From assembly GCA_041663005.1 (NCBI GenBank), contig JBAZRK010000001.1:222734-286733 (forward strand): a stretch of DNA of 64,000 nucleotides. Reading direction: 5' to 3'. The notes beneath the pieces are model-generated. The model made no database searches, was not told where the DNA came from, and saw only the letters and a list, made by a program, of their open reading frames with translations. Below are positions 1 to 64,000 of the stretch, one piece after another. The stretch is from Minisyncoccota bacterium (GTDB lineage: Bacteria; Patescibacteriota; Minisyncoccia; Phycocordibacterales; UBA9973). The number at the start of each line of letters is the position of its first letter. Positions within the stretch are counted from its first letter, which is position 1. A program made the translations under genes and the position numbers.

Positions 1-653
1 TTTCCCGTCCGGATAGTGTCTTGAATGGTAAATTAGTTTACGAAGTGAGGAAAAATTTCGGCAAAGAACTCGCTCGAGAATATCTACTTAAGGTTGATGC
101 CGTGGTGCCTGTACCGGACACCGCAATGCCCGTAGCCCTAGGCTACAGTGAAGTATCAGGCATCCCAATTGAATTATCTCTTGTAAAAAACAGGTACGTC
201 CACCGAACCTTCATTGAGCCTGACCAGAAATCTCGCGACCACAGCGTGGCACTTAAGCTTATTCCTCTTGAGAAAATGCTTAAGGGTAAAAGTGTCGCCA
301 TAATAGATGATTCGATAGTCAGGGGTACTACTAGTAAAAAATTAGTGAAGAGACTTTTCGAGGCCGGCGCGCGCGAAGTCCATTTCTTAGTTTCCTCACC
401 ACCAGTTCGTTTTCCGGATTTCTACGGCATTGATACTCCAAAGCAAAAGCACCTTATCGCCAGCAGCAAAACAGTAGAGGAAATCCGCAAATTTTTAGGA
501 GCCACGTCGCTACATTATTTGTCTCTAGGTGGATTGATTAAATCCATCGGTCTCCCAGAAGACACTTTGTGCACTTCATTTTTTACAGGAGAATATCCGA
601 TTGATTTAAAAGAAAGAGCAAAAGAAGTCAATCACAATGTCCCTAAAAAATAA
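1..653 (+). CDS. purF: Amidophosphoribosyltransferase, C-terminal PRTase part. The 5' end is truncated by the window edge.
   Basis: Open frame runs to nt 1. PRTase motif region VAIIDDSIVRGTT. Followed by purN/purD. Confidence 0.8.
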   Translation, partial: SRPDSVLNGKLVYEVRKNFGKELAREYLLKVDAVVPVPDTAMPVALGYSEVSGIPIELSLVKNRYVHRTFIEPDQKSRDHSVALKLIPLEKMLKGKSVAIIDDSIVRGTTSKKLVKRLFEAGAREVHFLVSSPPVRFPDFYGIDTPKQKHLIASSKTVEEIRKFLGATSLHYLSLGGLIKSIGLPEDTLCTSFFTGEYPIDLKERAKEVNHNVPKK

Positions 654-1188
654 AAAAAAACTTTTATTTTTAGTCCACGAAGGTAGCGCTCAGACCAATC
701 TGAAGGCGGTAAGAGATGCGATTGATGCTGGTACAATAAACGCAGAAATTTCTCTAGTAGTTTCAGACAGCGAGACATTGCCTAATCTGGAGAAAATATC
801 CCCGGATTATATCTGCCTCGCCGGATGGAAGAAAATTATACCGGAAGAGCTAATTCAAAATTATAAAATATTGAATATGCACCCCGGCTTGATTCCGGAC
901 TCAATCGATGGCACAGTAAAAAACCCGGATGGCACAGACGCGCTTTGGAATAAGGGCAAATTTACTACCAAGGCCATCCAAAATTTTATAGACCAAAAGG
1001 CCACCTACGCAGGTTCCTCAATTCATTTTTTGACTTCAGAATTCGATTTCGGCCCCGTGCTGGGCAGGTGTTTTGAGAAAATTGAGACAGGCGACACCGT
1101 GGAATCTCTTTATTCTCGCCTTAAGAAGAAAGAGAACGAATTGTACGTAGAGGTTCTAAAAAATTTAAGCAATAATGAGTATCGATAA
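637..1188 (+). CDS. purN: Phosphoribosylglycinamide formyltransferase
   Basis: 183-aa ORF. N-terminal LLFLVHEGS and NMHPGLIP fit the formyl-transferase fold. Sits in the pur operon. Confidence 0.75.
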   Translation: MSLKNKKKLLFLVHEGSAQTNLKAVRDAIDAGTINAEISLVVSDSETLPNLEKISPDYICLAGWKKIIPEELIQNYKILNMHPGLIPDSIDGTVKNPDGTDALWNKGKFTTKAIQNFIDQKATYAGSSIHFLTSEFDFGPVLGRCFEKIETGDTVESLYSRLKKKENELYVEVLKNLSNNEYR

Positions 1189-2488
1189 ACTTAAAATTTT
1201 AATAGTAGGAAGTGGCGGCAGGGAACACGCTGTTGGCTGGAAGGTTAAGCAGTCGCTTCGCGCCGGAGACATCTTCTTCGCTCCAGGGAACGCTGGCACT
1301 GCGAAGCTTGGCACCAATATAGAGATAAAGGCCACCGACATTAGTGGACTTTTGGCATTCGTTCAAAAGAACGAGATAGATTTGACCCTAGCCCTACCTG
1401 ACGACCCCCTCGCACTTGGCATTGTGGATGAATTTCAAAAAACAGGTCTCCGTATTTGGGGACCCACAAAGGCTGCGGCAAGGCTTGAGTGGTCCAAGGC
1501 ATTCTCTAAGAACTTTATGTCCGAACACGAGCTGCCAACGGCTAAGTTCGCTATTTTCAATAATCTTCCACAAGCCAAAGAATATGTGGAGAATGAAATT
1601 TTACCTATTGTTATCAAGGCTAGCGGTTTGGCGCTTGGTAAAGGTGTGGTAATTTGCGAGACAAAAGAAGAAGCTCTCCAAACACTTGAAGACATTTTTA
1701 TAAAAAAAGTTTTTGGCGATGCAGGGCAAGAAATTGTCGTGGAGAAATTTATGGCCGGGCCGGAAATTTCTATTCACGCTTTTTCTGATGGAATAAATTA
1801 TAAAATGTTCCCGCCCTCCCAAGATCACAAAAAGATAGGAGACAACGATACCGGACCAAATACTGGCGGTATGGGGACGATAGCCCCTTTGCCATTCGTG
1901 TCTAACGAATTAATAAACGAAATTGAGAAAAAAATAGTATCTAAAACTATTTCAGCGATGTCTGACTCAAAGACACCTTTCGCGGGAATTTTATACCCAG
2001 GACTCATGCTCACCAAGGATGGACCTAAAATATTGGAATACAACGCCCGCTTCGGCGATCCGGAAACACAAGTATATATGCGCTTGCTCGAAACCGATAT
2101 CTTGGATATTTTTGACGCCTGCATTGATGGCAAACTAAACAACCTAGAGATTAAATGGAAGGACTCTTTTGCCGCCAACGTTGTGCTCGCCTCCGGTGGT
2201 TATCCTGGTAACTACGAGAAGGGTAAAATTATTTCTGGAATCGAGGATGCGGAAGCTCAGAATGATGTAGTGGTTTTTCACGCCGGTACAAAAGTTGCCG
2301 AAGGCCCTGAGTCTAGTCGAAGGAAAGAAATTATGACGAACGGAGGCAGAGTCCTGGGAGTTAGCGCCATAGGACACTCTTTGGAGGAGGCACTGCAGAA
2401 AGCCTACAAAGCGGTAGAAAAAATTTCATTCGAAGGGATGCAGTACCGCAAAGACATCGGGAAGAGCGCACTTTTGCTAAAAAAATAA
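1175..2488 (+). CDS. purD: Phosphoribosylamine-glycine ligase
   Basis: LKILIVGSGGREHA N-terminus and ATP-grasp region. 437 aa. Confidence 0.9.
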   Translation: MSIDKLKILIVGSGGREHAVGWKVKQSLRAGDIFFAPGNAGTAKLGTNIEIKATDISGLLAFVQKNEIDLTLALPDDPLALGIVDEFQKTGLRIWGPTKAAARLEWSKAFSKNFMSEHELPTAKFAIFNNLPQAKEYVENEILPIVIKASGLALGKGVVICETKEEALQTLEDIFIKKVFGDAGQEIVVEKFMAGPEISIHAFSDGINYKMFPPSQDHKKIGDNDTGPNTGGMGTIAPLPFVSNELINEIEKKIVSKTISAMSDSKTPFAGILYPGLMLTKDGPKILEYNARFGDPETQVYMRLLETDILDIFDACIDGKLNNLEIKWKDSFAANVVLASGGYPGNYEKGKIISGIEDAEAQNDVVVFHAGTKVAEGPESSRRKEIMTNGGRVLGVSAIGHSLEEALQKAYKAVEKISFEGMQYRKDIGKSALLLKK

Positions 2489-2507
2489 AAATGTTAATAT
2501 AGTAAGT

Positions 2508-3026
2508 ATGATGAAAAACCCAAAAATTGGCATTATTATGGGCTCAGATTCGGATTTACCGGTCTTTGCGGAAGCAGCAAAAGTTTTAGAAGATTTCGGT
2601 GTTTCGTATGACATTACTGTGGGTTCGGCCCACAGATCACCTGAACGAGCGAAGAAGTATTCCGAAACAGCGCGCGAACGCGGTATGCAAGTCATCATTG
2701 CCGGAGCAGGAGGAGCAGCCCACCTAGCCGGGGTCATCGCAGCTCATACGACCTTACCAGTGGTAGGCCTGCCGGTAAAGTCAAAGAGCTTGGACGGACT
2801 AGATTCACTTCTCTCTACTGTTAATATGCCCCCGGGCATTCCGGTGGCTACCGTAGGCATCGACGCTGGCAAGAATGCCGGACTACTCGCAGTACAGATA
2901 TTGGCTACTTCGGACAAAGAGCTCGCGGATAAATTTGTAGCCTATAAAGAAAAAATGGCCAAGGATCAGGACGAAAAAGGTAACAAGCTTTCTGAAATTG
3001 GATATAAAAAGTATTTGCAAAAATAA
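2508..3026 (+). CDS. purE: N5-CAIR mutase / AIR carboxylase catalytic subunit
   Basis: KIGIIMGSDSDLP ... AGGAAHLAG signature. 172 aa. Confidence 0.85.
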   Translation: MMKNPKIGIIMGSDSDLPVFAEAAKVLEDFGVSYDITVGSAHRSPERAKKYSETARERGMQVIIAGAGGAAHLAGVIAAHTTLPVVGLPVKSKSLDGLDSLLSTVNMPPGIPVATVGIDAGKNAGLLAVQILATSDKELADKFVAYKEKMAKDQDEKGNKLSEIGYKKYLQK

Positions 3027-3029
3027 AAT

Positions 3030-4187
3030 ATGAGCGACCTCTCAGGCAAAAAAGTTTATTCGAAGGATGGGGTAGACGTAGAAGAGGAAGCTTTGTTCAG
3101 TAGTTTTGCGGGTGCGGTATGTAAAGATAGCTACAATAATTCTCAATATGTAGAAGTGCAAGACCTATCTGGTGGGAATTTTCGCGGGCCAAGGCCGTTT
3201 GTTTTTAAAAATTTACCTGAGGGGTATTTCATCGAAGCTACTGCCGATGGTATTGGTACCAAAGGAATTCTGATTGACGCCGCTAAAACTCACCACCTAG
3301 CTGCTTATGACATTATTGCAATGACCGCAAGCGACATTACCCGCTTCGGTGGTTTACCTTTGGTATTTATAAATATTTTAGATACTGTATCTGTGGGCAC
3401 CAAGGGCGGGGAAGTAAGCGAAGCGTACAAAAGTGCGATTGCCGGCTTAGGTGAAGTTGCGAAACTTAGCAAAATTGTGGCACTTAAGGGTGAAACGGCT
3501 CAGATGGGTGACGCTCTAGGCTCTGAGATATCGACTTCTCCCACAAAGTTGAACTGGTCAGGAGTTATGATTGGCGCATACCACAAGAATAAAATGATTA
3601 CTGGTGAGAGCCTGGCACCGGGCCAAGTCATCATCGCCCTCAAGGAAAATGGTTTCCGAAGCAACGGTATTAGTTCTGTGCGCAAAGCTTTTAGAGAAAA
3701 ATTTGGAGAGAAATGGTGGGAAAATCCTGATGCATCTGCCGATATTAAAAGTGCCGCAGCTCAATCCGTACTTTATGATATGTATGTAAACACTTTACAC
3801 GGATGGTTTAGTAAAGATTTTACGCCAGAGATTAAAATTCATTCCGTTGTACATCTCTCCGGCGGAGCTATGAAAGAGAAGCTCGCCAAAGATATTCTTT
3901 TCCCCAAAAAACTCTCGGCCGAACTTTTTGATTTGTGGGAGCCTCCTCTGATAATGAAGAAATGCGCCGAATGGCATAAAATTAGCGATGAAGAATTCTA
4001 CGAAGTCTGGAATGGTGGTCAAGGAATGCTTATAGTGGTAAACGAGGAAGATGCCGAGCAGGCAGTTAACCGAGCGCGAGATTTCGGTGTAGAGGCAAGA
4101 ATTGCCGGTAAAATTGTAAGGGAAGACAGCCCCCAAGTTTCTATTCTATCCAAATTAAATCCTGGAAAAATTATTATTTATAAATAA
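3030..4187 (+). CDS. purM: AIR synthetase-related protein (PurM family)
   Basis: ATADGIGTKG and DIIAMTASDI motifs of the PurM/PurL superfamily. Sits in the pur operon. Confidence 0.7.
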   Translation: MSDLSGKKVYSKDGVDVEEEALFSSFAGAVCKDSYNNSQYVEVQDLSGGNFRGPRPFVFKNLPEGYFIEATADGIGTKGILIDAAKTHHLAAYDIIAMTASDITRFGGLPLVFINILDTVSVGTKGGEVSEAYKSAIAGLGEVAKLSKIVALKGETAQMGDALGSEISTSPTKLNWSGVMIGAYHKNKMITGESLAPGQVIIALKENGFRSNGISSVRKAFREKFGEKWWENPDASADIKSAAAQSVLYDMYVNTLHGWFSKDFTPEIKIHSVVHLSGGAMKEKLAKDILFPKKLSAELFDLWEPPLIMKKCAEWHKISDEEFYEVWNGGQGMLIVVNEEDAEQAVNRARDFGVEARIAGKIVREDSPQVSILSKLNPGKIIIYK

Positions 4188-4195
4188 AGATTCAA

Positions 4196-5152
4196 ATGGA
4201 GATAGAGAAAATCAAAGAACACATCGATGATGTTTTAAAAGAAACTAATTTCCCGGAGCTAGGCAAAAAGAAAGCAGGGAAGGTCCGAGATATCTACGAC
4301 GGTGGCGATCGTCTCACGCTCATAGCCACGGACCGACATTCTTCATTCGACCGTGTGATCGCCCACATACCTTTCAAGGGTGAGGTACTAAACCAAATTA
4401 GCCTTTACTGGTTTGAGCAAACCAAAGATATTGTTCCGAATCATGTAATAAGCACGCCCGACCCGAACATTACCGTTGGGAAAAAGATGAAGCTTGTCCC
4501 CGTAGAAGCGGTTATGCGTGGATACTTGACCGGCGTGACTGACACTTCTATCTGGACCCGCTACCAGAAGGGGCTTCGTCAATTTGGAGATTTAACTTTG
4601 CCGGACGGTCTAAAAAAGAACACAAAATTGCCAAATCCAATCTTTGACCCCACGACCAAGGAAGATACCCACGATCGAGCCATCAGCCCTGACCAGATGA
4701 TAGAGGAAGGTCTCATAACAAAGGAATTGCTGACACAGATTAAGGAAGCAGCAACAAAGCTTTTCCTTCGAGGCCAAGAGCTTGCTTTGAAACGCGGACT
4801 CATACTGGTGGACACCAAGTACGAATTCGGCACGGATGAAAACGGTAAATTGGTTCTCATAGATGAGATTCATACTCCGGATTCTTCACGCTACTGGAAT
4901 GCTGGAAGCTATGAGGAGAGGTTTGAGAAAGGGGAGGAGCCGGAATACTTCGATAAAGAATTTCTGCGCCTTTGGTTCAAGGAAAATTGCGACCCTTATA
5001 AGGATGCCATTTTGCCCGAGGCGCCGAAGGACCTCGTAGCCGAACTTTCTCGTCGATACATTGAGATATTCGAGAGGATTACTGGCCAGCCGTTCGAGCA
5101 CGACTTCTCCCTGCCGGTTATGGAGCGAATTACGAAAAACCTTAAGAAATAA
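4196..5152 (+). CDS. purC: SAICAR synthetase
   Basis: GKVRDIY...TDRHSSFDR motif. 318 aa. Confidence 0.85.
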   Translation: MEIEKIKEHIDDVLKETNFPELGKKKAGKVRDIYDGGDRLTLIATDRHSSFDRVIAHIPFKGEVLNQISLYWFEQTKDIVPNHVISTPDPNITVGKKMKLVPVEAVMRGYLTGVTDTSIWTRYQKGLRQFGDLTLPDGLKKNTKLPNPIFDPTTKEDTHDRAISPDQMIEEGLITKELLTQIKEAATKLFLRGQELALKRGLILVDTKYEFGTDENGKLVLIDEIHTPDSSRYWNAGSYEERFEKGEEPEYFDKEFLRLWFKENCDPYKDAILPEAPKDLVAELSRRYIEIFERITGQPFEHDFSLPVMERITKNLKK

Positions 5153-5166
5153 GGAGATTTTCGTTA

Positions 5167-5195
5167 TTGCAATTTATTATTTAATGTGGTATAAT
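5167..5195 (+). promoter_or_regulatory. Sigma70-like promoter for purB: TTGCAA, 17-nt spacer, TGgTATAAT (extended -10). The predicted transcript is near-leaderless.
   Basis: Read directly: ttgcaa tttattatttaatgtgg tataat. The -10 box ends 8 nt before the purB ATG at 5204, and no Shine-Dalgarno sequence is present. Confidence 0.5.
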
Positions 5196-5203
5196 ATAAT
5201 GAT

Positions 5204-6571
5204 ATGGTAAACAACGCGATTAGCCCCCTAGACGGTAGATATTTTTCGAAAACTCGCACCCTAGCGCCTTATTTCTCCGAGGAGGCGTTAATGAAATACC
5301 GATTGGCAATGGAAGCAGAGTACCTAATCGCCCTGTCACTATCCAGGAAAACTGCATTAAGGAAATTTACTCCAGCAGAAATAAAAATTATAAGGACCCT
5401 CGTAGAAAAATTTAACGACGACTCCTATAATAAAATAAAAGAAATAGAAAAAACTACCAACCACGACGTGAAGGCGGTGGAGTATTTTATCAAGGAGCGC
5501 CTATCGAAAACCTCACTCAAAGACTCAACTGAATGGGTCCATTTTGCGCTAACCTCTGAAGATACCAACAACATTGCTTACGGAATGATACTAAGCGACG
5601 CCACAGAGAACATCCTCCTTCCAAAGCTTCTAAAAATTGTGGCTGAACTTAAAACACTAGCCAAGCACCACAAAGATCTCCCAATGCTCGCTAGAACCCA
5701 CGGCCAGCCAGCCACTCCAACGACTTTCGGCAAAGAAATGAACGTCTTCGCGGAAAGACTCGACCGAGGATTAAAGCACCTACTGGGGCAAAAGATTCAA
5801 GTTAAATTAAATGGCGCCTCCGGCAACTACAATGCCCATATGGCAGCCTATCCTAAGGTTGACTGGCTCAAGTGGAGTGAAACATTCGTGGCCGGCCTAA
5901 ATAAGAAACGAAAATTTGCTCTGGAGCTTAACCCACTCACGACCCAAATTGAACCTCACGATTCATACGTGGAACTTTTCGACCGCATTAAACGCTTCAA
6001 CAATATCCTTGTCGACTTAAACCAAGATATGTGGAGATATATTTCCGACGAATGGGTGGTCCAGAAACCTAAGCCCGGAGAAGTGGGCTCATCCACTATG
6101 CCTCATAAAATTAACCCGATATTCTTCGAGAACAGCGAGGGTAACCTAGGCTTGGGCAACGCTCTCTTTGAATTCTTCGGCAGGAAGTTGCCAATTTCTC
6201 GTCTACAGCGAGACCTCTCGGACTCCACAGTAGAACGCAATATGGGTGTAGCCTTCGCGCACTCACTGGTTGCCTACGAGTACTTACTTGAGGGACTTGC
6301 AAGAATTAGCGTTAACGAACACAACGTCGTTGCCGCACTCACTAAACACCCGGAAGTTATAGGCGAAGCTATTCAGACAATCTTACGCCGAGAAGGTATA
6401 GAGGCTCCGTATGAGAAATTGAAAGAACTTACCAGGGGCAAAGAGAACACACTGGAAGCTATTCACGCTTTTGTAGGAACTCTAAAAGTAAGTGACAAAG
6501 TGAAAAAAGAACTGCTTAAACTCACGCCGGAAAACTACACCGGCCTTGCATCACACCTCGCTTCAAAGTAA
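5204..6571 (+). CDS. purB: Adenylosuccinate lyase
   Basis: N-terminal SPLDGRY. 455 aa of the fumarate-lyase family. Sits in pur context. Confidence 0.9.
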   Translation: MVNNAISPLDGRYFSKTRTLAPYFSEEALMKYRLAMEAEYLIALSLSRKTALRKFTPAEIKIIRTLVEKFNDDSYNKIKEIEKTTNHDVKAVEYFIKERLSKTSLKDSTEWVHFALTSEDTNNIAYGMILSDATENILLPKLLKIVAELKTLAKHHKDLPMLARTHGQPATPTTFGKEMNVFAERLDRGLKHLLGQKIQVKLNGASGNYNAHMAAYPKVDWLKWSETFVAGLNKKRKFALELNPLTTQIEPHDSYVELFDRIKRFNNILVDLNQDMWRYISDEWVVQKPKPGEVGSSTMPHKINPIFFENSEGNLGLGNALFEFFGRKLPISRLQRDLSDSTVERNMGVAFAHSLVAYEYLLEGLARISVNEHNVVAALTKHPEVIGEAIQTILRREGIEAPYEKLKELTRGKENTLEAIHAFVGTLKVSDKVKKELLKLTPENYTGLASHLASK

Positions 6572-6580
6572 GATGACAGT

Positions 6581-6844
6581 ATGGCTTTGCGTATTTTAGC
6601 GTCCGCGGTACTGTTGTTTTCTGTGATTTATTTGCCTTTTTGGGTGACTGTAATTCTAGCACTCGCTGGAATAATTTATTTTTCGGTTTACTGGGAAGCT
6701 GTGGCACTCTTGTTCCTCTCTGACGTACTGTATGGAGTAAGCGAAGATAAGTTTTTTGGTATGGTCTTCGTTTCTTTTTTTGTATCCCTTATAGTTTTAT
6801 TCGCAGTGGAAGCTCTTAAGAAAAAGTTGAAATTTTATCGTTAA
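6581..6844 (+). CDS. Small multi-pass membrane protein (hypothetical)
   Basis: 87 aa, almost entirely hydrophobic. Immediately upstream of the PBP2 gene. Confidence 0.45.
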   Translation: MALRILASAVLLFSVIYLPFWVTVILALAGIIYFSVYWEAVALLFLSDVLYGVSEDKFFGMVFVSFFVSLIVLFAVEALKKKLKFYR

Positions 6845-6850
6845 CCATAA

Positions 6851-8542
6851 ATGGTCTGGAGAATTTTTAGAAAAAACAATAGAAGGGAAAATAATTTCGT
6901 AGAGCCCGATGAAATTTTTCTTGATTCAAAAAACTTAGCAAACTTCGACCGACAGCAATTCGAGGGCCGACTTGAGAAAACGATTCCGAAGAAAACAATT
7001 ATAATGCTCGGGGGTTTGTTCCTGTTTATATGCATGGTTTTCGGTGCGCGGCTTGTGTATCTTCAGGTTGAGAAAGGGGAGTCATATTTCAGCCGAAGCC
7101 AAAACAACGTCCTCGAAAAAGTTATTATTTTCGCCGACCGAGGCATAATCTACGACCGTAACAAAGTTGAGCTCGCTTGGAATAAAAAGGACGAAGAAGA
7201 GGCTGTGCCCACCAGGGCCTATATAAGCCCTGGCTTTTCACACCTTTTAGGCTACGTGAGCTACCCAGCCAAGGACAAATCGGGTAACTACTGGCAAGGA
7301 GAATTTATCGGCAAGGACGGCCTAGAAAAACAGTATGATGATATGCTAACAGGGGAGAACGGCGCGAAAATAATTGAAACCGACGCCCGAGGAAAAACTT
7401 ATTCCGAAAACATAGTCAACGCTCCGGAACAAGGTAAAGACCTTGTGACTTCGATAGATTCCGGAATTCAAAAAGAGCTCTTCACTTTAATAAAAAATAT
7501 GGCTGAGAAAAACTCATTTTCCGGCGGCGCAGGACTCATAATGGATGTCCGCAACGGAGAGCTCATTGTCTCGACCAGTTTTCCTGAATATAATTCTGAA
7601 GTTCTCTCGCTTGGAGAAGACAAGGCTTTAATTAATGGCTACTTAACGGATAAAAGGAAGGCCTTCCTCGAGCGTGACATTTCCGGACTTTATACTCCCG
7701 GCTCAATCGTTAAGCCATTCTTTGCCTTGGCGGCCTTGTCAGAAAAGATTATTGACCCTTACAAGGAAATTCTTTCCACCGGTTCGATCTCAATACCGAA
7801 TCCATATTTCCCAGAACAGAAAACTATCTTCAAGGACTGGCGTGTTAACGGTTGGACCAATATGATGGAGGCAATAGCTGTGTCTTCGGACATATATTTC
7901 TACTCTGTCGGCGGTGGCTTCGAAGGACAAAAAGGACTGGGTATTGCGAAAATCGAAGAGTACTCGAAAACGTTTGGAATGGATGAAAAGACCGGCATCG
8001 ATCGGCCTGATGAAAAATCGGGGTCCATACCAAGCCCTGAATGGAAATTGCTTAAATTTGACGGCGACCCTTGGCGATTAGGGGACACTTATCACACTGC
8101 CATAGGCCAATACGGATTTCAGGTGACACCCCTCGAGATGGTACGTGCCACAGGAGCTCTAGCAAACAACGGCAAGCTCCTCAATCCTCACCTAGTTATG
8201 AATGACGCCTCCAGGGAAGGCGTGGCTCGGGAAATCGATCTCAATGCCAAGGATTATGAATTTGTGCGCCAAGGAATGCGCGAAGCTGTAACCTACGGCA
8301 CAGCCGCAAGTCTCAATGTTCCGTACGTTGACGTAGCTGCTAAGACCGGTACAGCGCAAGTGGGGATTTCTAAAAATAAAGTTAACTCCTGGGTTATTGG
8401 ATTTTTCCCTTACGAAAATCCCAAATACGCTTTTACTATAATGATGGAGGCAGGGCCCTCCACGGGCAACGTCGGCGCTTCTTCCATAATGCGCCAGCTC
8501 CTTGACTGGATGACAATTAATACGCCGGCGTATTTTGAATAG
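6851..8542 (+). CDS. Penicillin-binding protein 2-type peptidoglycan D,D-transpeptidase
   Basis: 563 aa with an N-terminal membrane anchor. Dimerisation and transpeptidase regions (KTGTA) are present. Confidence 0.8.
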   Translation: MVWRIFRKNNRRENNFVEPDEIFLDSKNLANFDRQQFEGRLEKTIPKKTIIMLGGLFLFICMVFGARLVYLQVEKGESYFSRSQNNVLEKVIIFADRGIIYDRNKVELAWNKKDEEEAVPTRAYISPGFSHLLGYVSYPAKDKSGNYWQGEFIGKDGLEKQYDDMLTGENGAKIIETDARGKTYSENIVNAPEQGKDLVTSIDSGIQKELFTLIKNMAEKNSFSGGAGLIMDVRNGELIVSTSFPEYNSEVLSLGEDKALINGYLTDKRKAFLERDISGLYTPGSIVKPFFALAALSEKIIDPYKEILSTGSISIPNPYFPEQKTIFKDWRVNGWTNMMEAIAVSSDIYFYSVGGGFEGQKGLGIAKIEEYSKTFGMDEKTGIDRPDEKSGSIPSPEWKLLKFDGDPWRLGDTYHTAIGQYGFQVTPLEMVRATGALANNGKLLNPHLVMNDASREGVAREIDLNAKDYEFVRQGMREAVTYGTAASLNVPYVDVAAKTGTAQVGISKNKVNSWVIGFFPYENPKYAFTIMMEAGPSTGNVGASSIMRQLLDWMTINTPAYFE

Positions 8543-8585
8543 ACAATTCGTTTGCGTTTTTCGTACCATTTTATATACTATAGCT

Positions 8586-8816
8586 ATGCGAAAAGCACGA
8601 ATACTTCTCACTTTTGGAGTTTGGGTGGCCATATTGCCTTACTTGGGATTTCCGTACTCCTGGAAGTCCACCTTGTTCACTTTGACGGGGTTGGGCCTTA
8701 TTTATTTCAGCTATGTGATGTATCAGGACTACCACAAAGATAGCACTGAAGAAAACACTTTTGACAACTTTCGAGAAAATTCAAATTTTGACGACACGCA
8801 AATAGATGGACAATAA
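8586..8816 (+). CDS. Small membrane protein (hypothetical). The start is probably at the internal Met (MRKARILL...).
   Basis: The ORF track gives 8535..8816. The hydrophobic core is followed by an acidic tail. It overlaps the ctpA start. Confidence 0.35.
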   Translation: MRKARILLTFGVWVAILPYLGFPYSWKSTLFTLTGLGLIYFSYVMYQDYHKDSTEENTFDNFRENSNFDDTQIDGQ

Positions 8817-10023
8817 ATTTTCCAAAATAAGACATTACGGCGCCCCTGTTTTGCTCGTAATAATATTTTTCTCTTTAGGTTTTTATTTTGGGAAGGATAG
8901 GCGTCTCGAGATAGAAAAAGTCGTCGGTATTTCCGGCAAAGAAACCGCCGTGGAAACTACCGCGGATTTTTCGCCGTTTTGGAAAGTTTGGAATAAAATT
9001 AACGAGAAGTACCCGTCAGCATCTAAAATTTCCGATCAGGATAAGGTCTATGGAGCTATTCAAGGCCTCGTAGCCTCTCTCGACGACCCTTACAGCGTCT
9101 ATTTCGACCCAGAAGAGACTAAGTCCTTCAAGGAAGACATCGCTGGTAACTTCGAGGGTGTCGGGATGGAAGTCGGACTTAAAGACAAGTTCTTGACGGT
9201 GATAGCCCCACTTAAAGATACCCCGGCCTATCGCGCAGGCATAAAGCCGGGTGATAAAATTCTTAAAATTGACGAAACCTCAACCTCTGGACTAAGTGTG
9301 GAGGAAGCTATTAAATTAATTCGCGGACAAAAAGGTACCTCGGTAATGCTCACCATAGCACGAGCGGGTGAAAACAAACCAAGGGAAATAAAGATAGTAC
9401 GAGACACTATAAACATACCGACGCTTGATACAGAGTTGCGCGCCGACGGAATTTTCGTAATTCGCCTTTACAGCTTTTCTTCAAATTCCGCTAACCTTTT
9501 CCGAATCGCCCTGAAAGAATTCACCGAAGCGAAAACAGACAAACTGCTCCTCGACCTGCGAGGTAATCCTGGTGGCTACTTGAGCGCTGCGATTGATATG
9601 GCCAGCTGGTTCATAGACAGCGGCAAAATAGTTGTCACCGAGGATTACGGCAACAACCAGGAGGCGGAAGTATTCCGCAGCCGAGGCTACGACGTGTTTA
9701 ATGATAAATTGAAATTCGTTATTTTAATAGACGGTGGTTCAGCCTCCGCTTCAGAGATTCTGGCCGGAGCACTCCAAAGCCACGGACGTGCCAAGCTTGT
9801 CGGTACCCAGAGTTTCGGTAAAGGTTCCGTTCAGGAAATGATAGACATTACCCCGACAACCAGCCTAAAAATTACCGTCGCTAAATGGTTAACTCCCGAT
9901 GGTATTTCAATTTCCGAAAAAGGTTTGACCCCGGATTACGTTGTTGAACTCACAGAGAAAGACGCCGCCGCCAAAAAAGACCCTCAGCTGGACAAAGCGG
10001 TAGAATTGTTATTAAATTGGTAA
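8806..10023 (+). CDS. ctpA: Carboxy-terminal processing protease (S41) with PDZ domain
   Basis: PDZ region GIKPGDKILKID. S41 catalytic region GGSASASEILAGALQ ... KG. Confidence 0.8.
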   Translation: MDNKFSKIRHYGAPVLLVIIFFSLGFYFGKDRRLEIEKVVGISGKETAVETTADFSPFWKVWNKINEKYPSASKISDQDKVYGAIQGLVASLDDPYSVYFDPEETKSFKEDIAGNFEGVGMEVGLKDKFLTVIAPLKDTPAYRAGIKPGDKILKIDETSTSGLSVEEAIKLIRGQKGTSVMLTIARAGENKPREIKIVRDTINIPTLDTELRADGIFVIRLYSFSSNSANLFRIALKEFTEAKTDKLLLDLRGNPGGYLSAAIDMASWFIDSGKIVVTEDYGNNQEAEVFRSRGYDVFNDKLKFVILIDGGSASASEILAGALQSHGRAKLVGTQSFGKGSVQEMIDITPTTSLKITVAKWLTPDGISISEKGLTPDYVVELTEKDAAAKKDPQLDKAVELLLNW

Positions 10024-10033
10024 AATTAAAATT

Positions 10034-10477
10034 ATGAAAGTTATATTTCTTCAAGATGTGCCCAGGGTAGGGAAGCGGCACGATATAAAGGAGGTTAACG
10101 ATGGTTACGCTATGAATTTTCTCTTACCTAGGAAACTCGCAGCGATAGCCACACCTCAAGCCATCTCTGAACTTGAACAACGAAAACAAAGTATCGAAAT
10201 AGAGAAAAAGGTGCAAGAAGACCTTTTGCTTAAAAATTTGGAACAGATTAAAAGCAAAGTGGTGCATATGAAAGGCAAGGCCGATGACAAAGGTCACCTT
10301 TTTTCAGGTATCCACGCCAAAGAAATAGTTGAAGCACTGCATAGCGAACACCACGCCGAGGTTTCTGTTGAATCGATCGCTTTAACAAAACCAATCAAGG
10401 AGGTTGGGGAGTTCGAAGTTCCGGTAAAAGTTGGTAGCAAAAAATCCTCGTTCAAGCTTATAATCGAAAGAATTTAA
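10034..10477 (+). CDS. rplI: 50S ribosomal protein L9
   Basis: MKVIFLQDV...GYAMNFLLP N-terminus. Confidence 0.9.
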   Translation: MKVIFLQDVPRVGKRHDIKEVNDGYAMNFLLPRKLAAIATPQAISELEQRKQSIEIEKKVQEDLLLKNLEQIKSKVVHMKGKADDKGHLFSGIHAKEIVEALHSEHHAEVSVESIALTKPIKEVGEFEVPVKVGSKKSSFKLIIERI

Positions 10478-10506
10478 AAAAAAATCCCCTTCGAGGGGAT
10501 TTTTAG
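10478..10506. terminator. Bidirectional intrinsic terminator shared by rplI (+) and rpmA (-)
   Basis: A-tract, then atcccct tcg aggggat, then T-tract, lying between the two convergent stop codons. Confidence 0.7.
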
Positions 10507-10507
10507 T

Positions 10508-10780
10508 TTATATTACGTTAACGATTTTCTTAACTGCAGTTCTGCCGTGGAAGGATGTTTTTCTTTTAGTTACAAATTTGACAGTACCTTCTTTTAGAGC
10601 GAAAAGAGTATGATCTTTACCGATAGACACGTTTATGCCCGCCAAGACGTCTGTACCACGCTGACGCACTATTATTGAGCCCGCCTGAGCCTTTGAGCCG
10701 TCTGCTAGCTTAACACCTAGGTATTTAGGTTGTGAATCTCTTAAGTTTTTCGCCGTTCCGCCGGCCTTTCTATGTGCCAT
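10508..10780 (-). CDS. rpmA: 50S ribosomal protein L27
   Basis: [17 protein letters not shown]-terminus. Confidence 0.95.
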
Positions 10781-10828
10781 ATCGTTTTTATGTTATTATT
10801 TTAAGGTAAAAAGAGTATAACTAATTTT

Positions 10829-11221
10829 ATGGAAAAAATCAAGGGATTTCTTGAGAGCGAGCAGGGGAAAGATATTCTAATAGTCTTAATAGTCATTCTG
10901 GTGGGTTTGGGCTCTTTTGAGCTAGGCCGACTATCTAAAATAGGGAACTCAGGCGGGATCAAAATAGAGTATCCTCCGGAAATGGTACAAGCGAACGCTA
11001 TCAGCACCACGGCTAGTAATCCGCACACCACTGTAGACAAAATGCAGATATCCGGTACGCAGTCACAAGAAAAAAGCTTTTTCGCTTCGAGTCGTGGGAA
11101 AAAATATTATCCGGCAAATTGCTCCGCCGGAGACTCTATAAAGGAATCCAATCGCGTTTGGTTTGACAGCCGGGAAGAAGCCGAGAGTGCGGGCTACGAA
11201 TTATCTGCTTCGTGTCAATAA
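10829..11221 (+). CDS. Membrane-anchored hypothetical protein with a C-terminal Ada-like zinc-binding motif
   Basis: N-terminal TM helix. The C-terminal Y-x-P-x-C ... NRVWFDS.EEAE.AGY ... C pattern resembles the Ada N-terminal metal-binding domain (recalled from memory). Confidence 0.55.
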   Translation: MEKIKGFLESEQGKDILIVLIVILVGLGSFELGRLSKIGNSGGIKIEYPPEMVQANAISTTASNPHTTVDKMQISGTQSQEKSFFASSRGKKYYPANCSAGDSIKESNRVWFDSREEAESAGYELSASCQ

Positions 11222-11222
11222 T

Positions 11223-11453
11223 TTAATAGAACTTATCAATAACCACGACTTCATCCTCGTGTTCCTCGTGAATAGTAGCTTTAAGCTCATGCCCATACAT
11301 TCGAGCTATATCGATACCGCCAACGAGCATCCCAGGCTTAAAAAGGGTCCCAGGGCTTAAGGTAACATTCTGACCATAAATGCGGATAAAGAATTCCGAG
11401 CTGGCCGAGCCATCCGGGTGAGTGTGAAATATATCTTCATAATCGTATTTCAT
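11223..11453 (-). CDS. Hypothetical protein (76 aa)
   Basis: ORF only, His/Glu-rich. No recognisable family. Confidence 0.35.
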   Translation of the reverse strand: MKYDYEDIFHTHPDGSASSEFFIRIYGQNVTLSPGTLFKPGMLVGGIDIARMYGHELKATIHEEHEDEVVVIDKFY

Positions 11454-11585
11454 ATATCCTAATTATAAAACCGTTTGTATTTGAAGGGAAGAGGGGCAAA
11501 AGCACGATTTCACTATATAGTTTAAATATAGGGTCGTGTCGCACAATATATGTTTAGGGTAGTACGTCTTAGCTAGTTATATGGC

Positions 11586-11912
11586 TTAATAGTCCATTTG
11601 CAGGTTTCCTCCTGCGTTGTAGAAGTCAGTAGGCTCTCCGTTGCGTATATGTTCAAGATTAGAAATAAAAGGTTTCCAAAATATTTTAATGATGATTTCC
11701 TCCCACACATATGTCACTGGTTCCTCTAAATATTCTGTCCAAAGGTTCTTTGTGCCATTTCTCACATAGTCTAGGTTATCCTCTGTGGTAGGACTCTCGA
11801 CAACAGCCTTAATGCTTATATTAAAGTAGCTCAAGGCCAAGATAAGCAAAACACCTAAAAGGAGGACTCCCAGTATGCTGATTCCTTTTTGGTTATTATT
11901 ATTTTGTATCAT
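11586..11912 (-). CDS. Hypothetical protein with an N-terminal TM anchor
   Basis: Asn-run leader followed by a GISILGVLLLGVLLILAL helix. Confidence 0.5.
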   Translation of the reverse strand: MIQNNNNQKGISILGVLLLGVLLILALSYFNISIKAVVESPTTEDNLDYVRNGTKNLWTEYLEEPVTYVWEEIIIKIFWKPFISNLEHIRNGEPTDFYNAGGNLQMDY

Positions 11913-11918
11913 CTTAAT

Positions 11919-12059
11919 TTACCTTAAGACGCTTCCGAAAAATGACTTGAACCAGTACACTACCTCAGAAATAGTTATGTCGAAATACTTCATTAAGAAA
12001 AGCGCGATAAGGATAACGACGATAAGCTCCAGAAACCCTCCTTGTTTATTGTTGTTCAT
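11919..12059 (-). CDS. Small (46 aa) pilin-like / N-terminally anchored protein. It is below the ORF-track size cutoff.
   Basis: MNNNKQGG-FLELIVVILIALFL resembles a prepilin-type leader plus hydrophobic helix. It lies in tandem with the next gene, which shares the N-terminal style. Confidence 0.3.
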   Translation of the reverse strand: MNNNKQGGFLELIVVILIALFLMKYFDITISEVVYWFKSFFGSVLR

Positions 12060-12130
12060 ATTTTTATTTGACTCCCCTACCATACATTTATTTTACCACA
12101 CCAAAGCAACCCCTAGCAATAAAATATGTG

Positions 12131-13414
12131 TTAATTCCCGGAAAGTGGCGGCAAATATTTCATCGGATCAAGATAAGCGTCGGTCGCTGATATCGGCTGG
12201 ATGAGTGTCTTCCCAGGGTAAGATTTACTTGGAAAAGATGCGACCTTGACTCCACTCGACACATACAGAGATACGTGCAGGTGCGGACCTGTAGAAGAGC
12301 CCGTATTGCCACTATAGCCCACTACTTGACCTCTCGTGACCTTCTGGCCCCTAGATACCGATATAAGTGAAAGGTGGCCATAGGTGCTGGATAACCCGTT
12401 GGAATACTCAATAAATATCCATTTACCGAAAGAGGCTCCCGGACAGCAAAGGTCGGTATCTCCGGTACCCCTTACAACTCCGTCGGCCATGGCCTTGACC
12501 TGGGTTCCTACAGTAGCCCTGAAGTCCGTCCCACGGTGGAAGCCACTCCACCTAGGAGCATAGGGTGAGGTGACGAAAATCTTATCAAGTGGCCAACTCA
12601 AAACTCGACCGCTTGGAATTTTCGACGGGTCAAGTATAAATTTAAGCTGGGCCTCATAAGTTTCCAGCTCTTTCTCGAATGCTTCTTTTTGAGCCAGCCT
12701 TTCCCTGAGAAGCTGCTGATAGTTGGCCTCGCTATTTTGAGTCTGCTTCAGGAGCTTATTCTTTTCGTTGGTATTTTGAATGACAATTTTTTGCTGATCT
12801 GAAAGTTGGGACTTGAGACGAGTAAGCTCATTCTTGGCGGCAATTGTTTCTTCACGAATGTCCTCAAGGACAGTTTTGCTCTCACGCAAATCTACAATAT
12901 TCTTTCGCAAATTTTCGCGCACCGCTATCATATTGTCGACGTCGTTCCAAACATCACTGAAATCGTTGTCAGAAAGCATACTGACCACCAAGCTTGTTTC
13001 CTCGAGTTCTTGCATATTTCTTATGCCCGCTTGAATCGAGACTAAGTTCACACCAATTGAAGTTTCTTTATTACCGATATTGCGACTAAGTTCGGAGATT
13101 TTGAGATTGGTTCGTTCGATTTTATTTTCAGTAACAGCTATATCTGCATTAAGCTTCTTCTTCGTCAAATCAAGCTCCTTAATCGAGCCTTGGAGAGAGC
13201 TTTTTTGTTTCGATATACCCACAAGCTCGGATTGATAAGAAGCAATCTCGCGTTCTAATTTTTTAATCGCGGAGTCCTTTTCTTCAATCTTGTTCTGGAT
13301 TTCGGTCGCAGTCTGCGCCAAGGATGTACTAACTAAATAGAGCGACAGCGTCGCCACAATTCCTAAAACCAGAAATCTATTGAGTCGCTTTTTTAAGTCT
13401 TTCGATTGTCTCAT
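12131..13414 (-). CDS. M23 peptidoglycan metalloendopeptidase with a long N-terminal coiled coil (EnvC-like)
   Basis: HRGTDF ... GNTGSSTGPHLH M23 motifs, after a ~250-aa coiled-coil region. Confidence 0.85.
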   Translation of the reverse strand: MRQSKDLKKRLNRFLVLGIVATLSLYLVSTSLAQTATEIQNKIEEKDSAIKKLEREIASYQSELVGISKQKSSLQGSIKELDLTKKKLNADIAVTENKIERTNLKISELSRNIGNKETSIGVNLVSIQAGIRNMQELEETSLVVSMLSDNDFSDVWNDVDNMIAVRENLRKNIVDLRESKTVLEDIREETIAAKNELTRLKSQLSDQQKIVIQNTNEKNKLLKQTQNSEANYQQLLRERLAQKEAFEKELETYEAQLKFILDPSKIPSGRVLSWPLDKIFVTSPYAPRWSGFHRGTDFRATVGTQVKAMADGVVRGTGDTDLCCPGASFGKWIFIEYSNGLSSTYGHLSLISVSRGQKVTRGQVVGYSGNTGSSTGPHLHVSLYVSSGVKVASFPSKSYPGKTLIQPISATDAYLDPMKYLPPLSGN

Positions 13415-14771
13415 TTTTACCGATTATCGAGGCAATAATAAACGGGTCTGGGGATTTATCTGCTCCGGAAAGCGCGTACCGTACGGGATGGAGGAGCTCT
13501 CCCCTCTTTTCTAATTCATCAGCAATTGACATTAATGTATTTTTGATGTTTTCGACGTTAAAATCATCTTCACTCATTTTTCCGAGTTCGGTAATTGCTA
13601 AATTTAAATTTTCGGAAATTTTTTCAGCTGTTGAATTTTTAAATATTAATTTCTCTTTTATAATTTTTGGCGATTTGAAAAAGAAGTCTAACTCCCCTCT
13701 TGTAACCATTTCCCTCGCTTCGCTCCATTTCGAAATACGTTCCAAAATTACCGGAGCCAGTTTTGGGTTTTTTAATTCTTGTGGTAAATACTCTAAAATA
13801 TTTTTCTCGATTACTTCCTCCGGTAGGAGCTTTATGTGCTCTTTGTTCATCCAGTTTAATTTTTCATCATCCCACTGCGCGCCCTTGTGTTGGATTTTTT
13901 CTAGGTCAAAAACCTCAACCAATTCTCCTCGTGTGTAAATTTCCTTCTCTCCGCCAGGGTTAAATCCGAGAAATGCGAGATAGTTTATCATCGCTTCAGG
14001 CAAGTAACCTTCCATTTCGTAATCCATTATGTCTTTGGCTCCATCTCGCTTAGAAAGCTTCTTTTTCCCGTCAGGGCCCATTATGGGCGGCGTTGTGGCG
14101 AAAAGCGGCGATTTAGCCCCTAGCGCTTCGTACAGGGCCAGGAATTTCGGGGTCGAGGAAATGAATTCCTGTCCTCGCATAACGTGCGTTACTCCCATTT
14201 CGATGTCGTCCACCACGTGCGCGAAGTTGTAAGTCGGATAGCCATCGCTTTTAATTAAAATGAAGTCATCTAGGGCCTCTGCCCCTGCCGACAAATCGCC
14301 CCAGACTATGTCTTTCCATTCTGTTCTCTTAAGGTTTTTGACCTTAAATCGGAGCGGCTTGGTCCCGTCCCAGGCTGGTGGATTAGCGGGCCTAAAGTCG
14401 CGATATAGAAACGGTTTTTTTTCTGTCTCCGCTTTTTGTCTAAAATTTTCTAATTCTTCTTCGGTGTATGGGTCGGCATAAGCGTAGCCTTTTTTGATTA
14501 ATTCTTCTCCGTATTTTTTATATAAGTCTAGTCTTTCTGATTGAATATAGGGCCCTTGGTCCCAGTCTAAACCGAGCCATTTTAAAGCTTTTTGGATGTG
14601 GTCAATAGAGCCCGGAACCTCTCTTTCTTTATCAGTGTCCTCAATACGCAAAATAAATTGACCCTTGTTTTTACGAGCCCATAGCCAAGCATACAGCGCC
14701 GTCCGCACTCCTCCCACATGCATAAAACCAGTAGGCGAAGGCGCGAACCTCGTTACAATTTTATCTGACAT
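13377..14771 (-). CDS. gltX: Glutamate--tRNA ligase
   Basis: TRFAPSPTGFMHVGG HIGH region and KLSKR (KMSKS). Confidence 0.9.
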   Translation of the reverse strand: MSDKIVTRFAPSPTGFMHVGGVRTALYAWLWARKNKGQFILRIEDTDKEREVPGSIDHIQKALKWLGLDWDQGPYIQSERLDLYKKYGEELIKKGYAYADPYTEEELENFRQKAETEKKPFLYRDFRPANPPAWDGTKPLRFKVKNLKRTEWKDIVWGDLSAGAEALDDFILIKSDGYPTYNFAHVVDDIEMGVTHVMRGQEFISSTPKFLALYEALGAKSPLFATTPPIMGPDGKKKLSKRDGAKDIMDYEMEGYLPEAMINYLAFLGFNPGGEKEIYTRGELVEVFDLEKIQHKGAQWDDEKLNWMNKEHIKLLPEEVIEKNILEYLPQELKNPKLAPVILERISKWSEAREMVTRGELDFFFKSPKIIKEKLIFKNSTAEKISENLNLAITELGKMSEDDFNVENIKNTLMSIADELEKRGELLHPVRYALSGADKSPDPFIIASIIGKNETIERLKKATQ

Positions 14772-14792
14772 ATTTATATAATAGCACAGATT

Positions 14793-15923
14793 TTATTTCT
14801 CGTGTTTTAGGGCTATGTTGACGAGTTCGCGAGCAATTATTTCTGCGGCATCGGGCTTTCCGAAAGCTTTCGCACTTCGTTTCATACTCTCATACAAAGG
14901 CTTGTCGGTCATAATCCTTTCAACCTCAGAATATAAAATATTCGCGGTCATATTCATTTCTTCCACCACGCTACTGCAGCCCGCACGAGCATAGCTGAAG
15001 GCGTTTTTTCTGGAATGGTTGGCGTTCGATTTGGTAAAAGGTATGAGTATCGACGGCACGCCCCAGGAAGCAATCTCGAAAATTGTCGATCCGGCTCGAG
15101 AAATTATTATATCTGCTGCCCCCGCAGCCATACGTAGCTCCAGTGCGTTGAGGAAAGCTTGTGGTTGATAACGAGATTTATTTTTATTATTGGATAAAAT
15201 GACATTCGCTTCGCCGGCCACAGTTGTGAAATTTCTGATACCTGTTTGATGAATGACTTGGTAATTTTCTACCAAGCGAGGCAATGCATCTAGAACGGTA
15301 TTGTTGATAAGTTCGGCGCCCTGAGATCCACCCAGGATAACAACCACCGGCACGTCTTCTTCTAGTTTGAAATATTCCAAAGCTTGCTTCTTGGGCGATG
15401 CCTGCTCAATCTCTCGCCTAATAGGCTGCCCGGTCCAGGCAATTTTATCTGAAGAGAAACCTTCAGCCGCCTCAGGGAAGGATATGGCAATGCGTTTAGC
15501 GAAGCGTCCTGCCCATTTATTGACTCGCCCAGGAGCAGCGTCGGACTCATGAATCACCACGGGGATATGAAGCAACCGAGCGGCAAACACTGCTGGGAAC
15601 GAAGCGTAACCCCCTTTGCCGAAAACAACATCGGGGTAAATTGAGAACATTTTAAAAACAGCATTAATAGTACCGAAGAAAATTTTAAAAATATCGGAAA
15701 AGTTTTTAAATGAAAAGTAAGTTCGCATTTTCCCTGAGCCCACTTCTTCATAAACGAGCTCGTTTTGCGAAAGTAATTCTTTATCGTACGGACTGTCAGA
15801 AATATAGTAAAGCTTGGCGCCTATGATGTGCTCCTTGTCTATTATCTCATTGACTTTTTGGGCAACAGCAATAATTGGATAAAAATGTCCTCCTGTTCCC
15901 CCGCCTGTAAAGACTATTTTCAT
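14793..15923 (-). CDS. murG: Undecaprenyl-PP-MurNAc-pentapeptide UDP-GlcNAc transferase
   Basis: FTGGGTGGHFYP N-terminus. Sits in dcw-type context. Confidence 0.9.
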   Translation of the reverse strand: MKIVFTGGGTGGHFYPIIAVAQKVNEIIDKEHIIGAKLYYISDSPYDKELLSQNELVYEEVGSGKMRTYFSFKNFSDIFKIFFGTINAVFKMFSIYPDVVFGKGGYASFPAVFAARLLHIPVVIHESDAAPGRVNKWAGRFAKRIAISFPEAAEGFSSDKIAWTGQPIRREIEQASPKKQALEYFKLEEDVPVVVILGGSQGAELINNTVLDALPRLVENYQVIHQTGIRNFTTVAGEANVILSNNKNKSRYQPQAFLNALELRMAAGAADIIISRAGSTIFEIASWGVPSILIPFTKSNANHSRKNAFSYARAGCSSVVEEMNMTANILYSEVERIMTDKPLYESMKRSAKAFGKPDAAEIIARELVNIALKHEK

Positions 15924-17020
15924 ACGTGTTTTTGAAACTTAGAAATTTGAAGCACTATGCCTATGGCCGCCAGGTAAATCATAAGAGATGTCCCGCCGTG
16001 ACTCATAAACACTAGTGGCACTCCGGTGAGCGGAAAGACTCCAGTCACAGAAGCTATGTGCATAAAGGACTGCACAGTAATGAGTATAACAATTCCTGAA
16101 ACTAAAAGTCCACTAAAGTAATCTGGGCTCCGGTTGGCTATTCGAAAGCCTCGCAATAGAAAAAGTAGGTATAAGAAAATAGTGGAAAGGGTCCCGACAA
16201 ACCCGAGTTCTTCGCCCAAAACCGCAAAAATCGAATCTCCTTGAGGTTCAGGCAAGTAGCTAAATTTCTGCACACTTTGTCCTAGCCCCCTACCAAATAT
16301 TCCACCCGAACCCAAGGCAATCATAGACTGTTGAATCTGATATGAATCGCCCTGGGAATCATGCGCCGGATCAATAAATGTTTTTACTCTTGCTTGCAAA
16401 TATGGGGTGAAGTAGACTAGTACGCCAAGCGATACTATCAACATAAAGCCTGCACCGATTAAATATTTAATAGGTACGCCAGAAATGAAAAGCATCGAAA
16501 GCCCGGTCACGGCGATAAGTATGAAACTCTTCGTATCCGGTTGCCTAAAAAGTATTAACGCTATAATTATCAGCATAATACCGAGCGGTAAAATTCCGAA
16601 TTTAAAATTGTGCACCTTATTTTTAGCCCAAGATAACCAAGCGGCGAAATAAATTACAAATCCAAATTTCAAAATTTCCACAGGCTGGAAACGGGTAAAT
16701 CCAAGGTCTATCCATCGTTTCGCCCCTCCGTGACTCCATCCAAGTGACGGCACGAATACTGCCGCAGTAAGCAGAATGGAAAGTATAAAAATAAAGAGTG
16801 AGTACTTGCGCCAAAATTTATAATTAATTTTATAAGTTATATACATGCCCACAAGCCCAAGCCCTAATCCCAATACTAATTGGCTGAAAAGCACGGAGTA
16901 GAATGTTCCTTGGTTTTTGGCAAAGATTCCGAGCGAAGCCGACACAAAGACAGAAACCCCAATAATCAAAAGAAGCATCACCACTATTAAGAAAAATTTG
17001 TCGGGTTTTTTTTCTCGCAT
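15920..17020 (-). CDS. ftsW: SEDS-family peptidoglycan glycosyltransferase (FtsW/RodA)
   Basis: Polytopic membrane protein lying between mraY and murG. Confidence 0.8.
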   Translation of the reverse strand: MREKKPDKFFLIVVMLLLIIGVSVFVSASLGIFAKNQGTFYSVLFSQLVLGLGLGLVGMYITYKINYKFWRKYSLFIFILSILLTAAVFVPSLGWSHGGAKRWIDLGFTRFQPVEILKFGFVIYFAAWLSWAKNKVHNFKFGILPLGIMLIIIALILFRQPDTKSFILIAVTGLSMLFISGVPIKYLIGAGFMLIVSLGVLVYFTPYLQARVKTFIDPAHDSQGDSYQIQQSMIALGSGGIFGRGLGQSVQKFSYLPEPQGDSIFAVLGEELGFVGTLSTIFLYLLFLLRGFRIANRSPDYFSGLLVSGIVILITVQSFMHIASVTGVFPLTGVPLVFMSHGGTSLMIYLAAIGIVLQISKFQKHV

Positions 17021-17025
17021 TAAAT

Positions 17026-18081
17026 TTATCGGCTGACCACTGCTAAAATTATTCCAATAATTGCAAAAATTACCGAAAGAACCCAGAACCGCATAGTGAC
17101 TTTATGCGCGGACCACCCAATGGCTTCGAAGTGGTGATGAATAGGGGCGAGTTTAAAAACTCTCTTCCCTCCCCTCCATTTTTTAGAAAATAATTGCACT
17201 ATAACCGAACCTGAAGTTATAACTAAAGGCAGAGCGACAATAGGAAGAATTAAAACTGTATCCGTGAGGAAGGCCAGTGTCGCCAGGGTGAGCGTCAGCC
17301 CCATTATTCCCGTCTCCCCCATATAAAAACGTGCTGGCGGAATATTGAACCAAAGAAAAGCTAAAATCACTCCTGTTAAAACCCCGGAGAATGCCGCTAA
17401 ATCTATCTGGTTATTAGTAAAGGCGATGATTGAATAAGCTCCGAAAATAGAAGCAAAAACTCCTCCGGACAAGCCGTCGATACCGTCTATGACTCCACCG
17501 GAAAATGTCGCCAACGCCACAATAATAAAAAATGGAATTATCAATACTCCTAAAAATATTTCTCCACCGAAAGGCATATGAATTGAAGTCAGTCCAAGTT
17601 TATAGAAAAACCATAGTCCTATGAGCACTGACCCCGCCGTTACCATTAGCACCTTCCACATTCGCCAGGATTTATCATCGCGGGCAAATTTTCCGTTGCC
17701 ATATATTTGAATTAAGTCGTCCCACAATCCTATAATCGACCCCAGCAACAAAGTAAAGAACGGGATCAGAGTTTGGTTACGACTTAGGAAATTCATCTTC
17801 GCACTTTCATCAGAAGGGAAAATTATCGAAATCAAAAAGAAAATCAGTGTGGTTAATAGCGCCGAAACCCAAATTATCAACCCTCCCACCCTAGGCGTCT
17901 TGAGCTCCTCGGCCTCGTTGTGAATAGTATGGAATTCGAGAGCGTGAGCATCCAAATTTCGGGAATATTTTTTCCACATTTTGTATTTAAAGAAAAAATG
18001 CGTTGCAATCGGAGTCAAAAAAAGCGCTAAGAAAAACGCCAGCGCTGTGGGAATGGATATTTTAATCAAGTTCAAAAGCAT
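17026..18081 (-). CDS. mraY: Phospho-N-acetylmuramoyl-pentapeptide transferase
   Basis: Conserved DD..D and GLDGL-type motifs (DGIDGLSGG). Confidence 0.9.
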   Translation of the reverse strand: MLLNLIKISIPTALAFFLALFLTPIATHFFFKYKMWKKYSRNLDAHALEFHTIHNEAEELKTPRVGGLIIWVSALLTTLIFFLISIIFPSDESAKMNFLSRNQTLIPFFTLLLGSIIGLWDDLIQIYGNGKFARDDKSWRMWKVLMVTAGSVLIGLWFFYKLGLTSIHMPFGGEIFLGVLIIPFFIIVALATFSGGVIDGIDGLSGGVFASIFGAYSIIAFTNNQIDLAAFSGVLTGVILAFLWFNIPPARFYMGETGIMGLTLTLATLAFLTDTVLILPIVALPLVITSGSVIVQLFSKKWRGGKRVFKLAPIHHHFEAIGWSAHKVTMRFWVLSVIFAIIGIILAVVSR

Positions 18082-18111
18082 TCTTAAATTATAGCACTTG
18101 AATAGGATTTT

Positions 18112-18834
18112 TTAAACCTTCTTTTCTTTTGAGGTCTTGTGAACATCAAAAACATAAATTTTATCCGTTTTGTCGTCGTAGAGCATATTATTAGGAAAAA
18201 CATCCTTAAAACCCGACGGGTGTAGAGTACGTTTTATCTCTGCGATCCTTTGAACAAGAATATTTCGTGCCTGTTCCGCTGGTTCACTATTTTCTAAAAT
18301 ATCGTCGTAGATGGTGTCCTCGAGGAAGCTTAAGTGCGCAGCTAAATTAACCGCATTCCGCCATTTGGAAACGAAATAAGTAGTTTTGCCATCCTGGAAT
18401 CCTAATTCGAAATCTATCACCTCCACTTTATCCAATCCTTCTAATGCTTTTTTAGCCGCCTTTATCGACTGAACTTCTTCGTAACCATAAATACTTACTT
18501 CTTTAAATCCTGATACTCTTTTTACGAAAAATTTTTGTCCGCCGATTTCTAACTTTAAATAATCCCCTGGTACAGTAAGTATCGATTTTGAAAGATTCCA
18601 GTCGGCCACTTTACCTGTATTCCCCGACTCATTTAAAAGAGTAATTTTTATCCCGTGACCTTCCAGCACATCGCCAAAATCAGACTTGGGTCCTATCTGC
18701 GCTTCGAGTTCCTTAAACCTTCGGAGTATGCCAGGGTTATCGACCACCATCCTACGAAAATCAGCTGAGTATTCCAGTTTGCCCTTAGGCGCTATACTCT
18801 GTGCAGTTCTCAAGTTGTTAGTTTCCATACTCAT
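18112..18834 (-). CDS. Hypothetical protein (240 aa)
   Basis: Clean ORF with no recognised family. A protein kinase-like fold is possible but unsupported. Confidence 0.5.
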   Translation of the reverse strand: MSMETNNLRTAQSIAPKGKLEYSADFRRMVVDNPGILRRFKELEAQIGPKSDFGDVLEGHGIKITLLNESGNTGKVADWNLSKSILTVPGDYLKLEIGGQKFFVKRVSGFKEVSIYGYEEVQSIKAAKKALEGLDKVEVIDFELGFQDGKTTYFVSKWRNAVNLAAHLSFLEDTIYDDILENSEPAEQARNILVQRIAEIKRTLHPSGFKDVFPNNMLYDDKTDKIYVFDVHKTSKEKKV

Positions 18835-18873
18835 TGCCCTTAAATATATAACTTTTTTGATTAAAATGCACCC

Positions 18874-19716
18874 ATGTGTTATTCTCTTCTGGTGGACAAA
18901 AACAATCTTAAAAAAGCTCTACCACTAATAGTACTAATTCTATTTTTGATACCAATCATCACTTCTTCACTGCTCGATTTAAGGCAAAAACAAAGAGAAG
19001 AGAAAGCTTATCTTAAAATGCTCGCAGAACAGAAGGCCCAAAAGGAAGGCGAAGAGAGAATATATCTTTTGGGTAAATTTGAGCCAAGCGAAAGAGGAGA
19101 CTTCTTGCCCATACCGGCAGAATATAATATGAGTGGATACACGACATATTTGAGAAAAGAGACCCTGGAAGCTTTTATCCGAATGGCCGAAGCCGCTAAA
19201 AAAGAAAACGTTGACTTAGAGATTGTTTCGGCTGTTAGAAATTTCGATTCTCAGAAAAAGATTTGGGATGACAAGTGGACGGGCGTCACCTTGGTAGACG
19301 GAAAGAGATTAAATGAGAGTACCCCTGATGGCTTAGAAAGATTTAAGAAAATATTGGAATACAGCTCGGTACCAGGTACTTCTCGGCATCACTGGGGTAC
19401 GGACATAGATATAAATATGACTGTTCCTTTTTATTTCCAGACAGAAGCCGGGCAGAAAGTGTACGAATGGTTAGTGAAGAATGCTTCCACCTATGGCTTC
19501 TGTCAGCCATACAGTGCCAAGGGTCAAGAGCGCCCTACCGGCTACAATGAAGAAAAGTGGCACTGGTCTTATCTGCCTTTGGCGAAGGATTTTACACAAA
19601 GGTACAAAACTCTAGTTACGGACAAAGATATAACGGATTTTGCCGGTGACGAAAACACAGCAAGCATGAATCTCATAAACGATTACGTACTCGGAATTAG
19701 CCCTGAATGCCTGTAG
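18874..19716 (+). CDS. M15-family (VanY-like) D-Ala-D-Ala carboxypeptidase
   Basis: SRHHWGTDIDI and EEKWHW motifs. N-terminal TM anchor. Confidence 0.75.
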   Translation: MCYSLLVDKNNLKKALPLIVLILFLIPIITSSLLDLRQKQREEKAYLKMLAEQKAQKEGEERIYLLGKFEPSERGDFLPIPAEYNMSGYTTYLRKETLEAFIRMAEAAKKENVDLEIVSAVRNFDSQKKIWDDKWTGVTLVDGKRLNESTPDGLERFKKILEYSSVPGTSRHHWGTDIDINMTVPFYFQTEAGQKVYEWLVKNASTYGFCQPYSAKGQERPTGYNEEKWHWSYLPLAKDFTQRYKTLVTDKDITDFAGDENTASMNLINDYVLGISPECL

Positions 19717-19734
19717 CGTTTACCTTTCTTTTTT

Positions 19735-20721
19735 TCAGGACCACTCTTGCTGGTCGAGAAATTCGATAAACTTTTCAGTATTATTTTCGTTAACGGATTC
19801 CATAGTTAGCTCTCCTATTTTTTTAAATGCGCCCTTACCGAATGTTTTTTCGATCAAGCGTGCCACCTCTAACAATCTCCCGGTAAACATTGCTTTAGAA
19901 AACATTTTAAATACATCTTCGTACGTTCTAAACATCTGGGGATTTTTTAAAAAAATTACTTGAATCAAGGAGACTAAAACCATACGCTCATCATAGTAAG
20001 AATATCTGGCTTCAGTCCATTCTAATTCTGAAGTTAATTCCTGTAAAGGATCCACCCTTGTAATGTCAGGAAAAATATATGCAGATTTTCTATTATTTCT
20101 GTATCGACTAAATTGTTCATTGGTTACCGATATCTCTGATAAAAATCTTTCACAGAATCTCTTTGCAAGTTCTTCGGTTATAGCCTCATTTAAAAATTCA
20201 AAAAAAGCATTTTGATTCTCTTGGGCATTTTTACCATCATATAGAGAAAACCCAAATCTTCGTTTTTGTGCCTCAACCCCAGCGGTTACGGTAAGGCTTT
20301 GGAAAGAATTGGCATGCATCAATTCGTGAACTAAAATCTTCGCAGTCGCCACAATATTTTCTGGATTTGATAGTGCTTCTATTCTACCGTTTAGCTCATT
20401 ATACCCACCTTGAACGCCTTTTTCCAAAAATGCTTGAACTCTTTCTTCGTGTGCAGCAGAAGCGTCTAACATATGAATTTGTTTTGGTAAAGTAACCTTA
20501 GTCGCTTCCGCTCCGTATTCCGAAATAAAATTGGGGATTCTTGTTAAAATATCTTCCACTAGACTGTTTTCTTCGAGTGTCTTTGGGCGTTCGTATTCTT
20601 CTATTTTTTGATTAAAGAGAATCTTGGCGGCAACATACTCCCGTAGATTCGCCTCCGTATTTTTTTTACCTCCGACAACCCTATTCGGTCCCGGCATATT
20701 GATATTTTGTGATTCCTTCAT
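19735..20721 (-). CDS. Hypothetical HExxH (zincin-like) protein
   Basis: Only the HELMH motif is recognisable. Confidence 0.55.
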   Translation of the reverse strand: MKESQNINMPGPNRVVGGKKNTEANLREYVAAKILFNQKIEEYERPKTLEENSLVEDILTRIPNFISEYGAEATKVTLPKQIHMLDASAAHEERVQAFLEKGVQGGYNELNGRIEALSNPENIVATAKILVHELMHANSFQSLTVTAGVEAQKRRFGFSLYDGKNAQENQNAFFEFLNEAITEELAKRFCERFLSEISVTNEQFSRYRNNRKSAYIFPDITRVDPLQELTSELEWTEARYSYYDERMVLVSLIQVIFLKNPQMFRTYEDVFKMFSKAMFTGRLLEVARLIEKTFGKGAFKKIGELTMESVNENNTEKFIEFLDQQEWS

Positions 20722-20750
20722 ACCTTAAATGGTTTAAATTATCAGAAAGT

Positions 20751-21323
20751 TTAATTCGCCTCCTCTCCTGCCACTTTCTTTGTTTCTTCCTCGAGATTCT
20801 TTGTGGCAACTTCTATTTCATTATTTACTCCAAAATAATCCGGTAGTTCTTCTACCGAGCGTACACCCATATAAGAAAGCATTTCGAAACTTGGTTTGTA
20901 AATATATCGCCTGCTGTCCTTAGGATCGAGCGTTTTCTCAACCAAGCCCCGAACTGAAAGCGCCCGCAAGGTAAAGCTTGAATTTACACCTCTAATATAA
21001 TCAATCTCTGCTCGGCTGGCGCCACCTCTATAGAGAATAATTGAAAGCGTTTCGAGCGAAGCCTTGGATAATTCTTTATTGAGTTCTTCTTTCTGTAGGT
21101 CTTCGATGAGTGAGCTTAGTTCGGGGGTTGTGCCGAGAGTAATTTCATCTCCATTCTCTACAAGCGCCACTCCCCTGTTCGACAAGCTACTTTTAAGCGC
21201 AATAATAGCCTCGGCAATTTCTTCCCTGGAAACTTTCAAAAGTACTTCTAATTTCTTTAGATTTATCGGCTCGCCTTTGAAAAAAAGCACCGCTTCAATT
21301 TTTGTTTCTAAATTATTGTTCAT
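20751..21323 (-). CDS. scpB: Segregation and condensation protein B
   Basis: ScpB winged-helix pair LETLSIILYRGGASRAEIDYIRG. Confidence 0.85.
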   Translation of the reverse strand: MNNNLETKIEAVLFFKGEPINLKKLEVLLKVSREEIAEAIIALKSSLSNRGVALVENGDEITLGTTPELSSLIEDLQKEELNKELSKASLETLSIILYRGGASRAEIDYIRGVNSSFTLRALSVRGLVEKTLDPKDSRRYIYKPSFEMLSYMGVRSVEELPDYFGVNNEIEVATKNLEEETKKVAGEEAN

Positions 21324-22095
21324 TGTTTTCGGTCGTTAGCTCTTCGTTTGTTCCTGTCTCTTGGACGGGCCCCCCCGCCATTTTCTCCATAATAATATCG
21401 CCGTTGTGGCTTTCCTGAATGGCGTCAATAAGCCCCTGCCTCACCAGCTCAAGCATAGCAAGAAATCCCACAATTACAACTACCTTCTCTTCTTTGCTGG
21501 TCCCAGCCTGACCGTGTAAATCCCTGAAACTCATTTTAAGTGAAGTCTGTATGCGCCCACTTAAGCTTTCAATCATTTCTTCGATGCTGATGACCTTCCT
21601 TACCTCCACCCCCGGCATAAATGTCTTCTTCGGTATCGAACCTAAAACATCCTTAACGAAAACCATCATAGACTCGCGCGTGATTTGCTCGTCGGGTAAG
21701 AAAACCACAATGCCTTGCCGGCGTTCCTCGGGTGCAAAAATAATTTGCTTGCCAAAGGTAGTTTTAATGTTGCCGCCGAGTCTAGTGAAAAGTTCGTAGA
21801 GCCGGAGCCGTTCCTCCAAGCTCTTGATGTCACCTTCTTCGTCAGAGGTTAGGGGTAAAGACGGCAGCAATGATTTGGATTTAATTAAAAGGAGCGTAGA
21901 CGCCACAACCAAAAAGCTCGATACTTGAGCCGGCTTTAGGCCACCAATCTCTCGCATATATTTCAAATAATCCTCTGTGACGTCAGCCAGAGATACATCA
22001 CTTATGTGCAATTTCCTTTTCTCAATGAGGTCAAGGAGTAGCCCAAACGGACCCTCGAAACCAGAGACCTTTATTTGATATGTATCCGTTTCCAC
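21313..22095 (-). CDS. scpA: Segregation and condensation protein A
   Basis: Kleisin-like ScpA. Overlaps scpB as in the conserved scpAB pair. Confidence 0.8.
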   Translation of the reverse strand: METDTYQIKVSGFEGPFGLLLDLIEKRKLHISDVSLADVTEDYLKYMREIGGLKPAQVSSFLVVASTLLLIKSKSLLPSLPLTSDEEGDIKSLEERLRLYELFTRLGGNIKTTFGKQIIFAPEERRQGIVVFLPDEQITRESMMVFVKDVLGSIPKKTFMPGVEVRKVISIEEMIESLSGRIQTSLKMSFRDLHGQAGTSKEEKVVVIVGFLAMLELVRQGLIDAIQESHNGDIIMEKMAGGPVQETGTNEELTTENNEQ

Positions 22096-22141
22096 CTTTA
22101 TATATTAGCATTTTTTACAGAAAAAGATATACTAAAATATC

Positions 22142-24697
22142 ATGAGAAATAAGTCCGTACGCCTGTCTAAAAAAGTCATTCCGACTAAATATAAACTTGA
22201 ACTCAAGCCCGACTTGGAGAATTTTACCTTCTCCGGCCGAGAAAGCATTTCTGTTAATGTTTTACAAAAAACTAAAACAATAACCCTGCACAGTAAAGAG
22301 ATAGACATCGAAACCGCAGACTTAACTATCAAGAATGAGAAAATATTTGGGAAAATTTCTTACGATAAGAAATCCGATACGGCAACCTTCACATTTCCTC
22401 AGCTTATCCCTCCGGGGAAATACGAGCTAACTTTAGTTTTTCAGGGAATTCTTAACGATAAAATGCGGGGATTTTACAGAAGTAAATATAATGTGAGGGG
22501 AAAGGCTTTTCATATGGCTACCACCCAATTCGAAGCCACCGACGCCCGCCGTGCTTTTCCCTGCTTTGATGAGCCAGCCCAGAAAGCTGTCTTCCACGTG
22601 TCTCTGGTTGTGCCCCGCGGCAAAACCGCTATTTCGAACACCCTGCCGATATCAGTCAAAGAGCACGAGGCTGGCTTTGATACTATTGAGTTTGCGCCCA
22701 CACCGAAAATGTCTACTTATCTTTTGGCCTTCATTGTGGGAGATTTGGAATATGTAGAAAAGAAATCTCGCGGCCGTGCCGTACGTGTCTGGACAACTCA
22801 CGGGAAATCTCATCAAGCACATTTTGCTCTCGACTGCGCGGTGAAAACTTTGGAATTTTATGAAAAATATTTTGATATAAAGTTTCCTCTCCCGACACTC
22901 GATATGATAGCCATCCCAGATTTTTCTTCCGGAGCAATGGAGAACTGGGGCGCGATAACTTATCGCGAAAGCGCGCTATTGGTGGACCCTCATCACTCCA
23001 GCGTCGGGAACAAGCAATGGGTCGCGCTTGTCGTCGCCCATGAGCTGGCGCACCAATGGTTCGGTAACCTTGTAACAATGGAATGGTGGACACACTTGTG
23101 GCTCAACGAAGGCTTCGCTTCCTATATCGAATACTTGGCCGTAGATAAACTCTTCCCGAAGTGGGACATCTGGACCCAATTTATGACTGATGATATGGGC
23201 CGCTCCCTTCGCCTCGATGCTCTCGCCAGCACTCACCCGATAGAAGTCGAAGTCCACCACCCGGACGAAATCGGCGAAATCTTTGACGAAGTATCTTATT
23301 CCAAGGGCGCTTCGCTCATTCGTATGCTTGCAGGCTACCTGGGTGAGCGAAATTTCCGCGACGGCCTGCGTCACTATTTGAAAAAGCACAGCTATAAAAA
23401 CACGTCTACAATTCATCTCTGGGAAGCTTTTGAAAAGGTTTCGGGTAAACCCGTAGCCAAAATGATGAAAAATTGGACCGGCAAGCCGGGATACCCAGTA
23501 GTGCGAGTAAGCGCGCTTGGGCTCTCGCAAGAGCGCTTTTTTGCAAGTCCTATATCTGCTAAAAAGGCAAAAGATAAAACAATCTGGCAAATCTCCGTCC
23601 AAAATATGAAAACAAACTTTTTAAGGGGTTTGGCGAGCGACGGCGAGCCAACTTCAGGAATTTTTAAGCTTAAAAAATTTCGTACCGACAAAAAGTTTAG
23701 TTTTCATAATTATATAAAACTGAATTTTGGCGAAACTGGATTTTACAGAACCGCGTACTCGAAAGAATTACTAGAGAAGCTGTATGAGCCAATACAGAAT
23801 AAAAATTTTAGTTCCAGAGACAGACTAGGAATAATTCGAGATCTTTTTGCTTTAGCTGAGGCAGGTACAATACCTACTACTGACGCATTAGAATTTCTAG
23901 ATGCCTATAAAAATGAGGACAATTACACTGTCTGGCTCGAGGTTGCGAACGGCCTTGCTCGCCTGCGCCAACTCTTGGCGAAAACACCAGTTAGCGAAAA
24001 GGTAACCGTCTTCACTATGCGACTTTTTTCTTCACTGGCAGAAAAGATGGGCTGGGCAAAGAAAAAAGACGAGCATCATACGGGTGCCCTGCTCCGCTCG
24101 CTCGCTATTGATCAAGCGGGACAAGCTGGAGACAAAGAAATAATTAGAGAAGCTCGCAAGAAGTTCAATTCTCCTAACATCCCACCTGATATTCGCGGCG
24201 CAGTTTATTCCGTTGTGGCTACCCACGGAGGAGTAAAAGAATTCAATCAATTTATTGCTAAATATAAAAAGGAAACTCTCCACGAAGAAAAGAATCGCTT
24301 GGGCTCGGCGCTAGGCGATTTTAAAAATGAAAATCTTTTGCTGCAAGCTTGCGAATTTGCTATGTCCTCTAACGTTCGTCCGCAGGACACTGTAGGCATT
24401 CTCTCTTCAGTCGGAGCGAACTCCGTGGGCCGAGATATTTGGTGGAATTTTATGAAAAAGAATTGGAAAACCCTGGTCTCTCGCTATGGCGAAGGCGGCC
24501 TCACGCTCGGCCGCGCAATGAAAGCTATAGGAGGCAGTGCCGAGCCTAAGCATTTAGCTGATATAAGAAAATTTTTCAAGACCCACCCTGCCCCCGGCGC
24601 TAAGCGCTCCATCGAGCAAGTGCTCGAACGCCTCGAAGGCAACATCGCCTGGCTGAAAAGAGATGGAGAAATTATTGCGGAGTTTTTGAATCGATAA
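22142..24697 (+). CDS. pepN: M1-family aminopeptidase N
   Basis: GAMENWG and HELAHQWFGN...LWLNEG. Confidence 0.9.
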   Translation: MRNKSVRLSKKVIPTKYKLELKPDLENFTFSGRESISVNVLQKTKTITLHSKEIDIETADLTIKNEKIFGKISYDKKSDTATFTFPQLIPPGKYELTLVFQGILNDKMRGFYRSKYNVRGKAFHMATTQFEATDARRAFPCFDEPAQKAVFHVSLVVPRGKTAISNTLPISVKEHEAGFDTIEFAPTPKMSTYLLAFIVGDLEYVEKKSRGRAVRVWTTHGKSHQAHFALDCAVKTLEFYEKYFDIKFPLPTLDMIAIPDFSSGAMENWGAITYRESALLVDPHHSSVGNKQWVALVVAHELAHQWFGNLVTMEWWTHLWLNEGFASYIEYLAVDKLFPKWDIWTQFMTDDMGRSLRLDALASTHPIEVEVHHPDEIGEIFDEVSYSKGASLIRMLAGYLGERNFRDGLRHYLKKHSYKNTSTIHLWEAFEKVSGKPVAKMMKNWTGKPGYPVVRVSALGLSQERFFASPISAKKAKDKTIWQISVQNMKTNFLRGLASDGEPTSGIFKLKKFRTDKKFSFHNYIKLNFGETGFYRTAYSKELLEKLYEPIQNKNFSSRDRLGIIRDLFALAEAGTIPTTDALEFLDAYKNEDNYTVWLEVANGLARLRQLLAKTPVSEKVTVFTMRLFSSLAEKMGWAKKKDEHHTGALLRSLAIDQAGQAGDKEIIREARKKFNSPNIPPDIRGAVYSVVATHGGVKEFNQFIAKYKKETLHEEKNRLGSALGDFKNENLLLQACEFAMSSNVRPQDTVGILSSVGANSVGRDIWWNFMKKNWKTLVSRYGEGGLTLGRAMKAIGGSAEPKHLADIRKFFKTHPAPGAKRSIEQVLERLEGNIAWLKRDGEIIAEFLNR

Positions 24698-25100
24698 AAA
24701 TTTGATTGTCTAGAAATGCTTTGATGCGGCGCTTGTGAGAATCGAAAATGTTGTCCGGTAGTTTATCTAAATCTAACCACTCCCAGCCATAACATTTATC
24801 CGGCTCCATTAAGCTCGGCTCCCCTTCTATGTTTTGAGCTAAAAAGCTGACATGAACATAGTGTTTATCACCACTAGAATCGTGCCCCATATTTAAGAAT
24901 GTAAAAGAGTCGCAGGTTAATCCAGTTTCTTCGAGAAGCTCCCTTGCGACGGCTTGTATCATTCCTTCATTGTGCTCCAGATGTCCACCCGGAAGTCCCC
25001 ATTCGCCCTCCCCTGCGCTGTTTTTCCTTTTCCCTAGAAGTATTTTATTATCCTTTATAACGAACGCGTTAACCCCCACGAGGAAGGAATCTCTGTTCAT
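24672..25100 (-). CDS. Nudix hydrolase
   Basis: Nudix box GGHLEHNEGMIQAVARELLEETG. Confidence 0.8.
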   Translation of the reverse strand: MNRDSFLVGVNAFVIKDNKILLGKRKNSAGEGEWGLPGGHLEHNEGMIQAVARELLEETGLTCDSFTFLNMGHDSSGDKHYVHVSFLAQNIEGEPSLMEPDKCYGWEWLDLDKLPDNIFDSHKRRIKAFLDNQIFIDSKTPQ

Positions 25101-25115
25101 AGAATGATTATATCA

Positions 25116-25622
25116 CTATAGCGAATTTATAAAATTACGAATCTCTTTGAAAGACGAGAGAGTTACCGTCTTTTCTTTGTGAGGCGAGATAAATTCGTGA
25201 ATTGTCGGGTACCCTTTACGATAGCCTATGCTATACCTTTTATAGAAAACATGACGCATAAGTTCGAAAAGTCCACCGACGGTTTCGTTGTCTCGATGGA
25301 AATGCCTTTTGATTAAATAGAGCCACTGAGCAAAAATATTTTTGTGGGTAAGGAATATCACCACATCCGCCGCATCGAGGCCCGGCTCGACCATCCACTC
25401 GGTCGTGCCCTCCACGATCCACTTGTCGCTCTCGTAAACTTTCGAAATCTTCGACAGGCTCTCTTCCCGGCTACGCATTTTCGTAAACTTTATTTCGTAA
25501 TAAAAGTCGTCGGTAGAAAAATACGGTATGCCTAGTTTTTTCTCAAGCTTGCCTGCCAACGTGGTTTTACCTCGTCCCGCATCCCCAGTAATAATGATTT
25601 TTCTTATATTTTGCTTGTCCAC
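25116..25622 (-). CDS. P-loop nucleoside/nucleotide kinase-like protein
   Basis: ITGDAGRGKTTLAGKL Walker A. 168 aa. Confidence 0.55.
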   Translation of the reverse strand: MDKQNIRKIIITGDAGRGKTTLAGKLEKKLGIPYFSTDDFYYEIKFTKMRSREESLSKISKVYESDKWIVEGTTEWMVEPGLDAADVVIFLTHKNIFAQWLYLIKRHFHRDNETVGGLFELMRHVFYKRYSIGYRKGYPTIHEFISPHKEKTVTLSSFKEIRNFINSL

Positions 25623-25691
25623 ACTTAAATTATATCATATCGAGCCCGGGGTAATGAGTTATCCACAGCCGAGCTTGGTACTTTACTTGAC

Positions 25692-25705
25692 TAAAGTACT
25701 TTAGT
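25692..25705. promoter_or_regulatory. Perfect 14-bp palindrome CTAAAGTACTTTAG with flanking half-site repeats. Candidate operator of the adjacent TrpR-like gene.
   Basis: Read directly. Lies about 17 nt upstream of the start codon. Flanked by tactttacttgac and tttgctaaagtgg partial copies. Confidence 0.4.
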
Positions 25706-25721
25706 TTGCTAAAGTGGAGAT

Positions 25722-26138
25722 ATGAGTAAAGGTGTGAATAAAAATGCAGAGGTTAAGACAGTTAGAATGGTGACCGAAATTGGCACAGATACTGACTGGA
25801 ATACAAAAACCGGCAAACAGCTCGTGGAGGCACTTTTAGCGCTTGAGACTCCCGACGAAGCCAAGCGTTTTCTTCGTGACCTTCTAACTCCCGCGGAAAT
25901 AAAAGAATTCGCTAGTCGTCTTGAAGCCGCTCGTTTGCTCTCTCGCGATGTGCAGTACAATGCCATAAGTGAATCTACGGGTCTCTCTTCTGCTACCATC
26001 GCCCGCATTGCCAAGTGGCTCAATGGCTCTCTCGGCGGCTATCGCTTAGTAATTTCACGCCTTCCTTCGACATCGCTCAGGACAAGTCACCACAACAACT
26101 CTTCCCCACAACGGAAAGGGTTGCGTTTGAGCTCGTAA
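25722..26138 (+). CDS. TrpR-like YerC/YecD-family DNA-binding protein. The C-terminal ~35 aa may be read-through tail.
   Basis: LLTPAEIKEFASRLEAARLL...YNAISESTGLSSATIARI matches the YerC/YecD TrpR-related pattern. Confidence 0.6.
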   Translation: MSKGVNKNAEVKTVRMVTEIGTDTDWNTKTGKQLVEALLALETPDEAKRFLRDLLTPAEIKEFASRLEAARLLSRDVQYNAISESTGLSSATIARIAKWLNGSLGGYRLVISRLPSTSLRTSHHNNSSPQRKGLRLSS

Positions 26139-26156
26139 TTTATTCTATTTCGAACT

Positions 26157-26186
26157 TAACCCCTTCCGTCGTGGAAGGGGTTTTGC
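26157..26186 (+). terminator. GC-rich hairpin ccccttcc-gtcgt-ggaagggg followed by tttt. It marks the boundary of the GC-rich islet.
   Basis: 8-bp perfect stem and a T-run, read directly. Confidence 0.4.
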
Positions 26187-26233
26187 GTTTACCCTAAAAC
26201 GCAGACGATTTTGTTCTTTGACAAGGAGGTCAG

Positions 26234-26515
26234 ATGTCAAACCCCGCCGAAGTGTACATTCTCTCAGAGTTAGAACGCGAGGAGCTGCTCGCCCCCATTC
26301 AAAATCACAATCATTGCTGGGGGGCACTCGCAGAGCAGATTCTCGGGGACGCAGTCAGGGAACGCACCCAGAATTGGTGTGCGAAATCTCGCGCACATGA
26401 GCATGAGTGGGTTTACCCGCGCATGGAGGACAGCATCGACAGGCAGCGAAACGAGGTGCGAACCTACTGCCGTTTTTGTTTTACCAATAAAGGAGGACCA
26501 TATGTGGGAAAGTAA
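26234..26515 (+). CDS. Small cysteine/histidine-containing hypothetical protein (93 aa) in the GC-rich islet
   Basis: Strong SD aaggagg 6 nt upstream. Local GC is visibly above the window background. Confidence 0.45.
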   Translation: MSNPAEVYILSELEREELLAPIQNHNHCWGALAEQILGDAVRERTQNWCAKSRAHEHEWVYPRMEDSIDRQRNEVRTYCRFCFTNKGGPYVGK

Positions 26516-26702
26516 TGAGTTAGTGTGGAAAAATAAAAATGGAGAGACTGTAATCGTTTGCCCTAAGTGTGGGAACTGGAGATTTATCGCGACCATTACT
26601 TGCCAGTCGAAACAGCAATGCCACAAAGGTTACCCATATGAAGAAAAAAGCTGGTGCGGAAGATGCGACTATGTCTGGACCAGTTCGAGGAAGTACAAAT
26701 AA
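26502..26702 (+). CDS. Small zinc-ribbon protein (66 aa, CPKCG ... CGRC). It overlaps the 3' end of the previous ORF.
   Basis: SD aaaggagg precedes the ATG. Two CxxC pairs are present. Confidence 0.45.
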   Translation: MWESNELVWKNKNGETVIVCPKCGNWRFIATITCQSKQQCHKGYPYEEKSWCGRCDYVWTSSRKYK

Positions 26703-26770
26703 AAACATCGCGCCTGACGAGCGCAAAAGAGGACGTAGCAAGTTTGGAAGACAACTACTACGCCCTTTTT

Positions 26771-27115
26771 TTATTTACTTGCGTCTACTTTGGCGGCGAG
26801 GATGAAGTCGTTTTCGGAGAGACCGCCGATGGCATGCGTAGAAAGGATTAATTTCACTTTATTATATTTTATTTTTATGTCTGGATGATGTCCTTCAGCT
26901 TCCGCAATCTCGGCAACGTGGTTGACGAAGTTTATTGCGCCGATAAAATCCTGGAATTTATATTTCTTTATTATTTCTTTCCCGTCCTCTGACAGTTCCC
27001 AGCCGGAGACCATATGCATATACTTCTCCGCCTCCTCCTTATCGAGTGGTAGGGCTCCGCCTTCGCACGGCACACATTTTTTATTTAGCAAATTTTTTTC
27101 TTTCTCGTTAGACAT
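26771..27115 (-). CDS. Pterin-4a-carbinolamine dehydratase
   Basis: EGHHPDIKIKYNKVKLILSTH...ENDF matches the PCD/DCoH signature. Confidence 0.85.
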   Translation of the reverse strand: MSNEKEKNLLNKKCVPCEGGALPLDKEEAEKYMHMVSGWELSEDGKEIIKKYKFQDFIGAINFVNHVAEIAEAEGHHPDIKIKYNKVKLILSTHAIGGLSENDFILAAKVDASK

Positions 27116-28040
27116 TTAGATTTTCTCTTAACTTAGCAATTTTATATATACTAAATACTAAGACGATAGCCGCGACCCATTGTGACAAAGAAAGTACGGT
27201 GTGATTTATCGCAAAATCCAAAAGGATTGCCACGAAAGGAAAAGTGAGCTCAAGAATAGTAGAAATATGCACGGGAGTTTTCGCCAGACCTTTGTAATAA
27301 ATCAGGAGTGCTACCATTCCGGTCGAAATAGCAATAAGTGCCAGGAATCCAAACTGCGATACATTCGGCACTGAAAATGATTCCCCTGTTCGCCCAAACC
27401 AGACCAACAACGGCAAGGAAATTATCAAGGTGATTAAAAATCGATAAAAAGTACCAACCTTGAAGTCCACTCGCCCCAAAAGCATTTTAGAAAACGTAGT
27501 GGATGAACCCCAGGCAAATGCTGCGCCGAGAGCGTAGAACGCTGCGATAGCTGTCCCCTCGCCTGTCTCCAGATTCACGACGCCGTTCGGGAAAGTGACA
27601 AAATAGGCGGCTAGAAGTGCAAGCACCGCCCATTTGATATATCTTTTATCCAATTTTTCTTTCAAAAAGATGCGAGCAGTAGTGATGGCAAATATCGGCT
27701 GAAGTTTTTGCAGTAAAAATACGACAGATATAGTTATAAAGTGAACCTTGCCAAGCGCGGTCGTAAACCAGAGTGTACCGAAAAGTCCACTCAAAATTGC
27801 AATCAAGATAATGAGCCACCATTCACGCGAAGTTAACTTGGTCTGCCACACATATTTCAACACAAATGGCGATAAGATCAGTAGACCTATTAGGTGTTCG
27901 AAGAAAATTATCGTAATTGGCGGGAGCGTGTAGAGATGCTGACGAATGAGCCCGTCGAAGGCCCACAAGAGCGCGGCGATGATTATAAAAATGGGACCCT
28001 TATAATTTTTCATTTTGTTATTATACTTGATATAGTCCAA
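27108..28040 (-). CDS. EamA/DMT-family transporter
   Basis: Ten predicted TM segments with duplicated EamA-like halves. Confidence 0.75.
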   Translation of the reverse strand: MDYIKYNNKMKNYKGPIFIIIAALLWAFDGLIRQHLYTLPPITIIFFEHLIGLLILSPFVLKYVWQTKLTSREWWLIILIAILSGLFGTLWFTTALGKVHFITISVVFLLQKLQPIFAITTARIFLKEKLDKRYIKWAVLALLAAYFVTFPNGVVNLETGEGTAIAAFYALGAAFAWGSSTTFSKMLLGRVDFKVGTFYRFLITLIISLPLLVWFGRTGESFSVPNVSQFGFLALIAISTGMVALLIYYKGLAKTPVHISTILELTFPFVAILLDFAINHTVLSLSQWVAAIVLVFSIYKIAKLRENLNV

Positions 28041-28071
28041 ACATGAAAACTCCGGATTAGCTCAGGGGGTT

Positions 28072-29085
28072 TTAAAAGGGCTTTTCATTTCGTAGTGTGT
28101 TTTTTAAGGATTGAACCAAACCCCGATTTTTCTGTAAGTAAACTCCTGCTTTTTCTAAAAGATTAAATCTGCTCGCACATGCTTCTAAAATTTGTTTGTA
28201 TTTCTCGTCTCGTGATCCATCCGAAGCAAAGTAAAACCTTGCTGCTTCGGCTATATCTTCAACTTCACCATGATCATTGAGATCCTTATACCTTCTTTCG
28301 CTAGCATACCCAGACATTGTTGTACCATCTTCCTCCATGGCCTTTCTCCACTTCGGACCCGGATGTATGCTGCCAGTGATAGATTTGGCTATATTATGCC
28401 CCAGTTCATGATAAAAGGTTTCCAAGAGTTCTTGCTTGCTTACAATATCCGAATCTACATACAAAATGAGTATTTCTTTTTTAGCAAATAATGATCCTTC
28501 GCTTCTCGCTACCCCCGCCCTATCTTGCGCCTCTCTTTCGATGCGAATTTCACTCACGCAATCCAAAAATTGCGAAGGTAATGCTGATATTAGGTCATCG
28601 ATTAATTCCGAAGTTTCGGGGGATCGATCTTTAAACGCAAGGTCGTAAATTTTTATTTTTTTCTTATAGCCAACACTGTCGTTAACTTGATAAAAATATT
28701 CGTGCGCTTTTACGTTTCTCGGCTCAAGATGAATTTCGCCTGTCAACTCCCCTGGTTCGCCATTTTTTTCTAGCTTTACCACTCGTAATTTATTTCTATC
28801 AACACTCGTAACGACATACATTTCGTTGCCGTGAATATTCATTAGCACTGTCCCCTTCTGGGCATTTTTCACTTGCGTCGGTTGCCAGCCTTCCCGAATG
28901 AGAATATCGGAAGCAGATAATTTCAAAATTGTTTCTTTTCCTGTCTCGAGTCTTACGACAGCGACTCTTTCTATGTTCCGCCCATCTTGACCAATAGCTG
29001 GCAAAGTTGCCATGCTATCCTCGACGGTTTTTCTTTGCACCCTTATTCCTGCTCTTTGTTCAAGAGGTGGTCGATCAAAGTTCAT
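28072..29085 (-). CDS. Hypothetical HExxH protein (putative zincin-like metallopeptidase)
   Basis: FYHELGHNI ... EDIAEAARFYF motifs. No secure family. Confidence 0.55.
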   Translation of the reverse strand: MNFDRPPLEQRAGIRVQRKTVEDSMATLPAIGQDGRNIERVAVVRLETGKETILKLSASDILIREGWQPTQVKNAQKGTVLMNIHGNEMYVVTSVDRNKLRVVKLEKNGEPGELTGEIHLEPRNVKAHEYFYQVNDSVGYKKKIKIYDLAFKDRSPETSELIDDLISALPSQFLDCVSEIRIEREAQDRAGVARSEGSLFAKKEILILYVDSDIVSKQELLETFYHELGHNIAKSITGSIHPGPKWRKAMEEDGTTMSGYASERRYKDLNDHGEVEDIAEAARFYFASDGSRDEKYKQILEACASRFNLLEKAGVYLQKNRGLVQSLKNTLRNEKPF

Positions 29086-29105
29086 GGTTTTACTTAAGAG
29101 GTTAA

Positions 29106-29435
29106 TTAGCAGTATTTTAAATCCTTTTTTATTTGAGCTATCAGCTCTTCTTCGGTGTCAAATTTTTTAAATTCTCGTAAAAATTTATTTATCTGGAGTA
29201 CCACCTCTTTACCATAGGCATCACCGTCATAACCTATCAAATGCGCTTCAATTCTGTCTCCGGGCCCTATTACTATCCCTGCTCGATATGTTTTCCCCTC
29301 TAGAGTTCCTGTTCCTGCATAAACTCCGTTAGGAGGTACATCCTTCGCCTCAGTCTTTAAATTTACTGTAGGAAAACCTATCTTTCTCCCATAGCTATCC
29401 CCTTTCAAAACTTGACCTGAAATTACGTAATTCAT
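29106..29435 (-). CDS. Stand-alone riboflavin kinase domain protein
   Basis: GRKIGFPTVNL ... E.H motif of RFK. 109 aa. Confidence 0.65.
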   Translation of the reverse strand: MNYVISGQVLKGDSYGRKIGFPTVNLKTEAKDVPPNGVYAGTGTLEGKTYRAGIVIGPGDRIEAHLIGYDGDAYGKEVVLQINKFLREFKKFDTEEELIAQIKKDLKYC

Positions 29436-30841
29436 TACTTACCTAGTTTAATACCAAGTTCTTTGAGCTGTTTGTCAGGAACTTCTGACGGAGAGCTCAT
29501 CATCAAATCTTTACCCTCGCCGTTTTTTGGAAAGGCCATTACTTCGCGAATGTTTGGTTCGTTTTCGAGAATCATCATCAAGCGGTCGAAGCCCCAGGCA
29601 ATTCCTCCGTGTGGAGGAGTCCCGGCTCGAAACGCTTCGAGCATATAAAATAAATTCTTTTCAACTTGTTCTTGAGGAACACCCATTATCTCATACACCG
29701 CGAGTAACGCTTCGGGCTTGTGATTCCTGATACTTCCCCCACCTATCTCATACCCGTTTAGCACAATGTCGTATTGGTTGGTTAAAATTTCGGCAATATT
29801 TTTTTTATTCAATAAATCTTCCGCGAATTGTGGCTGAGCAGCTGAAAAAGGATTGTGGGTAAATGTCCATTCACCCTCTGCCGTCGGGTTGTCGGAATTA
29901 TCTGTTCTTTCGAAGAAAGGAAAGTCTATCACCCAGCAAAACGCTAACAAATTTTTATCATCTTTGTCATTGCGTACGTCGGGTCGGTCGGTGCCGTATT
30001 TTTCCATAGCTTCCTTGTACGAAATTCTCGGAAATGGAATTTCTTGAATTTTCTTCTCCGGGTAGAGGTTCTGTACTATCTCGATTAAAAGCTTTTCGTT
30101 GAGCGCCATTACATCTTCCCTGTCCACGAAACTCATTTCCATATCAAGCTGAGTAAATTCCGGCTGTCTGTCCCCACGTAGGTCCTCATCGCGCATACAT
30201 TTCGCCATTTGAAAATATCTTTCCATTCCTGACGCCATAAATAGCTGTTTATATTGCTGTGGCGCTTGGGGTAATGCATAAAACTTACCTTGATCTAGGC
30301 GCGAAGGCACAATGAAATCCCGGGCCCCTTCTGCGGTGGATTTCGACAGTATCGGAGTTTCTATTTCTATAAAGTTTTCTTTGTCGAGGGCGTCCCGAAT
30401 AAACTTCACAACTTTATGTCGGTTGCGAATATTTTTCTGCATCCTGGCTCGGCGCAAATCCAAATATCTGTATTTCAATCTGTGTTCCTCGCCTATTTCG
30501 TAACCATCATTGGTAATATCAATGTTCGGAGTCTCCGCTTTGTTGAATACTTCGATGTTTGTAACTTCAATTTCAACACCTCCACCCTTTTCTGCATTTT
30601 TGTCATTGCGAGCTTTTACAATACCCGAAACTCCAACAACCCATTCTGGACGAATCTCTTTCGCTTGGAGAATTGCATCAGCATGCACAGGGAGGGTCAC
30701 GCATTGTACTTTCCCGCTCATATCTCGCATATCAAAAAATACCATCTTTCCCTGGTCTCGGCGGACATCCACCCAGCCGGCAATATTTATTTCTTGGCCT
30801 ATATTTTCCTTTAAATCCTTTATATAAATTCGATTTTTCAT
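29435..30841 (-). CDS. aspS: Aspartate--tRNA ligase, bacterial type but lacking the GAD insertion domain
   Basis: Class IIb motifs FTQLDMEMSF and GGGSIR. DFPFFE....HNPFS matches bacterial AspRS. The ~120-aa insertion between motifs 2 and 3 is absent. Confidence 0.75.
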   Translation of the reverse strand: MKNRIYIKDLKENIGQEINIAGWVDVRRDQGKMVFFDMRDMSGKVQCVTLPVHADAILQAKEIRPEWVVGVSGIVKARNDKNAEKGGGVEIEVTNIEVFNKAETPNIDITNDGYEIGEEHRLKYRYLDLRRARMQKNIRNRHKVVKFIRDALDKENFIEIETPILSKSTAEGARDFIVPSRLDQGKFYALPQAPQQYKQLFMASGMERYFQMAKCMRDEDLRGDRQPEFTQLDMEMSFVDREDVMALNEKLLIEIVQNLYPEKKIQEIPFPRISYKEAMEKYGTDRPDVRNDKDDKNLLAFCWVIDFPFFERTDNSDNPTAEGEWTFTHNPFSAAQPQFAEDLLNKKNIAEILTNQYDIVLNGYEIGGGSIRNHKPEALLAVYEIMGVPQEQVEKNLFYMLEAFRAGTPPHGGIAWGFDRLMMILENEPNIREVMAFPKNGEGKDLMMSSPSEVPDKQLKELGIKLGK

Positions 30842-30889
30842 ATCAAAAGAAGTTTAACATAAAACCGAAATAAAAACAGTGCGTTTGTT

Positions 30890-32392
30890 TTAAAATAATT
30901 TGTGGCCAGTCATACTTTCTGGCACAGGAATATCCATAAGCGTAAGCACCGTCGGGGCGACATCAGCCAGACTACCGCTATGCAATTCTAGCCCCTTCAG
31001 AGTGATAAGGGCCGGAACTTTAGAAAGCGTATGGGCTGTATGCATACTCCCCGTTGATTGCTCGACATTTATTTCCGCGTTGCCGTGGTCTGCGGTAATA
31101 ACCGCAACGCCACCTTGCTTCTCGAGTGTCCCTACTATTCTTTTTAGTTCGCGGTCAATAGTCTCTACTGCTTTTTTTGTGGCTGCGAAATCCGCCGTAT
31201 GCCCCACCATATCAGCGTTCGCAAAGTTAATGACGAGCAGGTCCGCACCGGCGTCAATACTTTTGATTGCGGCGTCGGCTATTTCTTTAGCCATCATTTC
31301 GGGAGCCTGGTTATGGGTTTTCACGTCTTTGCGGCTCTCAATTAATATATGTTCCTCTTTTGGATGCAATTCTTTACGCTCGCCGTTGAAAAAATATGTT
31401 ACGTGGGCATACTTTTCAGTTTCGGCGATGTGCACCTGGCTCCTTCCAGCACGCGCTACAGCTTCAGCCAAGGTATCTTCAATTTTTAATCTTGGAAACG
31501 CAACCAAACTCTCGAGGTCCGGAGCGTATTCGGTCATCGTCGTGAGCAGAACGTTCTGTTCTTTAGCTTTTTCATTTATTTTATAGCAAAGCTGGCGGGT
31601 ACGGTCGTTTCGAAAATTAAAAAAGAATATGCCATCATTTTTTTCAACTTTGTAAACTTTGCCGGAAGAATCCGGGAAAATAAGCGGCTCCAAATGCTCG
31701 TCCTGAATTCCGCTTTCATACTTTTCGAGCAAAGCTTCGGAAGGTTTCTTGCCTTTTTGATTTTCCCCCTGACTTACGAAAACTGCGGCAAGCACAACTT
31801 CAGTCCTGTCCCAATTTTTGTCGCGGTCCATAGCGTAGTAACGCCCAGATATTGAGGCAATGTGTCCAGTACCCAATTCTTCTAATAAATTTTCAAGATT
31901 TGCCAGAAATTCTCCTCCTGATTGTGGCGGGCTGTCACGGCCATCAGTGAAAGCGTGAATAATAATTTTCTGCACCCCTTCTCTTTTTGCCAATTTTAAA
32001 AATTCGTGGAGATGTTCTTGATGACTATGAACTCCTATGGGGCTCAAAAGTCCCATAACGTGGAGTACCGATTTGTGGTCTTTAACGTGCTTGAAAAGTT
32101 TATGAAAAGCGTCCACTTTAGCATAGTCAGTACTCGAAATCGCCTTGCCTATACGAACAAGGTCGGTAGCGATGATACGGCCCGCCCCTATGGTCATATG
32201 TCCCACCTCGCTGTTCCCTATTACCCCAGGCAGGAGACCGACGTGTTCCCCGCTCGCCTCAAGAAGTGTATGCGGGAAATTTTTCCACAAGTAATCAAAA
32301 AATGGCGTACTAGCTGACGCAATGGCGTTATGCTCTTTTGCCTCTCGATAGCCCCAACCATCCAAAATTATCAAGGCAATGCGCTTTTTCAT
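30890..32392 (-). CDS. gpmI: 2,3-bisphosphoglycerate-independent phosphoglycerate mutase
   Basis: ILDGWGYRE ... GNSEVGHMTIGAGR N-terminus. Confidence 0.9.
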   Translation of the reverse strand: MKKRIALIILDGWGYREAKEHNAIASASTPFFDYLWKNFPHTLLEASGEHVGLLPGVIGNSEVGHMTIGAGRIIATDLVRIGKAISSTDYAKVDAFHKLFKHVKDHKSVLHVMGLLSPIGVHSHQEHLHEFLKLAKREGVQKIIIHAFTDGRDSPPQSGGEFLANLENLLEELGTGHIASISGRYYAMDRDKNWDRTEVVLAAVFVSQGENQKGKKPSEALLEKYESGIQDEHLEPLIFPDSSGKVYKVEKNDGIFFFNFRNDRTRQLCYKINEKAKEQNVLLTTMTEYAPDLESLVAFPRLKIEDTLAEAVARAGRSQVHIAETEKYAHVTYFFNGERKELHPKEEHILIESRKDVKTHNQAPEMMAKEIADAAIKSIDAGADLLVINFANADMVGHTADFAATKKAVETIDRELKRIVGTLEKQGGVAVITADHGNAEINVEQSTGSMHTAHTLSKVPALITLKGLELHSGSLADVAPTVLTLMDIPVPESMTGHKLF

Positions 32393-32416
32393 TTGATATT
32401 TAAATATTCGGGAAAT

Positions 32417-33436
32417 TTAAGCTCCCGTATGCCAGAGCTCTGTGACCGACGCACCGTTATGTAAATTGTCTATTATCATTGCCAGAAGTTTACCTGTATG
32501 TATAACTTCTAAATTCTTAATAGCTTTTCGGTCAGTTTCACGCAAGCATGTGTCACCAAACCAAATGCCTTTAAAGGGCGCTTCATTTAAATTTTTCACC
32601 GCGTCGCCCGAGAGAACCGCGTGGGTCGCCGTGAAATATACGTCTTTTGCACCGTTAGCCTTAAGCGCATGCAAGGCTTTGATTGCCGTGCCGCACGTGT
32701 CGGCCATATCGTCAGGAATAATACAATTGAAACCCTTGGCGTCTCCGATAACTTCCATCACTTCGGCGTAGTTGGTCTTCTTCGGATCACGAAATTTGTT
32801 TACAATAATGATATTTTCCGGAATACCCAGCTGTTGTGCGAGTTTGCGACAAGAAGGCGCCGCACCTAAATCGGGGGCGACAATTTTGAAAGTTTTTAAA
32901 TCAAATTTCTTTGCCTTAATGTGCTTAATTAACAAATCATTGACGTTCACGTCCACTACCGGAATAGTAAGCGGATGGGCGTTGTAGCTCGAAGGATTGT
33001 GAAGACGCAAAACCACTAATCGGTTCGCGCCGGCCATTTGCATCCTCATTGGAACTTTCTGAACCAGAACAGGCTCGCGGTGATTGGAAGGTTTGTCCTG
33101 ACGAGCGTAGGGCAAGGACGGCATTACTACGGTAATTCTGGAAGGCTCTCCTTGGCGCAAAGCAAAGACCATTGATTCACATTCATCGATGTCGAAGGCT
33201 AGCTCTTCTTTTGAGTCGAACCTGGGTTGCAAAATAATGTAAACATCTCGATCTCGCACCGACTCAGTGTGGTGAACTATGAATTCCCCATTTTGAAATA
33301 CTTTGTAGTTGGAAGGCGCAAGCTTGGTTTTCAAAAGCTTAGCCACCTCTTTAGCGAGGGCTTGGTTAGTACCGCTGGCAGAGCCATATAGCTTAAGCGG
33401 ATAAGGGTTTAAATTGATTTGTGTGGCCGGCGCCAT
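32417..33436 (-). CDS. prs: Ribose-phosphate pyrophosphokinase-family protein
   Basis: PYARQDK and DDMADTCGT PRPP-binding regions. Confidence 0.7.
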   Translation of the reverse strand: MAPATQINLNPYPLKLYGSASGTNQALAKEVAKLLKTKLAPSNYKVFQNGEFIVHHTESVRDRDVYIILQPRFDSKEELAFDIDECESMVFALRQGEPSRITVVMPSLPYARQDKPSNHREPVLVQKVPMRMQMAGANRLVVLRLHNPSSYNAHPLTIPVVDVNVNDLLIKHIKAKKFDLKTFKIVAPDLGAAPSCRKLAQQLGIPENIIIVNKFRDPKKTNYAEVMEVIGDAKGFNCIIPDDMADTCGTAIKALHALKANGAKDVYFTATHAVLSGDAVKNLNEAPFKGIWFGDTCLRETDRKAIKNLEVIHTGKLLAMIIDNLHNGASVTELWHTGA

Positions 33437-33474
33437 GTTGCAAGTATTCTATCACAAAAAGTAAACTAGGCCAA

Positions 33475-35091
33475 CTAAGCTGATTGTGGCTTAGGAGCGG
33501 CTACTAGAATTTCCTCACTTATATTCGACTCATACATCTCGAAATTATTATTGAAGGCTCGCGCCAGCCTATCAAGTTCGGTGTCGTATGCAGCTTTATT
33601 CTCCCAGGTATTTCTGGGATTCATGATTTCTTTCGGAACATCTGGACAAGTTTTAGGAAATTTTAAATTAAAAACCGGTAAGGTGTCGTACTCTACATTG
33701 CTTAATTTATCATCTAGCGCCGCACGAATAATGGCGCGAGTGAAAGACAACTTTATTCTCTGTCCGGTACCATAAGCGCCTCCAGACCAACCTGTGTTAA
33801 CCAGCCAGACATTTATGTCGGTATGCTCTTTTAATTTCTTGCCCAACAATTCCGCGTAGCGAGCGGGATGCAGGGGCAAGAATGCTTTACCGAAACACGC
33901 TGAGAACACTAGCTCCGGCTCAACAACGCCCACTTCTGTACCGGCAACCTTGGCGGTATAGCCTGACAGAAAATGGTACATAGCTTGTCCAATATCAAGC
34001 TTAGAAATAGGTGGTAATACTCCACTCGCATCACAGGTAAGGAAAAAAATATTTTTCGGAATTCCGCCTTCGGAAATCTCGCGGGCACTTTGGATGTAAT
34101 GTATCGGGTAAGCGACGCGAGTATTTTCCGTCTTACTCACATCGGCAAAGTTAATTGTATCCGTGCCATCTAAAAACATTGCATTTTCAACGACTGCGCC
34201 GTCCTTGATTGCATTCCAAATTTGCGGTTCGTGTTCTTGTGAAAGATTGACGCATTTGGCATAGCATCCGCCCTCAAAATTGAAAACTCCTTTGTCTGAC
34301 CAGCCGTGCTCGTCGTCTCCTATTAATTCTCGTGAATGATCAGCAGAAAGTGTTGTTTTCCCAGTGCCCGAAAGACCGAAAAAGAGAGCTGTGTCGCCGT
34401 CTTTACCGACATTGGCGGAAGAGTGGATTGTTAGGACATTATGCTTTTTAGGCAAGACATAATTCAGCACCGAAAACACGCTTTTCTTTATCTCACCGGC
34501 ATATGCAGAACCACCGATTAAAATTATTTTCTTAGCAAAGTTTATAATTGTAAAATTGTGTTGCCTAGTTCCATCGATGAGTGGATCTGCCTTAAAAGTT
34601 GGGGCCGCCACAACCGACCAGTCTCCATCTTCGGTGTTAAGTACTTCTTCCTCAGACGGTCTCAAGAATAAATTATGTACAAACAAATCCTGCCACGGCG
34701 ATTCGGTAATTATTCTGACCTTCGTTCGACATTGCGGGTCTACGCAAACCTGCGCATCGCGCACAAAAATTTCACCTTTTGATAAATGGGCTGTGACGCG
34801 TTCATATAGAGATTCAAAAATATTTTCATCAAATTTATGATTGACATCACCCCACCATACCGAATCCCGGGTCGTCTCGTCATACACCACAAATTTGTCC
34901 TTAGGCGACCGGCCTTTGAATTCTCCGGTGTCCACGACTACCGCGCCGTTGTCGGCCACCCGCCCTTCGCCGCGCTTCACTGTTTTTTCTACTAGTTCCT
35001 CAGGTTTCAAATTCCAATGTGCCACTTCGGCGTTATGGAGTTTTAATTTTTTTAAATTCGCATTCTTTGCCTTCAGCCCGGTTTCTTTCAT
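33475..35091 (-). CDS. pckA: Phosphoenolpyruvate carboxykinase (ATP)
   Basis: GLSGTGKTTLS kinase-1a motif. 538 aa. Confidence 0.9.
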   Translation of the reverse strand: MKETGLKAKNANLKKLKLHNAEVAHWNLKPEELVEKTVKRGEGRVADNGAVVVDTGEFKGRSPKDKFVVYDETTRDSVWWGDVNHKFDENIFESLYERVTAHLSKGEIFVRDAQVCVDPQCRTKVRIITESPWQDLFVHNLFLRPSEEEVLNTEDGDWSVVAAPTFKADPLIDGTRQHNFTIINFAKKIILIGGSAYAGEIKKSVFSVLNYVLPKKHNVLTIHSSANVGKDGDTALFFGLSGTGKTTLSADHSRELIGDDEHGWSDKGVFNFEGGCYAKCVNLSQEHEPQIWNAIKDGAVVENAMFLDGTDTINFADVSKTENTRVAYPIHYIQSAREISEGGIPKNIFFLTCDASGVLPPISKLDIGQAMYHFLSGYTAKVAGTEVGVVEPELVFSACFGKAFLPLHPARYAELLGKKLKEHTDINVWLVNTGWSGGAYGTGQRIKLSFTRAIIRAALDDKLSNVEYDTLPVFNLKFPKTCPDVPKEIMNPRNTWENKAAYDTELDRLARAFNNNFEMYESNISEEILVAAPKPQSA

Positions 35092-36266
35092 ATTTTCTTT
35101 TTATAATTTTTAATAAATTTCGAAAGTACGTGGATGCCTTCGACTAGAACTTGCTCCCGCTCACCGAAGGAAAAACGCACATAACCCTCTTTGCCGAAGG
35201 CACTTCCCGGTACCGTAGCAACCCCACCTTTTTCTATAGCCAAAGTACAAAATTCCGCAGAGTTCTTACCTGCCCAGCCGAGAGATTTAAGTGAAACGAA
35301 GGCATACAGTCCCGCTTGGGGCGCAGAAATATTGGTCTTAAAAGTTTTATTAAATTCTGATACGAATACATCGCGACGCTTCTTCATTGCTTCGTTTACC
35401 TTACGGGTTATATTTGCAGCGTCTTTAAGCACTGGCAAGGCAGCGTACTGGCACATAGTAGTCGCCCCGCTCGTACTCTGGCTGGCAAGGCTCGAGAGCG
35501 TGTCCATAATTTCTTTATTAGTAAAAACGAATCCGAGCCTAAAGCCCGTCATGGCGAAGCTCTTGGAGCAACTTTCCACTATTGCTAAATTTTTAGGAAA
35601 TTTGCCAGGCAGAGCGCAAGATGCAAAAGATTTATTGTCGTAAACAAGTCCGCTGTAAACTTCATCGGAAATTACAAAGAGTCCCAGTTTCTCGGCAGCC
35701 GTCATAATGTCCGCAATTTCCTTCGAGCTATAGAGCGCCCCAGTCGGATTTCCGGCATTGTTTAAAATTAGTATTTTACTTTTTTTACTGAAACTTTTCT
35801 TAAGGTCTTCGGCGGTAATTTTCCAATCCGACTTTTCGCTTGTGTTTATTATTTTCGGCAACCCTTTGAAAAGTCGCACCATACCAGGGTACGACACCCA
35901 GCAAGGCGCCGGGATTAAAACTTCGTCTCCGGGGCGAAGCAGTGCCTGAAGCAAAATAAAGAGCCCGAACTTTCCCCCGCTCACCACCATCGCATTTTCT
36001 TTTTTAACATCCGAACCGTAGCGGCTATTCATCCAGCGCGCTGCCGCTTCGCGAAGTTCGCCAACACCAGCCACCGAAGGGTAATGCGTTTTTTCTTCTT
36101 TGAAAGCATTCACGAAAGCACGGGTTGCAACTTCGGGCGCAGGCACCATCGGCTCCCCGGCACTTAGATTGTAGATTTTTTCACCCGCACGTATTTTCTC
36201 GAGAGCAATTCCGTTAATCGCAATGGTAGCCGAGGGCGGAATTTTTAATAGATGCATTTTTTTCAT
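35088..36266 (-). CDS. Class I/II pyridoxal-phosphate aminotransferase (aspartate aminotransferase-like)
   Basis: SKSFAMTGFRLG lysine motif. Confidence 0.85.
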   Translation of the reverse strand: MKKMHLLKIPPSATIAINGIALEKIRAGEKIYNLSAGEPMVPAPEVATRAFVNAFKEEKTHYPSVAGVGELREAAARWMNSRYGSDVKKENAMVVSGGKFGLFILLQALLRPGDEVLIPAPCWVSYPGMVRLFKGLPKIINTSEKSDWKITAEDLKKSFSKKSKILILNNAGNPTGALYSSKEIADIMTAAEKLGLFVISDEVYSGLVYDNKSFASCALPGKFPKNLAIVESCSKSFAMTGFRLGFVFTNKEIMDTLSSLASQSTSGATTMCQYAALPVLKDAANITRKVNEAMKKRRDVFVSEFNKTFKTNISAPQAGLYAFVSLKSLGWAGKNSAEFCTLAIEKGGVATVPGSAFGKEGYVRFSFGEREQVLVEGIHVLSKFIKNYKKKI

Positions 36267-36332
36267 AAAAATTCTTGATTTGAGTATACCGAGCTCTTAA
36301 AAATTTTGCAATCAGGCAAGATAAAAAGGGGT

Positions 36333-36372
36333 CTTACGTCTCGATGATATGAGACTGCCCCTTAATTCTGTG
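36333..36372 (-). terminator. Putative terminator hairpin downstream of the GC-rich small ORF
   Basis: On the minus strand: ggggcagtctc ... gagac...cccc followed by ttttt. Confidence 0.3.
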
Positions 36373-36413
36373 ATGTGCTTGCCAATTACGCCGGCAGGCT
36401 TGGCGCAAAGAAC

Positions 36414-36656
36414 CTAGATCGGATTGCTTACGCGTCCACAGCGTGCATGCCGCATCGTGCCGTCGCGGTAGCGGCGCATAACACGGTTGCCGCGCCACCC
36501 GGGAACATAACGCTCATTTGCTTCGAACCCCGGGAACCCCCCGACGATTTCCCCGTGGAAACCATCAGGCTCGTCGAAAGCACTGCACCCGCACGAGAGA
36601 TCTGTGCTTGACGAGAGCTCTACAACTTGCCACTTGTTCCATCTGTGTTTAGCCAT
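36414..36656 (-). CDS. GC-rich small hypothetical protein (80 aa). Possibly foreign.
   Basis: SD aaggag 8 nt before the ATG, and a downstream hairpin plus T-run. GC is far above the window background. An antisense + ORF (36375..36611) is the alternative reading. Confidence 0.35.
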   Translation of the reverse strand: MAKHRWNKWQVVELSSSTDLSCGCSAFDEPDGFHGEIVGGFPGFEANERYVPGWRGNRVMRRYRDGTMRHARCGRVSNPI

Positions 36657-36807
36657 GCGCGCGTCTCCTTTTATTGAGATTTACTCCAAATGAACAATTT
36701 CATTTGTTAAAGATCAATGTCCGTGTAAAAGCAGAACCCAACCCTTCGCGAGTTATGGATGTTAAGGTAATTCCCATACCCTTCCTCTTGCACGCGCAAA
36801 AGGAAAA

Positions 36808-36838
36808 ACCGGCTTCGATTGCTCGAGAGCCGGTTTTT
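36808..36838. terminator. Bidirectional terminator hairpin downstream of the transaldolase gene
   Basis: aaaaa ccggct tcgattgctcgag agccgg ttttt. Confidence 0.5.
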
Positions 36839-36992
36839 AGGTTGTAAGTTTCTTTTTAGTGTTTACAGCGCAAAAATCAGCTCTCGAGCTTTGGTAAAGC
36901 TAAAAAAGAAAAAGCTGTTAATTTGTGCACTGTTTTTAATCACTAAAATATTATAGCCCATATTTACAATAACGCAATACCCCTGTGGAAAA

Positions 36993-37649
36993 CTACTTAT
37001 TTCCCTTTTTGTAGTCTGCTAAAAATTTCTCAAGTCCGGCATCGGTTAGTGGATGCTTGACCAAGTCGAGAATAGATTTAAGTGGGCTCGTAATAACGTC
37101 CGCGCCGAGAGCTGCGCATTGCTCTATGTGTGAAGTGCTTCTAATTGATGCTGCAAGAACTTGGGTCTTATAATTATAATTTTTAAAAATTTTCACAATC
37201 TGTTCAATGAGAAGAACACCACTCTCTCCAATGTCATCCAATCGTCCGATAAAAGGCGACACGTAAGTGGCTCCCGCCTTGGCCGCAAGCAATGCCTGTC
37301 CTGCACTAAAAACCAGTGTGCAGTTTGTTTTTATTCCTCTGTCAGAAAGATATTTTATGGCTTTTATACCCTCTTTTATCATAGGAATCTTGACCACGAT
37401 ATTCTTATTAAGTTTCGCAAGCTCTCTGCCCTCGCGAATCATACCCTCGAAATCAGTTGCGATAACTTCTGCGCTAACATCCCCCTCTACAATTTTAGAA
37501 ATTTCCAGATAGTGTTTCTTTATGTTTTCAGTGCCGGCGATACCTTCTCTAGCCATCAGGCTCGGGTTCGTAGTCACGCCGTCTAAAATCCCCAAATCAT
37601 TCGCTTCCTTAATTTCGGCAATGTTGGCTGTATCAATAAAAAATTTCAT
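36993..37649 (-). CDS. tal: Transaldolase (Fsa/TalC short type)
   Basis: [13 protein letters not shown]...TTNPS. Confidence 0.85.
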
Positions 37650-37658
37650 ATATTTGAA

Positions 37659-38609
37659 TTAGTACACATTAACGCCAATTTTCTCCCGCACTTCGTGCAT
37701 CTTGGCGGCAGCAATTTTCTTCGCTTCTTCACCTCCTTTCTTCAAAATTGCCAGAGCTGCGGGTATATCCTTTGCCAATTCTTTCCTTCGTTCACGAAGA
37801 GGCGCGATAAATTTCTCTAAGTCTTCGACTAGAAGCTCCTTCAACTCTTTGTACTTGCCAGCCTTTTCTTCGTAAATTTTTTTAAGTTCGTCCTCGGAAC
37901 GAACGAGCTTGTGGATGGCAAATACGTTCGCAGGAATACCACCTCCGGAATCCGTAACTATAGCCATTACCGCTTTTTTAATTTCTTCGTACTCGGCAAA
38001 AAGTGGAATTGTATTACCGTAGCTCTTGCTCATTTTCCTTCCATCAGTGCCTGGCACCACGGCCACATTCTTTTTAATGAACGGCTCTGGTAACTTAAAC
38101 GTTTCGCCGTAAGTGTTGTTGAACTTCATAGCAATGTCGCGGCAAATTTCCACGTGTTGTTTTTGGTCAGCGCCCACCGGCACCAAGTCAGGACTGTAAA
38201 GCAAAATGTCTGTTGCCATAAGCACAGGATAGTTAAATGTTCCCACATCTATTTCTTTATTCTTTGCTTCTGCGTCCTTGAAGGCGTGCGCCCTCATAAG
38301 GTACGGCATCGTCGTAATCGTGTCGAAAATCCAAGTGAGCTCGGTGTGCTCGCTGACGTCGCTTTGTTTAAAAATTGTAACTTTCTTTGGATCAAGACCA
38401 ATAGCCAAGAAATCTAGAAGAACAGCCACGATGTTTTCTTGCATTTCCTTGGCATTTCGAAGCGAGTGCAGGGCATGGTAGTCAACAATTATAATAAATC
38501 CTCCATATTCGCCTTGCAGCTCAACGAACTGCTTCATAGCCCCGAAATAATTTCCAATATGGGGCTTCCCTGAGGGCTGGACGCCCGATAAAAATACCTT
38601 TTTTGACAT
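37659..38609 (-). CDS. trpS: Tryptophan--tRNA ligase
   Basis: SGVQPSGKPHIGNY and KMSKS. Confidence 0.9.
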   Translation of the reverse strand: MSKKVFLSGVQPSGKPHIGNYFGAMKQFVELQGEYGGFIIIVDYHALHSLRNAKEMQENIVAVLLDFLAIGLDPKKVTIFKQSDVSEHTELTWIFDTITTMPYLMRAHAFKDAEAKNKEIDVGTFNYPVLMATDILLYSPDLVPVGADQKQHVEICRDIAMKFNNTYGETFKLPEPFIKKNVAVVPGTDGRKMSKSYGNTIPLFAEYEEIKKAVMAIVTDSGGGIPANVFAIHKLVRSEDELKKIYEEKAGKYKELKELLVEDLEKFIAPLRERRKELAKDIPAALAILKKGGEEAKKIAAAKMHEVREKIGVNVY

Positions 38610-38701
38610 ATATAAATATTATCATAGTTCTCCCCATTTTAATAACACCCTTACGCACTCATCCCCCTTTCCTAATGCGGCACCCGTGCTAGAATAACCC
38701 G

Positions 38702-40111
38702 GTGACTCAAAACACCCCCAATCGTAATACTCGAAAAACAAATGTCCGCATCCCACCCCAGAGCATACCCTCAGAACAAGCGGTACTAGGTTCGCTTATG
38801 CTCCGCAAGGACGCCGTACACGAAGTCGAGGATATGATAACTCCCGATTCTTTCTATGTAGACAAGCATAAAATGATTTTCCGGGCGATGCTTGATCTTG
38901 CGGCGAAAAATGAGCCAATAGATATGCTTTCTCTTTCAACTAAACTTAGTGAACAAAAGCTTCTGAACGCTGTCGGCGGCAACAAATACCTCGCCGAAAT
39001 TGTAAACATCGTTCCTTCTTCACACAACGTCAAGCACTATGCAGACATTGTCCAAAAGAAATATGTGCTAAGAAGTTTGATTGAAGCTGCCGACTATGTT
39101 TCTGAGCTAGCGTTCGAAGAAGGCGACGATAAAATGGACGATATCCTAGACGCCGCAGAGAAAAGAATTTTCAGTGTTGTTTCATCTCCGAAAAACCAGA
39201 AATTCGTCAACTTGAAAGACGCTCTCCCTGAAGCTTACGAGCGCCTCGAAAAACTTCACGAGAACCGCGGAATGCTTCGAGGGCTTCCAACTGGATTTAA
39301 AGATTTGGATAATATGCTCTCCGGACTTCAAAATTCCGATTTGATTATTCTTGCCGCTCGTCCTTCCATGGGTAAGACTACGCTCGCCCTCGATATGGCA
39401 CGTATGTCCGGCGTACTTCATGGTAAATCCGTTTTAATTTTCTCACTCGAAATGTCCTCACAGCAACTAGTAGACCGTATGCTCTCCGCAGAATCCCGCG
39501 TGAATGCCTGGAATCTCCGTACTGGCAGACTTTCGTCGGACCGAGAATTCTCACAACTCCGCGACTCGCTCGACAAGCTCGCCAAGGCGCAAATTTTCAT
39601 AGATGACCAGCCGGGTAATTCTATCGTCAGAATGAAAGCGCTGGCTCGCCGCCTCAAAGCTGAAAAAGGTCTAGATTTAATTGTCGTCGACTACTTGCAA
39701 CTTATGACCACTTCTAAAAATTACGACTCAATGGTGAACCAGGTGACGGAAATTTCTCGTTCGCTCAAAAGCCTCGCCAAGGAACTCGACGTGCCGGTTT
39801 TGGCGCTCTCCCAGCTCTCACGTGCCGTAGAATCCCGTGGCGGTAAGCCTCGCCTCTCAGACTTGCGCGACTCCGGCTCTATCGAACAGGACGCCGATGT
39901 CGTTATGTTTATCCACCGAGAAGATAAGGGTAAGGACGAATCTGAGAAAACAAACATAGCGGAAATTCTAATTGAAAAACATCGAAATGGCCCTACTGGC
40001 AAAGTCGACCTTTACTTCGACGAGAAGACCACCACTTTCCTCAACTTGGAAAAGAGCAGCCTCTCGGACTTCGCCCCTTCGAAAATTGGCGGTGAACTGG
40101 ACGAGTTTTAA
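38702..40111 (+). CDS. dnaB: Replicative DNA helicase
   Basis: DnaB N-terminal domain plus RecA-like Walker A GKTTLAL. Confidence 0.9.
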   Translation: MTQNTPNRNTRKTNVRIPPQSIPSEQAVLGSLMLRKDAVHEVEDMITPDSFYVDKHKMIFRAMLDLAAKNEPIDMLSLSTKLSEQKLLNAVGGNKYLAEIVNIVPSSHNVKHYADIVQKKYVLRSLIEAADYVSELAFEEGDDKMDDILDAAEKRIFSVVSSPKNQKFVNLKDALPEAYERLEKLHENRGMLRGLPTGFKDLDNMLSGLQNSDLIILAARPSMGKTTLALDMARMSGVLHGKSVLIFSLEMSSQQLVDRMLSAESRVNAWNLRTGRLSSDREFSQLRDSLDKLAKAQIFIDDQPGNSIVRMKALARRLKAEKGLDLIVVDYLQLMTTSKNYDSMVNQVTEISRSLKSLAKELDVPVLALSQLSRAVESRGGKPRLSDLRDSGSIEQDADVVMFIHREDKGKDESEKTNIAEILIEKHRNGPTGKVDLYFDEKTTTFLNLEKSSLSDFAPSKIGGELDEF

Positions 40112-40129
40112 ATATGGTAAAATAACCGA

Positions 40130-40750
40130 ATGGATGTCATAGACAAGCTGGCTGAAGTCTTCAAAGAGTTCCCGGGCATTGGCGAGCGCCAAGCTCGTAG
40201 GTTCGTGTATTTTCTAATGTCTAGGAACGGGACCTACGCGGACAATTTATCGAAGCTTATTTTAGAAGTTAAAAAAGAAGTGGCTCAGTGCCGGGAGTGT
40301 TTCCGTTTTTTTATTAAAATAGAGCACAACTCTTCTTCTGTCTGCGACATCTGCGCAAGTTCACAAACCGACTCCTCTACCTTACTTGTTGTCGAAAAAG
40401 ATTCAGACCTCGAAAGCGTGAAAAAGAGCCGAACATACCAAGGAAAATATTTCATCCTAGGCGGACTCGTCCCCATTGTCGAGAAAACAACCAAGAGTCG
40501 GATTCGCATAGAGGAACTCAAGAAAAAAATCGAGAAAGAAAACAAGAACGGACTCAAGGAAGTCATCCTCGCTTTCTCTGTGAGCCCTCAAGGCGACCAC
40601 ACGGATACTTACGTACGCGAGGAACTAGAATCACTAGTGAAACCGCTCGCGATTAAAATTTCTTCCCTAGGCAAAGGCCTGTCCACCGGCACCGAGCTCG
40701 AATACTCCGACAACGACACACTACGTAACGCCCTGCGAAACAGACAATAA
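40130..40750 (+). CDS. recR: Recombination protein RecR
   Basis: HhH region, C4 zinc finger CRECF...CDIC, Toprim region. Confidence 0.9.
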   Translation: MDVIDKLAEVFKEFPGIGERQARRFVYFLMSRNGTYADNLSKLILEVKKEVAQCRECFRFFIKIEHNSSSVCDICASSQTDSSTLLVVEKDSDLESVKKSRTYQGKYFILGGLVPIVEKTTKSRIRIEELKKKIEKENKNGLKEVILAFSVSPQGDHTDTYVREELESLVKPLAIKISSLGKGLSTGTELEYSDNDTLRNALRNRQ

Positions 40751-40753
40751 TTT

Positions 40754-41545
40754 ATGACTAAAAAAGACAAAGAAAATTTAATAAGAGCAGCACATTCAGG
40801 TGGCCGTGTCCTGCGGAAATATTTCGGCAAAACTTTGAACCCAGTAGAGAAATCCACCCTCTGGGATTTCCAAACCGAAGCCGACCTGGGCTCGGAAAAA
40901 GCCATCTTAAAAGTACTTAAAAAAGAATTTCCGAAATACAACATCCACGCCGAGGAAGAAGGCAAAACCGACAATGGGTCTGCTTACACTATCGTGGTAG
41001 ATCCACTCGACGGTACAAATAATTTTCTTCTTGGAATTCCTAATTTTTCTGTATCTATCGGATTACTTTATAAAGACACTCCAGTAGCGGGAATTATATA
41101 TCAACCTATCCTTAAACAAACCTTCTACGCAGAAAAAGGGAAAGGCGCTTGGCTTAATAATAAAAAAATCAGGGCTAGCGGCATAAGGAATAAAAATAAA
41201 ATTACAATAGCCTACTCTTGTGGGTACAAAACTTCTCGTTCCTATCTTGCAAAAATTCTTACCGCTTTTATTAATCACCCCCACAAACGATTAGCACTGA
41301 ATTGGTCGATGGCCAATGACTATTGCTTGTTAGCTTCTGGAAAAATTGAGTCTATGATTACCGACCCTGGTTGCCCCATCTACGATTACGCTGCAGGTAA
41401 ACTTATCGCACTTGAAGCTGGCGCAGTACTTACAGATTTAAATGGTAAAAAAGAAATAGGCTATTTAAACGATAATTTTCTCTTAAGTAATAACAAAGTC
41501 ATACACAACTACGTTCTTAAAATCTATAAGTCCGTGAACAAGTAA
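40754..41545 (+). CDS. Inositol monophosphatase-family protein
   Basis: VVDPLDGTNNF and WDYAAG motifs. Confidence 0.8.
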   Translation: MTKKDKENLIRAAHSGGRVLRKYFGKTLNPVEKSTLWDFQTEADLGSEKAILKVLKKEFPKYNIHAEEEGKTDNGSAYTIVVDPLDGTNNFLLGIPNFSVSIGLLYKDTPVAGIIYQPILKQTFYAEKGKGAWLNNKKIRASGIRNKNKITIAYSCGYKTSRSYLAKILTAFINHPHKRLALNWSMANDYCLLASGKIESMITDPGCPIYDYAAGKLIALEAGAVLTDLNGKKEIGYLNDNFLLSNNKVIHNYVLKIYKSVNK

Positions 41546-41572
41546 AAAATCCGCATTATGCGGATTTTTTAG
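41546..41572. terminator. Bidirectional intrinsic terminator shared by the IMPase gene (+) and rplU (-)
   Basis: aaaaa atccgca tta tgcggat ttttt. Confidence 0.7.
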
Positions 41573-41577
41573 TGTGT

Positions 41578-41913
41578 TTATTTTATCGAAGTAATCTTCA
41601 CTTTGAAGAATGGCTGGCGGTGGCCGTTGCGGCGTAGATAGCGGGACTTTTGCTTATATTTAACAACCAAGATTTTTCGAGCTCGGCCAATTTCAACGAT
41701 TTCTGCATCTACCTTGGCACCTGTAATATAAGGCGTACCTATGGTGGTGTCCTTGCCGTCATCTACGAGGAGCACCTTGTCGAAGGAGACTTTATCCCCT
41801 TTTTTGTACTCAGTTCCTTTTGTTTTGATTTTTTCAATCGAAAGGACGCCTCCAGTTGAGACCTTGTATTGTTTGCCCCCTGTTTGGATTACTGCAAATT
41901 CGTCTTTAGTCAT
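41578..41913 (-). CDS. rplU: 50S ribosomal protein L21
   Basis: FAVIQTGGKQYKV N-terminus. Confidence 0.9.
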   Translation of the reverse strand: MTKDEFAVIQTGGKQYKVSTGGVLSIEKIKTKGTEYKKGDKVSFDKVLLVDDGKDTTIGTPYITGAKVDAEIVEIGRARKILVVKYKQKSRYLRRNGHRQPFFKVKITSIK

Positions 41914-41970
41914 ACCGGCTTATATTACAAAAAATTGCTTAAAAAGGCAAGGGTTTGCTACAATATACCT

Positions 41971-42993
41971 ATGCAACCCAAAACCATAGAGAAATACTTT
42001 TTCTTCGGGCTCCTTTTAGCAACGCTTGTTTTCACCTTCTTTATCTTCCGGCCTTTCTGGATAACCATCATTTTAGGTATATCTTTTTCAATTGTCCTTC
42101 ATCCTATTTATGAATGGTTTGAGAGAAGGAAGTTGCCGAGCTGGTTTTCCTCCCTCGCGACCGTGCTTATCTTTGTAGTAATCCTCTGTGGCCCGCTTTT
42201 AGGTATCGGCGTCCTGGTATTAAACCAGAGCCAAGACGTATACCACGTCGTAGTGGAAAACGAAGGCTTGAAACCCTTTATGGCTTCAGTAGACAATACT
42301 GTAAATAAAATTCTTCCCCCGGGCGTAAACTTCGACATTAACGAAAAGGCAACAAGCTTCGTGTCCTATCTCGCAAGTAACATTACGAAAATTTTCAGTG
42401 CCACAGTTTCTGCTTTCTTCTCCTTTATCCTGATGCTCTTGATAATATTCTACTTCTTGAAGGACGGAGCTCGCTGGCGAAGGGCCGCAGTTATCCTCTC
42501 CCCGCTCGCCGACAAGGATGATGAGAAGATAATGCGCCGACTTGCTCGCGCCGTAAACGGCGTCATTAAAGGCTCACTTTTTATAGCTTTAATTCAGGGA
42601 ACAATGATGGGTATCGGTCTCTGGATTTTCGGAATTCCTAATCCGGCGCTCTGGGGCGTCGTGGCAGCAGTTTGCGCAATGATTCCCTCCATCGGGACCG
42701 CGCTCGTCTCTGTGCCAGCTATAATTTACCTTTTTAACTCTGGCGACAGTGTTTCTGCTGTTGGACTCTTGGCTTGGGCTACGGTAGCCGTGGGGTTAAT
42801 AGACAACTTCTTGTCACCTTACATTGTAGGTACGAAGATAAACATTCCTCCGCTCTTAATTTTGTTTTCGGTTCTCGGGGGCATTGCCTTCTTGGGTCCG
42901 GTAGGAATTCTCATAGGACCCCTGTCGGTCAGCTTGCTATATACACTCATTTCGATATACCGCAATGAATTTAAGGACAATGCAATTCTATAA
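41971..42993 (+). CDS. AI-2E (PerM/UPF0118) family transporter. The start is taken at the internal Met (MQPKTIEKYF...).
   Basis: The track ORF 41869.. begins antisense inside rplU. Eight TM segments plus the LKDG motif. Confidence 0.75.
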   Translation: MQPKTIEKYFFFGLLLATLVFTFFIFRPFWITIILGISFSIVLHPIYEWFERRKLPSWFSSLATVLIFVVILCGPLLGIGVLVLNQSQDVYHVVVENEGLKPFMASVDNTVNKILPPGVNFDINEKATSFVSYLASNITKIFSATVSAFFSFILMLLIIFYFLKDGARWRRAAVILSPLADKDDEKIMRRLARAVNGVIKGSLFIALIQGTMMGIGLWIFGIPNPALWGVVAAVCAMIPSIGTALVSVPAIIYLFNSGDSVSAVGLLAWATVAVGLIDNFLSPYIVGTKINIPPLLILFSVLGGIAFLGPVGILIGPLSVSLLYTLISIYRNEFKDNAIL

Positions 42994-44329
42994 CACCCTC
43001 ACGCGCACAAAGGAAGAATTCACACCAATAGACGAAAAGGAGGTCCGGGTATATTCCTGTGGGCCTACGGTCTACAACTTCCCTCACATCGGCAACTATC
43101 GCGCCTATATATTCGCGGATACTTTAAAGCGAGCTCTGCTTTATGCTGGATATAATGTTAAGCATATAATGAATTTGACCGACGTAGATGACAAGACGAT
43201 TCGCGACTCACAGAAAGAAGGTAAAACTTTGAAGGAATTTACGGAATTCTACACTGAGGAATTTTACAAAGATAGCAAAACCTTAAACATTTTGCCACCA
43301 GTAAAATTTACCAAGGCCACTGACTACATCGACGAAATGGTAAAAATTACGGAGAAATTATTAAACAAGGGTCTCGCCTATAAAAGCGATGACGGCTCTG
43401 TTTATTTCGATATCAAAAAATTTAAAAATTACGGAAAACTTTCCCATTTAGTTGTGGGCAAACAAAAAGATAACGCCTCCGGTAGAATAAAAACCGACGA
43501 GTATGACAAAGAAAACGCGCAGGACTTCGCCCTCTGGAAATCCTGGGACGAAAAAGATGGGGATGTGTTTTGGGAGACCTCATTAGGTAAAGGCCGCCCC
43601 GGTTGGCACATAGAGTGCTCGGCTATGTCTATGTCGAATCTCGGTGAAGAAATAGACTTGCACACCGGTGGCGTCGACAACATCTTCCCCCACCATGAAA
43701 ATGAGATTGCGCAGTCGGAAGGCGCAACCGGGAAGGACTTCGTCAAATACTGGATGCACAACGAATGGGTTCTGGTAGATCAGAAAAAAATGGCGAAAAG
43801 TTTTAAAAATTTCTACACCTTGCGAGACATTACTGAAAAAGGGATTAACCCGCTCGCTTACAGGTTCTGGCTTCTGATGGCAAACTACCGCACCAGAGTA
43901 AACTTCGTTTGGGAAGCCTTGGAAGGCGCGGAAACAGCCCTAAAACGCCTCTACGGGCTCTATTTAGGCCTAGGGAACGAGATTGGTGTCGTAAGCAATA
44001 AATACCGAGACGGGTTCAAAAAGTTCATAGGCGACGATCTGGACACACCGCGGGCCCTGACGCTCCTTTGGGACGTTTTCAAGGACGCAAACTTGTCCGA
44101 CGCCGACAAGAAAGCCACTGTACTAGATTTCGATAAAGTGCTGGGCCTCGGTTTCGAAAATCTGAAAGAAGAAATTATTCCTGAGAACGTGCAAGCACTA
44201 GCGCGAGAACGTGAACAATCGCGCAAAGATAAAGATTTCAAAAAATCCGACGAATTAAGAAAAGAAATAAATACCCTTGGGTACGAAGTGAAAGATACCA
44301 ACGACGGGCAGAAAATTTCTAAAATATAA
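42965..44329 (+). CDS. cysS: Cysteine--tRNA ligase
   Basis: CGPTVYNFPHIGN and KMAKS. Confidence 0.9.
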   Translation: MNLRTMQFYNTLTRTKEEFTPIDEKEVRVYSCGPTVYNFPHIGNYRAYIFADTLKRALLYAGYNVKHIMNLTDVDDKTIRDSQKEGKTLKEFTEFYTEEFYKDSKTLNILPPVKFTKATDYIDEMVKITEKLLNKGLAYKSDDGSVYFDIKKFKNYGKLSHLVVGKQKDNASGRIKTDEYDKENAQDFALWKSWDEKDGDVFWETSLGKGRPGWHIECSAMSMSNLGEEIDLHTGGVDNIFPHHENEIAQSEGATGKDFVKYWMHNEWVLVDQKKMAKSFKNFYTLRDITEKGINPLAYRFWLLMANYRTRVNFVWEALEGAETALKRLYGLYLGLGNEIGVVSNKYRDGFKKFIGDDLDTPRALTLLWDVFKDANLSDADKKATVLDFDKVLGLGFENLKEEIIPENVQALAREREQSRKDKDFKKSDELRKEINTLGYEVKDTNDGQKISKI

Positions 44330-44420
44330 TCTCAATCACGGCTGAGATGCTTAGTATACAATATATAATAGATTAAGGATTTTGAATCCCTAAGGACTTC
44401 CCTAGTGTAGTCCCTGGGGA

Positions 44421-45272
44421 TTACTTTCGGAATTTATAACCGATTAGTTTGAAGGCGAGCTTGGCTACGAGGAAATCATATGCGTGAAAACGTGGGATAG
44501 GGGCACATTCGGCAAAGTCGGCGCCAACTACATTTTTCTCGCGAGCTACCGCTTCGAAAATTTCCATCACCTGGTACCAAGTAAGCCCTCCGGGTTCTGG
44601 TGTACCTGTAGCGGGCATCACTGAAGAATCGAGCACATCCACATCAAAGGACAAATAAACATTTTTACCAAGCTGGCTTAAAATTTTCGGCAAGTCATAT
44701 TTATTTCCATAATTTACTTGTTCGTGATTTATATATTGCTGTTCCGAGAGAGCTGTGTTCCGAGTCCCAACCCATACAATATTCTTAATCCCCTGTTCCT
44801 GACATCGTCGCGCCGCGCAAGCATGAGACCATTTAGTGCCTCCCCATTCTTCGCGCATATCTGTGTGCGCATCAAAATACAAAATCGAAAGATCAGGGTA
44901 CTTTTCTTGATAAGCCTTCACAATTCCAGGAGTAAGAGAATGTTCGCCTCCTATACTTACGAGGAATTTATCGGTCCAGGGCTTTGCCGACGCATTTATC
45001 ATTTCTTGAATTTTTTCCAAATCTTCTTCGGGCTCCACGGGCACATATGGTAAGGTTGCTATTTTTACTTTTTCTATAAGCTCGTAGCCAAGCTCGTGGT
45101 CATAAATTTCCACTTGCTGAGAAGCTGTGATGATGCCCTTTGGACCGTTGCCAGTCCCCTTTCCGTAGCTCACGGTTTTCTCAAGTGGAATAGGCAAGAT
45201 TAAAGCATCCGCATCTTTGGGTAGTATTTCCGGTATTCCTAAAAAATTATCGGGTATATTTTCTTCGTTCAT
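44421..45272 (-). CDS. speB: Agmatinase/arginase-family ureohydrolase
   Basis: GGEHS, DAHTD and SFDVDVLD manganese-ligand motifs. Confidence 0.8.
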   Translation of the reverse strand: MNEENIPDNFLGIPEILPKDADALILPIPLEKTVSYGKGTGNGPKGIITASQQVEIYDHELGYELIEKVKIATLPYVPVEPEEDLEKIQEMINASAKPWTDKFLVSIGGEHSLTPGIVKAYQEKYPDLSILYFDAHTDMREEWGGTKWSHACAARRCQEQGIKNIVWVGTRNTALSEQQYINHEQVNYGNKYDLPKILSQLGKNVYLSFDVDVLDSSVMPATGTPEPGGLTWYQVMEIFEAVAREKNVVGADFAECAPIPRFHAYDFLVAKLAFKLIGYKFRK

Positions 45273-45280
45273 AATTGTGA

Positions 45281-45862
45281 TTATACCAGATTAAAAATCC
45301 TTTTGCGATATATGCAATAAATTATTATCAGGTTAACTAAAATTAAATAGGCACTGAAAGAATATATAGTAAAAATCCAATATCTAATAACTAATAAACC
45401 TAAAATGTTGCTGGCAATACCTGCCACATAAGGACCGATAGATTCAGTTTCGGGAAACTTCCACGTCTTAAGAATTGTCGGAATAGCTGCCAAACCATCA
45501 CTTAGTATTGCAAACACAATAGCTATTGAAAGGTTATGGGTGAAGATATATAAAAGCAAAGCAAAGAGAGAAAGTAAGCCACAATATATATCAAAAATTC
45601 TTATCTCCCAATACTTATTCTTTCGAAATAATGAGAACACAACTACCAAAAAAGGCCCGAAACCCGCGAGAAAAATAGGTATAATAGAAAGCCCCGCACC
45701 TGCTTTCAGCTGGAAAAATACACCTATAAAAGGAGGGAGCATCCATAGCACCCAAGAAACTAGATTAGGTCTTGTTGTCCCAAGCAAAACTTCCTTAAGG
45801 TAGAAAAAATACCCCACAAGAGTAATTGCAATCGATATATAAGCAAATTGTTCGGCTATCAT
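45281..45862 (-). CDS. Polytopic membrane protein (hypothetical)
   Basis: 193 aa, about 6 TM segments. Confidence 0.5.
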   Translation of the reverse strand: MIAEQFAYISIAITLVGYFFYLKEVLLGTTRPNLVSWVLWMLPPFIGVFFQLKAGAGLSIIPIFLAGFGPFLVVVFSLFRKNKYWEIRIFDIYCGLLSLFALLLYIFTHNLSIAIVFAILSDGLAAIPTILKTWKFPETESIGPYVAGIASNILGLLVIRYWIFTIYSFSAYLILVNLIIIYCIYRKRIFNLV

Positions 45863-45863
45863 T

Positions 45864-46937
45864 TTATATCCCCTCTTTTTTGAGCTCTTCTACTGTTTCG
45901 CGAGCTTTGCGAGAGAGCTTGGAAGGGAGTTTGATGTTTAGTTTGATTAGGAGGTCACCGCGTCTGGTCTTGCCTACAGGCACACCCTTGCCTCGAACTC
46001 GGAGAATTTCATTGATACTTACACCTTCGGGAATAGTGACTTCAATTTCGCCGTCTAAAGTTTTAATAGGGTATTTTGTACCGAGGAGCGCGTCGCTTAA
46101 TTTCAAATCTAGGTCCATCACTAAATCGTTGCCTTCCCTTTTGAAAACCGGGTGCGGAGCAACATTTATCTTAATGTATAAATCTCCTGCCGTACCGCGC
46201 GAAATAGCTTCCCCCATACCGGTCATTCGAATCATTTCTCCATCGCGGATGCCGGATGGAATAACGATTGAAACTTCCTCCTCTCGGCGCAAGACACCTT
46301 TGCCCTTGCACTGTTCGCAGACCTCTTTCGGAACCTCACCCGAGCCATAGCAAGCCTCGCAGATTTTAGTATTGGCGATAGTTCCAAAAATTGTTTTCTT
46401 GGCTTCACGGATATGCCCCTGTCCATTGCACTGTTTGCAGGTTTCCATTTTGGACCCTACCTTCGCGCCTGTCCCCTTGCAGACTAAGCAATTGGAAGTT
46501 TTGGTGATTAAAATTTTTCGATTGGTTCCGAAAACTGCATCCGAAAAAGAAATTTGAATTTCGGTTGAAATATCGCGTCCTCGGCGAGCAGCGTTTCGAT
46601 TCATTCCCCCAGAGAAGAAATCGCTGAAAATGTCGTTGAGGTCGAAGTCCATTCCGCCGTTCTGGAAACCACTGAAGTCGAACCCTCCGAAGCCTTGCGC
46701 CCCGCCGTAACCACCACCCCCCATATTTTCGTACCCGGAGCCAAATTGATCATACTTCGAACGCTTCTCTTCGTCAGAGAGAACCTGGTAGGCTTCATTC
46801 ACTTCTTTGAACTTCTGCTCGTTACCGCCCTTTTTATCAGGGTGATATTTGTGCGCCATTTTATAGAAGGCTTTTTTAACCTCTTCCTTGGTAGCGCCCT
46901 TATTTATACCTAAAATTTCATAGTAATCTTTTGCCAT
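45864..46937 (-). CDS. dnaJ: Chaperone DnaJ
   Basis: J domain [13 protein letters not shown] region, four CxxCxGxG repeats. Confidence 0.9.
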
Positions 46938-46977
46938 AGTTTGTGTATTATACCCGCAGGTGAACTGGGGTCAAGTC

Positions 46978-48492
46978 CTATATCATCGGCTCGGCTTCGT
47001 GCGAGTTCTTGGCTTGGTGATCCGACTCTACCTGGTCGTAGGCTTCGTCTTCGGCCGTGGCATTTTCCGTGCCGTGAGTGTGACTTTTTGCTTTTCTTTC
47101 AATAATTGCCTTCTCCTCGGCGCTACGGATTATAGTTGCTTCTTCTTGGGCTATGAGTCGCGCAGCGGCGTCCTTAGGAATTGAATACTTGCGACGTGAA
47201 GCGGCAATTATCTCTTCTTGATACGACGGATGCGTCGGTGGCAATACACGCAAGGTCTCCGCCGAGAATGGATCGTAGGACTCTCCGTCGATTGTCATTT
47301 TGATATAAAATTCGGTCACCGCCAAGTTAATCATATCTTTAACATCGAAAAGGGGCGCGAACTCCGGCTTCATTTTGACTGCGTCTTCACCACCGATACG
47401 GAAAGTAATGATGCTTCCGCAATTTCCGAGCACCGCTTGGTGCACGCGAGTAATAATTTGACCGACGTACTGGTGCGCTACGGTAAGATTTAATCCATAT
47501 TTGCGAGCCTCAGAGAGAATGTTCTCGAAGGTTTGAGTCACAACGTTCTGGAACTCGTCCACGTATAGGTAAAAGTCTGTGCGGGCGGATTCATCCATCG
47601 AAGCGCGCTCCATCCCCGCTTGTTTAATCTTTGTCAGGAAAATAGAACCCAAGAATGAAGAATTTTCTTCACCTAGGCGCCCCTTCGAAATGTTAATGAG
47701 AACAATTTTTTTCTCATTCATCAACTTCGAAATATCAATCTTATTTTCCTTTTGTCCGAAAATATTGCGGAGCAACGGGTCTGACAGGAATTGCCCCAGC
47801 TTGTTGACCAGAGGAATGATGGCGTCCGTATCGAACTTCTCAGACCAGTCGGCGAATTCAATAGCGAAGAATCTCTTCACCATATCATCCGTAATGTATT
47901 CCACGACTTTCTGCCGGTAATTCCTGTCTGTCAGCATCGAAATCATCCCGCGCATCGTGGCGTGCGGGTAGTCGAGCAAGGCAAGACAGGTAAAGCGGAA
48001 CACGTGCTCGAGCCTAGGCGTCCAGTTGGCGCCGAATTGTTTCTGGAACACCTCGATCAATCCTTGGGTTAAAATAAATTTGAAAGCGGGATCAACGTTC
48101 GCCAGAGGGTTGAAGGATGCCGGATAATCCTTGTCAGTCGGGTCTATGATGCAGACATCGTCGATGCGATTTTTCGGCACGAAGTCAAGAATATTTTTAA
48201 ATTCGTCGCCGTGCGGGTCGATGAAGCATAGCCCGTGTCCATAATTTATATCCTGTCGAACTAGAAGCTCCAAGAGCTTCGACTTCCCCACCCCGGATTT
48301 TCCAATGATGTAGAGGTGTCTGCGGCGGTCGACGCGCTTGATACCGAAAATAAACTTTTTCTCTTCGAGTGAAGCGACATAGTTCGTACGACCGATGAAA
48401 GAAACTTCCGAAGGGTCAACTTTGCCGAAAACAGGCAGCTCCGGAGGCGGAGGTCCGTATTTTATTATTTGAACTCGATTTGGCTTAGGCAT
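46978..48492 (-). CDS. FtsK/HerA/VirD4-superfamily P-loop ATPase (paralog 1, soluble)
   Basis: Walker A GKSGVGKS, Walker B FYLYVDEFQN, ARKYGLNLTVAHQY. Confidence 0.7.
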   Translation of the reverse strand: MPKPNRVQIIKYGPPPPELPVFGKVDPSEVSFIGRTNYVASLEEKKFIFGIKRVDRRRHLYIIGKSGVGKSKLLELLVRQDINYGHGLCFIDPHGDEFKNILDFVPKNRIDDVCIIDPTDKDYPASFNPLANVDPAFKFILTQGLIEVFQKQFGANWTPRLEHVFRFTCLALLDYPHATMRGMISMLTDRNYRQKVVEYITDDMVKRFFAIEFADWSEKFDTDAIIPLVNKLGQFLSDPLLRNIFGQKENKIDISKLMNEKKIVLINISKGRLGEENSSFLGSIFLTKIKQAGMERASMDESARTDFYLYVDEFQNVVTQTFENILSEARKYGLNLTVAHQYVGQIITRVHQAVLGNCGSIITFRIGGEDAVKMKPEFAPLFDVKDMINLAVTEFYIKMTIDGESYDPFSAETLRVLPPTHPSYQEEIIAASRRKYSIPKDAAARLIAQEEATIIRSAEEKAIIERKAKSHTHGTENATAEDEAYDQVESDHQAKNSHEAEPMI

Positions 48493-48607
48493 TGATAGGT
48501 TATTTTATGGCGTAGTGAATTTTGGCGATGTTTATTAAAACGCGCCTGTCGCTTCGCCAAAATCTACTACCCCATTTTACCACAAATCCTAATAAACTTC
48601 CGCCTGA

Positions 48608-48646
48608 CCCGCCTCGACTCGCGTTGCTTCGTCGACGCGAGGCGGG
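48608..48646. other. GC-rich 9-bp-stem hairpin (cccgcctcg ... cgaggcggg) between Cys-rich gene A1 and the ATPase. No clean T-tract follows.
   Basis: Read directly. The inner part contains a SalI-type gtcgac palindrome. Confidence 0.35.
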
Positions 48647-48653
48647 TAACATT

Positions 48654-50378
48654 TTAGTAAACCTCTTGTTGGTAACAACGTTCACAATACACAATTTCCG
48701 GCCGCTCAGGCGCATAAGAAGTCTCAAATTCGACTTCACACTTCCCTTCGTGGTTAGGATGTTTTTTATCGCACATACATTCTCTGCGCCAAAGTCGGGG
48801 CGGATTGACCAACTTAAATCTCTCCTGGTGCCTGCATTCGAAACAGCTTCGGGGTACAGGTAAATTAAATTTTTTCAGGAATAAAAATTCGTTCTGGATA
48901 ATTTTATAGGGCCTTTTGCAAGTTTCACACTCAATGACATAATTGACTATATCATCACTTGTGTCGTGTATGTCCGGCGGTAAATCTTTCGTGGTGTGAG
49001 TTATGCGCTGCTCTGGTTGTTCACGTTCAATATAGTTGTACCCATTGCTTAAAATATCCGCTTTGGTCTGCGGAAAATAATCTTGCGCGATGGTCTCATT
49101 GTAGCCAAAAGGAGAAATATCAATAGGAAAATATTCGCCATATTTATAAATTCTTCCTTTTTTGTCTATATAGGGCATATCCTGCATATGCTTTATTATT
49201 TCTTCCCTGAGTTTTTCAAAATCGTCCTTGGAATATTCTTTGTTAAAAATGCAATAATTTTTATTGCGTAATCCGACACAGCCAAAAATATTATTGCACC
49301 CGTGGCAATTCAGGGAGTATTCCGCGTTCAGACATTCCCATATCGTCAATCCGAAAAGTTGCCGTGAGCCGTTTATGCCAGAATCCATTGCCTCGTATAG
49401 TAATTCTGTGCTGACCCCAACTCCATAGCCGTCGTAACTTGTATAAAGCCCGTGGACCGCATTGGTAGTAAATTTGCAGTCCTTTAGGTCTTCTGAGTCG
49501 AAACAATGATAAGAGTTTTTTGAATGAAGAATATTATCTCCTGAAACATTTGAAGAATTAAGAATGTTGGCAAACTTTCTCAAGCTTTTTAATCGGAGAC
49601 TTTCGAATTTTTTCTTGGCTTCTTTGAAACTCTCAAAATTCCCTATATTTAATTCGCTTAATTTTTTGAAATACTCGTCTTTTGTCAACTGCTCATTCCA
49701 CATGCAGTAAGATTTATTCCTGAGGTTGGTACAACCAAAACAATTTATGCAGTTTTTACAATCATATAAAAAGTAAGAACTGGTGCATGCTTCGGCGTTT
49801 TGTGAAAAGAAAGTTTCGTAACATTTCAAACTAGAAACATCTCCATAGGAAAACTGGCAATCTCTAGTAATAAACATGTCCATGGAGTCTTTGCAATTAT
49901 TGCACCGCGAGCCGTAAGTAACATTTTCGCCGTCCCAAGACGCGGAGACTAGATAAGCGTTCCTGAATTCACCTATATAATTACCGTATGAAGTATTGAC
50001 GCATTTCCCGATAAAAAGATTTGGATGCGGTACTTGCTCCATCAGGTCCCGAAATTGACCAAAAAATGGCTTAGAAAAGTCATACTCCCTTCCATATTCC
50101 GTAGGGTCCCACTGATCGCCCCACCAAATATCTCGTTCGTACACAATAAACGGAGAGTCGGCTGAAAAGCAACTTATGAGATTTTTCCCTGTCTTTCCGC
50201 ATTTATTGCGATGTAGCGTTCTTTCATTTCGCCAAGCCATCCTTCTTTGCATTCTACACTCCGGGCAAAATGTCGGCGGTGGGACCTTTATTTTTTCGTA
50301 AAAATTGAAATCCTCCGACTCGATTGTAAATTTACCGTTACAATTCTGACATATTACATTTTGTGATTTATACTCCAT
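48654..50378 (-). CDS. Cysteine-rich two-ribbon protein, subtype A, copy 1 (574 aa)
   Basis: N- and C-terminal CxxC-x~24-CxxCR zf-trcl-like ribbons (EDFNFYEKIKVPPPTFCPEC). Internal YDCKNCINCFGC..LRNKSYC repeats. Confidence 0.8.
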   Translation of the reverse strand: MEYKSQNVICQNCNGKFTIESEDFNFYEKIKVPPPTFCPECRMQRRMAWRNERTLHRNKCGKTGKNLISCFSADSPFIVYERDIWWGDQWDPTEYGREYDFSKPFFGQFRDLMEQVPHPNLFIGKCVNTSYGNYIGEFRNAYLVSASWDGENVTYGSRCNNCKDSMDMFITRDCQFSYGDVSSLKCYETFFSQNAEACTSSYFLYDCKNCINCFGCTNLRNKSYCMWNEQLTKDEYFKKLSELNIGNFESFKEAKKKFESLRLKSLRKFANILNSSNVSGDNILHSKNSYHCFDSEDLKDCKFTTNAVHGLYTSYDGYGVGVSTELLYEAMDSGINGSRQLFGLTIWECLNAEYSLNCHGCNNIFGCVGLRNKNYCIFNKEYSKDDFEKLREEIIKHMQDMPYIDKKGRIYKYGEYFPIDISPFGYNETIAQDYFPQTKADILSNGYNYIEREQPEQRITHTTKDLPPDIHDTSDDIVNYVIECETCKRPYKIIQNEFLFLKKFNLPVPRSCFECRHQERFKLVNPPRLWRRECMCDKKHPNHEGKCEVEFETSYAPERPEIVYCERCYQQEVY

Positions 50379-50385
50379 ATACTTT

Positions 50386-50658
50386 TTATTCTATAATTCT
50401 AACGAATTGTAGAATACTTTTCCCGCGCTTACTAAGCGTGTGCCGTACTATACTCCCTTCACTTCTCTTTTTTACTAGACCAGCGATGTACATTTTGTTT
50501 ATATGCGCAGAAATATTTTTAAAGTCCGAGTTTACGTCACTAGAAATTTCCTGAACTGATAAATTGGGTTTCTTGCCCAGTAGCTCAAGTATTTTCAACC
50601 TGTTGTGGTTCGCCACTCCCTTTAAAATCCTTTCTAGCTCTCGTTTTGACTTTTTCAT
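50386..50658 (-). CDS. ArsR/SmtB-family winged-helix transcriptional regulator
   Basis: VANHNRLKILELL recognition-helix region. 90 aa. Confidence 0.8.
   Translation of the reverse strand: MKKSKRELERILKGVANHNRLKILELLGKKPNLSVQEISSDVNSDFKNISAHINKMYIAGLVKKRSEGSIVRHTLSKRGKSILQFVRIIE
50389..50414. promoter_or_regulatory. Operator-like imperfect inverted repeat TTCTATAATTC-taac-GAATTGTAGAA, immediately upstream of the Cys-rich A1 start
   Basis: Near-duplicate of the arsR promoter palindrome. Overlaps the last codons of arsR. Confidence 0.4.
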
Positions 50659-50667
50659 AATTTATCT

Positions 50668-50693
50668 ATTCTATAATTCTATAGAATTGTAGA
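50668..50693. promoter_or_regulatory. 26-bp near-perfect palindrome TTCTATAATTCTA|TAGAATTGTAGAA in the arsR promoter region (candidate ArsR operator)
   Basis: 12 of 13 arm positions match. Located about 10-35 nt upstream of the arsR start codon. Confidence 0.5.
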
Positions 50694-50704
50694 ATGCTCG
50701 TAAA

Positions 50705-52393
50705 TTAGTACACCTCTGCCTGATAACATTTCTCACAATATACTATCTCCGGACGTTCTGGAGCATAACCAGTTTTAATGGCTTTACTGCATTTAATGCA
50801 AGTACGGTCATACAAAAGCGGCGGGTTACGTAGGCTTAAACGTTCAGCGTGTCTACAGTTGGGACATAGACGAGGAAATGGTAAGCCCATACGTTTCAGA
50901 AAATCAAGCTCTGTTTTGATGGCCCGAAATGCACCAGTGCATTCGTGCTTACATGAATCTTTGTGTTCGCATCCAAAAACTTCATTTAGAATTTCTTGGT
51001 CAATGTCTTTTATGTCATCAGGTAAATCACCCGTTTTTAGGGTGATATCGTATTTCGGTTTCTCTATTCCATAATAAACAAAACCCTGTTTCTCCATCTC
51101 GTCTTTAGATAACGGGAAAAATTCCTGCGCGGCACTCACTTCGTATGGATGGGGCGCCAGGGCACTAGGGAAAAATTCACCGTATTCCCCTGTCATTTTC
51201 ATATGCTCAATTATTTTTGGTACCAAGGCCTCGTATTCTTCTTTGGTGTACTGTTTATTTAAAATACAATATTTTTTACCACGTAGTGAAATGCAACCAA
51301 AAAGGTATGCGGAACTTATACAAAATACGCAATAACTTGATTCTCGGAGCTCGGGGAAACAATGCGTGGAAAACTTTACATTGTATGCCCCAGTACCAAC
51401 AATGAGCGACTCATATATCAGCTCGGCATTGTTCCCAAAGTTGGAGTAGTCGTAACAATCTCTTACGGGACCATTTGTAACATTTTGGACCCACTTAGAA
51501 TCCTCCACCCCAACAACTCTATAGCAATCATGTGTATTTTTAGACTCATAAATATAGTCACCTGAAACATTTACGTTTTGTCGACTATGTATGAATTTTT
51601 GGGGATAGTTAAGCCAGTGTGCATATGCTTCGTGTTTTATTGTTTCAAAATTTTTATAAGAACCTAAATGTAATTCTTTTATTTTCTTTAAATATTCTTC
51701 GCGTTCATAAGGCTGGTTGAAAATATAATAAGATTTATTGCGCAAACCCACAGATCCAAAGCACGAATTGCAACCTACGCAATCTTTACAAAAAGTAAGC
51801 TCCTGAGAGCTTTCGCAGTCTACTGAGAAAAGAGTCTGGTAGCAAGTTATACAATTAACGTTGCCGTAAGAAAGCTCGCAGGAATTGGTCATATGACTTT
51901 CAAGTGACCCGCGAGAGCCGTGGTCCCAAATAAGATATGCGGAATCTTCTGTATTGGTAGCACCGCGCACGTAATAGCAGTTTTTGATATTGGTAGCGTT
52001 TGTGCAATAAGAGCAATGTACAGCTCTCTCCATAGATGTCGAAGGCCAGGGAACTTCATGCAAGAGTTCTTTAAATTGTTCAAAAAACGGGCGAGAGAAA
52101 TCAAACTCTCTACCGTATATCATTGGATCCCAACCATCCGAAAACCAGAAATCTCTATCGTAAATTTTTATTGGCGATTCTTCAGGAAGAAAAGAGAATA
52201 TTTTTTCTCCTGTACGAGCATCAGTCTTTTTAAAAACGTGCCAATCATTTCTCCATGTCATTCTACGTTGAAATCTGCACCGCGGACAAAATGTCGGCGG
52301 CGGAACTTGCATTTTTTCATAAAAATTAAAATCTTCGTTGGTTATTACGAAGTCTTTTTTGCAATTCTGGCAGGTTCTTGTTTCGGCTTTCAT
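50705..52393 (-). CDS. Cysteine-rich two-ribbon protein, subtype B, copy 1 (562 aa)
   Basis: Same architecture as above. N-terminus M.AETRTCQNCKKDF. CKDCVGCNSCFG repeat. Confidence 0.8.
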   Translation of the reverse strand: MKAETRTCQNCKKDFVITNEDFNFYEKMQVPPPTFCPRCRFQRRMTWRNDWHVFKKTDARTGEKIFSFLPEESPIKIYDRDFWFSDGWDPMIYGREFDFSRPFFEQFKELLHEVPWPSTSMERAVHCSYCTNATNIKNCYYVRGATNTEDSAYLIWDHGSRGSLESHMTNSCELSYGNVNCITCYQTLFSVDCESSQELTFCKDCVGCNSCFGSVGLRNKSYYIFNQPYEREEYLKKIKELHLGSYKNFETIKHEAYAHWLNYPQKFIHSRQNVNVSGDYIYESKNTHDCYRVVGVEDSKWVQNVTNGPVRDCYDYSNFGNNAELIYESLIVGTGAYNVKFSTHCFPELRESSYCVFCISSAYLFGCISLRGKKYCILNKQYTKEEYEALVPKIIEHMKMTGEYGEFFPSALAPHPYEVSAAQEFFPLSKDEMEKQGFVYYGIEKPKYDITLKTGDLPDDIKDIDQEILNEVFGCEHKDSCKHECTGAFRAIKTELDFLKRMGLPFPRLCPNCRHAERLSLRNPPLLYDRTCIKCSKAIKTGYAPERPEIVYCEKCYQAEVY

Positions 52394-52420
52394 TCCAATA
52401 TTCTTGAAAATGTGAGAATG

Positions 52421-54550
52421 TTATTCTAAGATTTTTCGGAGCACGTCTTCAGGAACTTCGGGCGCAGGCTTCGGCACAGGAGGAACTGGCACCTGGGAGC
52501 TCGCGCTAGGGACAGGAGCTTGCGGAGGCGCCACAGGAGGTGCTGGAGGTTTCGGTGGTGCCGGCGGCGGAACAATAGTTTTCTGAGATATAAGATTTTT
52601 AAGTTTATTCATTTCGTCAGGAGTTGCAGCGCGATCTTTGGAAGACCTCGGGTCCTGATTTACATCTCGCATTTTATTTTTCAAAACATCGAGGGAAATA
52701 GGAGCGGGCGTGGGTTTGGGTGCAGGCTGTGGTGTAGGAGAAACAGGCTTGGCCTGAGAGGCATCTTTGGTCATAACCTTAGAGAGCACGTCTTTGAGCG
52801 CTTGGTTGTCTCCGCTTCGCGGCTGTGGCCTTGGAGCCTGCGGTACATTGTTTCTTTCCTGCTTGATAGGCGGTTTTGGCGTAAAAACTTTCTTGACGTC
52901 ACTGACGACTCCGGGTTTGGCAACTGGGGCGTATGGCTTGTCTACACGTTCGGGGTGCCTGTCGTGAGTTTCTATTTTGCTTTCATCTGGCTTAAACTCT
53001 ATGCCTATGTCCGCCAGAGGTTGGAAAAATTCTGACTCATCGTGAATCGGTTCATCCTTTTGACCTTTCTCCACCTTAACCTCCCCAGACTTAATTTTTG
53101 CGATGCATTCCTTACAGTAAGCAGGGCGGCCAGGTTCTGGTTTAAATGGTACAGTGCGTTCTTGTTTACATAGTGAGCAGATTATTGGGAATTTTTCTCC
53201 GGTTGGTGACGGAGCGCTGTTTGGGACACTGTCGCCCAAGGACATCCCGCTCCAGTCGTTGATCTCACGCTCCACGATTTCCCTTGAACGACAGTAAAGT
53301 TCCCTAGAGGATTTGATAACTTCCTCTTCAATGTTTTTGTCCCCTCCCTTTACCATTGGCGGTAAGGTTTTCGCGGAAAAAGGTCGTGAGGTTATGCCGT
53401 CTATCATAAGCTTCATATAGACCTTGTAGTTCGGCAGGTTCACAATGTCCTGGGGAGTAAACTCAGGCTCGAATTCTTTTTCCAAAAATTCTGCATCGTC
53501 GGCACCAACCCTGAAAACAATCATAGTCCCTACGTTGCCGAACACCGCATCGCGGACAGCGGTACTCTTGTCGGAGATAAGCTGCGCGGTGTACTGGTGC
53601 GCCACCGTGAGGTTCAATCGGTATTTGCGGGCTTCGGAGAGAATCCCCGCGAAAGCGTCCGTCACGAAGTTTTGAAATTCGTCGACATATAGATAGAAGT
53701 CTCGTCGGCTTTCTTCCGGTATACGCACACGCTCCATCGCCGCAAGCTGAATCTTGGTAATTATCATACCTCCGAGCAGAGCGGAGTTGTCTTCCCCGAT
53801 TCTTCCTTTGGAAACGTTGACGAGGAAAATTTTCCCCTCGTTCATCATATCGAAAATATTTATTGTACTTTTCGATTGCCCCACGACGTTTCGAATTATC
53901 GAAGTTGAGAGAAACTGCCCGACTTTGTTCTGAATTGGGGCAATGGCTTCATTTCTGAATTTGTCTTGCCAAGCTTCGTATTCGTGAACCCAGAAAGCTT
54001 TAATCACCGGGTCTTTCAAATTTGAAATTATTTTCTGTCGATAGTCCTTGTCGACGAGCATTCTTGGAATTCCCAAAAGTGTCGTCCCCGGGGTGTCGAG
54101 CAAGGCGAGAATTGTATTGTTTAAAATGTATTCCATTCGGGCGCTCCAAGCATTGGCCCAAATTTTCGTAAAGATTCCCATAAGCCCGGACGCCACGAGG
54201 TGCTTGTACTGCGGGTCTACTAATTCCAAAACATTGAACCCTATGTGGTAGTCGGCATCAGCCGGATTGAAATAGATTACATCCTTCAAGCGATGGCGCG
54301 GGATAGCTCCGAGCACTGTCTCCACGTTTTCTCCGTGAGGGTCGACAAGGCAGACGCCTTCTCCGTTCTGGATGTTCTGGATAATCATATTGAACAATAG
54401 TACCGATTTACCGGTACCTGACTTCCCGAGAAGGTAAACGTGCTGACGCCTATCTTTGCGCTTAATACCAAAAAGCTGGTTTCTATCTCGGTAAGTGGTT
54501 AGCCCGATGTAGGTAACGTCTTTGTTTATAGGTATTTCCGCAATCTCCAT
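52421..54550 (-). CDS. FtsK/HerA/VirD4-superfamily P-loop ATPase (paralog 2) with a C-terminal zinc ribbon and Pro-rich tail. The start is re-set to the internal Met.
   Basis: Walker A GKSGTGKS, Walker B FYLYVDEFQN. CSLCK...RPAYCKEC ribbon. PAPPKPPAPP low-complexity tail. The track start at 54667 would read through the dnaK terminator. Confidence 0.7.
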   Translation of the reverse strand: MEIAEIPINKDVTYIGLTTYRDRNQLFGIKRKDRRQHVYLLGKSGTGKSVLLFNMIIQNIQNGEGVCLVDPHGENVETVLGAIPRHRLKDVIYFNPADADYHIGFNVLELVDPQYKHLVASGLMGIFTKIWANAWSARMEYILNNTILALLDTPGTTLLGIPRMLVDKDYRQKIISNLKDPVIKAFWVHEYEAWQDKFRNEAIAPIQNKVGQFLSTSIIRNVVGQSKSTINIFDMMNEGKIFLVNVSKGRIGEDNSALLGGMIITKIQLAAMERVRIPEESRRDFYLYVDEFQNFVTDAFAGILSEARKYRLNLTVAHQYTAQLISDKSTAVRDAVFGNVGTMIVFRVGADDAEFLEKEFEPEFTPQDIVNLPNYKVYMKLMIDGITSRPFSAKTLPPMVKGGDKNIEEEVIKSSRELYCRSREIVEREINDWSGMSLGDSVPNSAPSPTGEKFPIICSLCKQERTVPFKPEPGRPAYCKECIAKIKSGEVKVEKGQKDEPIHDESEFFQPLADIGIEFKPDESKIETHDRHPERVDKPYAPVAKPGVVSDVKKVFTPKPPIKQERNNVPQAPRPQPRSGDNQALKDVLSKVMTKDASQAKPVSPTPQPAPKPTPAPISLDVLKNKMRDVNQDPRSSKDRAATPDEMNKLKNLISQKTIVPPPAPPKPPAPPVAPPQAPVPSASSQVPVPPVPKPAPEVPEDVLRKILE

Positions 54551-54581
54551 TCCATTAATAATACCAGAAATACCACAAACT

Positions 54582-54606
54582 AAAAAGCCCCTTGCGGGGC
54601 TTTTTG
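54582..54606 (-). terminator. Intrinsic terminator immediately downstream of dnaK
   Basis: aaaaa gcccc ttgc ggggc ttttt, 3 nt after the dnaK stop codon. Confidence 0.7.
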
Positions 54607-54608
54607 AA

Positions 54609-56522
54609 TTACTTAGCTTCGTTCTGAGGAGGTTCCTCGCCTTCTTTCTTTTCCTTGAATTCCGCATCTTTGACTTCAGCGGGTTGTTCTTCGGGGGCTC
54701 CGGTTGGCGGAGTTTGAGCGCCAGCCTTGTTCATTGCCTCACCGATTTTGGACATTTCGGCAGACAATTCTTCGGTGGCCTTTTTGATAGCTTCGCCGTC
54801 TGTTCCATCTTTTACCCCACGAAGCGCAGTAATTTTCGCCTCCACTTCAGTTTTCAATTCTGCGGAAATTTTGTCTCCGGCGTCTTTCACCGCTTTTTCT
54901 GCTGTATAGATAATCATCTCGGCGGTGTTTTTCACTTCAGCATTTTCTTTCTTTTTCTTGTCTTCCTCGGCGTGCACTTCAGCGTCCGCTTGCATCTTTT
55001 TGATATCTTCTTCTTTGAGCCCGGAGCTTGCTTCAATTTTTATTGATTGAGTTTTACCTGAAGCCTTATCTTTCGCAGTAACATTCAATATTCCGTTGGC
55101 ATCCACATCGAATGACACCTCAATCTGCGGCATACCTCGAGGAGCTGGCGGAACACCGTCCAGGATAAATCGCCCGAGAGATTTGTTATCGCTTGCCATT
55201 GGGCGCTCTCCCTGCACAATGTGAATTTCTACAGAAGTCTGATTGTCGGCAGCTGTAGAGAAGGTCTGGGATTTACTGGACGGGATGGTGGTGTTTCTTT
55301 CCACTAATTTCGTAGCCACGCCTCCGAGAGTCTCAATTCCCAGAGAAAGCGGAATAACGTCGAGGAGGAGAACATCGCGTACATCTCCTTGCAAAACTCC
55401 GGCTTGCACCGCAGCACCAAGAGCGACGACTTCGTCAGGGTTAATGGTTAGGTTAGGAGCTTTGCCAAATACTTTTTTCACTTCTTCTACAATCTTCGGC
55501 ATCCTGGTCTGACCTCCGACCATCACTATTTCATTCATATCTTCCATCTTGAATCCAGAGGCAGCCATAGCTCGCTTGGTAATTTCGATAGAGCGAGTAA
55601 CGTATTCATCTGCTAGGGATTCTAACTGCGCCCGAGTCATCTTGAGCAATAAGTGCTGAGGACCTTCTGCTGTAGAAGTGATAAATGGAATGTTGATTTC
55701 GGATTCTATTGCAGTAGAGAGCTCAATTTTTGCTTTTTCTGCTGCTTCGTCTAAGCGTTGCAATGCGAGCTTGTCTCCGCGCACGTCCACTCCGGAAGTT
55801 TTCTTAAATTCTTCGGCAATCCAGTTAATTATCTTGTGGTCAATATCTCGTCCGCCCATATGGCTGTCTCCGTCTGTAGACTTAACTTCGATGACATCAT
55901 CTCCGATTTCGAGCACAGACACGTCGAATGTTCCGCCTCCGAAGTCGTAGACCACTATTTTCTCATTTTTCTTTTTATTAAATCCGTAAGCGAGGGCCGC
56001 CGCTGTAGGCTCGTTGATAATTCTTTTTACATCGAGTCCGGCAATTGCACCTGCGTCTTTCGTTGCCTTTCTTTGGGCATCGTTAAAGTATGCGGGAACA
56101 GTGATGACAGCTTCAGTAATTTTCTCGCCGAGTTTTGTTTCGACGTCAGTTTTAATTTTAGAAAGAATCATCGCCGACACTTCTTCCGGTCGCATCCACT
56201 TATCACCGATTTTTACTTCCACTCCGCCGTTGGCAGATTTTTGAATTTTGAAAGATGCATTCTTTAAATCTTTCTGCACTTCAGGATCTTCAAAATTGTG
56301 ACCCATAAAGCGCTTGATGCCGTACACTGTATTTTCCGGATTGGTCACCGCCTGCCTTTTCGCAAGTAAGCCTACAAGCCTGTCTCCATTTTTAGCAACG
56401 GCTACTACCGAAGGAGTCGTGCGGTTCCCTTCTACGTTTTCAATAATTTTCGGCACACCGCCCTCTATGACGGCTACCGCAGAATTTGTCGTACCCAAGT
56501 CTATTCCTATGATTTTTGACAT
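54609..56522 (-). CDS. dnaK: Chaperone DnaK (Hsp70)
   Basis: [32 protein letters not shown]. Confidence 0.95.
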
Positions 56523-56580
56523 AATTTTATTTTGTTAAAACTTATAATTAATTTTTTAATAGTATATACCATCCAAATTA

Positions 56581-56620
56581 AATTAGCAAGCTCTTCGCGG
56601 TCGCGAAATGGTTGCTAATT
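56581..56620. promoter_or_regulatory. Nested inverted repeat AATTAGCAA-gctc-TTCGCG-gt-CGCGAA-atgg-TTGCTAATT. The arms supply the -35 TTGCTA of both divergent promoters (dnaK and the PaaX-like gene).
   Basis: Read directly. 17-nt spacers lead to TATACT (dnaK side, minus strand) and TATAAT (plus side). The outer arms resemble CIRCE half-sites (TTAGCA/TGCTAA) but the spacing is non-canonical. Confidence 0.5.
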
Positions 56621-56646
56621 CTTAATATATATTATATAATACAGGT

Positions 56647-57168
56647 ATGTCAAGGAAAAAGGACTACTCGGGCAAAATAATCAAAATTTTAGGCAAAAAA
56701 CCGGCTACTTCTGTCGAAGAAATTTGGACTGGTTTCCCTGACCAGAATCGATATTCTGTAACTAGATCATTAAAGGGCCTTCGTGAGGCAGGTCTCATTG
56801 AGGCTCTTTCCTCCGCTCATTGTGAATATGCACGCCTCACAAAAGAAGGAAAAAAGAAAATGCATAGTCTAATTCTCGAGAGTAATACTGGCCTGGTGAA
56901 CACTTCCTGGGACGGATTTTGGAGGATAATTTTGCTCGACCTTCCAGAAGAAAGAAAAAGCGAGCGCGAAAGTCTGCGCTACCTACTAAAAAAAGCTGGC
57001 TTCGTCTGCCTAAAGAATTCTGCCTGGATCTCCCCTTTCCCATACGAGCATCTCTTCACAAATATTAAAAAAGATTTAGGCCTGACGACAGAAATGATGA
57101 TTATGGTCACCGACAAAATCGACGAAGAATCTAAAAAGGTTTTATTTCAAACCTTCGGGCAAAGTTAA
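56647..57168 (+). CDS. PaaX-like transcriptional regulator (wHTH plus PaaX_C-like domain)
   Basis: C-terminal WDGFW...LPEER...LRYLL.KAGF..L.NSAWISPFP matches the PaaX C-domain pattern (recalled from memory). Confidence 0.55.
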   Translation: MSRKKDYSGKIIKILGKKPATSVEEIWTGFPDQNRYSVTRSLKGLREAGLIEALSSAHCEYARLTKEGKKKMHSLILESNTGLVNTSWDGFWRIILLDLPEERKSERESLRYLLKKAGFVCLKNSAWISPFPYEHLFTNIKKDLGLTTEMMIMVTDKIDEESKKVLFQTFGQS

Positions 57169-57206
57169 TCTCCTTACATATGTAAGGATAGGTGTAAGGA
57201 GATTAA
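57166..57206. terminator. Convergent-gene hairpin: perfect 14-bp inverted repeat TTAATCTCCTTACA ... TGTAAGGAGATTAA, with an inner CCTTACAtaTGTAAGG palindrome
   Basis: Lies between the PaaX-like stop and the Cys-rich A2 stop. Confidence 0.45.
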
Positions 57207-58888
57207 TACACCTCTTTGTTGTAGCAACTTTCGCAATAAACTTTCTCCGGTCGCTCTGGAGAGTAGGGTGTTTCAAATTCATTCTGGCAACCTGAATTCA
57301 TACATTGTCTGTGCCAAAGCTTAAGTGGGTTCTTTTTACGTACACGTTCGCCGTGACGACAAAATGGACATAATGTGGGTAGTGGTAAATTAAATTTTTT
57401 ATAGAAGTTGTATTCAAATAGTGTAATCTTAAACGCCCTCGGGCAGTTGTCATCACACTTACCTCCATGTCCACACTCTATTACCTGTTCGAGGATTCCT
57501 AGGTCTGGTAAAATGTCGGGAATTGCAGAATTTTTTAATGTAATATCGTAATTTTTCTCCTCCAAAACTGCCCAATTGAAACCTTCTGCTCCAGCCCTTT
57601 CGGAATCAAGCGGAAAGTAGTCTTGGGCTTGAGTCTCGTTATATCCAAAAGGAGAATATTTCGCGGGGAAAAATTCTCCGTATTCTCCCAATTTCAGCAT
57701 CTGGTCGACTATCTCTTTTCGTAGTTTTAAGTAGTCTTCTTTCGAATATTGCTTATTGAAAATGCAGTAAGACTTATTGCGGAGACCTATGCACCCAAAA
57801 ATATTGTTACAGTCAAAACAATTATACGAATATTCAATATCGAAACCTCCCCATATGAGCGAAGAGAAATTTACTCGCTGGGCCTCAACACTGTGGGTGT
57901 CATAACAAAGCTCTGCGCCATCCCAAGCAATGGTCCCATCATAAATATCCTTACAGTTGCCCCACACCCTAAAGGAGTAGCGCACATTTTCTGAATCTCT
58001 CACATAAAAACCCTGATTTACAAAGCGTGCGTTCAGCACATCATCCCCTATCGCTTTTTCAGCCTTAGTAATCACCGCGTATTTCCTGGGAACTTTTAAC
58101 TTTAACTCTTCGAATTTTTCCTGGGTATTACTTAGTCCTGCGCGAGAATTCAATTTGAGTTCTTCTAATTTTTTAAAATATTCTTCCTTGGAGTATTGTT
58201 CGTTAAAAATACAGTAAGACTGACTGCGCAAACCTACACACCCAATACAATTGTTGCAATTACGACAGTCATATAAGTAATAAGAATCGACACACCCTTC
58301 GCAGTTCTGACTAAAAAATAAATTGTAGGATTTAACGCAATCAATTAGTTCGTAACAATACTCGGCAAAATTAGAACCATATAAATCAACAGAAAACTTG
58401 GTGTCCGTAACCGCACCAAACACATAAGACGAGTCCTCCACGCGCACAAAGCCCGCCGACCAATAAACATTCTTGGCATCGGTGCAATAGTTGGTATATT
58501 CACTATTTACGCCATTACGAGTTACGACATTCGGATGCGGTACCGCTTTTAAAAGTTCGTCGAATTGCTCGAAGAATGGACGTGTAAAATCATATTCACG
58601 ACCGAAAGACATAGGGTCCCACGCATCACTACGGAAATAGGCCTGTTCATAAACTTTATACGGAGCATCAGGTCGAAAAATAGAGAGCATTGGCTTGCCC
58701 GTGGCATCACACACCCGCCTGTGCCAGCTGCGCTCATTGCGCCAAGCCATACGTCTCTTCATCCTGCATTCAAAACAAAACGTCGGCGGTGGAACTTTTA
58801 TTTTTTCATAGAAACTAAAATCTTCACTTTCTATGGTGAAATCTTTTTTACAGTTTTGGCAGATTTTGTTTTCGTTTTTATATTCCAT
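57203..58888 (-). CDS. Cysteine-rich two-ribbon protein, subtype A, copy 2 (561 aa)
   Basis: N-terminus MEYKNENKICQNCKKDFTIESEDFSFYEKIKVPPPTFC, near-identical to copy A1. YDCRNCNNCIGC repeat. Confidence 0.8.
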   Translation of the reverse strand: MEYKNENKICQNCKKDFTIESEDFSFYEKIKVPPPTFCFECRMKRRMAWRNERSWHRRVCDATGKPMLSIFRPDAPYKVYEQAYFRSDAWDPMSFGREYDFTRPFFEQFDELLKAVPHPNVVTRNGVNSEYTNYCTDAKNVYWSAGFVRVEDSSYVFGAVTDTKFSVDLYGSNFAEYCYELIDCVKSYNLFFSQNCEGCVDSYYLYDCRNCNNCIGCVGLRSQSYCIFNEQYSKEEYFKKLEELKLNSRAGLSNTQEKFEELKLKVPRKYAVITKAEKAIGDDVLNARFVNQGFYVRDSENVRYSFRVWGNCKDIYDGTIAWDGAELCYDTHSVEAQRVNFSSLIWGGFDIEYSYNCFDCNNIFGCIGLRNKSYCIFNKQYSKEDYLKLRKEIVDQMLKLGEYGEFFPAKYSPFGYNETQAQDYFPLDSERAGAEGFNWAVLEEKNYDITLKNSAIPDILPDLGILEQVIECGHGGKCDDNCPRAFKITLFEYNFYKKFNLPLPTLCPFCRHGERVRKKNPLKLWHRQCMNSGCQNEFETPYSPERPEKVYCESCYNKEVY

Positions 58889-58894
58889 ATTTTA

Positions 58895-58916
58895 GATCTA
58901 CGCTATAGCGTAGATC
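58895..58916. promoter_or_regulatory. Perfect 22-bp palindrome GATCTACGCTATAGCGTAGATC, ending 6 nt upstream of the A2 start codon
   Basis: Read directly and verified to be its own reverse complement. Confidence 0.45.
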
Positions 58917-58921
58917 GATTT

Positions 58922-60619
58922 TTAATACACTTCTTTGTTGTAGCAACTTTCGCAATAAACTTTCTCCGGCCGCTCTGGAGAATATGGAGTTTCAAATTCG
59001 TTAGGGCATTTTGCGGCATGGCCGTGAGCTTCGACTGCACATTTGCAATTACTATGCCAAAGACGGCGCGGCGGACGCAAACCAAATCTCCTTCTGTATC
59101 TGCAGTTCGGGCACTTTCGCGGTATTGGAATTTTCTCTTTTTGATAAAACAAAAACTCGTTTCGGGTAATATTGTAATTTTTTGAACATTCTACGCAAGC
59201 TAAAATTTCGTTCAGAATGGTTTCCGGCACATCTTCTATTTTATCAGGAATTTTTTCGCTCGTGATAGTTTCCTTGCCCAAAGTACCGCCCAAGTTTTCT
59301 TCCCAATGCCAACCTTTGGCTAAAACTTCGTTTTTTGTCATTGGCTCATACATATTGCCCTGCGTTTCGTTGTAGTAAATAGGCGCAATTTGAGGTGGAA
59401 AAAATTCGCCATATTCCCCTGTTCTCTTCATATGCTCAATGATTTTTTCTTTTAGCGCCAGATAGTCTGCTTTAGAATATTTTTTATTAAAAATCATGTA
59501 TTCGCCCTTTTTCACACTCACGCAACCAAAAAGATTCTGGCTATTTTGGCAAGTGTCGGAATAATCAATATTCATGTTGTCGTAAGATAAATGGCAAAAA
59601 TGGCAATTGGAAATACGAGCACTCCCCTGACACTCGTAGCTCAATTCAACATGGTCGCCCACGTGATATAAATCCATAGAATCCTTTACCCCATCCGGAC
59701 TGCAGATAAGAAATTTAGAATTCTCCCCCATTAGTGTCTCAAATGATAATGCCACGTTCCTGCAGTCAAAAATCATGCTACCTATAGAGTTAATATTTCT
59801 TTCACTTACAGTGTAACGGTGTACGGCCTCTTCCCGCATAATCTTTTCAAATTCTTTCTCTAGGCCTTGGCGTACCGTAAACGAAGAGAGATCGTATTCT
59901 TTTATCTTTTTTAAATATTCTTCCCGAGTATACTGTTTATTGCGGAATACATAACTTTTGCCCCGGAGGTTTGTAGACATAAAGCAATTATTACATCCGC
60001 GACAATCGAAACAGTAAAAACAAGAAGAGCAATCTTTTATGAATTTCCCATACTGACATTCATAAGAAATACGAGAGTCCGTAACTTCGTACAATCTTTC
60101 TCCTTTCTCGTAAATGTAGCTGCAATCTATTAAATCTCGCGAGTTCCAAATTAATGTGCTGTATAACGCATTCTCGTTGTAGAAGGCAGAAAAGGTGAGG
60201 TAAACATTTTTATTATCACTCGAATGATTGGTATATTCAGAATTTTCACTATTTTTATTTAGGAGTGCCATGCGGGGTACGTCATGCTGGAGTTCGGCAA
60301 ACTGTTCAAAAAATGGGCGAGAAAAATCAAAATCGCGGCCGTAAGAAGTCGCATCCCAGCCATCGCCCCACCAGCACGAATTGCAATACACTTTATAGGG
60401 CTTATTTTGGGAATAAATCGTCACCGTACTCTTGCCGCACAAGTCGCACGACCTACGGTATAAATTGCGTTCGTTCCTCCACGCATAACGCCGCAACTGC
60501 CGACAGCCTGGACACCAAGTCGGCGGTGGGACTTTAATCTTCTCATAAAAATTAAAGTCTTCACTATCAATCGTGAAATCTTGTTTACAGTTTTGACAAT
60601 TTCTGGTTTCTGGTCTCAT
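58922..60619 (-). CDS. Cysteine-rich two-ribbon protein, subtype B, copy 2 (565 aa)
   Basis: N-terminus MRPETRNCQNCKQDF. CFYCFDCRGCNNC repeat. The C-terminal 28 aa are identical to copy A2. Confidence 0.8.
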   Translation of the reverse strand: MRPETRNCQNCKQDFTIDSEDFNFYEKIKVPPPTWCPGCRQLRRYAWRNERNLYRRSCDLCGKSTVTIYSQNKPYKVYCNSCWWGDGWDATSYGRDFDFSRPFFEQFAELQHDVPRMALLNKNSENSEYTNHSSDNKNVYLTFSAFYNENALYSTLIWNSRDLIDCSYIYEKGERLYEVTDSRISYECQYGKFIKDCSSCFYCFDCRGCNNCFMSTNLRGKSYVFRNKQYTREEYLKKIKEYDLSSFTVRQGLEKEFEKIMREEAVHRYTVSERNINSIGSMIFDCRNVALSFETLMGENSKFLICSPDGVKDSMDLYHVGDHVELSYECQGSARISNCHFCHLSYDNMNIDYSDTCQNSQNLFGCVSVKKGEYMIFNKKYSKADYLALKEKIIEHMKRTGEYGEFFPPQIAPIYYNETQGNMYEPMTKNEVLAKGWHWEENLGGTLGKETITSEKIPDKIEDVPETILNEILACVECSKNYNITRNEFLFYQKEKIPIPRKCPNCRYRRRFGLRPPRRLWHSNCKCAVEAHGHAAKCPNEFETPYSPERPEKVYCESCYNKEVY

Positions 60620-60688
60620 ATCATCATACTAGTACGCTAGTGTCTGTTCTAGGCGATATTTTGTTTATAACACTCAAAAAGATGTCGA

Positions 60689-60973
60689 TTATAAAGAGTT
60701 ATCCACATCGCTGTTTTTATTGTGAAAAAACCGGAATGGCATATTATCCACCAGAATGGGGTTATCAGAAAATAGCCTGCGAAGAGCTGAAACTCCTTTT
60801 CTAAATTTACCAAATACGGAAAAAGCAAAATGCTGCTTAACGCGACATCCAAAGCATTGCTCCGGGATTTTCAATCCTACTTTTTCATACAAAAGTAAAT
60901 CGCCAGAATCTATTATAAATTCTTCTTTACAATCAGCGCAAATTTTACTCTCCGTTTTTGAATTCATAGACAT
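60689..60973 (-). CDS. Stand-alone single zf-trcl-like zinc-ribbon protein (~90 aa). A miniature relative of the Cys-rich family.
   Basis: CADCKEEFIIDSGDLLLYEKVGLKIPEQCFGCR. Its start region overlaps the grpE 3' end. Confidence 0.5.
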   Translation of the reverse strand: MSMNSKTESKICADCKEEFIIDSGDLLLYEKVGLKIPEQCFGCRVKQHFAFSVFGKFRKGVSALRRLFSDNPILVDNMPFRFFHNKNSDVDNSL

Positions 60974-61535
60974 TCACCCGAGCGGCACGCATTACGCGCT
61001 CACCGAGCTTATAGCCTTTCTGCACAACTTCGGCAACTTTATGGTCAAGGTCTTTCTGGTCCGTGGCCACCATATCTATAGACTGGTGAATGTTGGGGTC
61101 GAAAGCTTCACCCTCTTCACCTATCGGCTTCACGCCATATTCCTCGAATATGCCATTCATTTGCGCATAAATATACTCCACGCCCTTGCGCCAAGTAGCG
61201 TCAACTTTCTCCCAGGCCTCCTTGTTGGCGAAAGCCATATTGAAACTGTCTATAACCGTCAGGAAACGAGTAAGTATTCGCTCGCGCATCGCTTCGGAAA
61301 AGACGCCCTTGCGGTCATCTTCCTGCTTTTTATAGTTGGCAAAGTCGGCCCGCTCTTTCTGCCAGCCTGTTAGATACTCTTCTTTCTCTTTTTTGGCTTG
61401 TTTTAGGTCAGCGCGAAGCTTTTTGAGGGTTTTTTTCACGTCTTCTTCGCCGTCGTCATTAAATTCAAACTCGACAACATCATCTTCCGCCTCAGGCTCT
61501 TCTTTTTTCTTATCTTCATCGTTCATATGGCTCAT
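60945..61535 (-). CDS. grpE: Nucleotide exchange factor GrpE. The start is re-set to the ATG downstream of the terminator.
   Basis: GrpE coiled-coil and beta domain (NPQDAV-like HQSIDMV). The track's TTG start at 61562 lies inside the terminator hairpin. Confidence 0.85.
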   Translation of the reverse strand: MSHMNDEDKKKEEPEAEDDVVEFEFNDDGEEDVKKTLKKLRADLKQAKKEKEEYLTGWQKERADFANYKKQEDDRKGVFSEAMRERILTRFLTVIDSFNMAFANKEAWEKVDATWRKGVEYIYAQMNGIFEEYGVKPIGEEGEAFDPNIHQSIDMVATDQKDLDHKVAEVVQKGYKLGERVMRAARVNVYEFKNGE

Positions 61536-61543
61536 ATTAGCAT

Positions 61544-61574
61544 AAAAAAATCCCTCTTCCAAGAGGGATTTTTT
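61544..61574. terminator. Bidirectional intrinsic terminator between rpsI and grpE
   Basis: aaaaaaa tccctctt cc aagaggga tttttt. Confidence 0.7.
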
Positions 61575-61584
61575 CGTAAAATAA

Positions 61585-62007
61585 TTAACGTTTTGACCAC
61601 TGAGGAGCTTTGCGGGCTTTCTTCAAACCGAACTTGCGGCGTTCTTTTGCCCTAGGGTCACGTTTCAAAAACCCGAGAACTTTGAGTCCTCCGCGCAATT
61701 CTCCGTCGGAAACAACTAGAGCTCGAGACAATCCTAGGCGCACAGCTTCAGCTTGAGAGTGCATACCTCCGCCAGAAACCTTAGCTTCTACGCTCCACTT
61801 TGTTTCTGCTTTCTCAGCGCTCATACCCTTAACTATAGGGTCAAGGACAAGGCGTCGTTCCACTTCAGTATGGAAATATTCTCGCGCTTCTTTGCCATTA
61901 ACTACGAAGTGGGTCTTGGTTCCCTTGGTGATGCGGACTCGGGCGGTAGAAGTTTTGCGTCTACCTATGGCCTCGATGTATTTTTCCTTTTTTGTTTCTT
62001 TATCCAT
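61585..62007 (-). CDS. rpsI: 30S ribosomal protein S9
   Basis: GRRKTSTARV ... C-terminal KKARKAPQWSKR. Confidence 0.95.
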   Translation of the reverse strand: MDKETKKEKYIEAIGRRKTSTARVRITKGTKTHFVVNGKEAREYFHTEVERRLVLDPIVKGMSAEKAETKWSVEAKVSGGGMHSQAEAVRLGLSRALVVSDGELRGGLKVLGFLKRDPRAKERRKFGLKKARKAPQWSKR

Positions 62008-62015
62008 ACAGTATG

Positions 62016-62396
62016 TTAATTCTCAATTTCTAAATTTTTCATCATCGTGCGACGAATTTTGTTGTCTGGAAGCATTTGAAAAGTGGACAATCGAATAAGC
62101 TCCTTGATCCCTTTCTTGGTTGCAGTTTCGGCTGCAGTCATCACGCGCAATCCTCCCGGAATTCCTGAATATCTCTTATGGTTTATCGTTGCAAGCTTTT
62201 TAGGAGTGATGCTGAGTTTGGATGCATTGATGATTTTAACCGGGAAACCAGTATACTTGTGGCGCTCGAATGTAGCCGCAGTTTTACCCATAAGGTGCAT
62301 TGCCGCTGCGCTAGCTACTCGGCCCAAAGTCTTACCCTCGGCGTCGATGGTTTTCGTCTTATCTCCTTTTGGTTCTGTATTTTTCTTGTTTGCCAT
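62016..62396 (-). CDS. rplM: 50S ribosomal protein L13
   Basis: IDAEGKTLGRVAS N-terminus. Confidence 0.95.
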   Translation of the reverse strand: MANKKNTEPKGDKTKTIDAEGKTLGRVASAAAMHLMGKTAATFERHKYTGFPVKIINASKLSITPKKLATINHKRYSGIPGGLRVMTAAETATKKGIKELIRLSTFQMLPDNKIRRTMMKNLEIEN

Positions 62397-62423
62397 TTTG
62401 TTATACTAAATTATTTTGCCGAA

Positions 62424-62777
62424 TTACACAAACTCAATCACTGCCATCTTCGAACCGTCCGACTTGCGAGGCGGAAGTTTTAAAATTCTGGTATAGCCGC
62501 CTGATCGTCCTTCATATCGAGGTGCTAAAACTTCGAACAGCTTCTTGGTCTCTGGTTTTCGGCCGGCAAGCTTGGCTATGATGAGTCTCTTGGTGGCAAT
62601 ATCATTTTTCTTAGCTCGAGTGACAAGCTTTTCCATAAAAGGACGCAATTCCTTGGCCTTTGGTTCCGTGGTCTTAATTTTTTCGCGAATTATAAGATTG
62701 AGCGCTAGAGAATTTATAAGCGCTTTCTTCTGTGTCTTTGTTCTGCCGAATTTTCTTTTACTATTGTGGTGCCGCAT
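62424..62777 (-). CDS. rplQ: 50S ribosomal protein L17
   Basis: MRHHNSKRKFGR N-terminus. Confidence 0.95.
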   Translation of the reverse strand: MRHHNSKRKFGRTKTQKKALINSLALNLIIREKIKTTEPKAKELRPFMEKLVTRAKKNDIATKRLIIAKLAGRKPETKKLFEVLAPRYEGRSGGYTRILKLPPRKSDGSKMAVIEFV

Positions 62778-62778
62778 A

Positions 62779-63762
62779 TTATTCTTTCAAATTAAGGCCG
62801 AATTTGGTTAAAACTTTTTTAATTTCGGCAATACCTTTCTCGCCGATACCTTCAACTTCGAGAAGGTCTTCCCTCTTTTTCCTTGCCAGTCCTCCCAGGG
62901 TCCTGATGTTGGCTCCCGAGAGTGCGTTTAAGGTGCGAGTAGATAGGTCAAGGCTGTCAGTGCGGGTCTTTAAGACATCGGCTACATCGCCACCCTTCTT
63001 GTCGTCTTTATCTTCTGTGGATTCTCCTTTGCTGCCAGATTTCTTCTCCACTTTCACCTCTTCTTCTTCAGGCTCTTTGAAATCGATGATGGCCTTAAGC
63101 TGGTTAATCATTATTTCAATGGAGCGAGAAAGTGCGTCGCGAGCAGAAAGAGTTCCGTCGGTTTCAATGGAAATTCGAAGGCGATTATGGTTGGTCTTGT
63201 CGCCAACGCGCATATTTTCCACTTCGTAGGAAACTCGTCGAATCGGGGTAAAGATTGCGTCCACAGCAATTGTGCCTACGTCCACTTTGTCTTTCTGGAA
63301 AACTTCCTTGGCGATAAAGCCCAATCCTTTCTCTATCTTCATCTCAATGTTGAGATTGATTTTACCTGTTACCTCGGCGATGTGGAGCTCAGGGTTTAAA
63401 ATTTCTACCTGACCACCAGCCTTGATGTCTCCAGCGAGAACTTCTTTCGGTCCTTTCACGGAGAGAGTAACTGTCTGAGGCTCATCGGAGAGCATCTTCA
63501 GACGAATTTTCTTCATATTCAAAATCATCACTATGACATCTTCTTTGATGCCATCCATTGTCTGGAATTCGTGAGTTACGCCGTCGATTTTTATAGCCGT
63601 GATGGAAGCGCCTGGCAAAGAAGAGAGGATAATTCGGCGCAAGCTGTTGCCGAGGGTGTGCCCGTAGCCGGGGTAGAGACCGTCAATCTCAAACACTCCT
63701 TTGTTGCCTTCTTCTAAGACTACTCGAGGCTTAGATGGCATAATTATATTATAGTCAGGCAT
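62779..63762 (-). CDS. rpoA: DNA-directed RNA polymerase subunit alpha
   Basis: N-terminal domain GYGHTLGNSLRRILLSS-type motif plus C-terminal domain. Confidence 0.95.
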   Translation of the reverse strand: MPDYNIIMPSKPRVVLEEGNKGVFEIDGLYPGYGHTLGNSLRRIILSSLPGASITAIKIDGVTHEFQTMDGIKEDVIVMILNMKKIRLKMLSDEPQTVTLSVKGPKEVLAGDIKAGGQVEILNPELHIAEVTGKINLNIEMKIEKGLGFIAKEVFQKDKVDVGTIAVDAIFTPIRRVSYEVENMRVGDKTNHNRLRISIETDGTLSARDALSRSIEIMINQLKAIIDFKEPEEEEVKVEKKSGSKGESTEDKDDKKGGDVADVLKTRTDSLDLSTRTLNALSGANIRTLGGLARKKREDLLEVEGIGEKGIAEIKKVLTKFGLNLKE

Positions 63763-63810
63763 ATTTTTTATAATTTAATTTGTAAATTTATAAGCAAACG
63801 AAAAAATAAT

Positions 63811-64000
63811 TTATCGGCTGTAAAACTCGAGCACGGCGTTTAAATCTAGGAATGTCTCCGTGTTCTCCGGTTTGTTAAGCATCTTGCCTTCCATAAGCTC
63901 GGTATTCCATGCTATCCATTTCGGAGCGTTATAATCCTTCAGCCTGTCTGCCAAATTTTCAAAAATTTTCCTCGGCTTGCTACCTTCGCGAACCTTCACC
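63811..64000 (-). CDS. rpsD: 30S ribosomal protein S4, C-terminal fragment. The 5' end lies beyond the window edge.
   Basis: The ...LNAVLEFYSR C-terminus aligns with the S4 C-terminus. Conserved rpsD-rpoA-rplQ order. Confidence 0.8.
   Translation of the reverse strand, partial: VKVREGSKPRKIFENLADRLKDYNAPKWIAWNTELMEGKMLNKPENTETFLDLNAVLEFYSR

Follow-up and report, generated by a model that had tools for sequence, protein, structure and literature searches.

A Cys-rich protein family of Paceibacteria with zinc-finger-like modules at both termini, encoded in variable arrays beside VirD4-like ATPases

Introduction

The Pfam family zf_Tbcl (PF13451, formerly zf-trcl) comprises small stand-alone zinc-ribbon proteins annotated as a 'probable treble clef domain'. 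[quoted passage not shown] Among beta-solenoid repeat proteins, the systems nearest to the one described here are curli-like CsgA repeats, left-handed beta-helix acyltransferases, gamma-carbonic anhydrases, RTX beta-rolls and bactofilin.

In the window, the 64-kb stretch of DNA that was analysed, four paralogous genes encode Cys-rich proteins that share features with the two finger families. Their ribbon resembles zf_Tbcl in its two CxxC pairs approximately 24 residues apart, the aromatic-rich stretch between them and the basic residues after the second pair. In contrast to the stand-alone proteins, it accounts for about a quarter of a chain of 570 aa and a second finger invariably follows in the same protein; its scores were below the PF13451 gathering threshold in all cases. 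The second finger has the spacing of the CxxC-x17-CxxC domain and shares the motif ..P..RP.VYC..C with it, although family scores with the domain models were sub-threshold (15–18 bits versus 27–36 bits). The family has no name, domain model or solved relative and is undescribed; no description of it was found in the literature.

Sequence features and distribution of the family

Paralogs A–D (Table 1) aligned end to end with 41–48% pairwise identity; their paralogy had been proposed in an earlier sequence-only reading of this DNA. The motifs which that reading had named were also present, namely an N-terminal CQNC...CPxCR ribbon, a C-terminal CxxC...CxxCR ribbon and a final YCExCYQxEVY. By tblastn, the window contained no other complete copy. 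Paralogs A, B, C and D contained 33, 31, 30 and 32 cysteines, respectively (5.3–5.7%), slightly fewer than the 34 or so (approximately 6%) estimated earlier. No transmembrane segment was predicted and no catalytic signature was found in family proteins, and the median pI of the whole protein was mildly acidic (6.2). The exact sequence of paralog A was present in the protein database (P0001), and its AF2 model had a pLDDT of 82.8 and a pTM of 0.85.

Table 1. Features in the window; residue numbers refer to paralog A
Feature	Position	Strand	Description	Basis
T4CP-S	46978..48492	minus	Soluble VirD4/TraD-like ATPase, 504 aa; directly downstream of paralog A	Pfam DUF87, TraG-D_C, TrwB_AAD_bind; NCBIfam TraD/VirD4-like
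Paralog A	48654..50378	minus	574 aa, architecture Z-S-S-Z	ORF
A, residues 525–574	48657..48806	minus	C-terminal CxxC-x17-CxxC-type finger (C534/C547...C565/C568)	Cys set, hhalign
A, residues 479–524	48807..48944	minus	C-terminal zf_Tbcl-like ribbon (C484, C487, C512, C515), basic	Cys set, homology to N-module
A, residues 402–478	48945..49175	minus	Conserved acidic connector, YGEFFP..SPF.YNET.AQDYFP motif	pLDDT 91–97
A, residues 267–401	49176..49580	minus	Module S2, duplicate of S1, with helix	hhalign
A, residues 121–266	49581..50018	minus	Module S1: 11 nonapeptide units with Cys/Ser at 3/6/9, CxxCxxCxxC-LRNKSYC cap, helix
A, residues 53–95	50094..50222	minus	Degenerate second finger, C60 the sole Cys retained	Cys co-occurrence, hhalign
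A, residues 6–52	50223..50363	minus	N-terminal zf_Tbcl-like ribbon (C10, C13, C38, C41), then Arg-rich helix	Cys conservation
ArsR/SmtB-like gene	50386..50658	minus	Winged-helix protein, 90 aa, no Cys; between paralogs B and A	Profile matches
Paralog B	50705..52393	minus	562 aa; C-terminal finger canonical CxxC-x17-CxxC	ORF
T4CP-L	52421..54667	minus	Soluble VirD4-like ATPase; directly upstream of paralog B	PF23477, TIGR04272, TrwB_AAD_bind
Paralog C	57203..58888	minus	561 aa	ORF
Paralog D	58922..60619	minus	565 aa; both terminal double-finger modules complete; N-terminus CDLC-x17-CNSC	ORF
94-aa ORF	60689..60973	minus	One ribbon; N-module of a fifth paralog subfamily, truncated; overlaps the grpE 3' end

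The 94-aa ORF had earlier been taken for the ancestral single-ribbon unit. This view was rejected: the ORF represents the 5' part of a gene from a fifth subfamily, whose members are otherwise full-length, and is thus a truncated paralog.

Database searches returned more than 7,105 matches, all of them unnamed and from CPR organisms. Clustering at 90% identity gave more than 7,000 groups; at 50% identity 4,922 clusters were obtained, and lengths ranged from 523 to 612 aa among the 150 listed. The best 80 GTDB loci were all Paceibacteria-type MAGs, and the family seems to be confined to Patescibacteria of the Paceibacteria type. No Pfam or NCBIfam model matched the core of five family proteins, nor did any Pfam model match that of 81 members, whose architecture was rigidly conserved and into which no toxin or enzyme domains had been swapped. 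Profile searches of the PDB gave no relative; the best hits were CRP/LIM proteins (E 0.07–3.7), and LIM domains scored 14.6–16.8 bits in Pfam against a threshold of 22.9, so LIM membership was not assigned. The five proteins had no PADLOC match to anti-phage defence systems, whereas the neighbouring ATPases matched mad8 and HerA weakly. Together, these searches (Pfam, NCBIfam, PADLOC, PDB profiles) placed the family in no known enzyme family; a match to one would have overturned the sequence-only reading. Viral relatives were absent from IMG/VR, and BFVD yielded only small zinc-ribbon proteins: in Foldseek, the termini of the model matched small proteins of phages annotated as 'putative zinc-ribbon domain', with E values of 4e-3 at best. 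Within the window, Rfam detected no RNA family.

Terminal modules

The N-terminal and C-terminal modules aligned with each other in a profile-profile comparison (hhalign; 99.8% probability, E 1e-27), which upholds the earlier claim of duplicated terminal ribbons. The four-Cys site of the PF13451 type, with its two CxxC pairs, was conserved across members. The likeness to zf-trcl noted earlier is weakly supported, as matches lay precisely on the first ribbon of the N-module but scored too low: against a gathering threshold of 24 bits, PF13451 scored 18.7 bits in paralog B, 14.7 bits in paralog D and 19.3 bits in the 94-aa ORF, and gave no match in paralogs A and C in the Pfam scan. Among 81 members, 11 matched at E ≤ 0.01 (best 3.6e-4).

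In the N-terminal ribbon, C10, C13, C38 and C41 were 95–99% conserved among 265 homologs, and the full set was present in 250 of them; the terminal cysteines are therefore conserved, as the sequence-only reading had required. The ribbon of the C-terminal module (C-zf1; C484, C487, C512, C515) retained all four cysteines in 225/265 homologs and a single one in 26/265, and the C-terminal finger set was complete in 259/265. The second finger of the N-terminal module (N-zf2) was complete in 66 sequences and reduced to one cysteine in 170, with C63, C81 and C84 co-occurring (66/66/66 sequences, phi 0.99–1.0). Paralog D and 25% of the family have it as an intact CxxC-x17-CxxC; in the other 75% of members three of its four cysteines were gone. 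Since sets that are kept or lost as a whole behave as metal sites do, this pattern marks the terminal cysteines as putative structural zinc ligands and implies that a chain would bind approximately 3–5 Zn, depending on the paralog.

The CxxC-x17-CxxC spacing was found at the C-terminus of paralog B (CIKC-x17-CEKC) and the N-terminus of paralog D (CDLC-x17-CNSC). The C-terminal finger of most members has a CxC..HxH insertion (CxC..H..H in paralog A) that interrupts its first CxxC, and the C547-x17-C565 spacing is common to all four paralogs; the last residues of the protein form a conserved ...CYQxEVY. The C-terminal fingers of paralogs B, C and D scored 15.3–18.4 bits with PF23477 (threshold 27 bits) and 14.7–15.4 bits with TIGR04272 (threshold 36 bits), all sub-threshold. 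The tail of the neighbouring ATPase T4CP-L contained a Pro-rich stretch and a bona fide CxxC-x17-CxxC finger (residues 492–524), which scored above both thresholds (39 bits versus 27 and 41.2 bits versus 36, respectively). When aligned with 23 such T4CP-L fingers, both the C-terminal finger (hhalign 96.1%, E 3e-9) and the N-terminal second finger (96.5%, E 7e-10) of the family were matched.

Central repeat modules

Modules S1 and S2, the two internal modules seen in the sequence-only reading, aligned with 99.9% probability (hhalign, E 7e-35); both this duplication and that of the terminal modules greatly exceed chance expectation. They are built of repeats of period 9 with the consensus xx[CS]xx[CL]Yx[C/x], and each is closed by a cap (C.NC.NCFGC..LRNKSYCIFN..Y.KEEY) and a helix; the connector that follows S2 had a median net charge of −6. 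The repeat domains are predicted, with moderate confidence, to be beta-solenoid-like. AF2 pLDDT was only 58–80 in these regions, and AF2 is reported to over-predict beta-solenoids for repeats (PMC11795689). Membership of the hexapeptide-repeat group (left-handed beta-helix acyltransferases, gamma-carbonic anhydrases) was rejected, as an HMM match together with a close fold match was not found. RTX beta-rolls also have a period of 9, but the consensus differs from GGxGxDxUx and HemolysinCabind did not match.

The internal CxxCxxCxxC stretches had been read earlier as metal modules that would bind many Zn or Fe ions per chain. Such ladders might bind Zn or Fe in rows or carry Fe-S clusters, and the proteins would then serve in metal storage, redox buffering or electron transfer. 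The 21–49 cysteines per chain across homologs, the 85–96% conservation of C198, C207, C210, C213 and C216, and an ArsR/SmtB-like gene that travels with family genes are consistent with this. However, central cysteines were lost singly and replaced by Ser, Leu, Val or Met, in contrast to the all-or-none terminal sites, and the equivalent of C213 in module 2 was Leu or Ile in most members. A ferredoxin-like Fe-S reading was rejected on the same grounds; the family motif lacks the Pro of the ferredoxin motif CxxCxxCxxxCP, no Fer4 match was found at E ≤ 1 in the window proteins or at E ≤ 0.01 in 81 members, and no other Fe-S Pfam family matched. The ArsR-like protein itself, as read from its sequence, lacks Cys altogether and shows no recognisable metal site. 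We therefore consider a metal-ladder function very unlikely. Because they erode one by one, most central cysteines look like buried small residues of a repeat core rather than ligands of an Fe-S or Zn cluster, and the many metals per chain shrink to the 3–5 or so terminal Zn sites; given the conservation of the five cysteines above, one central metal site may exist. The contrast between all-or-none and gradual loss thus tells metal sites from core residues, and corrects the idea that every cysteine of such a protein is a metal ligand.

Genomic context

Family genes occurred in variable arrays that recurred between or beside the genes of two conserved VirD4-like ATPases, T4CP-L and T4CP-S, an arrangement that is new. 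No transmembrane segment was predicted in either ATPase, and neither has the membrane anchor found at the N-terminus of canonical coupling proteins. The listed T4CP-L ORF overlaps the end of dnaK; its true start is probably M40, at about position 54550. Median identity in syntenic relatives was 89% for T4CP-L, 84% for T4CP-S and 84% for DnaK, versus 40–46% for the best family match, making the ATPases as conserved as DnaK. Family genes in syntenic positions shared only about 45% identity.

Of 84 loci seeded with family genes, 33 had a T4CP gene no more than 10 kb away; this sample is biased towards family genes and includes several loci of common ancestry. Many arrays had no T4CP gene within this distance (L043, L047, L067, L080). 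Among 59 T4CP-S-seeded loci, which represent close relatives only (79–91% identity), a family gene was directly upstream of T4CP-S in 46 and no family gene was present in nine; in this lineage T4CP-S was tied more tightly to dnaJ (56/57) than to the family. Array size varied from zero to nine copies per locus, with the maximum at L067, and was zero to three between the ATPases of close relatives; in one assembly, two or more loci jointly held at least six copies. The ArsR/SmtB-like gene directly adjoined a family gene in all cases, at eight other loci and in four different positions.

In the window and many relatives, family genes are interspersed with grpE, dnaK and dnaJ in the same orientation. 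This placement would suit Hsp70 proteostasis factors co-expressed with these genes, i.e. zinc-finger holdases or co-chaperones like the DnaJ zinc-finger domain or Hsp33. We give this reading little credence: the association disappears in other lineages while the T4CP link remains there, neither the DnaJ CxxCxGxG domain nor Hsp33 showed any similarity in Pfam scans, and dnaK seems to be served by a promoter and a terminator of its own. In the window it is followed by a strong terminator-like hairpin, two hairpins lie between paralog A and T4CP-S, and promoter-like sites precede dnaK and dnaJ, the counts of such sites being no higher than in shuffled sequence. A single long dnaK-to-dnaJ operon was rejected in view of the dnaK hairpin and the promoter-like site before dnaJ, and with the two hairpins upstream of T4CP-S co-transcription remains a candidate only.

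The proximity to the ATPases might also be incidental, a product of insertion hot-spots and inherited synteny in compact genomes, with the family consisting of housekeeping RNA- or DNA-binding or cytoplasmic scaffold proteins. An Arg-rich helix behind each ribbon, together with a basic C-zf1 (median pI 9.3), would suit nucleic-acid binding, many arrays sit among unrelated housekeeping genes (RNR, pilus genes and TIM/PGK at L001, for example), and within the grpE-dnaK-dnaJ block family genes take several different slots or are absent. We nevertheless regard this explanation as unlikely. The cassette in which family genes are sandwiched by T4CP-L and T4CP-S occurs inside the dnaK..dnaJ block and, in either gene order and with different flanks, at loci without DnaK or DnaJ nearby (L005, L019, L033, L036, L040, L058, L065); moreover, T4CP-L and the family share a finger type, and the whole protein is mildly acidic.

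Proposed role

We tentatively favour the reading that the family consists of non-enzymatic binding proteins, each an interchangeable partner of the T4CP-L/T4CP-S pair in the role of adaptor or client. It is suggested by the conserved termini and variable repeat surface seen among homologs, the quickly changing copy number, the adjoining ATPases and the finger shared with T4CP-L. The proteins would be soluble and cytoplasmic. They have the order Z-S-S-Z and a putative double zinc-finger module at each end. Each module consists of a zf_Tbcl-like ribbon and then a CxxC-x17-CxxC finger, the two modules being duplicates of each other. Between them, duplicated Cys/Ser-rich nonapeptide-repeat domains, each closed by a cap and a helix, would form the predicted solenoid, and T4CP-L and T4CP-S would contact the proteins as partners in the cell.

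Alternatively, the paralogs could be translocated cargo or effectors, whose terminal modules are recognised by the VirD4-like ATPases and which are fed to a host via a type IV secretion system (T4SS) or another channel. Diverged paralogs whose arrays differ in size and adjoin conserved secretion-type ATPases would fit this, as would termini conserved up to the extreme C-terminus around a variable middle, and a divergence far faster than that of the neighbours (40–46% versus 84–90% identity). Because the T4SS of Patescibacteria lack conjugation components, another use has been proposed for them (PMC12102498). However, both ATPases lack the membrane anchor, virB4 is hardly ever found close to T4CP genes in Patescibacteria, Cys-rich proteins with multiple zinc sites but no signal peptide are typically cytoplasmic, and the architecture is rigid with no toxin or enzyme domains swapped in. 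We judge export as cargo to be quite improbable and retain the partner reading.

It is possible, if rather doubtful, that these genes encode an unrecognised Paceibacteria-specific machine with the conserved ATPase pair as the motor and the fast-changing, zinc-finger-capped solenoid proteins as clients or adaptors. Such a machine would account for approximately two 'orphan' coupling-protein genes per Patescibacteria genome that lie away from type IV secretion loci. Approximately 5,700 coupling-protein homologs occur in Patescibacteria, nearly all away from virB4, and the ATPase link offers a handle on their role. Paceibacteria genomes are approximately 0.8 Mb in size; with up to nine copies of a 1.7-kb gene at one locus (L067), the family must matter to their lifestyle.

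The arrangement resembles that of VirD4 with the Bep genes in Bartonella and of EssC with type VII substrates, in which an FtsK/VirD4-type ATPase is encoded beside a variable number of diverged paralogs with conserved terminal modules. In contrast to these systems, the ATPases of the present loci are soluble and show no linkage with virB4, toxin and enzyme domains are absent from the paralogs, and the link between ATPases and paralogs is known from gene neighbourhood.

Architecture of the cysteine-rich paralogs

The four cysteine-rich paralogs that the sequence-only reading had observed in the window (A–D; 5.3–5.7% cysteine) could be aligned end to end with 41–48% pairwise identity, and every motif quoted in that reading was found in these proteins. 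A tblastn search of the 64 kb with all four as queries yielded no further full family copy; it also picked up an ORF of 94 aa.

Family genes and neighbouring features in the window
Feature	Position	Strand	Description
193-aa ORF	45281-45862	minus	Just after dnaJ
T4CP-S	46978-48492	minus	VirD4/TraD/TrwB-like ATPase (short), without membrane segments
Paralog A	48654-50378	minus	ORF, 574 aa, 33 Cys
ArsR/SmtB-like gene	50386-50658	minus	Winged helix, 90 aa
Paralog B	50705-52393	minus	ORF, 562 aa, 31 Cys
T4CP-L	52421-54667	minus	VirD4/TraD/TrwB-like ATPase (long), without membrane segments
PaaX-like gene	56647-57168	plus	Cas2-like middle domain; divergent from dnaK
Paralog C	57203-58888	minus	ORF, 561 aa, 30 Cys
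Paralog D	58922-60619	minus	ORF, 565 aa, 32 Cys
94-aa ORF	60689-60973	minus	Truncated paralog, found by tblastn

The N-terminal ~86 and C-terminal ~95 residues were duplicates of one module (between paralogs, tblastn E 7e-8 to 1.7e-10; profile–profile comparison 99.8%, E 1e-27), which bears out the proposed second ribbon copy at the C-terminus. Each module contained two fingers. The first (zf1) is a ribbon of CxxC, about 24 residues and CxxCR, followed by an Arg-rich helix. Its supposed likeness to zf-trcl (renamed zf_Tbcl in Pfam) held insofar as matches to this model recurred, but all were below threshold (14.7–19.3 bits, threshold 24), and only 11 of 81 members matched at E ≤ 0.01. The second finger (zf2) is of the CxxC-x17-CxxC type, canonical in the C-terminus of B and the N-terminus of D. 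It gave no direct HMM score above threshold, and in profile–profile comparison it matched the bona fide finger of the neighbouring ATPase T4CP-L with 96% probability. The termini were better conserved than the repeat surfaces (column entropy 1.55–1.62 versus 2.14–2.18 bits).

The middle of the protein consisted of two repeated modules, as had been proposed: residues 125–243 (numbering of paralog A) matched residues 274–394 at 99.9% (E 7e-35, profile–profile), indicating an internal duplication. Each half closed with a C.NC.NCFGC..LRNKSYCIFN.QY.KEEY element and a helix. Residues 127–225 could be arranged as eleven nonapeptides in which positions 3, 6 and 9 were occupied by Cys, Ser or another small residue, and all 22 Cys-bearing columns between 126 and 225 of the homolog alignment were spaced by multiples of three. 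In an AlphaFold2 model (pLDDT 82.8, pTM 0.85), confidence was very high at the termini and residues 380–520; in both repeat regions pLDDT was only 58–80 and regular secondary structure was almost absent. The central repeats probably form a solenoid, a grading kept at this level because AlphaFold2 is reported to over-predict solenoids for repeat sequences (PMC11795689); the strict sequence periodicity lends independent support. Since the family proteins contained no hydrophobic segment and the N-terminal ribbon began at residue 10, they are predicted to be soluble and cytoplasmic.

The 94-aa ORF had been regarded as the ancestral single ribbon. Its homologs formed ten clusters of short proteins (82–158 aa), encoded directly 3′ of grpE in both contigs examined (loci L087 and L088). 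The longer ones continued into the family linker (WW.D.WDP...RPFF.QL..LQEK.P) and the first repeat units, and intact members of 551–554 aa with the diagnostic N-terminus FGKFRKG.S.LSG.SLITVLP occurred at loci L019, L036 and L051 (the L051 protein shared 51% identity with the window ORF over 59 residues). We therefore rejected the ancestral-unit interpretation; the homologs identify the ORF as a truncated fifth paralog.

Predicted metal sites

In an alignment of 265 full-length homologs (paralogs A–D together with the listed database matches and the best 150 representatives at 50% identity), the cysteines showed two behaviours, all-or-none at the termini and stepwise in the centre. All four cysteines of the N-terminal zf1 were present in 250 homologs, and all four of the C-terminal zf2 in 259. 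The N-terminal zf2 had four of four in 66 homologs, one of four in 170 and three of four in none, and its C63, C81 and C84 co-occurred with phi 0.99–1.0. The C-terminal zf1 had four in 225 and one in 26. This is the evolutionary pattern expected of tetrahedral metal sites. Zinc binding has been determined experimentally for small CxxC-x17-CxxC proteins of Methanosarcina mazei (PMC12704099). About 68% of members carry a CxC..HxH insertion that may contribute one more site, and including it we estimate 3–5 Zn per chain.

The central cysteines were lost one residue at a time. Of C198, C207, C210, C213 and C216, five cysteines were retained in 182 sequences, four in 46, three in 27 and two in 9, with Ser, Leu, Val or Met as replacements; the equivalent of C213 in the second module was Leu or Ile in most members. 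The remaining central cysteines exchanged freely with S/T/V/A and were weakly correlated with one another. Such stepwise erosion is typical of small residues buried in the core of a repeat and unlike that of an Fe-S or zinc cluster; it speaks against the many metals per chain that had been predicted. One metal site involving C198–C216 is possible; that the proteins are metal ladders or Fe-S proteins is very unlikely.

Family size and distribution

A word-indexed search returned more than 7,105 significant proteins. Among the matches listed, none carried a Pfam domain, those with a functional name were all called 'hypothetical' except for a single JGI label 'YbaR (Trm112 family)', and the organisms named were Nomura-, Staskawicz-, Lipton-, Pace- and Minisyncoccia bacteria. 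When 1.84 billion representatives were searched exhaustively with an HMM, 4,922 clusters at 50% identity were obtained (2,236 with E ≤ 1e-30), the best 150 of which measured 523–612 aa. Scanning one genome per GTDB species revealed 587 or more relatives. The best 80 loci lay in Paceibacteria-type MAGs, apart from two in bins with odd labels, which are probably binning errors. These contigs, L045 (268 kb, labelled Burkholderiales) and L053 (1.8 kb, labelled Bacteroidales), look like CPR contigs placed in the wrong bin and not like cases of horizontal transfer, because the gene order of L045 is typical of Paceibacteria. No relatives were found in IMG/VR, and literature searches found no published description of the family. 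No model in Pfam, NCBIfam or PADLOC covered the family core, and no PDB entry was related to it.

Gene neighbourhood in the window

On the minus strand, the order was grpE, the 94-aa ORF, D and C; after the plus-strand PaaX-like gene it continued with dnaK, T4CP-L, B, the ArsR-like gene, A, T4CP-S and dnaJ. T4CP-L had a long Pro-rich tail containing its CxxC-x17-CxxC finger. Its listed start (54667) overlaps dnaK, so the true start is probably Met40, near 54550.

A strong terminator-like hairpin (54582-54605, minus strand; 10-bp stem and T-run) directly followed the dnaK stop codon. The 161-nt spacer between A and T4CP-S held two strong hairpins (48507-48575 and 48607-48647; 22-nt and 15-nt arms); as minus-strand RNA it folded at −61.8 kcal/mol (z −5.15 versus shuffles) and had no Rfam match. 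Possible roles for these hairpins are termination, attenuation or processing. Judging from consensus scans, dnaK and dnaJ each seem to have signals of their own, with the two hairpins lying between A and T4CP-S.

The ArsR/SmtB-like protein lacked cysteine and any obvious metal site. Its gene directly adjoined a same-strand family gene in each of 8 other loci, where it took up four different slots (between family copies, behind them, behind dnaJ and one copy, or behind T4CP-L), and it seems to travel with the family genes. The position of the PaaX-like gene was conserved in relatives, and no hrcA-like gene lay beside grpE–dnaK; the PaaX-like gene may be a local heat-shock regulator. In the spacer between it and dnaK (56523-56646), the best promoter-like site for dnaK was at 56653-56624, and short AT palindromes lay at 56623-56641. 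The 193-aa ORF matched nothing in Pfam or NCBIfam and was kept at the same position in many relatives (median identity 57%).

Linkage to the ATPases and gene turnover

Two locus samples were compared, both biased: 84 loci seeded on the family, and 80 metagenome loci seeded on T4CP-S, the latter close relatives only (79–91% identity). In the family-seeded loci the genes stood in tandem, with as many as 9 copies in 17 kb (L067) and 7 in L005. In 33 of the 84, a T4CP gene was no more than 10 kb away; by our own estimate, which takes about two such genes in a genome of ~0.8 Mb, only a few percent of random 20-kb windows would contain one. The recurring unit, on one strand, was T4CP-L, one to seven family genes and T4CP-S, within the dnaK..dnaJ block. 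It also occurred without nearby DnaK/DnaJ and in the reverse order, S–family–L (L005, L019, L033, L036, L040, L058, L065). A role as Hsp70-linked holdases, suggested by the block, is very unlikely.

Of the 59 evaluable loci in the ATPase-seeded sample, 46 had a family gene directly upstream of T4CP-S and 9 had none; dnaJ followed T4CP-S in 56 of 57. The two ATPases enclosed no family copy in 11 loci, one in 14, two in 11 and three in 5. In some close relatives (metagenome loci L110 and L157), the whole rpoA-grpE-PaaX-dnaK-T4CP-L-T4CP-S-dnaJ block was present and the 10 kb around it contained no family gene; the block is thus frozen except for several slots at which family genes come and go. 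Median identities to the window proteins across 50 syntenic loci were 89% for T4CP-L, 84% for both DnaK and T4CP-S, 75% for DnaJ, 67% for the PaaX-like protein, 64% for CysS and 40–46% for the best family match. The two ATPases are conserved like Hsp70 (DnaK), and the family shows much faster turnover or divergence than its neighbours. That the proteins are unrelated nucleic-acid-binding or scaffold proteins merely accumulating at hot-spots we consider unlikely given their recurrent place between the ATPases.

Possible function and relation to known systems

The family had no catalytic motif, and its invariant non-Cys residues were aromatic, Pro or a few charged ones. This supports a non-enzymatic protein whose end modules are predicted to be stabilised by zinc and whose repeat body is variable. 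We tentatively hypothesize that the proteins serve as interchangeable partners of the T4CP pair, either adaptors or clients. The conserved ends with a variable body, the unstable copy number, the recurrent position between two highly conserved ATPases and the finger type shared with T4CP-L all point this way, although neighbourhood by itself does not establish interaction. Export of the proteins as type IV cargo would likewise fit VirD4-like neighbours, and is quite unlikely for proteins predicted to be cytoplasmic beside ATPases without membrane segments.

A survey of Patescibacteria counted 5,713 VirD4-like genes in 2,918 genomes, only 148 of them near virB4, and its authors raised possible exaptation (PMC12102498). 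A stronger reading, that of a new ATPase-plus-client machine, is a rather doubtful prospect and would if true explain such orphan coupling proteins. The building blocks are of already known kinds, namely treble-clef-type zinc fingers and a solenoid-like repeat; as far as our tools can tell, the Z-S-S-Z family with its duplicated end (Z) and central (S) modules, the central domain, the scale and the coupling to orphan VirD4-like ATPases are new to the literature and databases searched.

Follow-up and report, generated by a model that had tools for sequence, protein, structure and literature searches.

A regulator gene between two palindromes

We analysed a window of 64 kb (the whole stretch of DNA introduced above) in which the gene order on the minus strand is dnaK, a 748-aa VirD4/TraG-like ATPase, a 562-aa Cys-rich protein, a small regulator, a 574-aa Cys-rich protein, a 504-aa VirD4-like ATPase and dnaJ. 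The regulator gene is flanked by two 28-bp palindromes, O_P in front of it and O_3' at its end. The features discussed in the text are as follows:

52392..52419, minus-strand reading: third operator-like palindrome, ATTCTCACATTTTCAAGAATATTGGAAT, from a PWM scan
50705..52393, minus strand: 562-aa Cys-rich paralogue upstream of the regulator (ORF; 39% identity to the 574-aa protein)
50668..50695, plus-strand reading: O_P (copy 2), putative promoter operator, ATTCTATAATTCTATAGAATTGTAGAAT, 13 of 14 pairs, 38.8 bits on the G1 PWM
50673..50668 (outer) and 50681..50676 (inner), minus strand: two TAGAAT hexamers in O_P, candidate -10 boxes
50386..50658, minus strand: 90-aa ArsR/SmtB-fold winged-helix regulator, class G1, recognition helix FKNISAHINKM (ORF, Pfam, PDB profiles, AF2)
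50388..50415, plus-strand reading: O_3' (copy 1), putative self-encoded operator, ATTCTATAATTCTAACGAATTGTAGAAT, a palindrome with 34.5 bits on the G1 PWM
50388..50393, minus strand: outer TAGAAT of O_3' (codons ..ATA GAA T..), candidate -10 box of an internal leaderless promoter
48654..50378, minus strand: 574-aa Cys-rich protein downstream of the regulator, proposed as gated by O_3' (ORF)

The ArsR/SmtB identity given to the 90-aa product in the earlier note agrees with Pfam, with PDB profiles and with the AF2 and Foldseek results. The protein matches Pfam HTH_5 (PF01022) at 32.1 bits (cut-off 22) and scores 48.1 against the NCBIfam model NF033788 HTH_metalloreg, which is under the cut-off of 55. 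PDB profile matches include HlyU (1.4e-8), CadC (1e-5) and CzrA (1e-4), and also NolR and PagR. The AF2 monomer model (pLDDT 85) has the topology H-H-H-H-E-E-H, with helices at residues 5-15, 18-29, 35-42 and 46-58, strands at 62-67 and 70-75 and a last helix at 77-89; this is the alpha1-alpha2-alpha3-alphaR-beta1-beta2-alpha5 order of the ArsR/SmtB winged-helix fold, and Foldseek gave TM values of 0.77-0.79 to CadC, HlyU, CzrA and SmtB.

We searched the regulator sequence for the metal, metalloid and thiol sensing sites of ArsR/SmtB proteins (alpha3/alpha3N CxC, alpha5 Asp/His, Cys pair) and these were absent. None of the described sites is possible, because the protein contains no Cys at all and its alpha5 (residues 77-89, KRGKSILQFVRII) has neither His nor Asp; the invariant His residues H18, H52 and H73 lie outside the known sensing sites, in alpha2, the recognition helix and the wing. 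The metal or redox theme which had been proposed for the cassette is therefore unsupported, and the earlier note had itself named a lack of sensing residues as grounds against it; we suggest that this annotation be dropped. Judged from its sequence, the regulator is a member of the fold family outside the sensor subgroups, and its inducing signal is predicted not to be sensed via any known ArsR/SmtB metal or thiol site.

O_P and O_3' share 26 of their 28 bases, with the differences confined to the central 4 bp, and the shuffle maximum in the G1 PWM scan was 7.7 bits. No further copies of the 28-mer were found elsewhere in the 64 kb with up to 3 mismatches allowed (100 shuffles also gave 0). 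The rarity of the half-site, which had been put forward as a check, was upheld across the 64 kb: the 11-nt sequence has exact matches only at these four arms, and its 4 additional matches at one mismatch are at the chance expectation of 3.9. The 26-bp core of the 3' copy had been correctly placed at 50389..50414, the full palindrome being 50388..50415, and the promoter palindrome reported at 50668..50693 does exist, its core lying one base away at 50669..50694. The arms are arranged 12-4-12 (14+14 in the promoter copy) and not 12-2-12 as first described.

O_P is located in a 46-nt intergenic gap, 9 nt from the stop of the 562-aa gene and ending 9 nt before the regulator ATG (50658). It is an imperfect inverted repeat overlapping the gene's own putative promoter, as is found for ArsR/SmtB regulators. 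The overlap of the 3' copy with the end of the regulator gene, already recognised earlier, covers the last nine codons (ILQFVRIIE) and the first base of the stop, the T of TAA (27 coding nt + 1), and like lacI O3 it therefore lies in the final coding stretch of the repressor gene itself. From its end to the ATG (50378) of the 574-aa Cys-rich gene there are 9 nt, rather than the 11 nt given before. The dual-coding nature of O_3' and the third palindrome are additions to what had been described for this locus.

Only 4 of 60 window genes have a Shine-Dalgarno motif, and in 20 of 60 a -10-like hexamer lies 6-9 nt before the ATG, an enrichment at this distance. The concentration of these hexamers so close to the ATGs indicates that leaderless or near-leaderless mRNAs are probably widespread in this genome. 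The outer TAGAAT of O_P stands 9 nt before the ATG, a leaderless geometry, and a consensus scan matches the inner one to TTTACG (50704..50699) with a spacer of 17 nt. The TAGAAT-9-ATG geometry is identical at O_P and O_3' in the window, and O_3' too may have promoter activity. The consensus scan found no -35-like hexamer before O_3', and across loci the distance from O_3' to the next ATG ranges from 3 to 83 nt, with the stop and the next ATG overlapping (ATGA) in one of them (L080). An internal promoter at O_3' is thus not assured everywhere; O_3' may be an internal promoter-operator in some lineages and a read-through roadblock in others.

Conservation of the two sites across the family

We found 140 close homologues of the regulator in Patescibacteria metagenomes, with 64-83% identity, nearly all 90 aa long and with very little variation in the C-terminus SILQFVRIIE. 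When 1.8 billion representatives were searched exhaustively, 361 clusters were obtained at E up to 1e-3, mostly of 88-100 aa. Genomic loci of 80 homologues were fetched and analysed by script; it should be noted that the ORF calls in these loci are crude. The terminal 28-mer, ending at the first stop base, has a mean of 10.4 of 14 pairs in the 80 loci, against 3.6 ± 1.7 for other 28-mers of the same genes, and at least 8 pairs are formed in 76 of the 80. A promoter copy, defined as at least 20 of 28 matches to the 3' copy no more than 110 nt upstream of the start, is present in 74 of 79 loci, and the best upstream match to the 3' copy averages 23.6 compared to 14.0 ± 1.4 in control windows of the same loci. 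The two copies also co-vary (own-locus pairs 23.62 vs 19.71 ± 0.27 for permuted pairs; maximum 20.71 in 2000 permutations).

Codon usage in the last nine codons differs from that in the gene body. Arg is encoded by AGA in 68 of 71 cases (28% in the body) and Glu by GAA in 65 of 66 (59% in the body), while ATC, which makes up 20% of Ile codons in the body, is never used. The Leu at position -8 is CTA in 54 of the 80 loci, CTA being the rarest Leu codon in the body (6.5%). For pairs with the same amino acid, codon identity in the tail and in the body, respectively, was 0.89 and 0.49 in class G1, 0.76 and 0.37 in G2 and 0.72 and 0.37 in G3 (classes defined below). Such codon identity in the tail is beyond the reach of protein-level conservation, and there is DNA-level selection on the synonymous positions.

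In two loci (L040 and L046) the gene end is no longer palindromic and a second operator-like site is found 45-55 nt beyond the stop; the conserved unit is therefore the pair of sites flanking the gene, of which the distal one usually lies within codons. The promoter copy is a better palindrome than the coding copy in 28 of 34 G1 loci and 14 of 22 G2 loci, as would be expected if coding degrades the 3' copy.

Most Nomurabacteria-type loci have the gene order MYG1, Obg, GatB, fructose-bisphosphate aldolase, regulator, FAD-linked oxidase, L25, lytic transglycosylase and L31, while the window and loci L001, L005, L021 and L080 have the order VirD4-like, Cys-rich, regulator, Cys-rich, VirD4-like and DnaJ. 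We also considered a link to the heat-shock regulon, given the position of the gene between dnaK and dnaJ and a weak Phr match, and rejected it, because most relatives place the gene between the aldolase and the FAD-linked oxidase and there is no operator before dnaK or dnaJ. The presence of 28-bp palindromic direct repeats either side of one small gene that is found in several different neighbourhoods could also point to recombination or mobility sites (dif/Xer-like 11-6-11, attC-like cassette ends or MITE ends) around a mobile arsR cassette, and one locus (L006) has an extra identical copy of the 3' 28-mer 1.08 kb downstream. However, the order from MYG1, Obg, GatB and aldolase through the ArsR gene to the FAD oxidase and L25 is stable over many Nomurabacteria loci, the sites are restricted to the regulator gene and a few nearby promoters rather than dispersed, and one of them has been selected jointly as coding sequence and as DNA over deep divergence. 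Mobility would also leave unexplained the class-specific match with the recognition helix, and we give this explanation the slimmest chance of those considered. Additional sites lie before nearby genes, in L011 before a gene for a Cys-rich protein and in both L016 and L028 before small unknown genes.

What follows the 3' copy varies across the family and includes FAD-linked oxidases, Cys-rich proteins, small unknown proteins and even convergent genes. A co-directional start lies no more than 40 nt past the stop in 49 of 75 loci and no more than 250 nt past it in 15 more; in about 10 of the 75 the downstream gene is convergent and the 3' palindrome is still kept. As the 3' site is retained whatever gene follows, it belongs to the regulator gene rather than to the Cys-rich gene, and its persistence next to convergent neighbours means that gating of the next gene is not the sole function of O_3'. 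A Cys-rich gene follows the regulator in the window and in L001, L005, L012, L021 and L080. The Cys-rich proteins of the window matched no curated family in Pfam and NCBIfam, with only sub-threshold matches to treble-clef zinc fingers. The 574-aa protein has more than 7000 uncharacterised homologues, and among the best 120 listed every named match is from Patescibacteria.

Three classes of recognition helix and proposed operator

The family falls into three classes, which differ in the recognition helix, the operator and the C-terminal residues encoded at the palindrome centre:

G1: helix SxxKNISAHIxKM; operator ATTCtAAtaTTC-taTA-GAATttTAGAAT; C-terminal residues F-V-R
G2: helix INFKTxSEHIRRL; operator ATTCTcAaATTC-TtaA-GAATaTtaGAAT; C-terminal residues F-L-R
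G3: helix IGYxNASDHxRKL; operator ATtCtAgTgTTT-TGCA-AAAtactagaAT; C-terminal residues F-C-K

In a leave-one-out PWM assignment the operator class equalled the helix class for 73 of 74 3' copies and 72 of 74 promoter copies, an association which represents few independent events because the three classes are three clades. The C-terminal peptide switches with the operator because the palindrome centre is read as codons; the conserved Cys of G3, for example, is the TGC at the centre. The C-terminal residues of more distant representatives, known as protein sequences, are F-Y-R; the predicted codons TTC TAT AGA would correspond to the perfect centre found in G1 promoter copies. Different classes can share a genome: one MAG contains both L073 (G3) and L078 (G2), and at L004, a G1 locus, gatB is preceded by a site of G3 type.

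The position of the promoter copy relative to the predicted promoter also differs between classes. In G2 loci the operator is further upstream (median 37 nt); a separate TATAAT follows its outer arm (TTGGAA or TTGAGA) at 17 nt, so that the arm overlaps the -35. For G3 it is the palindrome centre, TTGCAA, that resembles a -35. The overlap with predicted core promoter elements, which a repressor needs, is common to all three classes.

It is conceivable that the palindromes are operators of another DNA-binding protein and that the ArsR-like protein has other targets. The coexistence of paralogous classes in one genome (L073 and L078; L004) would allow for this, as would the third site in the window, which fits another operator class. 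We nevertheless consider this very improbable, as 74 of 79 loci have the sites physically tied to the regulator gene, and a change of operator class goes along with a change of the regulator's own recognition helix. Autoregulation through a palindrome overlapping the promoter is moreover the norm for the ArsR/SmtB family.

The same correspondence between operator class and DNA-recognition helix argues against the palindromes being RNA hairpins, i.e. stability, processing, terminator or translational elements of the arsR mRNA or its 5' region, rather than protein-bound DNA. Both predicted hairpins are more stable than those of shuffled sequences (-9.5 and -6.9 kcal/mol; z -3.9 and -2.7), which would favour RNA. 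Their stems, on the other hand, are weak and AT-rich and lack a U tract, being followed by AAAAAG or AGATAA; no intrinsic terminator (GC-rich stem and U tract) was called in 50250..50850, and there were no Rfam covariance-model matches in 50200..52600 at E up to 1. Among arm positions which are not Watson-Crick paired, G.U (35 and 33) is somewhat more frequent than A.C (19 and 21). We examined this bias as an RNA signature and rejected it as weak; pair-breaking transversions account for most such positions (69 and 65). The two copies also share sequence beyond pairing potential, including at non-palindromic positions, and O_P would be untranscribed if its outer TAGAAT is the -10 box. RNA hairpins therefore appear a decidedly poor explanation of the sites.

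Proposed mechanism and related systems

We propose that the regulator is an autorepressor which acts as a dimer on 28-bp 12-4-12 palindromes, namely O_P and the self-encoded O_3', and that the latter also gates the next gene; we regard this as the probable explanation. The minimal ArsR-fold repressor would recognise the G1 consensus palindrome and, bound to O_P, cover the -10 region of its own, probably leaderless, promoter, resulting in negative autoregulation. The DNA of O_3' would double as the end of helix alpha5 and as an operator. The repressor on O_3' may occlude an internal promoter of the downstream gene, block read-through into that gene, or both, because O_3' lies 9 nt before the next ATG with the same geometry as O_P; O_3' may also cooperate with O_P. 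Autoregulation combined with downstream control is the best reading because of the conservation in 74 of 79 loci, the co-variation with the helix and the overlap with a -10-like element at leaderless spacing. The earlier suggestion of autoregulation plus separate control of the Cys-rich gene stands to this extent, with the qualification that the 3' copy is found family-wide, not just in front of Cys-rich genes.

O_3' could instead be merely auxiliary to the regulator's own control, through cooperativity, looping or a lacI-O3-style roadblock truncating its own mRNA, with no dedicated downstream role. The site is tied to the regulator gene while the downstream gene varies, the 3' palindrome is retained even at loci whose next gene is convergent or far away, L040 retains a second operator past the stop, and roadblock autoregulation from a site at the end of a repressor gene is already documented for LacI O3 (PMC3711431). 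Against this, a co-directional start lies no more than 40 nt past the stop in most loci (the 49 of 75 above), and the identical TAGAAT-9-ATG geometry at both window sites is typical of the genome's promoters. The operator-to-operator distance is 273-369 bp (mode 280-285 bp), and we found no signal of helical phasing between the two operators (Rayleigh, periods of 10-11 bp; p about 0.1), so that looping gains no support; the 90-aa ArsR dimer also has no known tetramerisation module. A purely auxiliary role thus seems unlikely to us. An auxiliary operator, loop or roadblock could, however, be compatible with the autorepressor which also gates the next gene.

A further and more tentative proposal, which we rate at a little short of even, is that the gene is a portable, self-contained cassette. 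Its last nine codons would be its own operator, and probably a -10 box too, controlling whatever gene follows, and specificity switches would have produced orthogonal paralogues. Under this proposal a change in DNA specificity would need coordinated changes of the recognition helix, the promoter operator and the C-terminal peptide, and would have happened at least three times (FVR/TTCGTTAGAA, FLR/TTCTTGAGAA and FCK/TTTTGCAAAA), with the paralogues coexisting in one genome. If true, this would be a family-wide case in which the amino-acid sequence of a transcription factor is partly dictated by its own binding site.

Among known systems, ArsR/SmtB autorepressors without metal sites (of the HlyU, NolR, PagR and SdpR type) are alike in fold, size class, a palindromic operator over their own promoter and the lack of canonical metal ligands. 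The operator here differs in being 12-4-12 with TTCTA..TAGAA arms, whereas the classical form is 12-2-12 with TGAA..TTCA, and the second operator within the C-terminal codons, conserved family-wide, is a feature of the regulator described here. The thiol switches HlyU, BigR and SqrR are unlike this regulator, which has no Cys. Repressor sites in coding DNA which add to promoter control are found in gal OI, within galE, and in the purR operators in the gene's own transcribed region. To our knowledge these intragenic operators are not at the regulator's C-terminal codons, and we know of no co-evolution of them in three orthogonal specificity classes.

Closest of all is lacI O3, an operator which, like O_3', lies at the end of the repressor's own gene and just upstream of the regulated operon. 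It has been described that a LacI site at the end of the repressor gene can aid repression of the promoter that follows and cut short the transcript of the repressor itself (PMC3711431). The lac system differs from the ArsR-fold regulator here in having a LacI/GalR tetramer, a single-locus arrangement and no operator in the promoter of lacI itself. Compared with lacI O3, O_3' is as strong as the promoter site, has persisted through a radiation at phylum level and sets the sequence of the C-terminal peptide (FVR, FLR or FCK). By analogy, the system may work like an ordinary ArsR-family autorepressor with an intragenic auxiliary operator of the lacI O3 kind.

Our literature search found no description of this regulator family or of the arrangement, with coverage that is incomplete and hence not proof of novelty. 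What we could not find described is the combination of an operator in the regulator's own C-terminal codons family-wide, selection at synonymous sites, and joint switching of helix, promoter site and peptide on three occasions. This is a natural example of apparent dual-coding DNA, with a C-terminal helix and the gene's own putative operator in the same 28 bp and selection visible at synonymous sites. The genomes of Patescibacteria (Candidate Phyla Radiation) are tiny and encode few regulators, and hardly any of their cis-elements have been defined by experiment. The outcome here is a testable regulator-operator pair with three specificity classes, predicted by comparative sequence alone and spanning hundreds of uncultured lineages. 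It illustrates how compact, terminator-poor and largely leaderless genomes could insulate or gate neighbouring genes, and the three classes could serve as orthogonal repressor-operator parts.

Regulon scanning covered the 64 kb of the source genome in the window and revealed the third operator-like palindrome. This site takes up the 27 nt that separate the VirD4-like gene from the 562-aa Cys-rich gene, with a 2-nt overlap into the ATG of the latter. It is more degenerate than O_P and O_3' and fits the class G2 operator better than that of G1 (33.6 bits on the G2 PWM vs 22.2 bits on the G1 PWM; shuffle maxima 8.7 and 7.7). We searched the 64-kb window for a G2-type regulator or a second ArsR paralogue and found none, the sole weak match being a PaaX_M-domain protein at 56647..57168. 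The third site may therefore be either bound weakly by the resident G1 protein or served by a paralogue encoded elsewhere in the genome.

Genes around the regulator between dnaK and dnaJ

The 90-aa ArsR-fold regulator lies within a five-gene block between dnaK and dnaJ, in the order VirD4-like ATPase, Cys-rich protein, ArsR, Cys-rich protein and VirD4-like ATPase, which looks like a two-gene module duplicated around the regulator. The block, with DnaJ as its end, was found again in L001, L005 and L021 and in the distant L080, all from the set of homologous Patescibacteria loci fetched for comparison. The features discussed here are as follows:

45864..56522, minus strand: dnaK, dnaJ and the five-gene block between them, from gene order
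48654..50378, minus strand: Cys-rich protein, ~570 aa
50705..52393, minus strand: Cys-rich protein, ~570 aa (39% mutual identity with the preceding)
52392..52419: third operator-like palindrome, minus-strand sequence ATTCTCACATTTTCAAGAATATTGGAAT, from palindrome and class PWM scores
56647..57168, plus strand: PaaX_M (Cas2-like) domain protein of 173 aa, domain score 70.7 bits

The Cys-rich paralogues belong to a very large family (> 7000 homologue matches) for which there was no Pfam or NCBIfam model, and among the best 120 homologues listed all of the named ones were from Patescibacteria. Treble-clef zinc-finger matches were found at both ends of the paralogues, all of them sub-threshold; the same motif, zf_Tbcl_2, was above threshold (39 bits) in the 748-aa VirD4-like protein. 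The longest ORF of this VirD4-like gene (52421..54667) overlaps the end of dnaK (54609..56522) by 59 nt, and its real start is probably further downstream.

Number, placement and class of the predicted operators

The palindrome at 52392..52419 is immediately 5′ of the 562-aa Cys-rich gene and overlaps its ATG. It scored 33.6 bits as a class-G2 operator vs 22.2 bits as G1, the resident class; no G2-type regulator gene was found in the window.

Operator number and placement in other loci were as follows. Around a single regulator gene, L049 carries 6 class-G2 copies (4772..5387), including 3 upstream, 1 within the last codons and 2 downstream, and L043, L045 and L055 have 4 copies apiece. In L006 the regulator's 3′-terminal 28-mer is repeated exactly (28/28) at 6324..6351, 1.08 kb downstream of the gene and after an unrelated 349-aa ORF. 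In the Liptonbacteria-like L040 and L046 the regulator gene, whose product ends in AVLTFCRSLK, has lost the palindrome from its terminal codons, and a near-perfect second operator 45–55 nt past the regulator stop takes the place of the coding palindrome:

L040, 4934..4961 and 5318..5345: operator sites
L046, 4939 and 5329: operator sites

Four distant family representatives (P0257, P0259, P0260 and P0315) end in ..F-Y-R-x-L-E; if encoded TTC TAT AGA, the F-Y-R would give a perfectly symmetric TTCTATAGAA palindrome centre, the form present in G1 promoter copies of the operator.

Paralogous regulators with unlike predicted operator classes share one genome, as judged from a class-G3 operator at 2385..2412, 5′ of gatB, in L004, whose own regulator is G1, and from L073 (G3) and L078 (G2), which come from one MAG.

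Start regions and the gene divergent from dnaK

Across all 60 window ORFs of ≥ 100 aa, TATAAT-like hexamers cluster 6–9 nt 5′ of the start codon in 20, and Shine-Dalgarno motifs, from which the genome is nearly free, precede only 4. Together these sequence features suggest that the mRNAs of this genome are mostly leaderless. The PaaX_M gene, which is divergent from dnaK, has TATAAT 6 nt 5′ of its ATG. Its product, weakly wHTH-like at the N-terminal end (56674..56853, ~residues 10–69), could be a local heat-shock or other regulator.

Follow-up and report, generated by a model that had tools for sequence, protein, structure and literature searches.

A conserved palindrome between divergent dnaK and PaaX-like genes as a predicted operator and promoter hub in Paceibacteria

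Chaperone genes in other bacteria are controlled by HrcA, HspR or sigma-32. CIRCE, the element associated with HrcA, is a 9-bp inverted repeat, TTAGCACTC-N9-GAGTGCTAA, which in Bacillus is found downstream of the transcription start and ahead of the start codon. The HspR-HAIR system is known from Streptomyces, Helicobacter and Deinococcus; HspR belongs to the MerR family, its gene closes the dnaK operon, and the HAIR sequence is CTTGAGT-N7-ACTCAAG. The CtsR box is a tandem heptad, RGTCAAA-NAN-RGTCAAA. For the Candidate Phyla Radiation (CPR), we know of almost nothing that has been established about gene regulation, as these ultra-small bacteria are largely uncultured. PaaX, which belongs to the phenylacetate catabolon of E. 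coli and Pseudomonas, has the 15-nt consensus WWTRTGATTCGYGWT. A review gives the PaaX motif as TGATTC-N27-GAATCG (PMC9493321). In our literature search, no paper connected PaaX-like proteins with Patescibacteria or with the control of chaperones.

Here we analyse a stretch of 64,000 nucleotides from a member of the Minisyncoccota (the window), in which dnaK and the gene for a PaaX-like protein diverge from a short gap that holds a nested inverted repeat. Comparison with related loci suggests that the palindrome is a deeply conserved, predicted protein-binding operator and promoter hub in one CPR group, namely the control hub of a divergent dnaK/PaaX-like regulator unit in the Paceibacteria, a class of the Patescibacteria that includes 'Nomurabacteria'. 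It probably marks an undescribed control of the main heat-shock chaperone.

The inverted repeat and its conservation

dnaK (637 aa; 54609..56522, minus strand; Pfam HSP70, 2.5e-244) and the gene for the PaaX-like regulator (173 aa; 56647..57168, plus strand; Pfam PaaX_M, 1.1e-19) point away from each other across 124 nt. Reading of the sequence confirmed the nested inverted repeat that had been described in this gap, at the same positions. The outer arms, AATTAGCAA at 56581-56589 and TTGCTAATT at 56612-56620, pair at 9/9 positions and are spaced 22 nt apart; between them lies the predicted core operator (56594..56607), made up of TTCGCG (56594-56599), the central gt, and CGCGAA (56602-56607). 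The 4-nt spacers that separate inner and outer arms, gctc and atgg, do not pair with each other. The pattern TTAGCAA-N(10-34)-TTGCTAA occurs once in the window, with 0.01 occurrences expected by chance.

To judge the element against its relatives, species-representative genomes were scanned, which yielded 80 loci with a regulator homologue (54-77% identity); counts out of 81 refer to the window plus these 80 loci. The gene dnaK lies divergently upstream of the PaaX-like homologue in 78 of the 80, the remaining two stopping at a contig edge, and the DnaK proteins encoded there are 71-96% identical to that of the window. When the dnaK upstream regions of the relatives were aligned, a check that the preliminary description had proposed, the core of the inverted repeat was present in 80/80 loci, all of which thus carry the element. 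A 22-nt operator weight matrix built from the conserved intergenic block returned one strong site per locus (score 16-34; 80/80) and none in shuffled sequence. Applied to the window, the matrix found a single credible operator site, in the dnaK/PaaX-like gap; a further match at 31172 was rejected because it lies within a coding region and scores 14, compared with 16-34 for true sites.

An anchored alignment of the intergenic regions gives TTTCGYG-RY-CRCGAAA as the family consensus of the core, and the conserved blocks follow each other in the order TTTCGYG-RY-CRCGAAA, AtACTTGT(C/A)(A/T)AA, (A/G)GTATATAT(G/T)ATA, TAnnAT, ~6 nt, ATGTCAAG. Conservation peaks at the inner palindrome and at CTTGT in the right arm, far above the surroundings, and several columns of the core, like those of CTTGT, are invariant or nearly so across the 81 loci. 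The left half-site reads TTCGYG at 54/81 loci and the right half-site CRCGAA at 40/81, with an asymmetric CACTAA in its place at 14/81; the centre is AC at 40 and GT at 36 of the 81. By comparison, the outer pair TTAGCAA...TTGCTAA is found at just three of the 81 loci (the window, L001 and L031). Since the matrix and alignment counts favour the core in this way, the conserved element is, as judged from the alignment, the inner palindrome, and the CIRCE-like letters of the outer arms are a local variant of -35 boxes.

The distance from the operator centre to ATGTCAA, the start of the regulator gene, is 45-46 nt in about 70 of the 81 loci. The distance to dnaK is not fixed in this way: it varies between 35 nt and 2 kb, and unrelated genes have entered the interval. 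The inner palindrome is kept even in loci that have no left promoter. We also note that in one sub-clade (L052, L057 and L062) dnaJ has a promoter of its own with an operator-like palindrome, located 5 nt upstream of a TTGAAA -35 box.

Around the gap, the minus strand carries an expanded grpE-dnaK-dnaJ region with the order rplM, rpsI, grpE, two zinc-ribbon paralogues, the PaaX-like gene (on the opposite strand) and dnaK, followed by a TrwB/HerA-like ATPase gene, more zinc-ribbon paralogues, an ArsR-like gene, a second ATPase gene and dnaJ. Of the two other chaperone-system genes, grpE (60945..61526, minus strand; Pfam GrpE, 7.2e-36, also matched by tblastn) has an extended -10 promoter to itself, downstream of the rpsI terminator, and dnaJ (45864..46937, minus strand) was recognised from its ORF translation; the window matrix scan found no operator upstream of either. 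The ArsR-like gene (50386-50658) was considered as the source of an alternative binder and dropped, as it is absent from the relatives, and the PaaX-like protein is the sole transcription factor conserved at the locus. Profile searches found no hrcA among the window ORFs examined, in agreement with what had been noted before, and a weak tblastn search with an approximate B. subtilis HrcA query found none in the window or the 80 loci. Similarly, tblastn with approximate E. coli queries found no genes for GroEL, GroES or ClpB in the window or the loci, with grpE alone giving a match. No paa genes are present in the window or the 80 loci, where the neighbours are dnaK, grpE, zinc-ribbon and ribosomal protein genes, and no tRNAs were found in the window.

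Predicted promoters and the start of the regulator gene

Both outer arms contain a predicted -35 hexamer, and the promoter scan recovered the same two outward promoter-like sites as the preliminary description, TTGCTA-17-TATAAT on the plus strand and TTGCTA-17-TATACT on the minus strand. The predicted promoter of the PaaX-like gene (plus strand) takes its -35 box, TTGCTA at 56612-56617, from the right arm and, after 17 nt, has a -10 box TATAAT at 56635..56640. On the minus strand, the left arm supplies the -35 box (TTGCTA, 56589..56584) of a predicted proximal dnaK promoter, P2, with a 17-nt spacer, a -10 box TATACT at 56566..56561 and a predicted start near 56554. The operator centre is located at -46.5 with respect to both of these promoters.

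The scan also gives a third match, which had been overlooked and which ranks above P2. This distal dnaK promoter, P1 (predicted; minus strand), matches at 11/12 positions and consists of a -35 box TTGACA at 56653..56648, an 18-nt spacer and a -10 box TATATT at 56629..56624. Its predicted start near 56616-56617 would put the operator centre at about +17 and give dnaK a leader of ~95 nt. Across the loci, TTGACA-17/18-TATACT or TATATT is matched at 11-12 of 12 positions in 71/81 and at no fewer than 10 in 75/81. P2 is more restricted. The block ATTATATAC, which matches its -10 box, is kept in relatives with the long architecture, and in relatives P2 is a mirror image of the regulator promoter (TTGCWA or TTGTCA, 16-17 nt, TATAAT); a left arm of the form ..CAAG is found in 43/81 loci, usually with TATAAT 16-17 nt away, so that a dnaK -35 box occupies this position in about half of them all, and the loci that lack a P2-type arm have short intergenic regions of 87-110 nt. 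The earlier assignment of a dnaK promoter to the left arm stands for the window, where the promoter-like site is present as described, and was incomplete as an account of dnaK transcription, P1 being the more widespread of the two.

The -35 box of P1, TTGACA, is the reverse complement of the TGTCAA in ATGTCAA, that is, of codons 1-3 of the PaaX-like gene. GTCAA is kept in 75/81 loci. The codon for Ser2 is TCA in 69/69 cases, while in the remainder of these genes TCA accounts for 12% of the Ser codons, and codon 3 alternates between Ser (AGC/AGT) and Arg (AGA/AGG) with a constant AG. Moreover, GTCAAG is retained in two loci that have lost the ATG (L073, TAGTCAAG; L079, GAGTCAAG), and GTCAA is retained in L034 and L047, where a hairpin insertion has moved the real start 45-120 nt downstream. 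Because of this codon bias, the constant AG and the persistence of the letters after loss or displacement of the ATG, we conclude from the alignment that TGTCAA is under selection at the nucleotide level. Since P1 and the regulator promoter overlap on opposite strands, simultaneous occupation of the two by polymerase is not expected. A -35 box within the first codons of a divergent gene would represent a form of regulatory compaction in very small genomes.

The TATAAT -10 box of the PaaX-like gene is followed by 6 nt and then the ATG at 56647, and its mRNA would by this geometry start at the A of the ATG and be leaderless. The arrangement recurs in the relatives, in which TAnnAT stands 6-7 nt before ATGTCAA, often preceded by TGn; the -35 box is TTGTCA, TTGTAT or TTGCTA, the spacer is 17 nt, and TGn is found where the -35 box is weak. 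The operator-to-ATG distance, fixed as noted in about 70 of the 81 loci, supports the leaderless reading that had been made of this gene. In addition, Shine-Dalgarno-like motifs precede only 2/51 genes in the genome and many genes have a -10 box of the form (TGn)TAnnAT 6-9 nt before the ATG, and leaderless mRNAs consequently look like the rule in this genome, judging by these motifs, and not like a peculiarity of the PaaX-like gene.

The PaaX-like protein and its candidate binding site

The 173-aa protein consists of a winged helix-turn-helix and a Cas2-like middle domain, without the C-terminal domain of PaaX. Pfam recognises PaaX_M in it and nothing else, and with the PaaX equivalog profile TIGR02277 it reaches 30.9 bits, the cut-off being 264.55, with profile positions 34-142 of 279 matched. 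The secondary structure of the AF2 model (pLDDT 76.6) fits a winged helix-turn-helix followed by a Cas2-like domain. When the model was compared with the PDB using Foldseek, the best match was E. coli PaaX (8a39, E 4.8e-4), with Rv0674 and 3l09 as the next solved-structure matches (top PDB entries 8a39, 3kfw and 3l09); single domains matched ArsR/MarR winged helices and Cas2. Alignment to E. coli PaaX with hhalign is weak (E 0.0095) and brings the WDGxW motif into register. The regulator is thus a member of the PaaX superfamily by its fold and middle domain, and not a PaaX orthologue. A protein from a 'Candidatus Paceibacterota' MAG matches the regulator at 100% identity, and the regulator has more than 2000 homologues, the best 120 of which, as listed, are 70-100% identical. 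Clustering at 50% identity gives 19 clusters at E 1e-30, the dnaK-linked orthologue group, and, for the PaaX-like family, 898 at E 1e-10 and 3201 at E 1e-3.

The half-site of the CPR operator points in the same direction as the fold. In E. coli K-12 the Pa region reads AATGTGATTCGTGTTtttaattaattCACGAAAACTGGAATCG, in which TTCGTG-N13-CACGAA is nested within TGATTC-N27-GAATCG, the latter formed by the halves AATGTGATTCGTGTT...CACGAAAACTGGAATCG, and the reverse complement of the Pz region reads TTTATGATTCGCGAT (NC_000913.3). The 15-nt PaaX consensus, WWTRTGATTCGYGWT, fits both the Pa and the Pz boxes. The hexamer TTCGYG is common to the CPR operator and to these E. coli boxes; the TGA prefix and the spacing differ. 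Together with the conservation of the core and the synteny, this hexamer supports one of the two readings offered in the preliminary description, that a single PaaX-like regulator acts at the site.

A metagenome scan with the pattern ATTTCGYGRYCRCGAAATNNNNH extended the comparison beyond the dnaK-linked group. Among the matches listed, most are chance matches within infC coding sequence (FRGREM). A few are low-GC, non-coding and CPR-like, and three of these (L114, L145 and L162) adjoin PaaX_M proteins of 25-34% identity; L162 repeats the layout described above, with the operator, TTGTGT, 16 nt, TGtTAAAAT, 8 nt and ATG. A second PaaX_M subfamily of ~190 aa is present in the same phylum, and its genes have long palindromes upstream and downstream with lineage-specific arms and with cores that are GCGGTCGC-like or GCTATAGC-like, in part the core of the dnaK operator. 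Taken together, these sequences suggest that PaaX_M proteins in general are autoregulators with palindromic binding sites. The predicted binder of the dnaK operator is most likely the adjacent 173-aa paralogue, an assignment that draws mainly on adjacency, and cross-talk between paralogues is possible since the second subfamily has partly the same core.

Readings of the element and comparison with known systems

From the conservation, geometry, synteny and fold observed here we infer the binding, the sign of regulation and the signal as follows. The inner palindrome of 14-16 bp would be the operator and would most likely have the 173-aa protein, encoded 46 nt away, bound to it as a dimer; the outer arms would supply -35 hexamers to a pair of sigma-70-type promoters that face outwards. 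Protein on the operator would block P1, at about +17, and cover the -35 boxes on both sides, so that dnaK and the regulator's own gene would be kept low; departure of the protein from the DNA would release dnaK. Heat might act as the trigger, or the protein might be titrated by DnaK or by unfolded proteins; both ideas are modelled on RheA, HrcA and HspR. Phenylacetyl-CoA cannot be the signal, because the ligand-binding C-terminal domain is absent. We favour this account, in which dimers of the 173-aa protein on the core repress dnaK and also hold back production of the protein itself, and we regard it as reasonably probable on the sequence evidence.

The same protein might instead bind the palindrome and do no more than regulate its own gene, or activate from -46.5, with dnaK constitutive or itself activated. 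This we consider unlikely, if worth keeping in mind. The fixed distance of the operator is to the regulator gene and not to dnaK, for both the regulator promoter and P2 the centre at -46.5 is where a classical activator would sit, and in paralogues the palindrome adjoins the regulator's own gene with no dnaK in the vicinity; furthermore, grpE and dnaJ of the window have no site, which leaves a broad heat-shock regulon unsupported there. However, dnaK has been kept as the neighbour in 78/80 species, with respect to the near-universal P1 the operator lies where a repressor would, at about +17, the dnaJ promoters of three relatives also bear the site, and characterised PaaX is a repressor (PMC9493321).

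That the palindrome acts mainly as RNA, as a hairpin in the P1-transcribed leader serving as thermometer, stability element or attenuator, seems very unlikely to us. Use of P1 would place the whole palindrome in the ~95-nt leader, for which a fold of -20.3 kcal/mol (z = -3.5) is predicted, a simple scan flags a terminator-like stem at 56597-56615, and long perfect palindromes with arms that vary from lineage to lineage are found at paralogue loci. Yet such folding of the leader is what any palindrome does, and the arms do not covary: over the 81 aligned sites and a 15-pair stem the covariation value is 0.135 against a shuffled mean of 0.156, paired cells amount to 77.3% against 78.9% in shuffles, and there are no compensatory changes, the letters of the one variable pair combining independently (CG 19, UA 18, UG 18, unpaired 24). 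At the level of sequence, this is the pattern to expect when a dimeric DNA-binding protein has two half-sites that are conserved independently of each other, and the lack of covariation argues for a protein operator, with the hairpin not the main function. Asymmetric half-sites of the CACTAA type would break the stem, the hairpin is 70-90 nt away from the dnaK start codon, which it leaves unmasked, Rfam has no family for the intergenic region (nor any in the whole window at gathering score), and the identity of the half-site with PaaX boxes argues for recognition by protein.

The two remaining explanations concern the outer arms. The preliminary description had suggested a diverged CIRCE, which would be bound by HrcA, and indeed the outer arms hold TTAGCA and TGCTAA, the element is upstream of dnaK and, relative to P1, it would lie between start site and start codon as in Bacillus. 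The pattern of conservation largely refutes this suggestion: the outer pair TTAGCAA...TTGCTAA is limited to the window and 2/80 relatives, and what is conserved instead is the inner palindrome, TTCGYG-N2-CRCGAA, which is unrelated to CIRCE. A search for CIRCE itself, with as many as 3 mismatches allowed in the window and exact matches required in the 80 loci, came back empty; the spacing is 22 and not 9, and neither the window ORFs examined nor the loci yielded an hrcA. We regard a CIRCE bound by HrcA as highly improbable here. Least credible of all is that the palindrome is a mere by-product of two back-to-back -35 boxes, with no regulator involved. Both outer arms do coincide with -35 hexamers, but conservation is highest between these boxes and persists in loci without the left promoter, and the same core recurs at dnaJ and beside paralogous regulators.

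Beyond the repressor account lies a broader proposal, which we put forward tentatively: that Paceibacteria control their main Hsp70 through an unrecognised, truncated PaaX-type family that binds TTTCGYG-N2-CRCGAAA and fills the role of HrcA, HspR or sigma-32, in a compact switch where a leaderless start codon doubles as the dnaK -35 box and polymerases would be mutually exclusive. If the repressor reading is true, a new family would join the short list of bacterial heat-shock regulators, and a ligand-sensing PaaX scaffold would have been cut down and reused. In either case what appears to be new is a predicted pair of regulator and operator serving a chaperone gene, together with the unusual way in which its promoters overlap; the pair was defined from sequence alone and is conserved across at least 80 species.

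In relation to the described systems, the likeness to PaaX of the E. coli and Pseudomonas phenylacetate catabolon lies in the N-terminal winged helix and Cas2-like middle domain, in autoregulation from a site beside the own gene (predicted on the CPR side) and in the TTCGYG half-site, the E. coli Pa site being a nested inverted repeat as well. In contrast to PaaX, the CPR protein has 173 aa and not ~316 aa and is without the C-terminal phenylacetyl-CoA-binding domain, its half-sites are 2 nt apart instead of the 13 nt at the E. coli site, and its neighbour is dnaK, with no paa genes nearby. The divergent arrangement resembles other overlapping divergent sigma-70 promoters in that two to three promoters and one palindrome are packed into one short gap, where the strands would compete; it differs in that a -35 box is made of the start and first codons of the divergent leaderless gene, and in that the layout is kept across dozens of species. 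By geometry, TTGCTA-17-TATAAT-6-ATG without a Shine-Dalgarno motif is itself the arrangement of a leaderless sigma-70-type unit.

HrcA-CIRCE shares with the CPR element a palindromic operator at dnaK, a presumed negative control of the chaperone gene and, relative to the predicted P1, a position between start site and start codon (~+17). Relative to the predicted P2, however, the operator centre is at -46.5, and the core is unrelated to TTAGCACTC-N9-GAGTGCTAA, the spacing is 22 compared with 9 and the regulator belongs to another family. As for the boxes of other heat-shock regulators, HAIR-like matches number 2, compared with 2.6 expected, and neither is near dnaK, and the CtsR box has no match with up to 2 mismatches. 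With HspR-HAIR the CPR unit has in common the physical linkage of the regulator gene to dnaK and a probable autoregulation by way of an inverted repeat; feedback by DnaK is plausible as a signal. Unlike HspR, the CPR regulator is encoded divergently from dnaK and is PaaX-like and not of the MerR family. Since the defining sequences are absent and the protein family differs, the element is one that works like HrcA-CIRCE and HspR-HAIR and is a member of neither.

ATPases and zinc-ribbon proteins among the chaperone genes

Directly 3' of dnaK, on the minus strand, lies the gene for a TrwB/TraD/HerA-like P-loop ATPase of 748 aa with a treble-clef zinc finger (52421-54667), whose called ORF overlaps that of dnaK. 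Across at least 43 related species the ATPase shares 72-93% identity, and because this level of conservation is on par with that of DnaK itself, the sequence comparison suggests that it is a conserved functional partner within the dnaK operon. A second ATPase of 504 aa, paralogous to the first, is encoded just upstream of dnaJ (46978-48492). In several of the relatives (loci L056, L059, L074, and L075), the interval separating dnaK from dnaJ holds a small conserved ORF, which encodes a highly basic peptide with the sequence MNKKRKIAAKKK(A/R)K(R/A)DGK.V.LRH...

Interspersed with the chaperone genes are those of four paralogous proteins of 561-574 aa, all on the minus strand (48654-50378, 50705-52393, 57203-58888, and 58922-60619), with a fragment in addition near 60840-60940. 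These proteins have no match in Pfam or NCBIfam, and their zinc-ribbon ends are conserved, with CQNCKKDFTIESEDFNFYEKIKVPPPTFCPECR as the motif at the N terminus and ...YCESCYNKEVY at the C terminus. Homologues adjoin the PaaX-like gene in ~42 relatives.

The grpE gene itself is on the minus strand (60945-61526; Pfam 7.2e-36), with a clean rpsI terminator hairpin (61543-61571) ahead of it, and is preceded by an extended -10 box, TGCTAATAT. A plus-strand ORF of 205 aa (60756-61373), which is favoured when the longest ORF is picked, is spurious.

Translation starts and leader sequences

Shine-Dalgarno sequences precede only two of the 51 genes of the window, and in many genes a (TGn)TAnnAT box is located just 6-9 nt 5' of the ATG, as seen upstream of 17026-18081(-), 24672-25100(-), 40130-40750(+), 44421-45272(-), and 60945-61526(-). 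On the basis of these two features, leaderless mRNAs may be the norm for the lineage.

In relatives, the otherwise AT-rich regulatory DNA contains short GC-rich hairpin insertions (CCCGAT...ATCGGG, CCCCG...CGGGG), which are found in the dnaK leader at six loci (L007, L012, L014, L020, L031, and L035) and directly 3' of ATGTCAA, the first codons of the PaaX-like gene, at three (L019, L034, and L047). With some of these insertions the regulator gene would no longer be leaderless, but would have a leader that contains an AGGA-like motif. The insertions resemble small elements of a mobile or terminator-like type.

Elsewhere in the window, two stretches of 600-700 nt (26140-26770 and 36270-36990) contain implausible ORFs only. 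Neither gave an Rfam match at the gathering score or a tRNA or tmRNA call; they may represent RNA genes that have escaped recognition, or else degraded sequence.

Palindromes and a second PaaX_M subfamily

A second PaaX_M subfamily, of ~190 aa, frequently carries the annotation 'Cas2', and its gene has copies of one long palindrome on both its upstream and downstream sides. Such flanking copies are present at 8352-8373 and 9027-9048 of L162, a locus with a distant PaaX_M protein, and on both sides of the PaaX_M gene at L203-L206; the arms vary between lineages. At L114, another locus with a distant PaaX_M protein, and at L205, the downstream copy sits 5' of the rRNA dimethyltransferase gene ksgA/rsmA.

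Further perfect palindromes occur directly 5' of genes in the window (~58889-58918, ~50660-50688, and ~50380-50408): GATCTACGCTATAGCGTAGATC is upstream of the 561-aa zinc-ribbon gene, AATTCTATAGAATT is upstream of an ArsR-like gene, and TAGAATTATAGAATA, related to AATTCTATAGAATT, is upstream of the 574-aa zinc-ribbon gene. The GCTATAGC-type palindrome core is similar to the palindromes that, in other Paceibacteria (L203 and L205), flank genes of the second PaaX_M subfamily.
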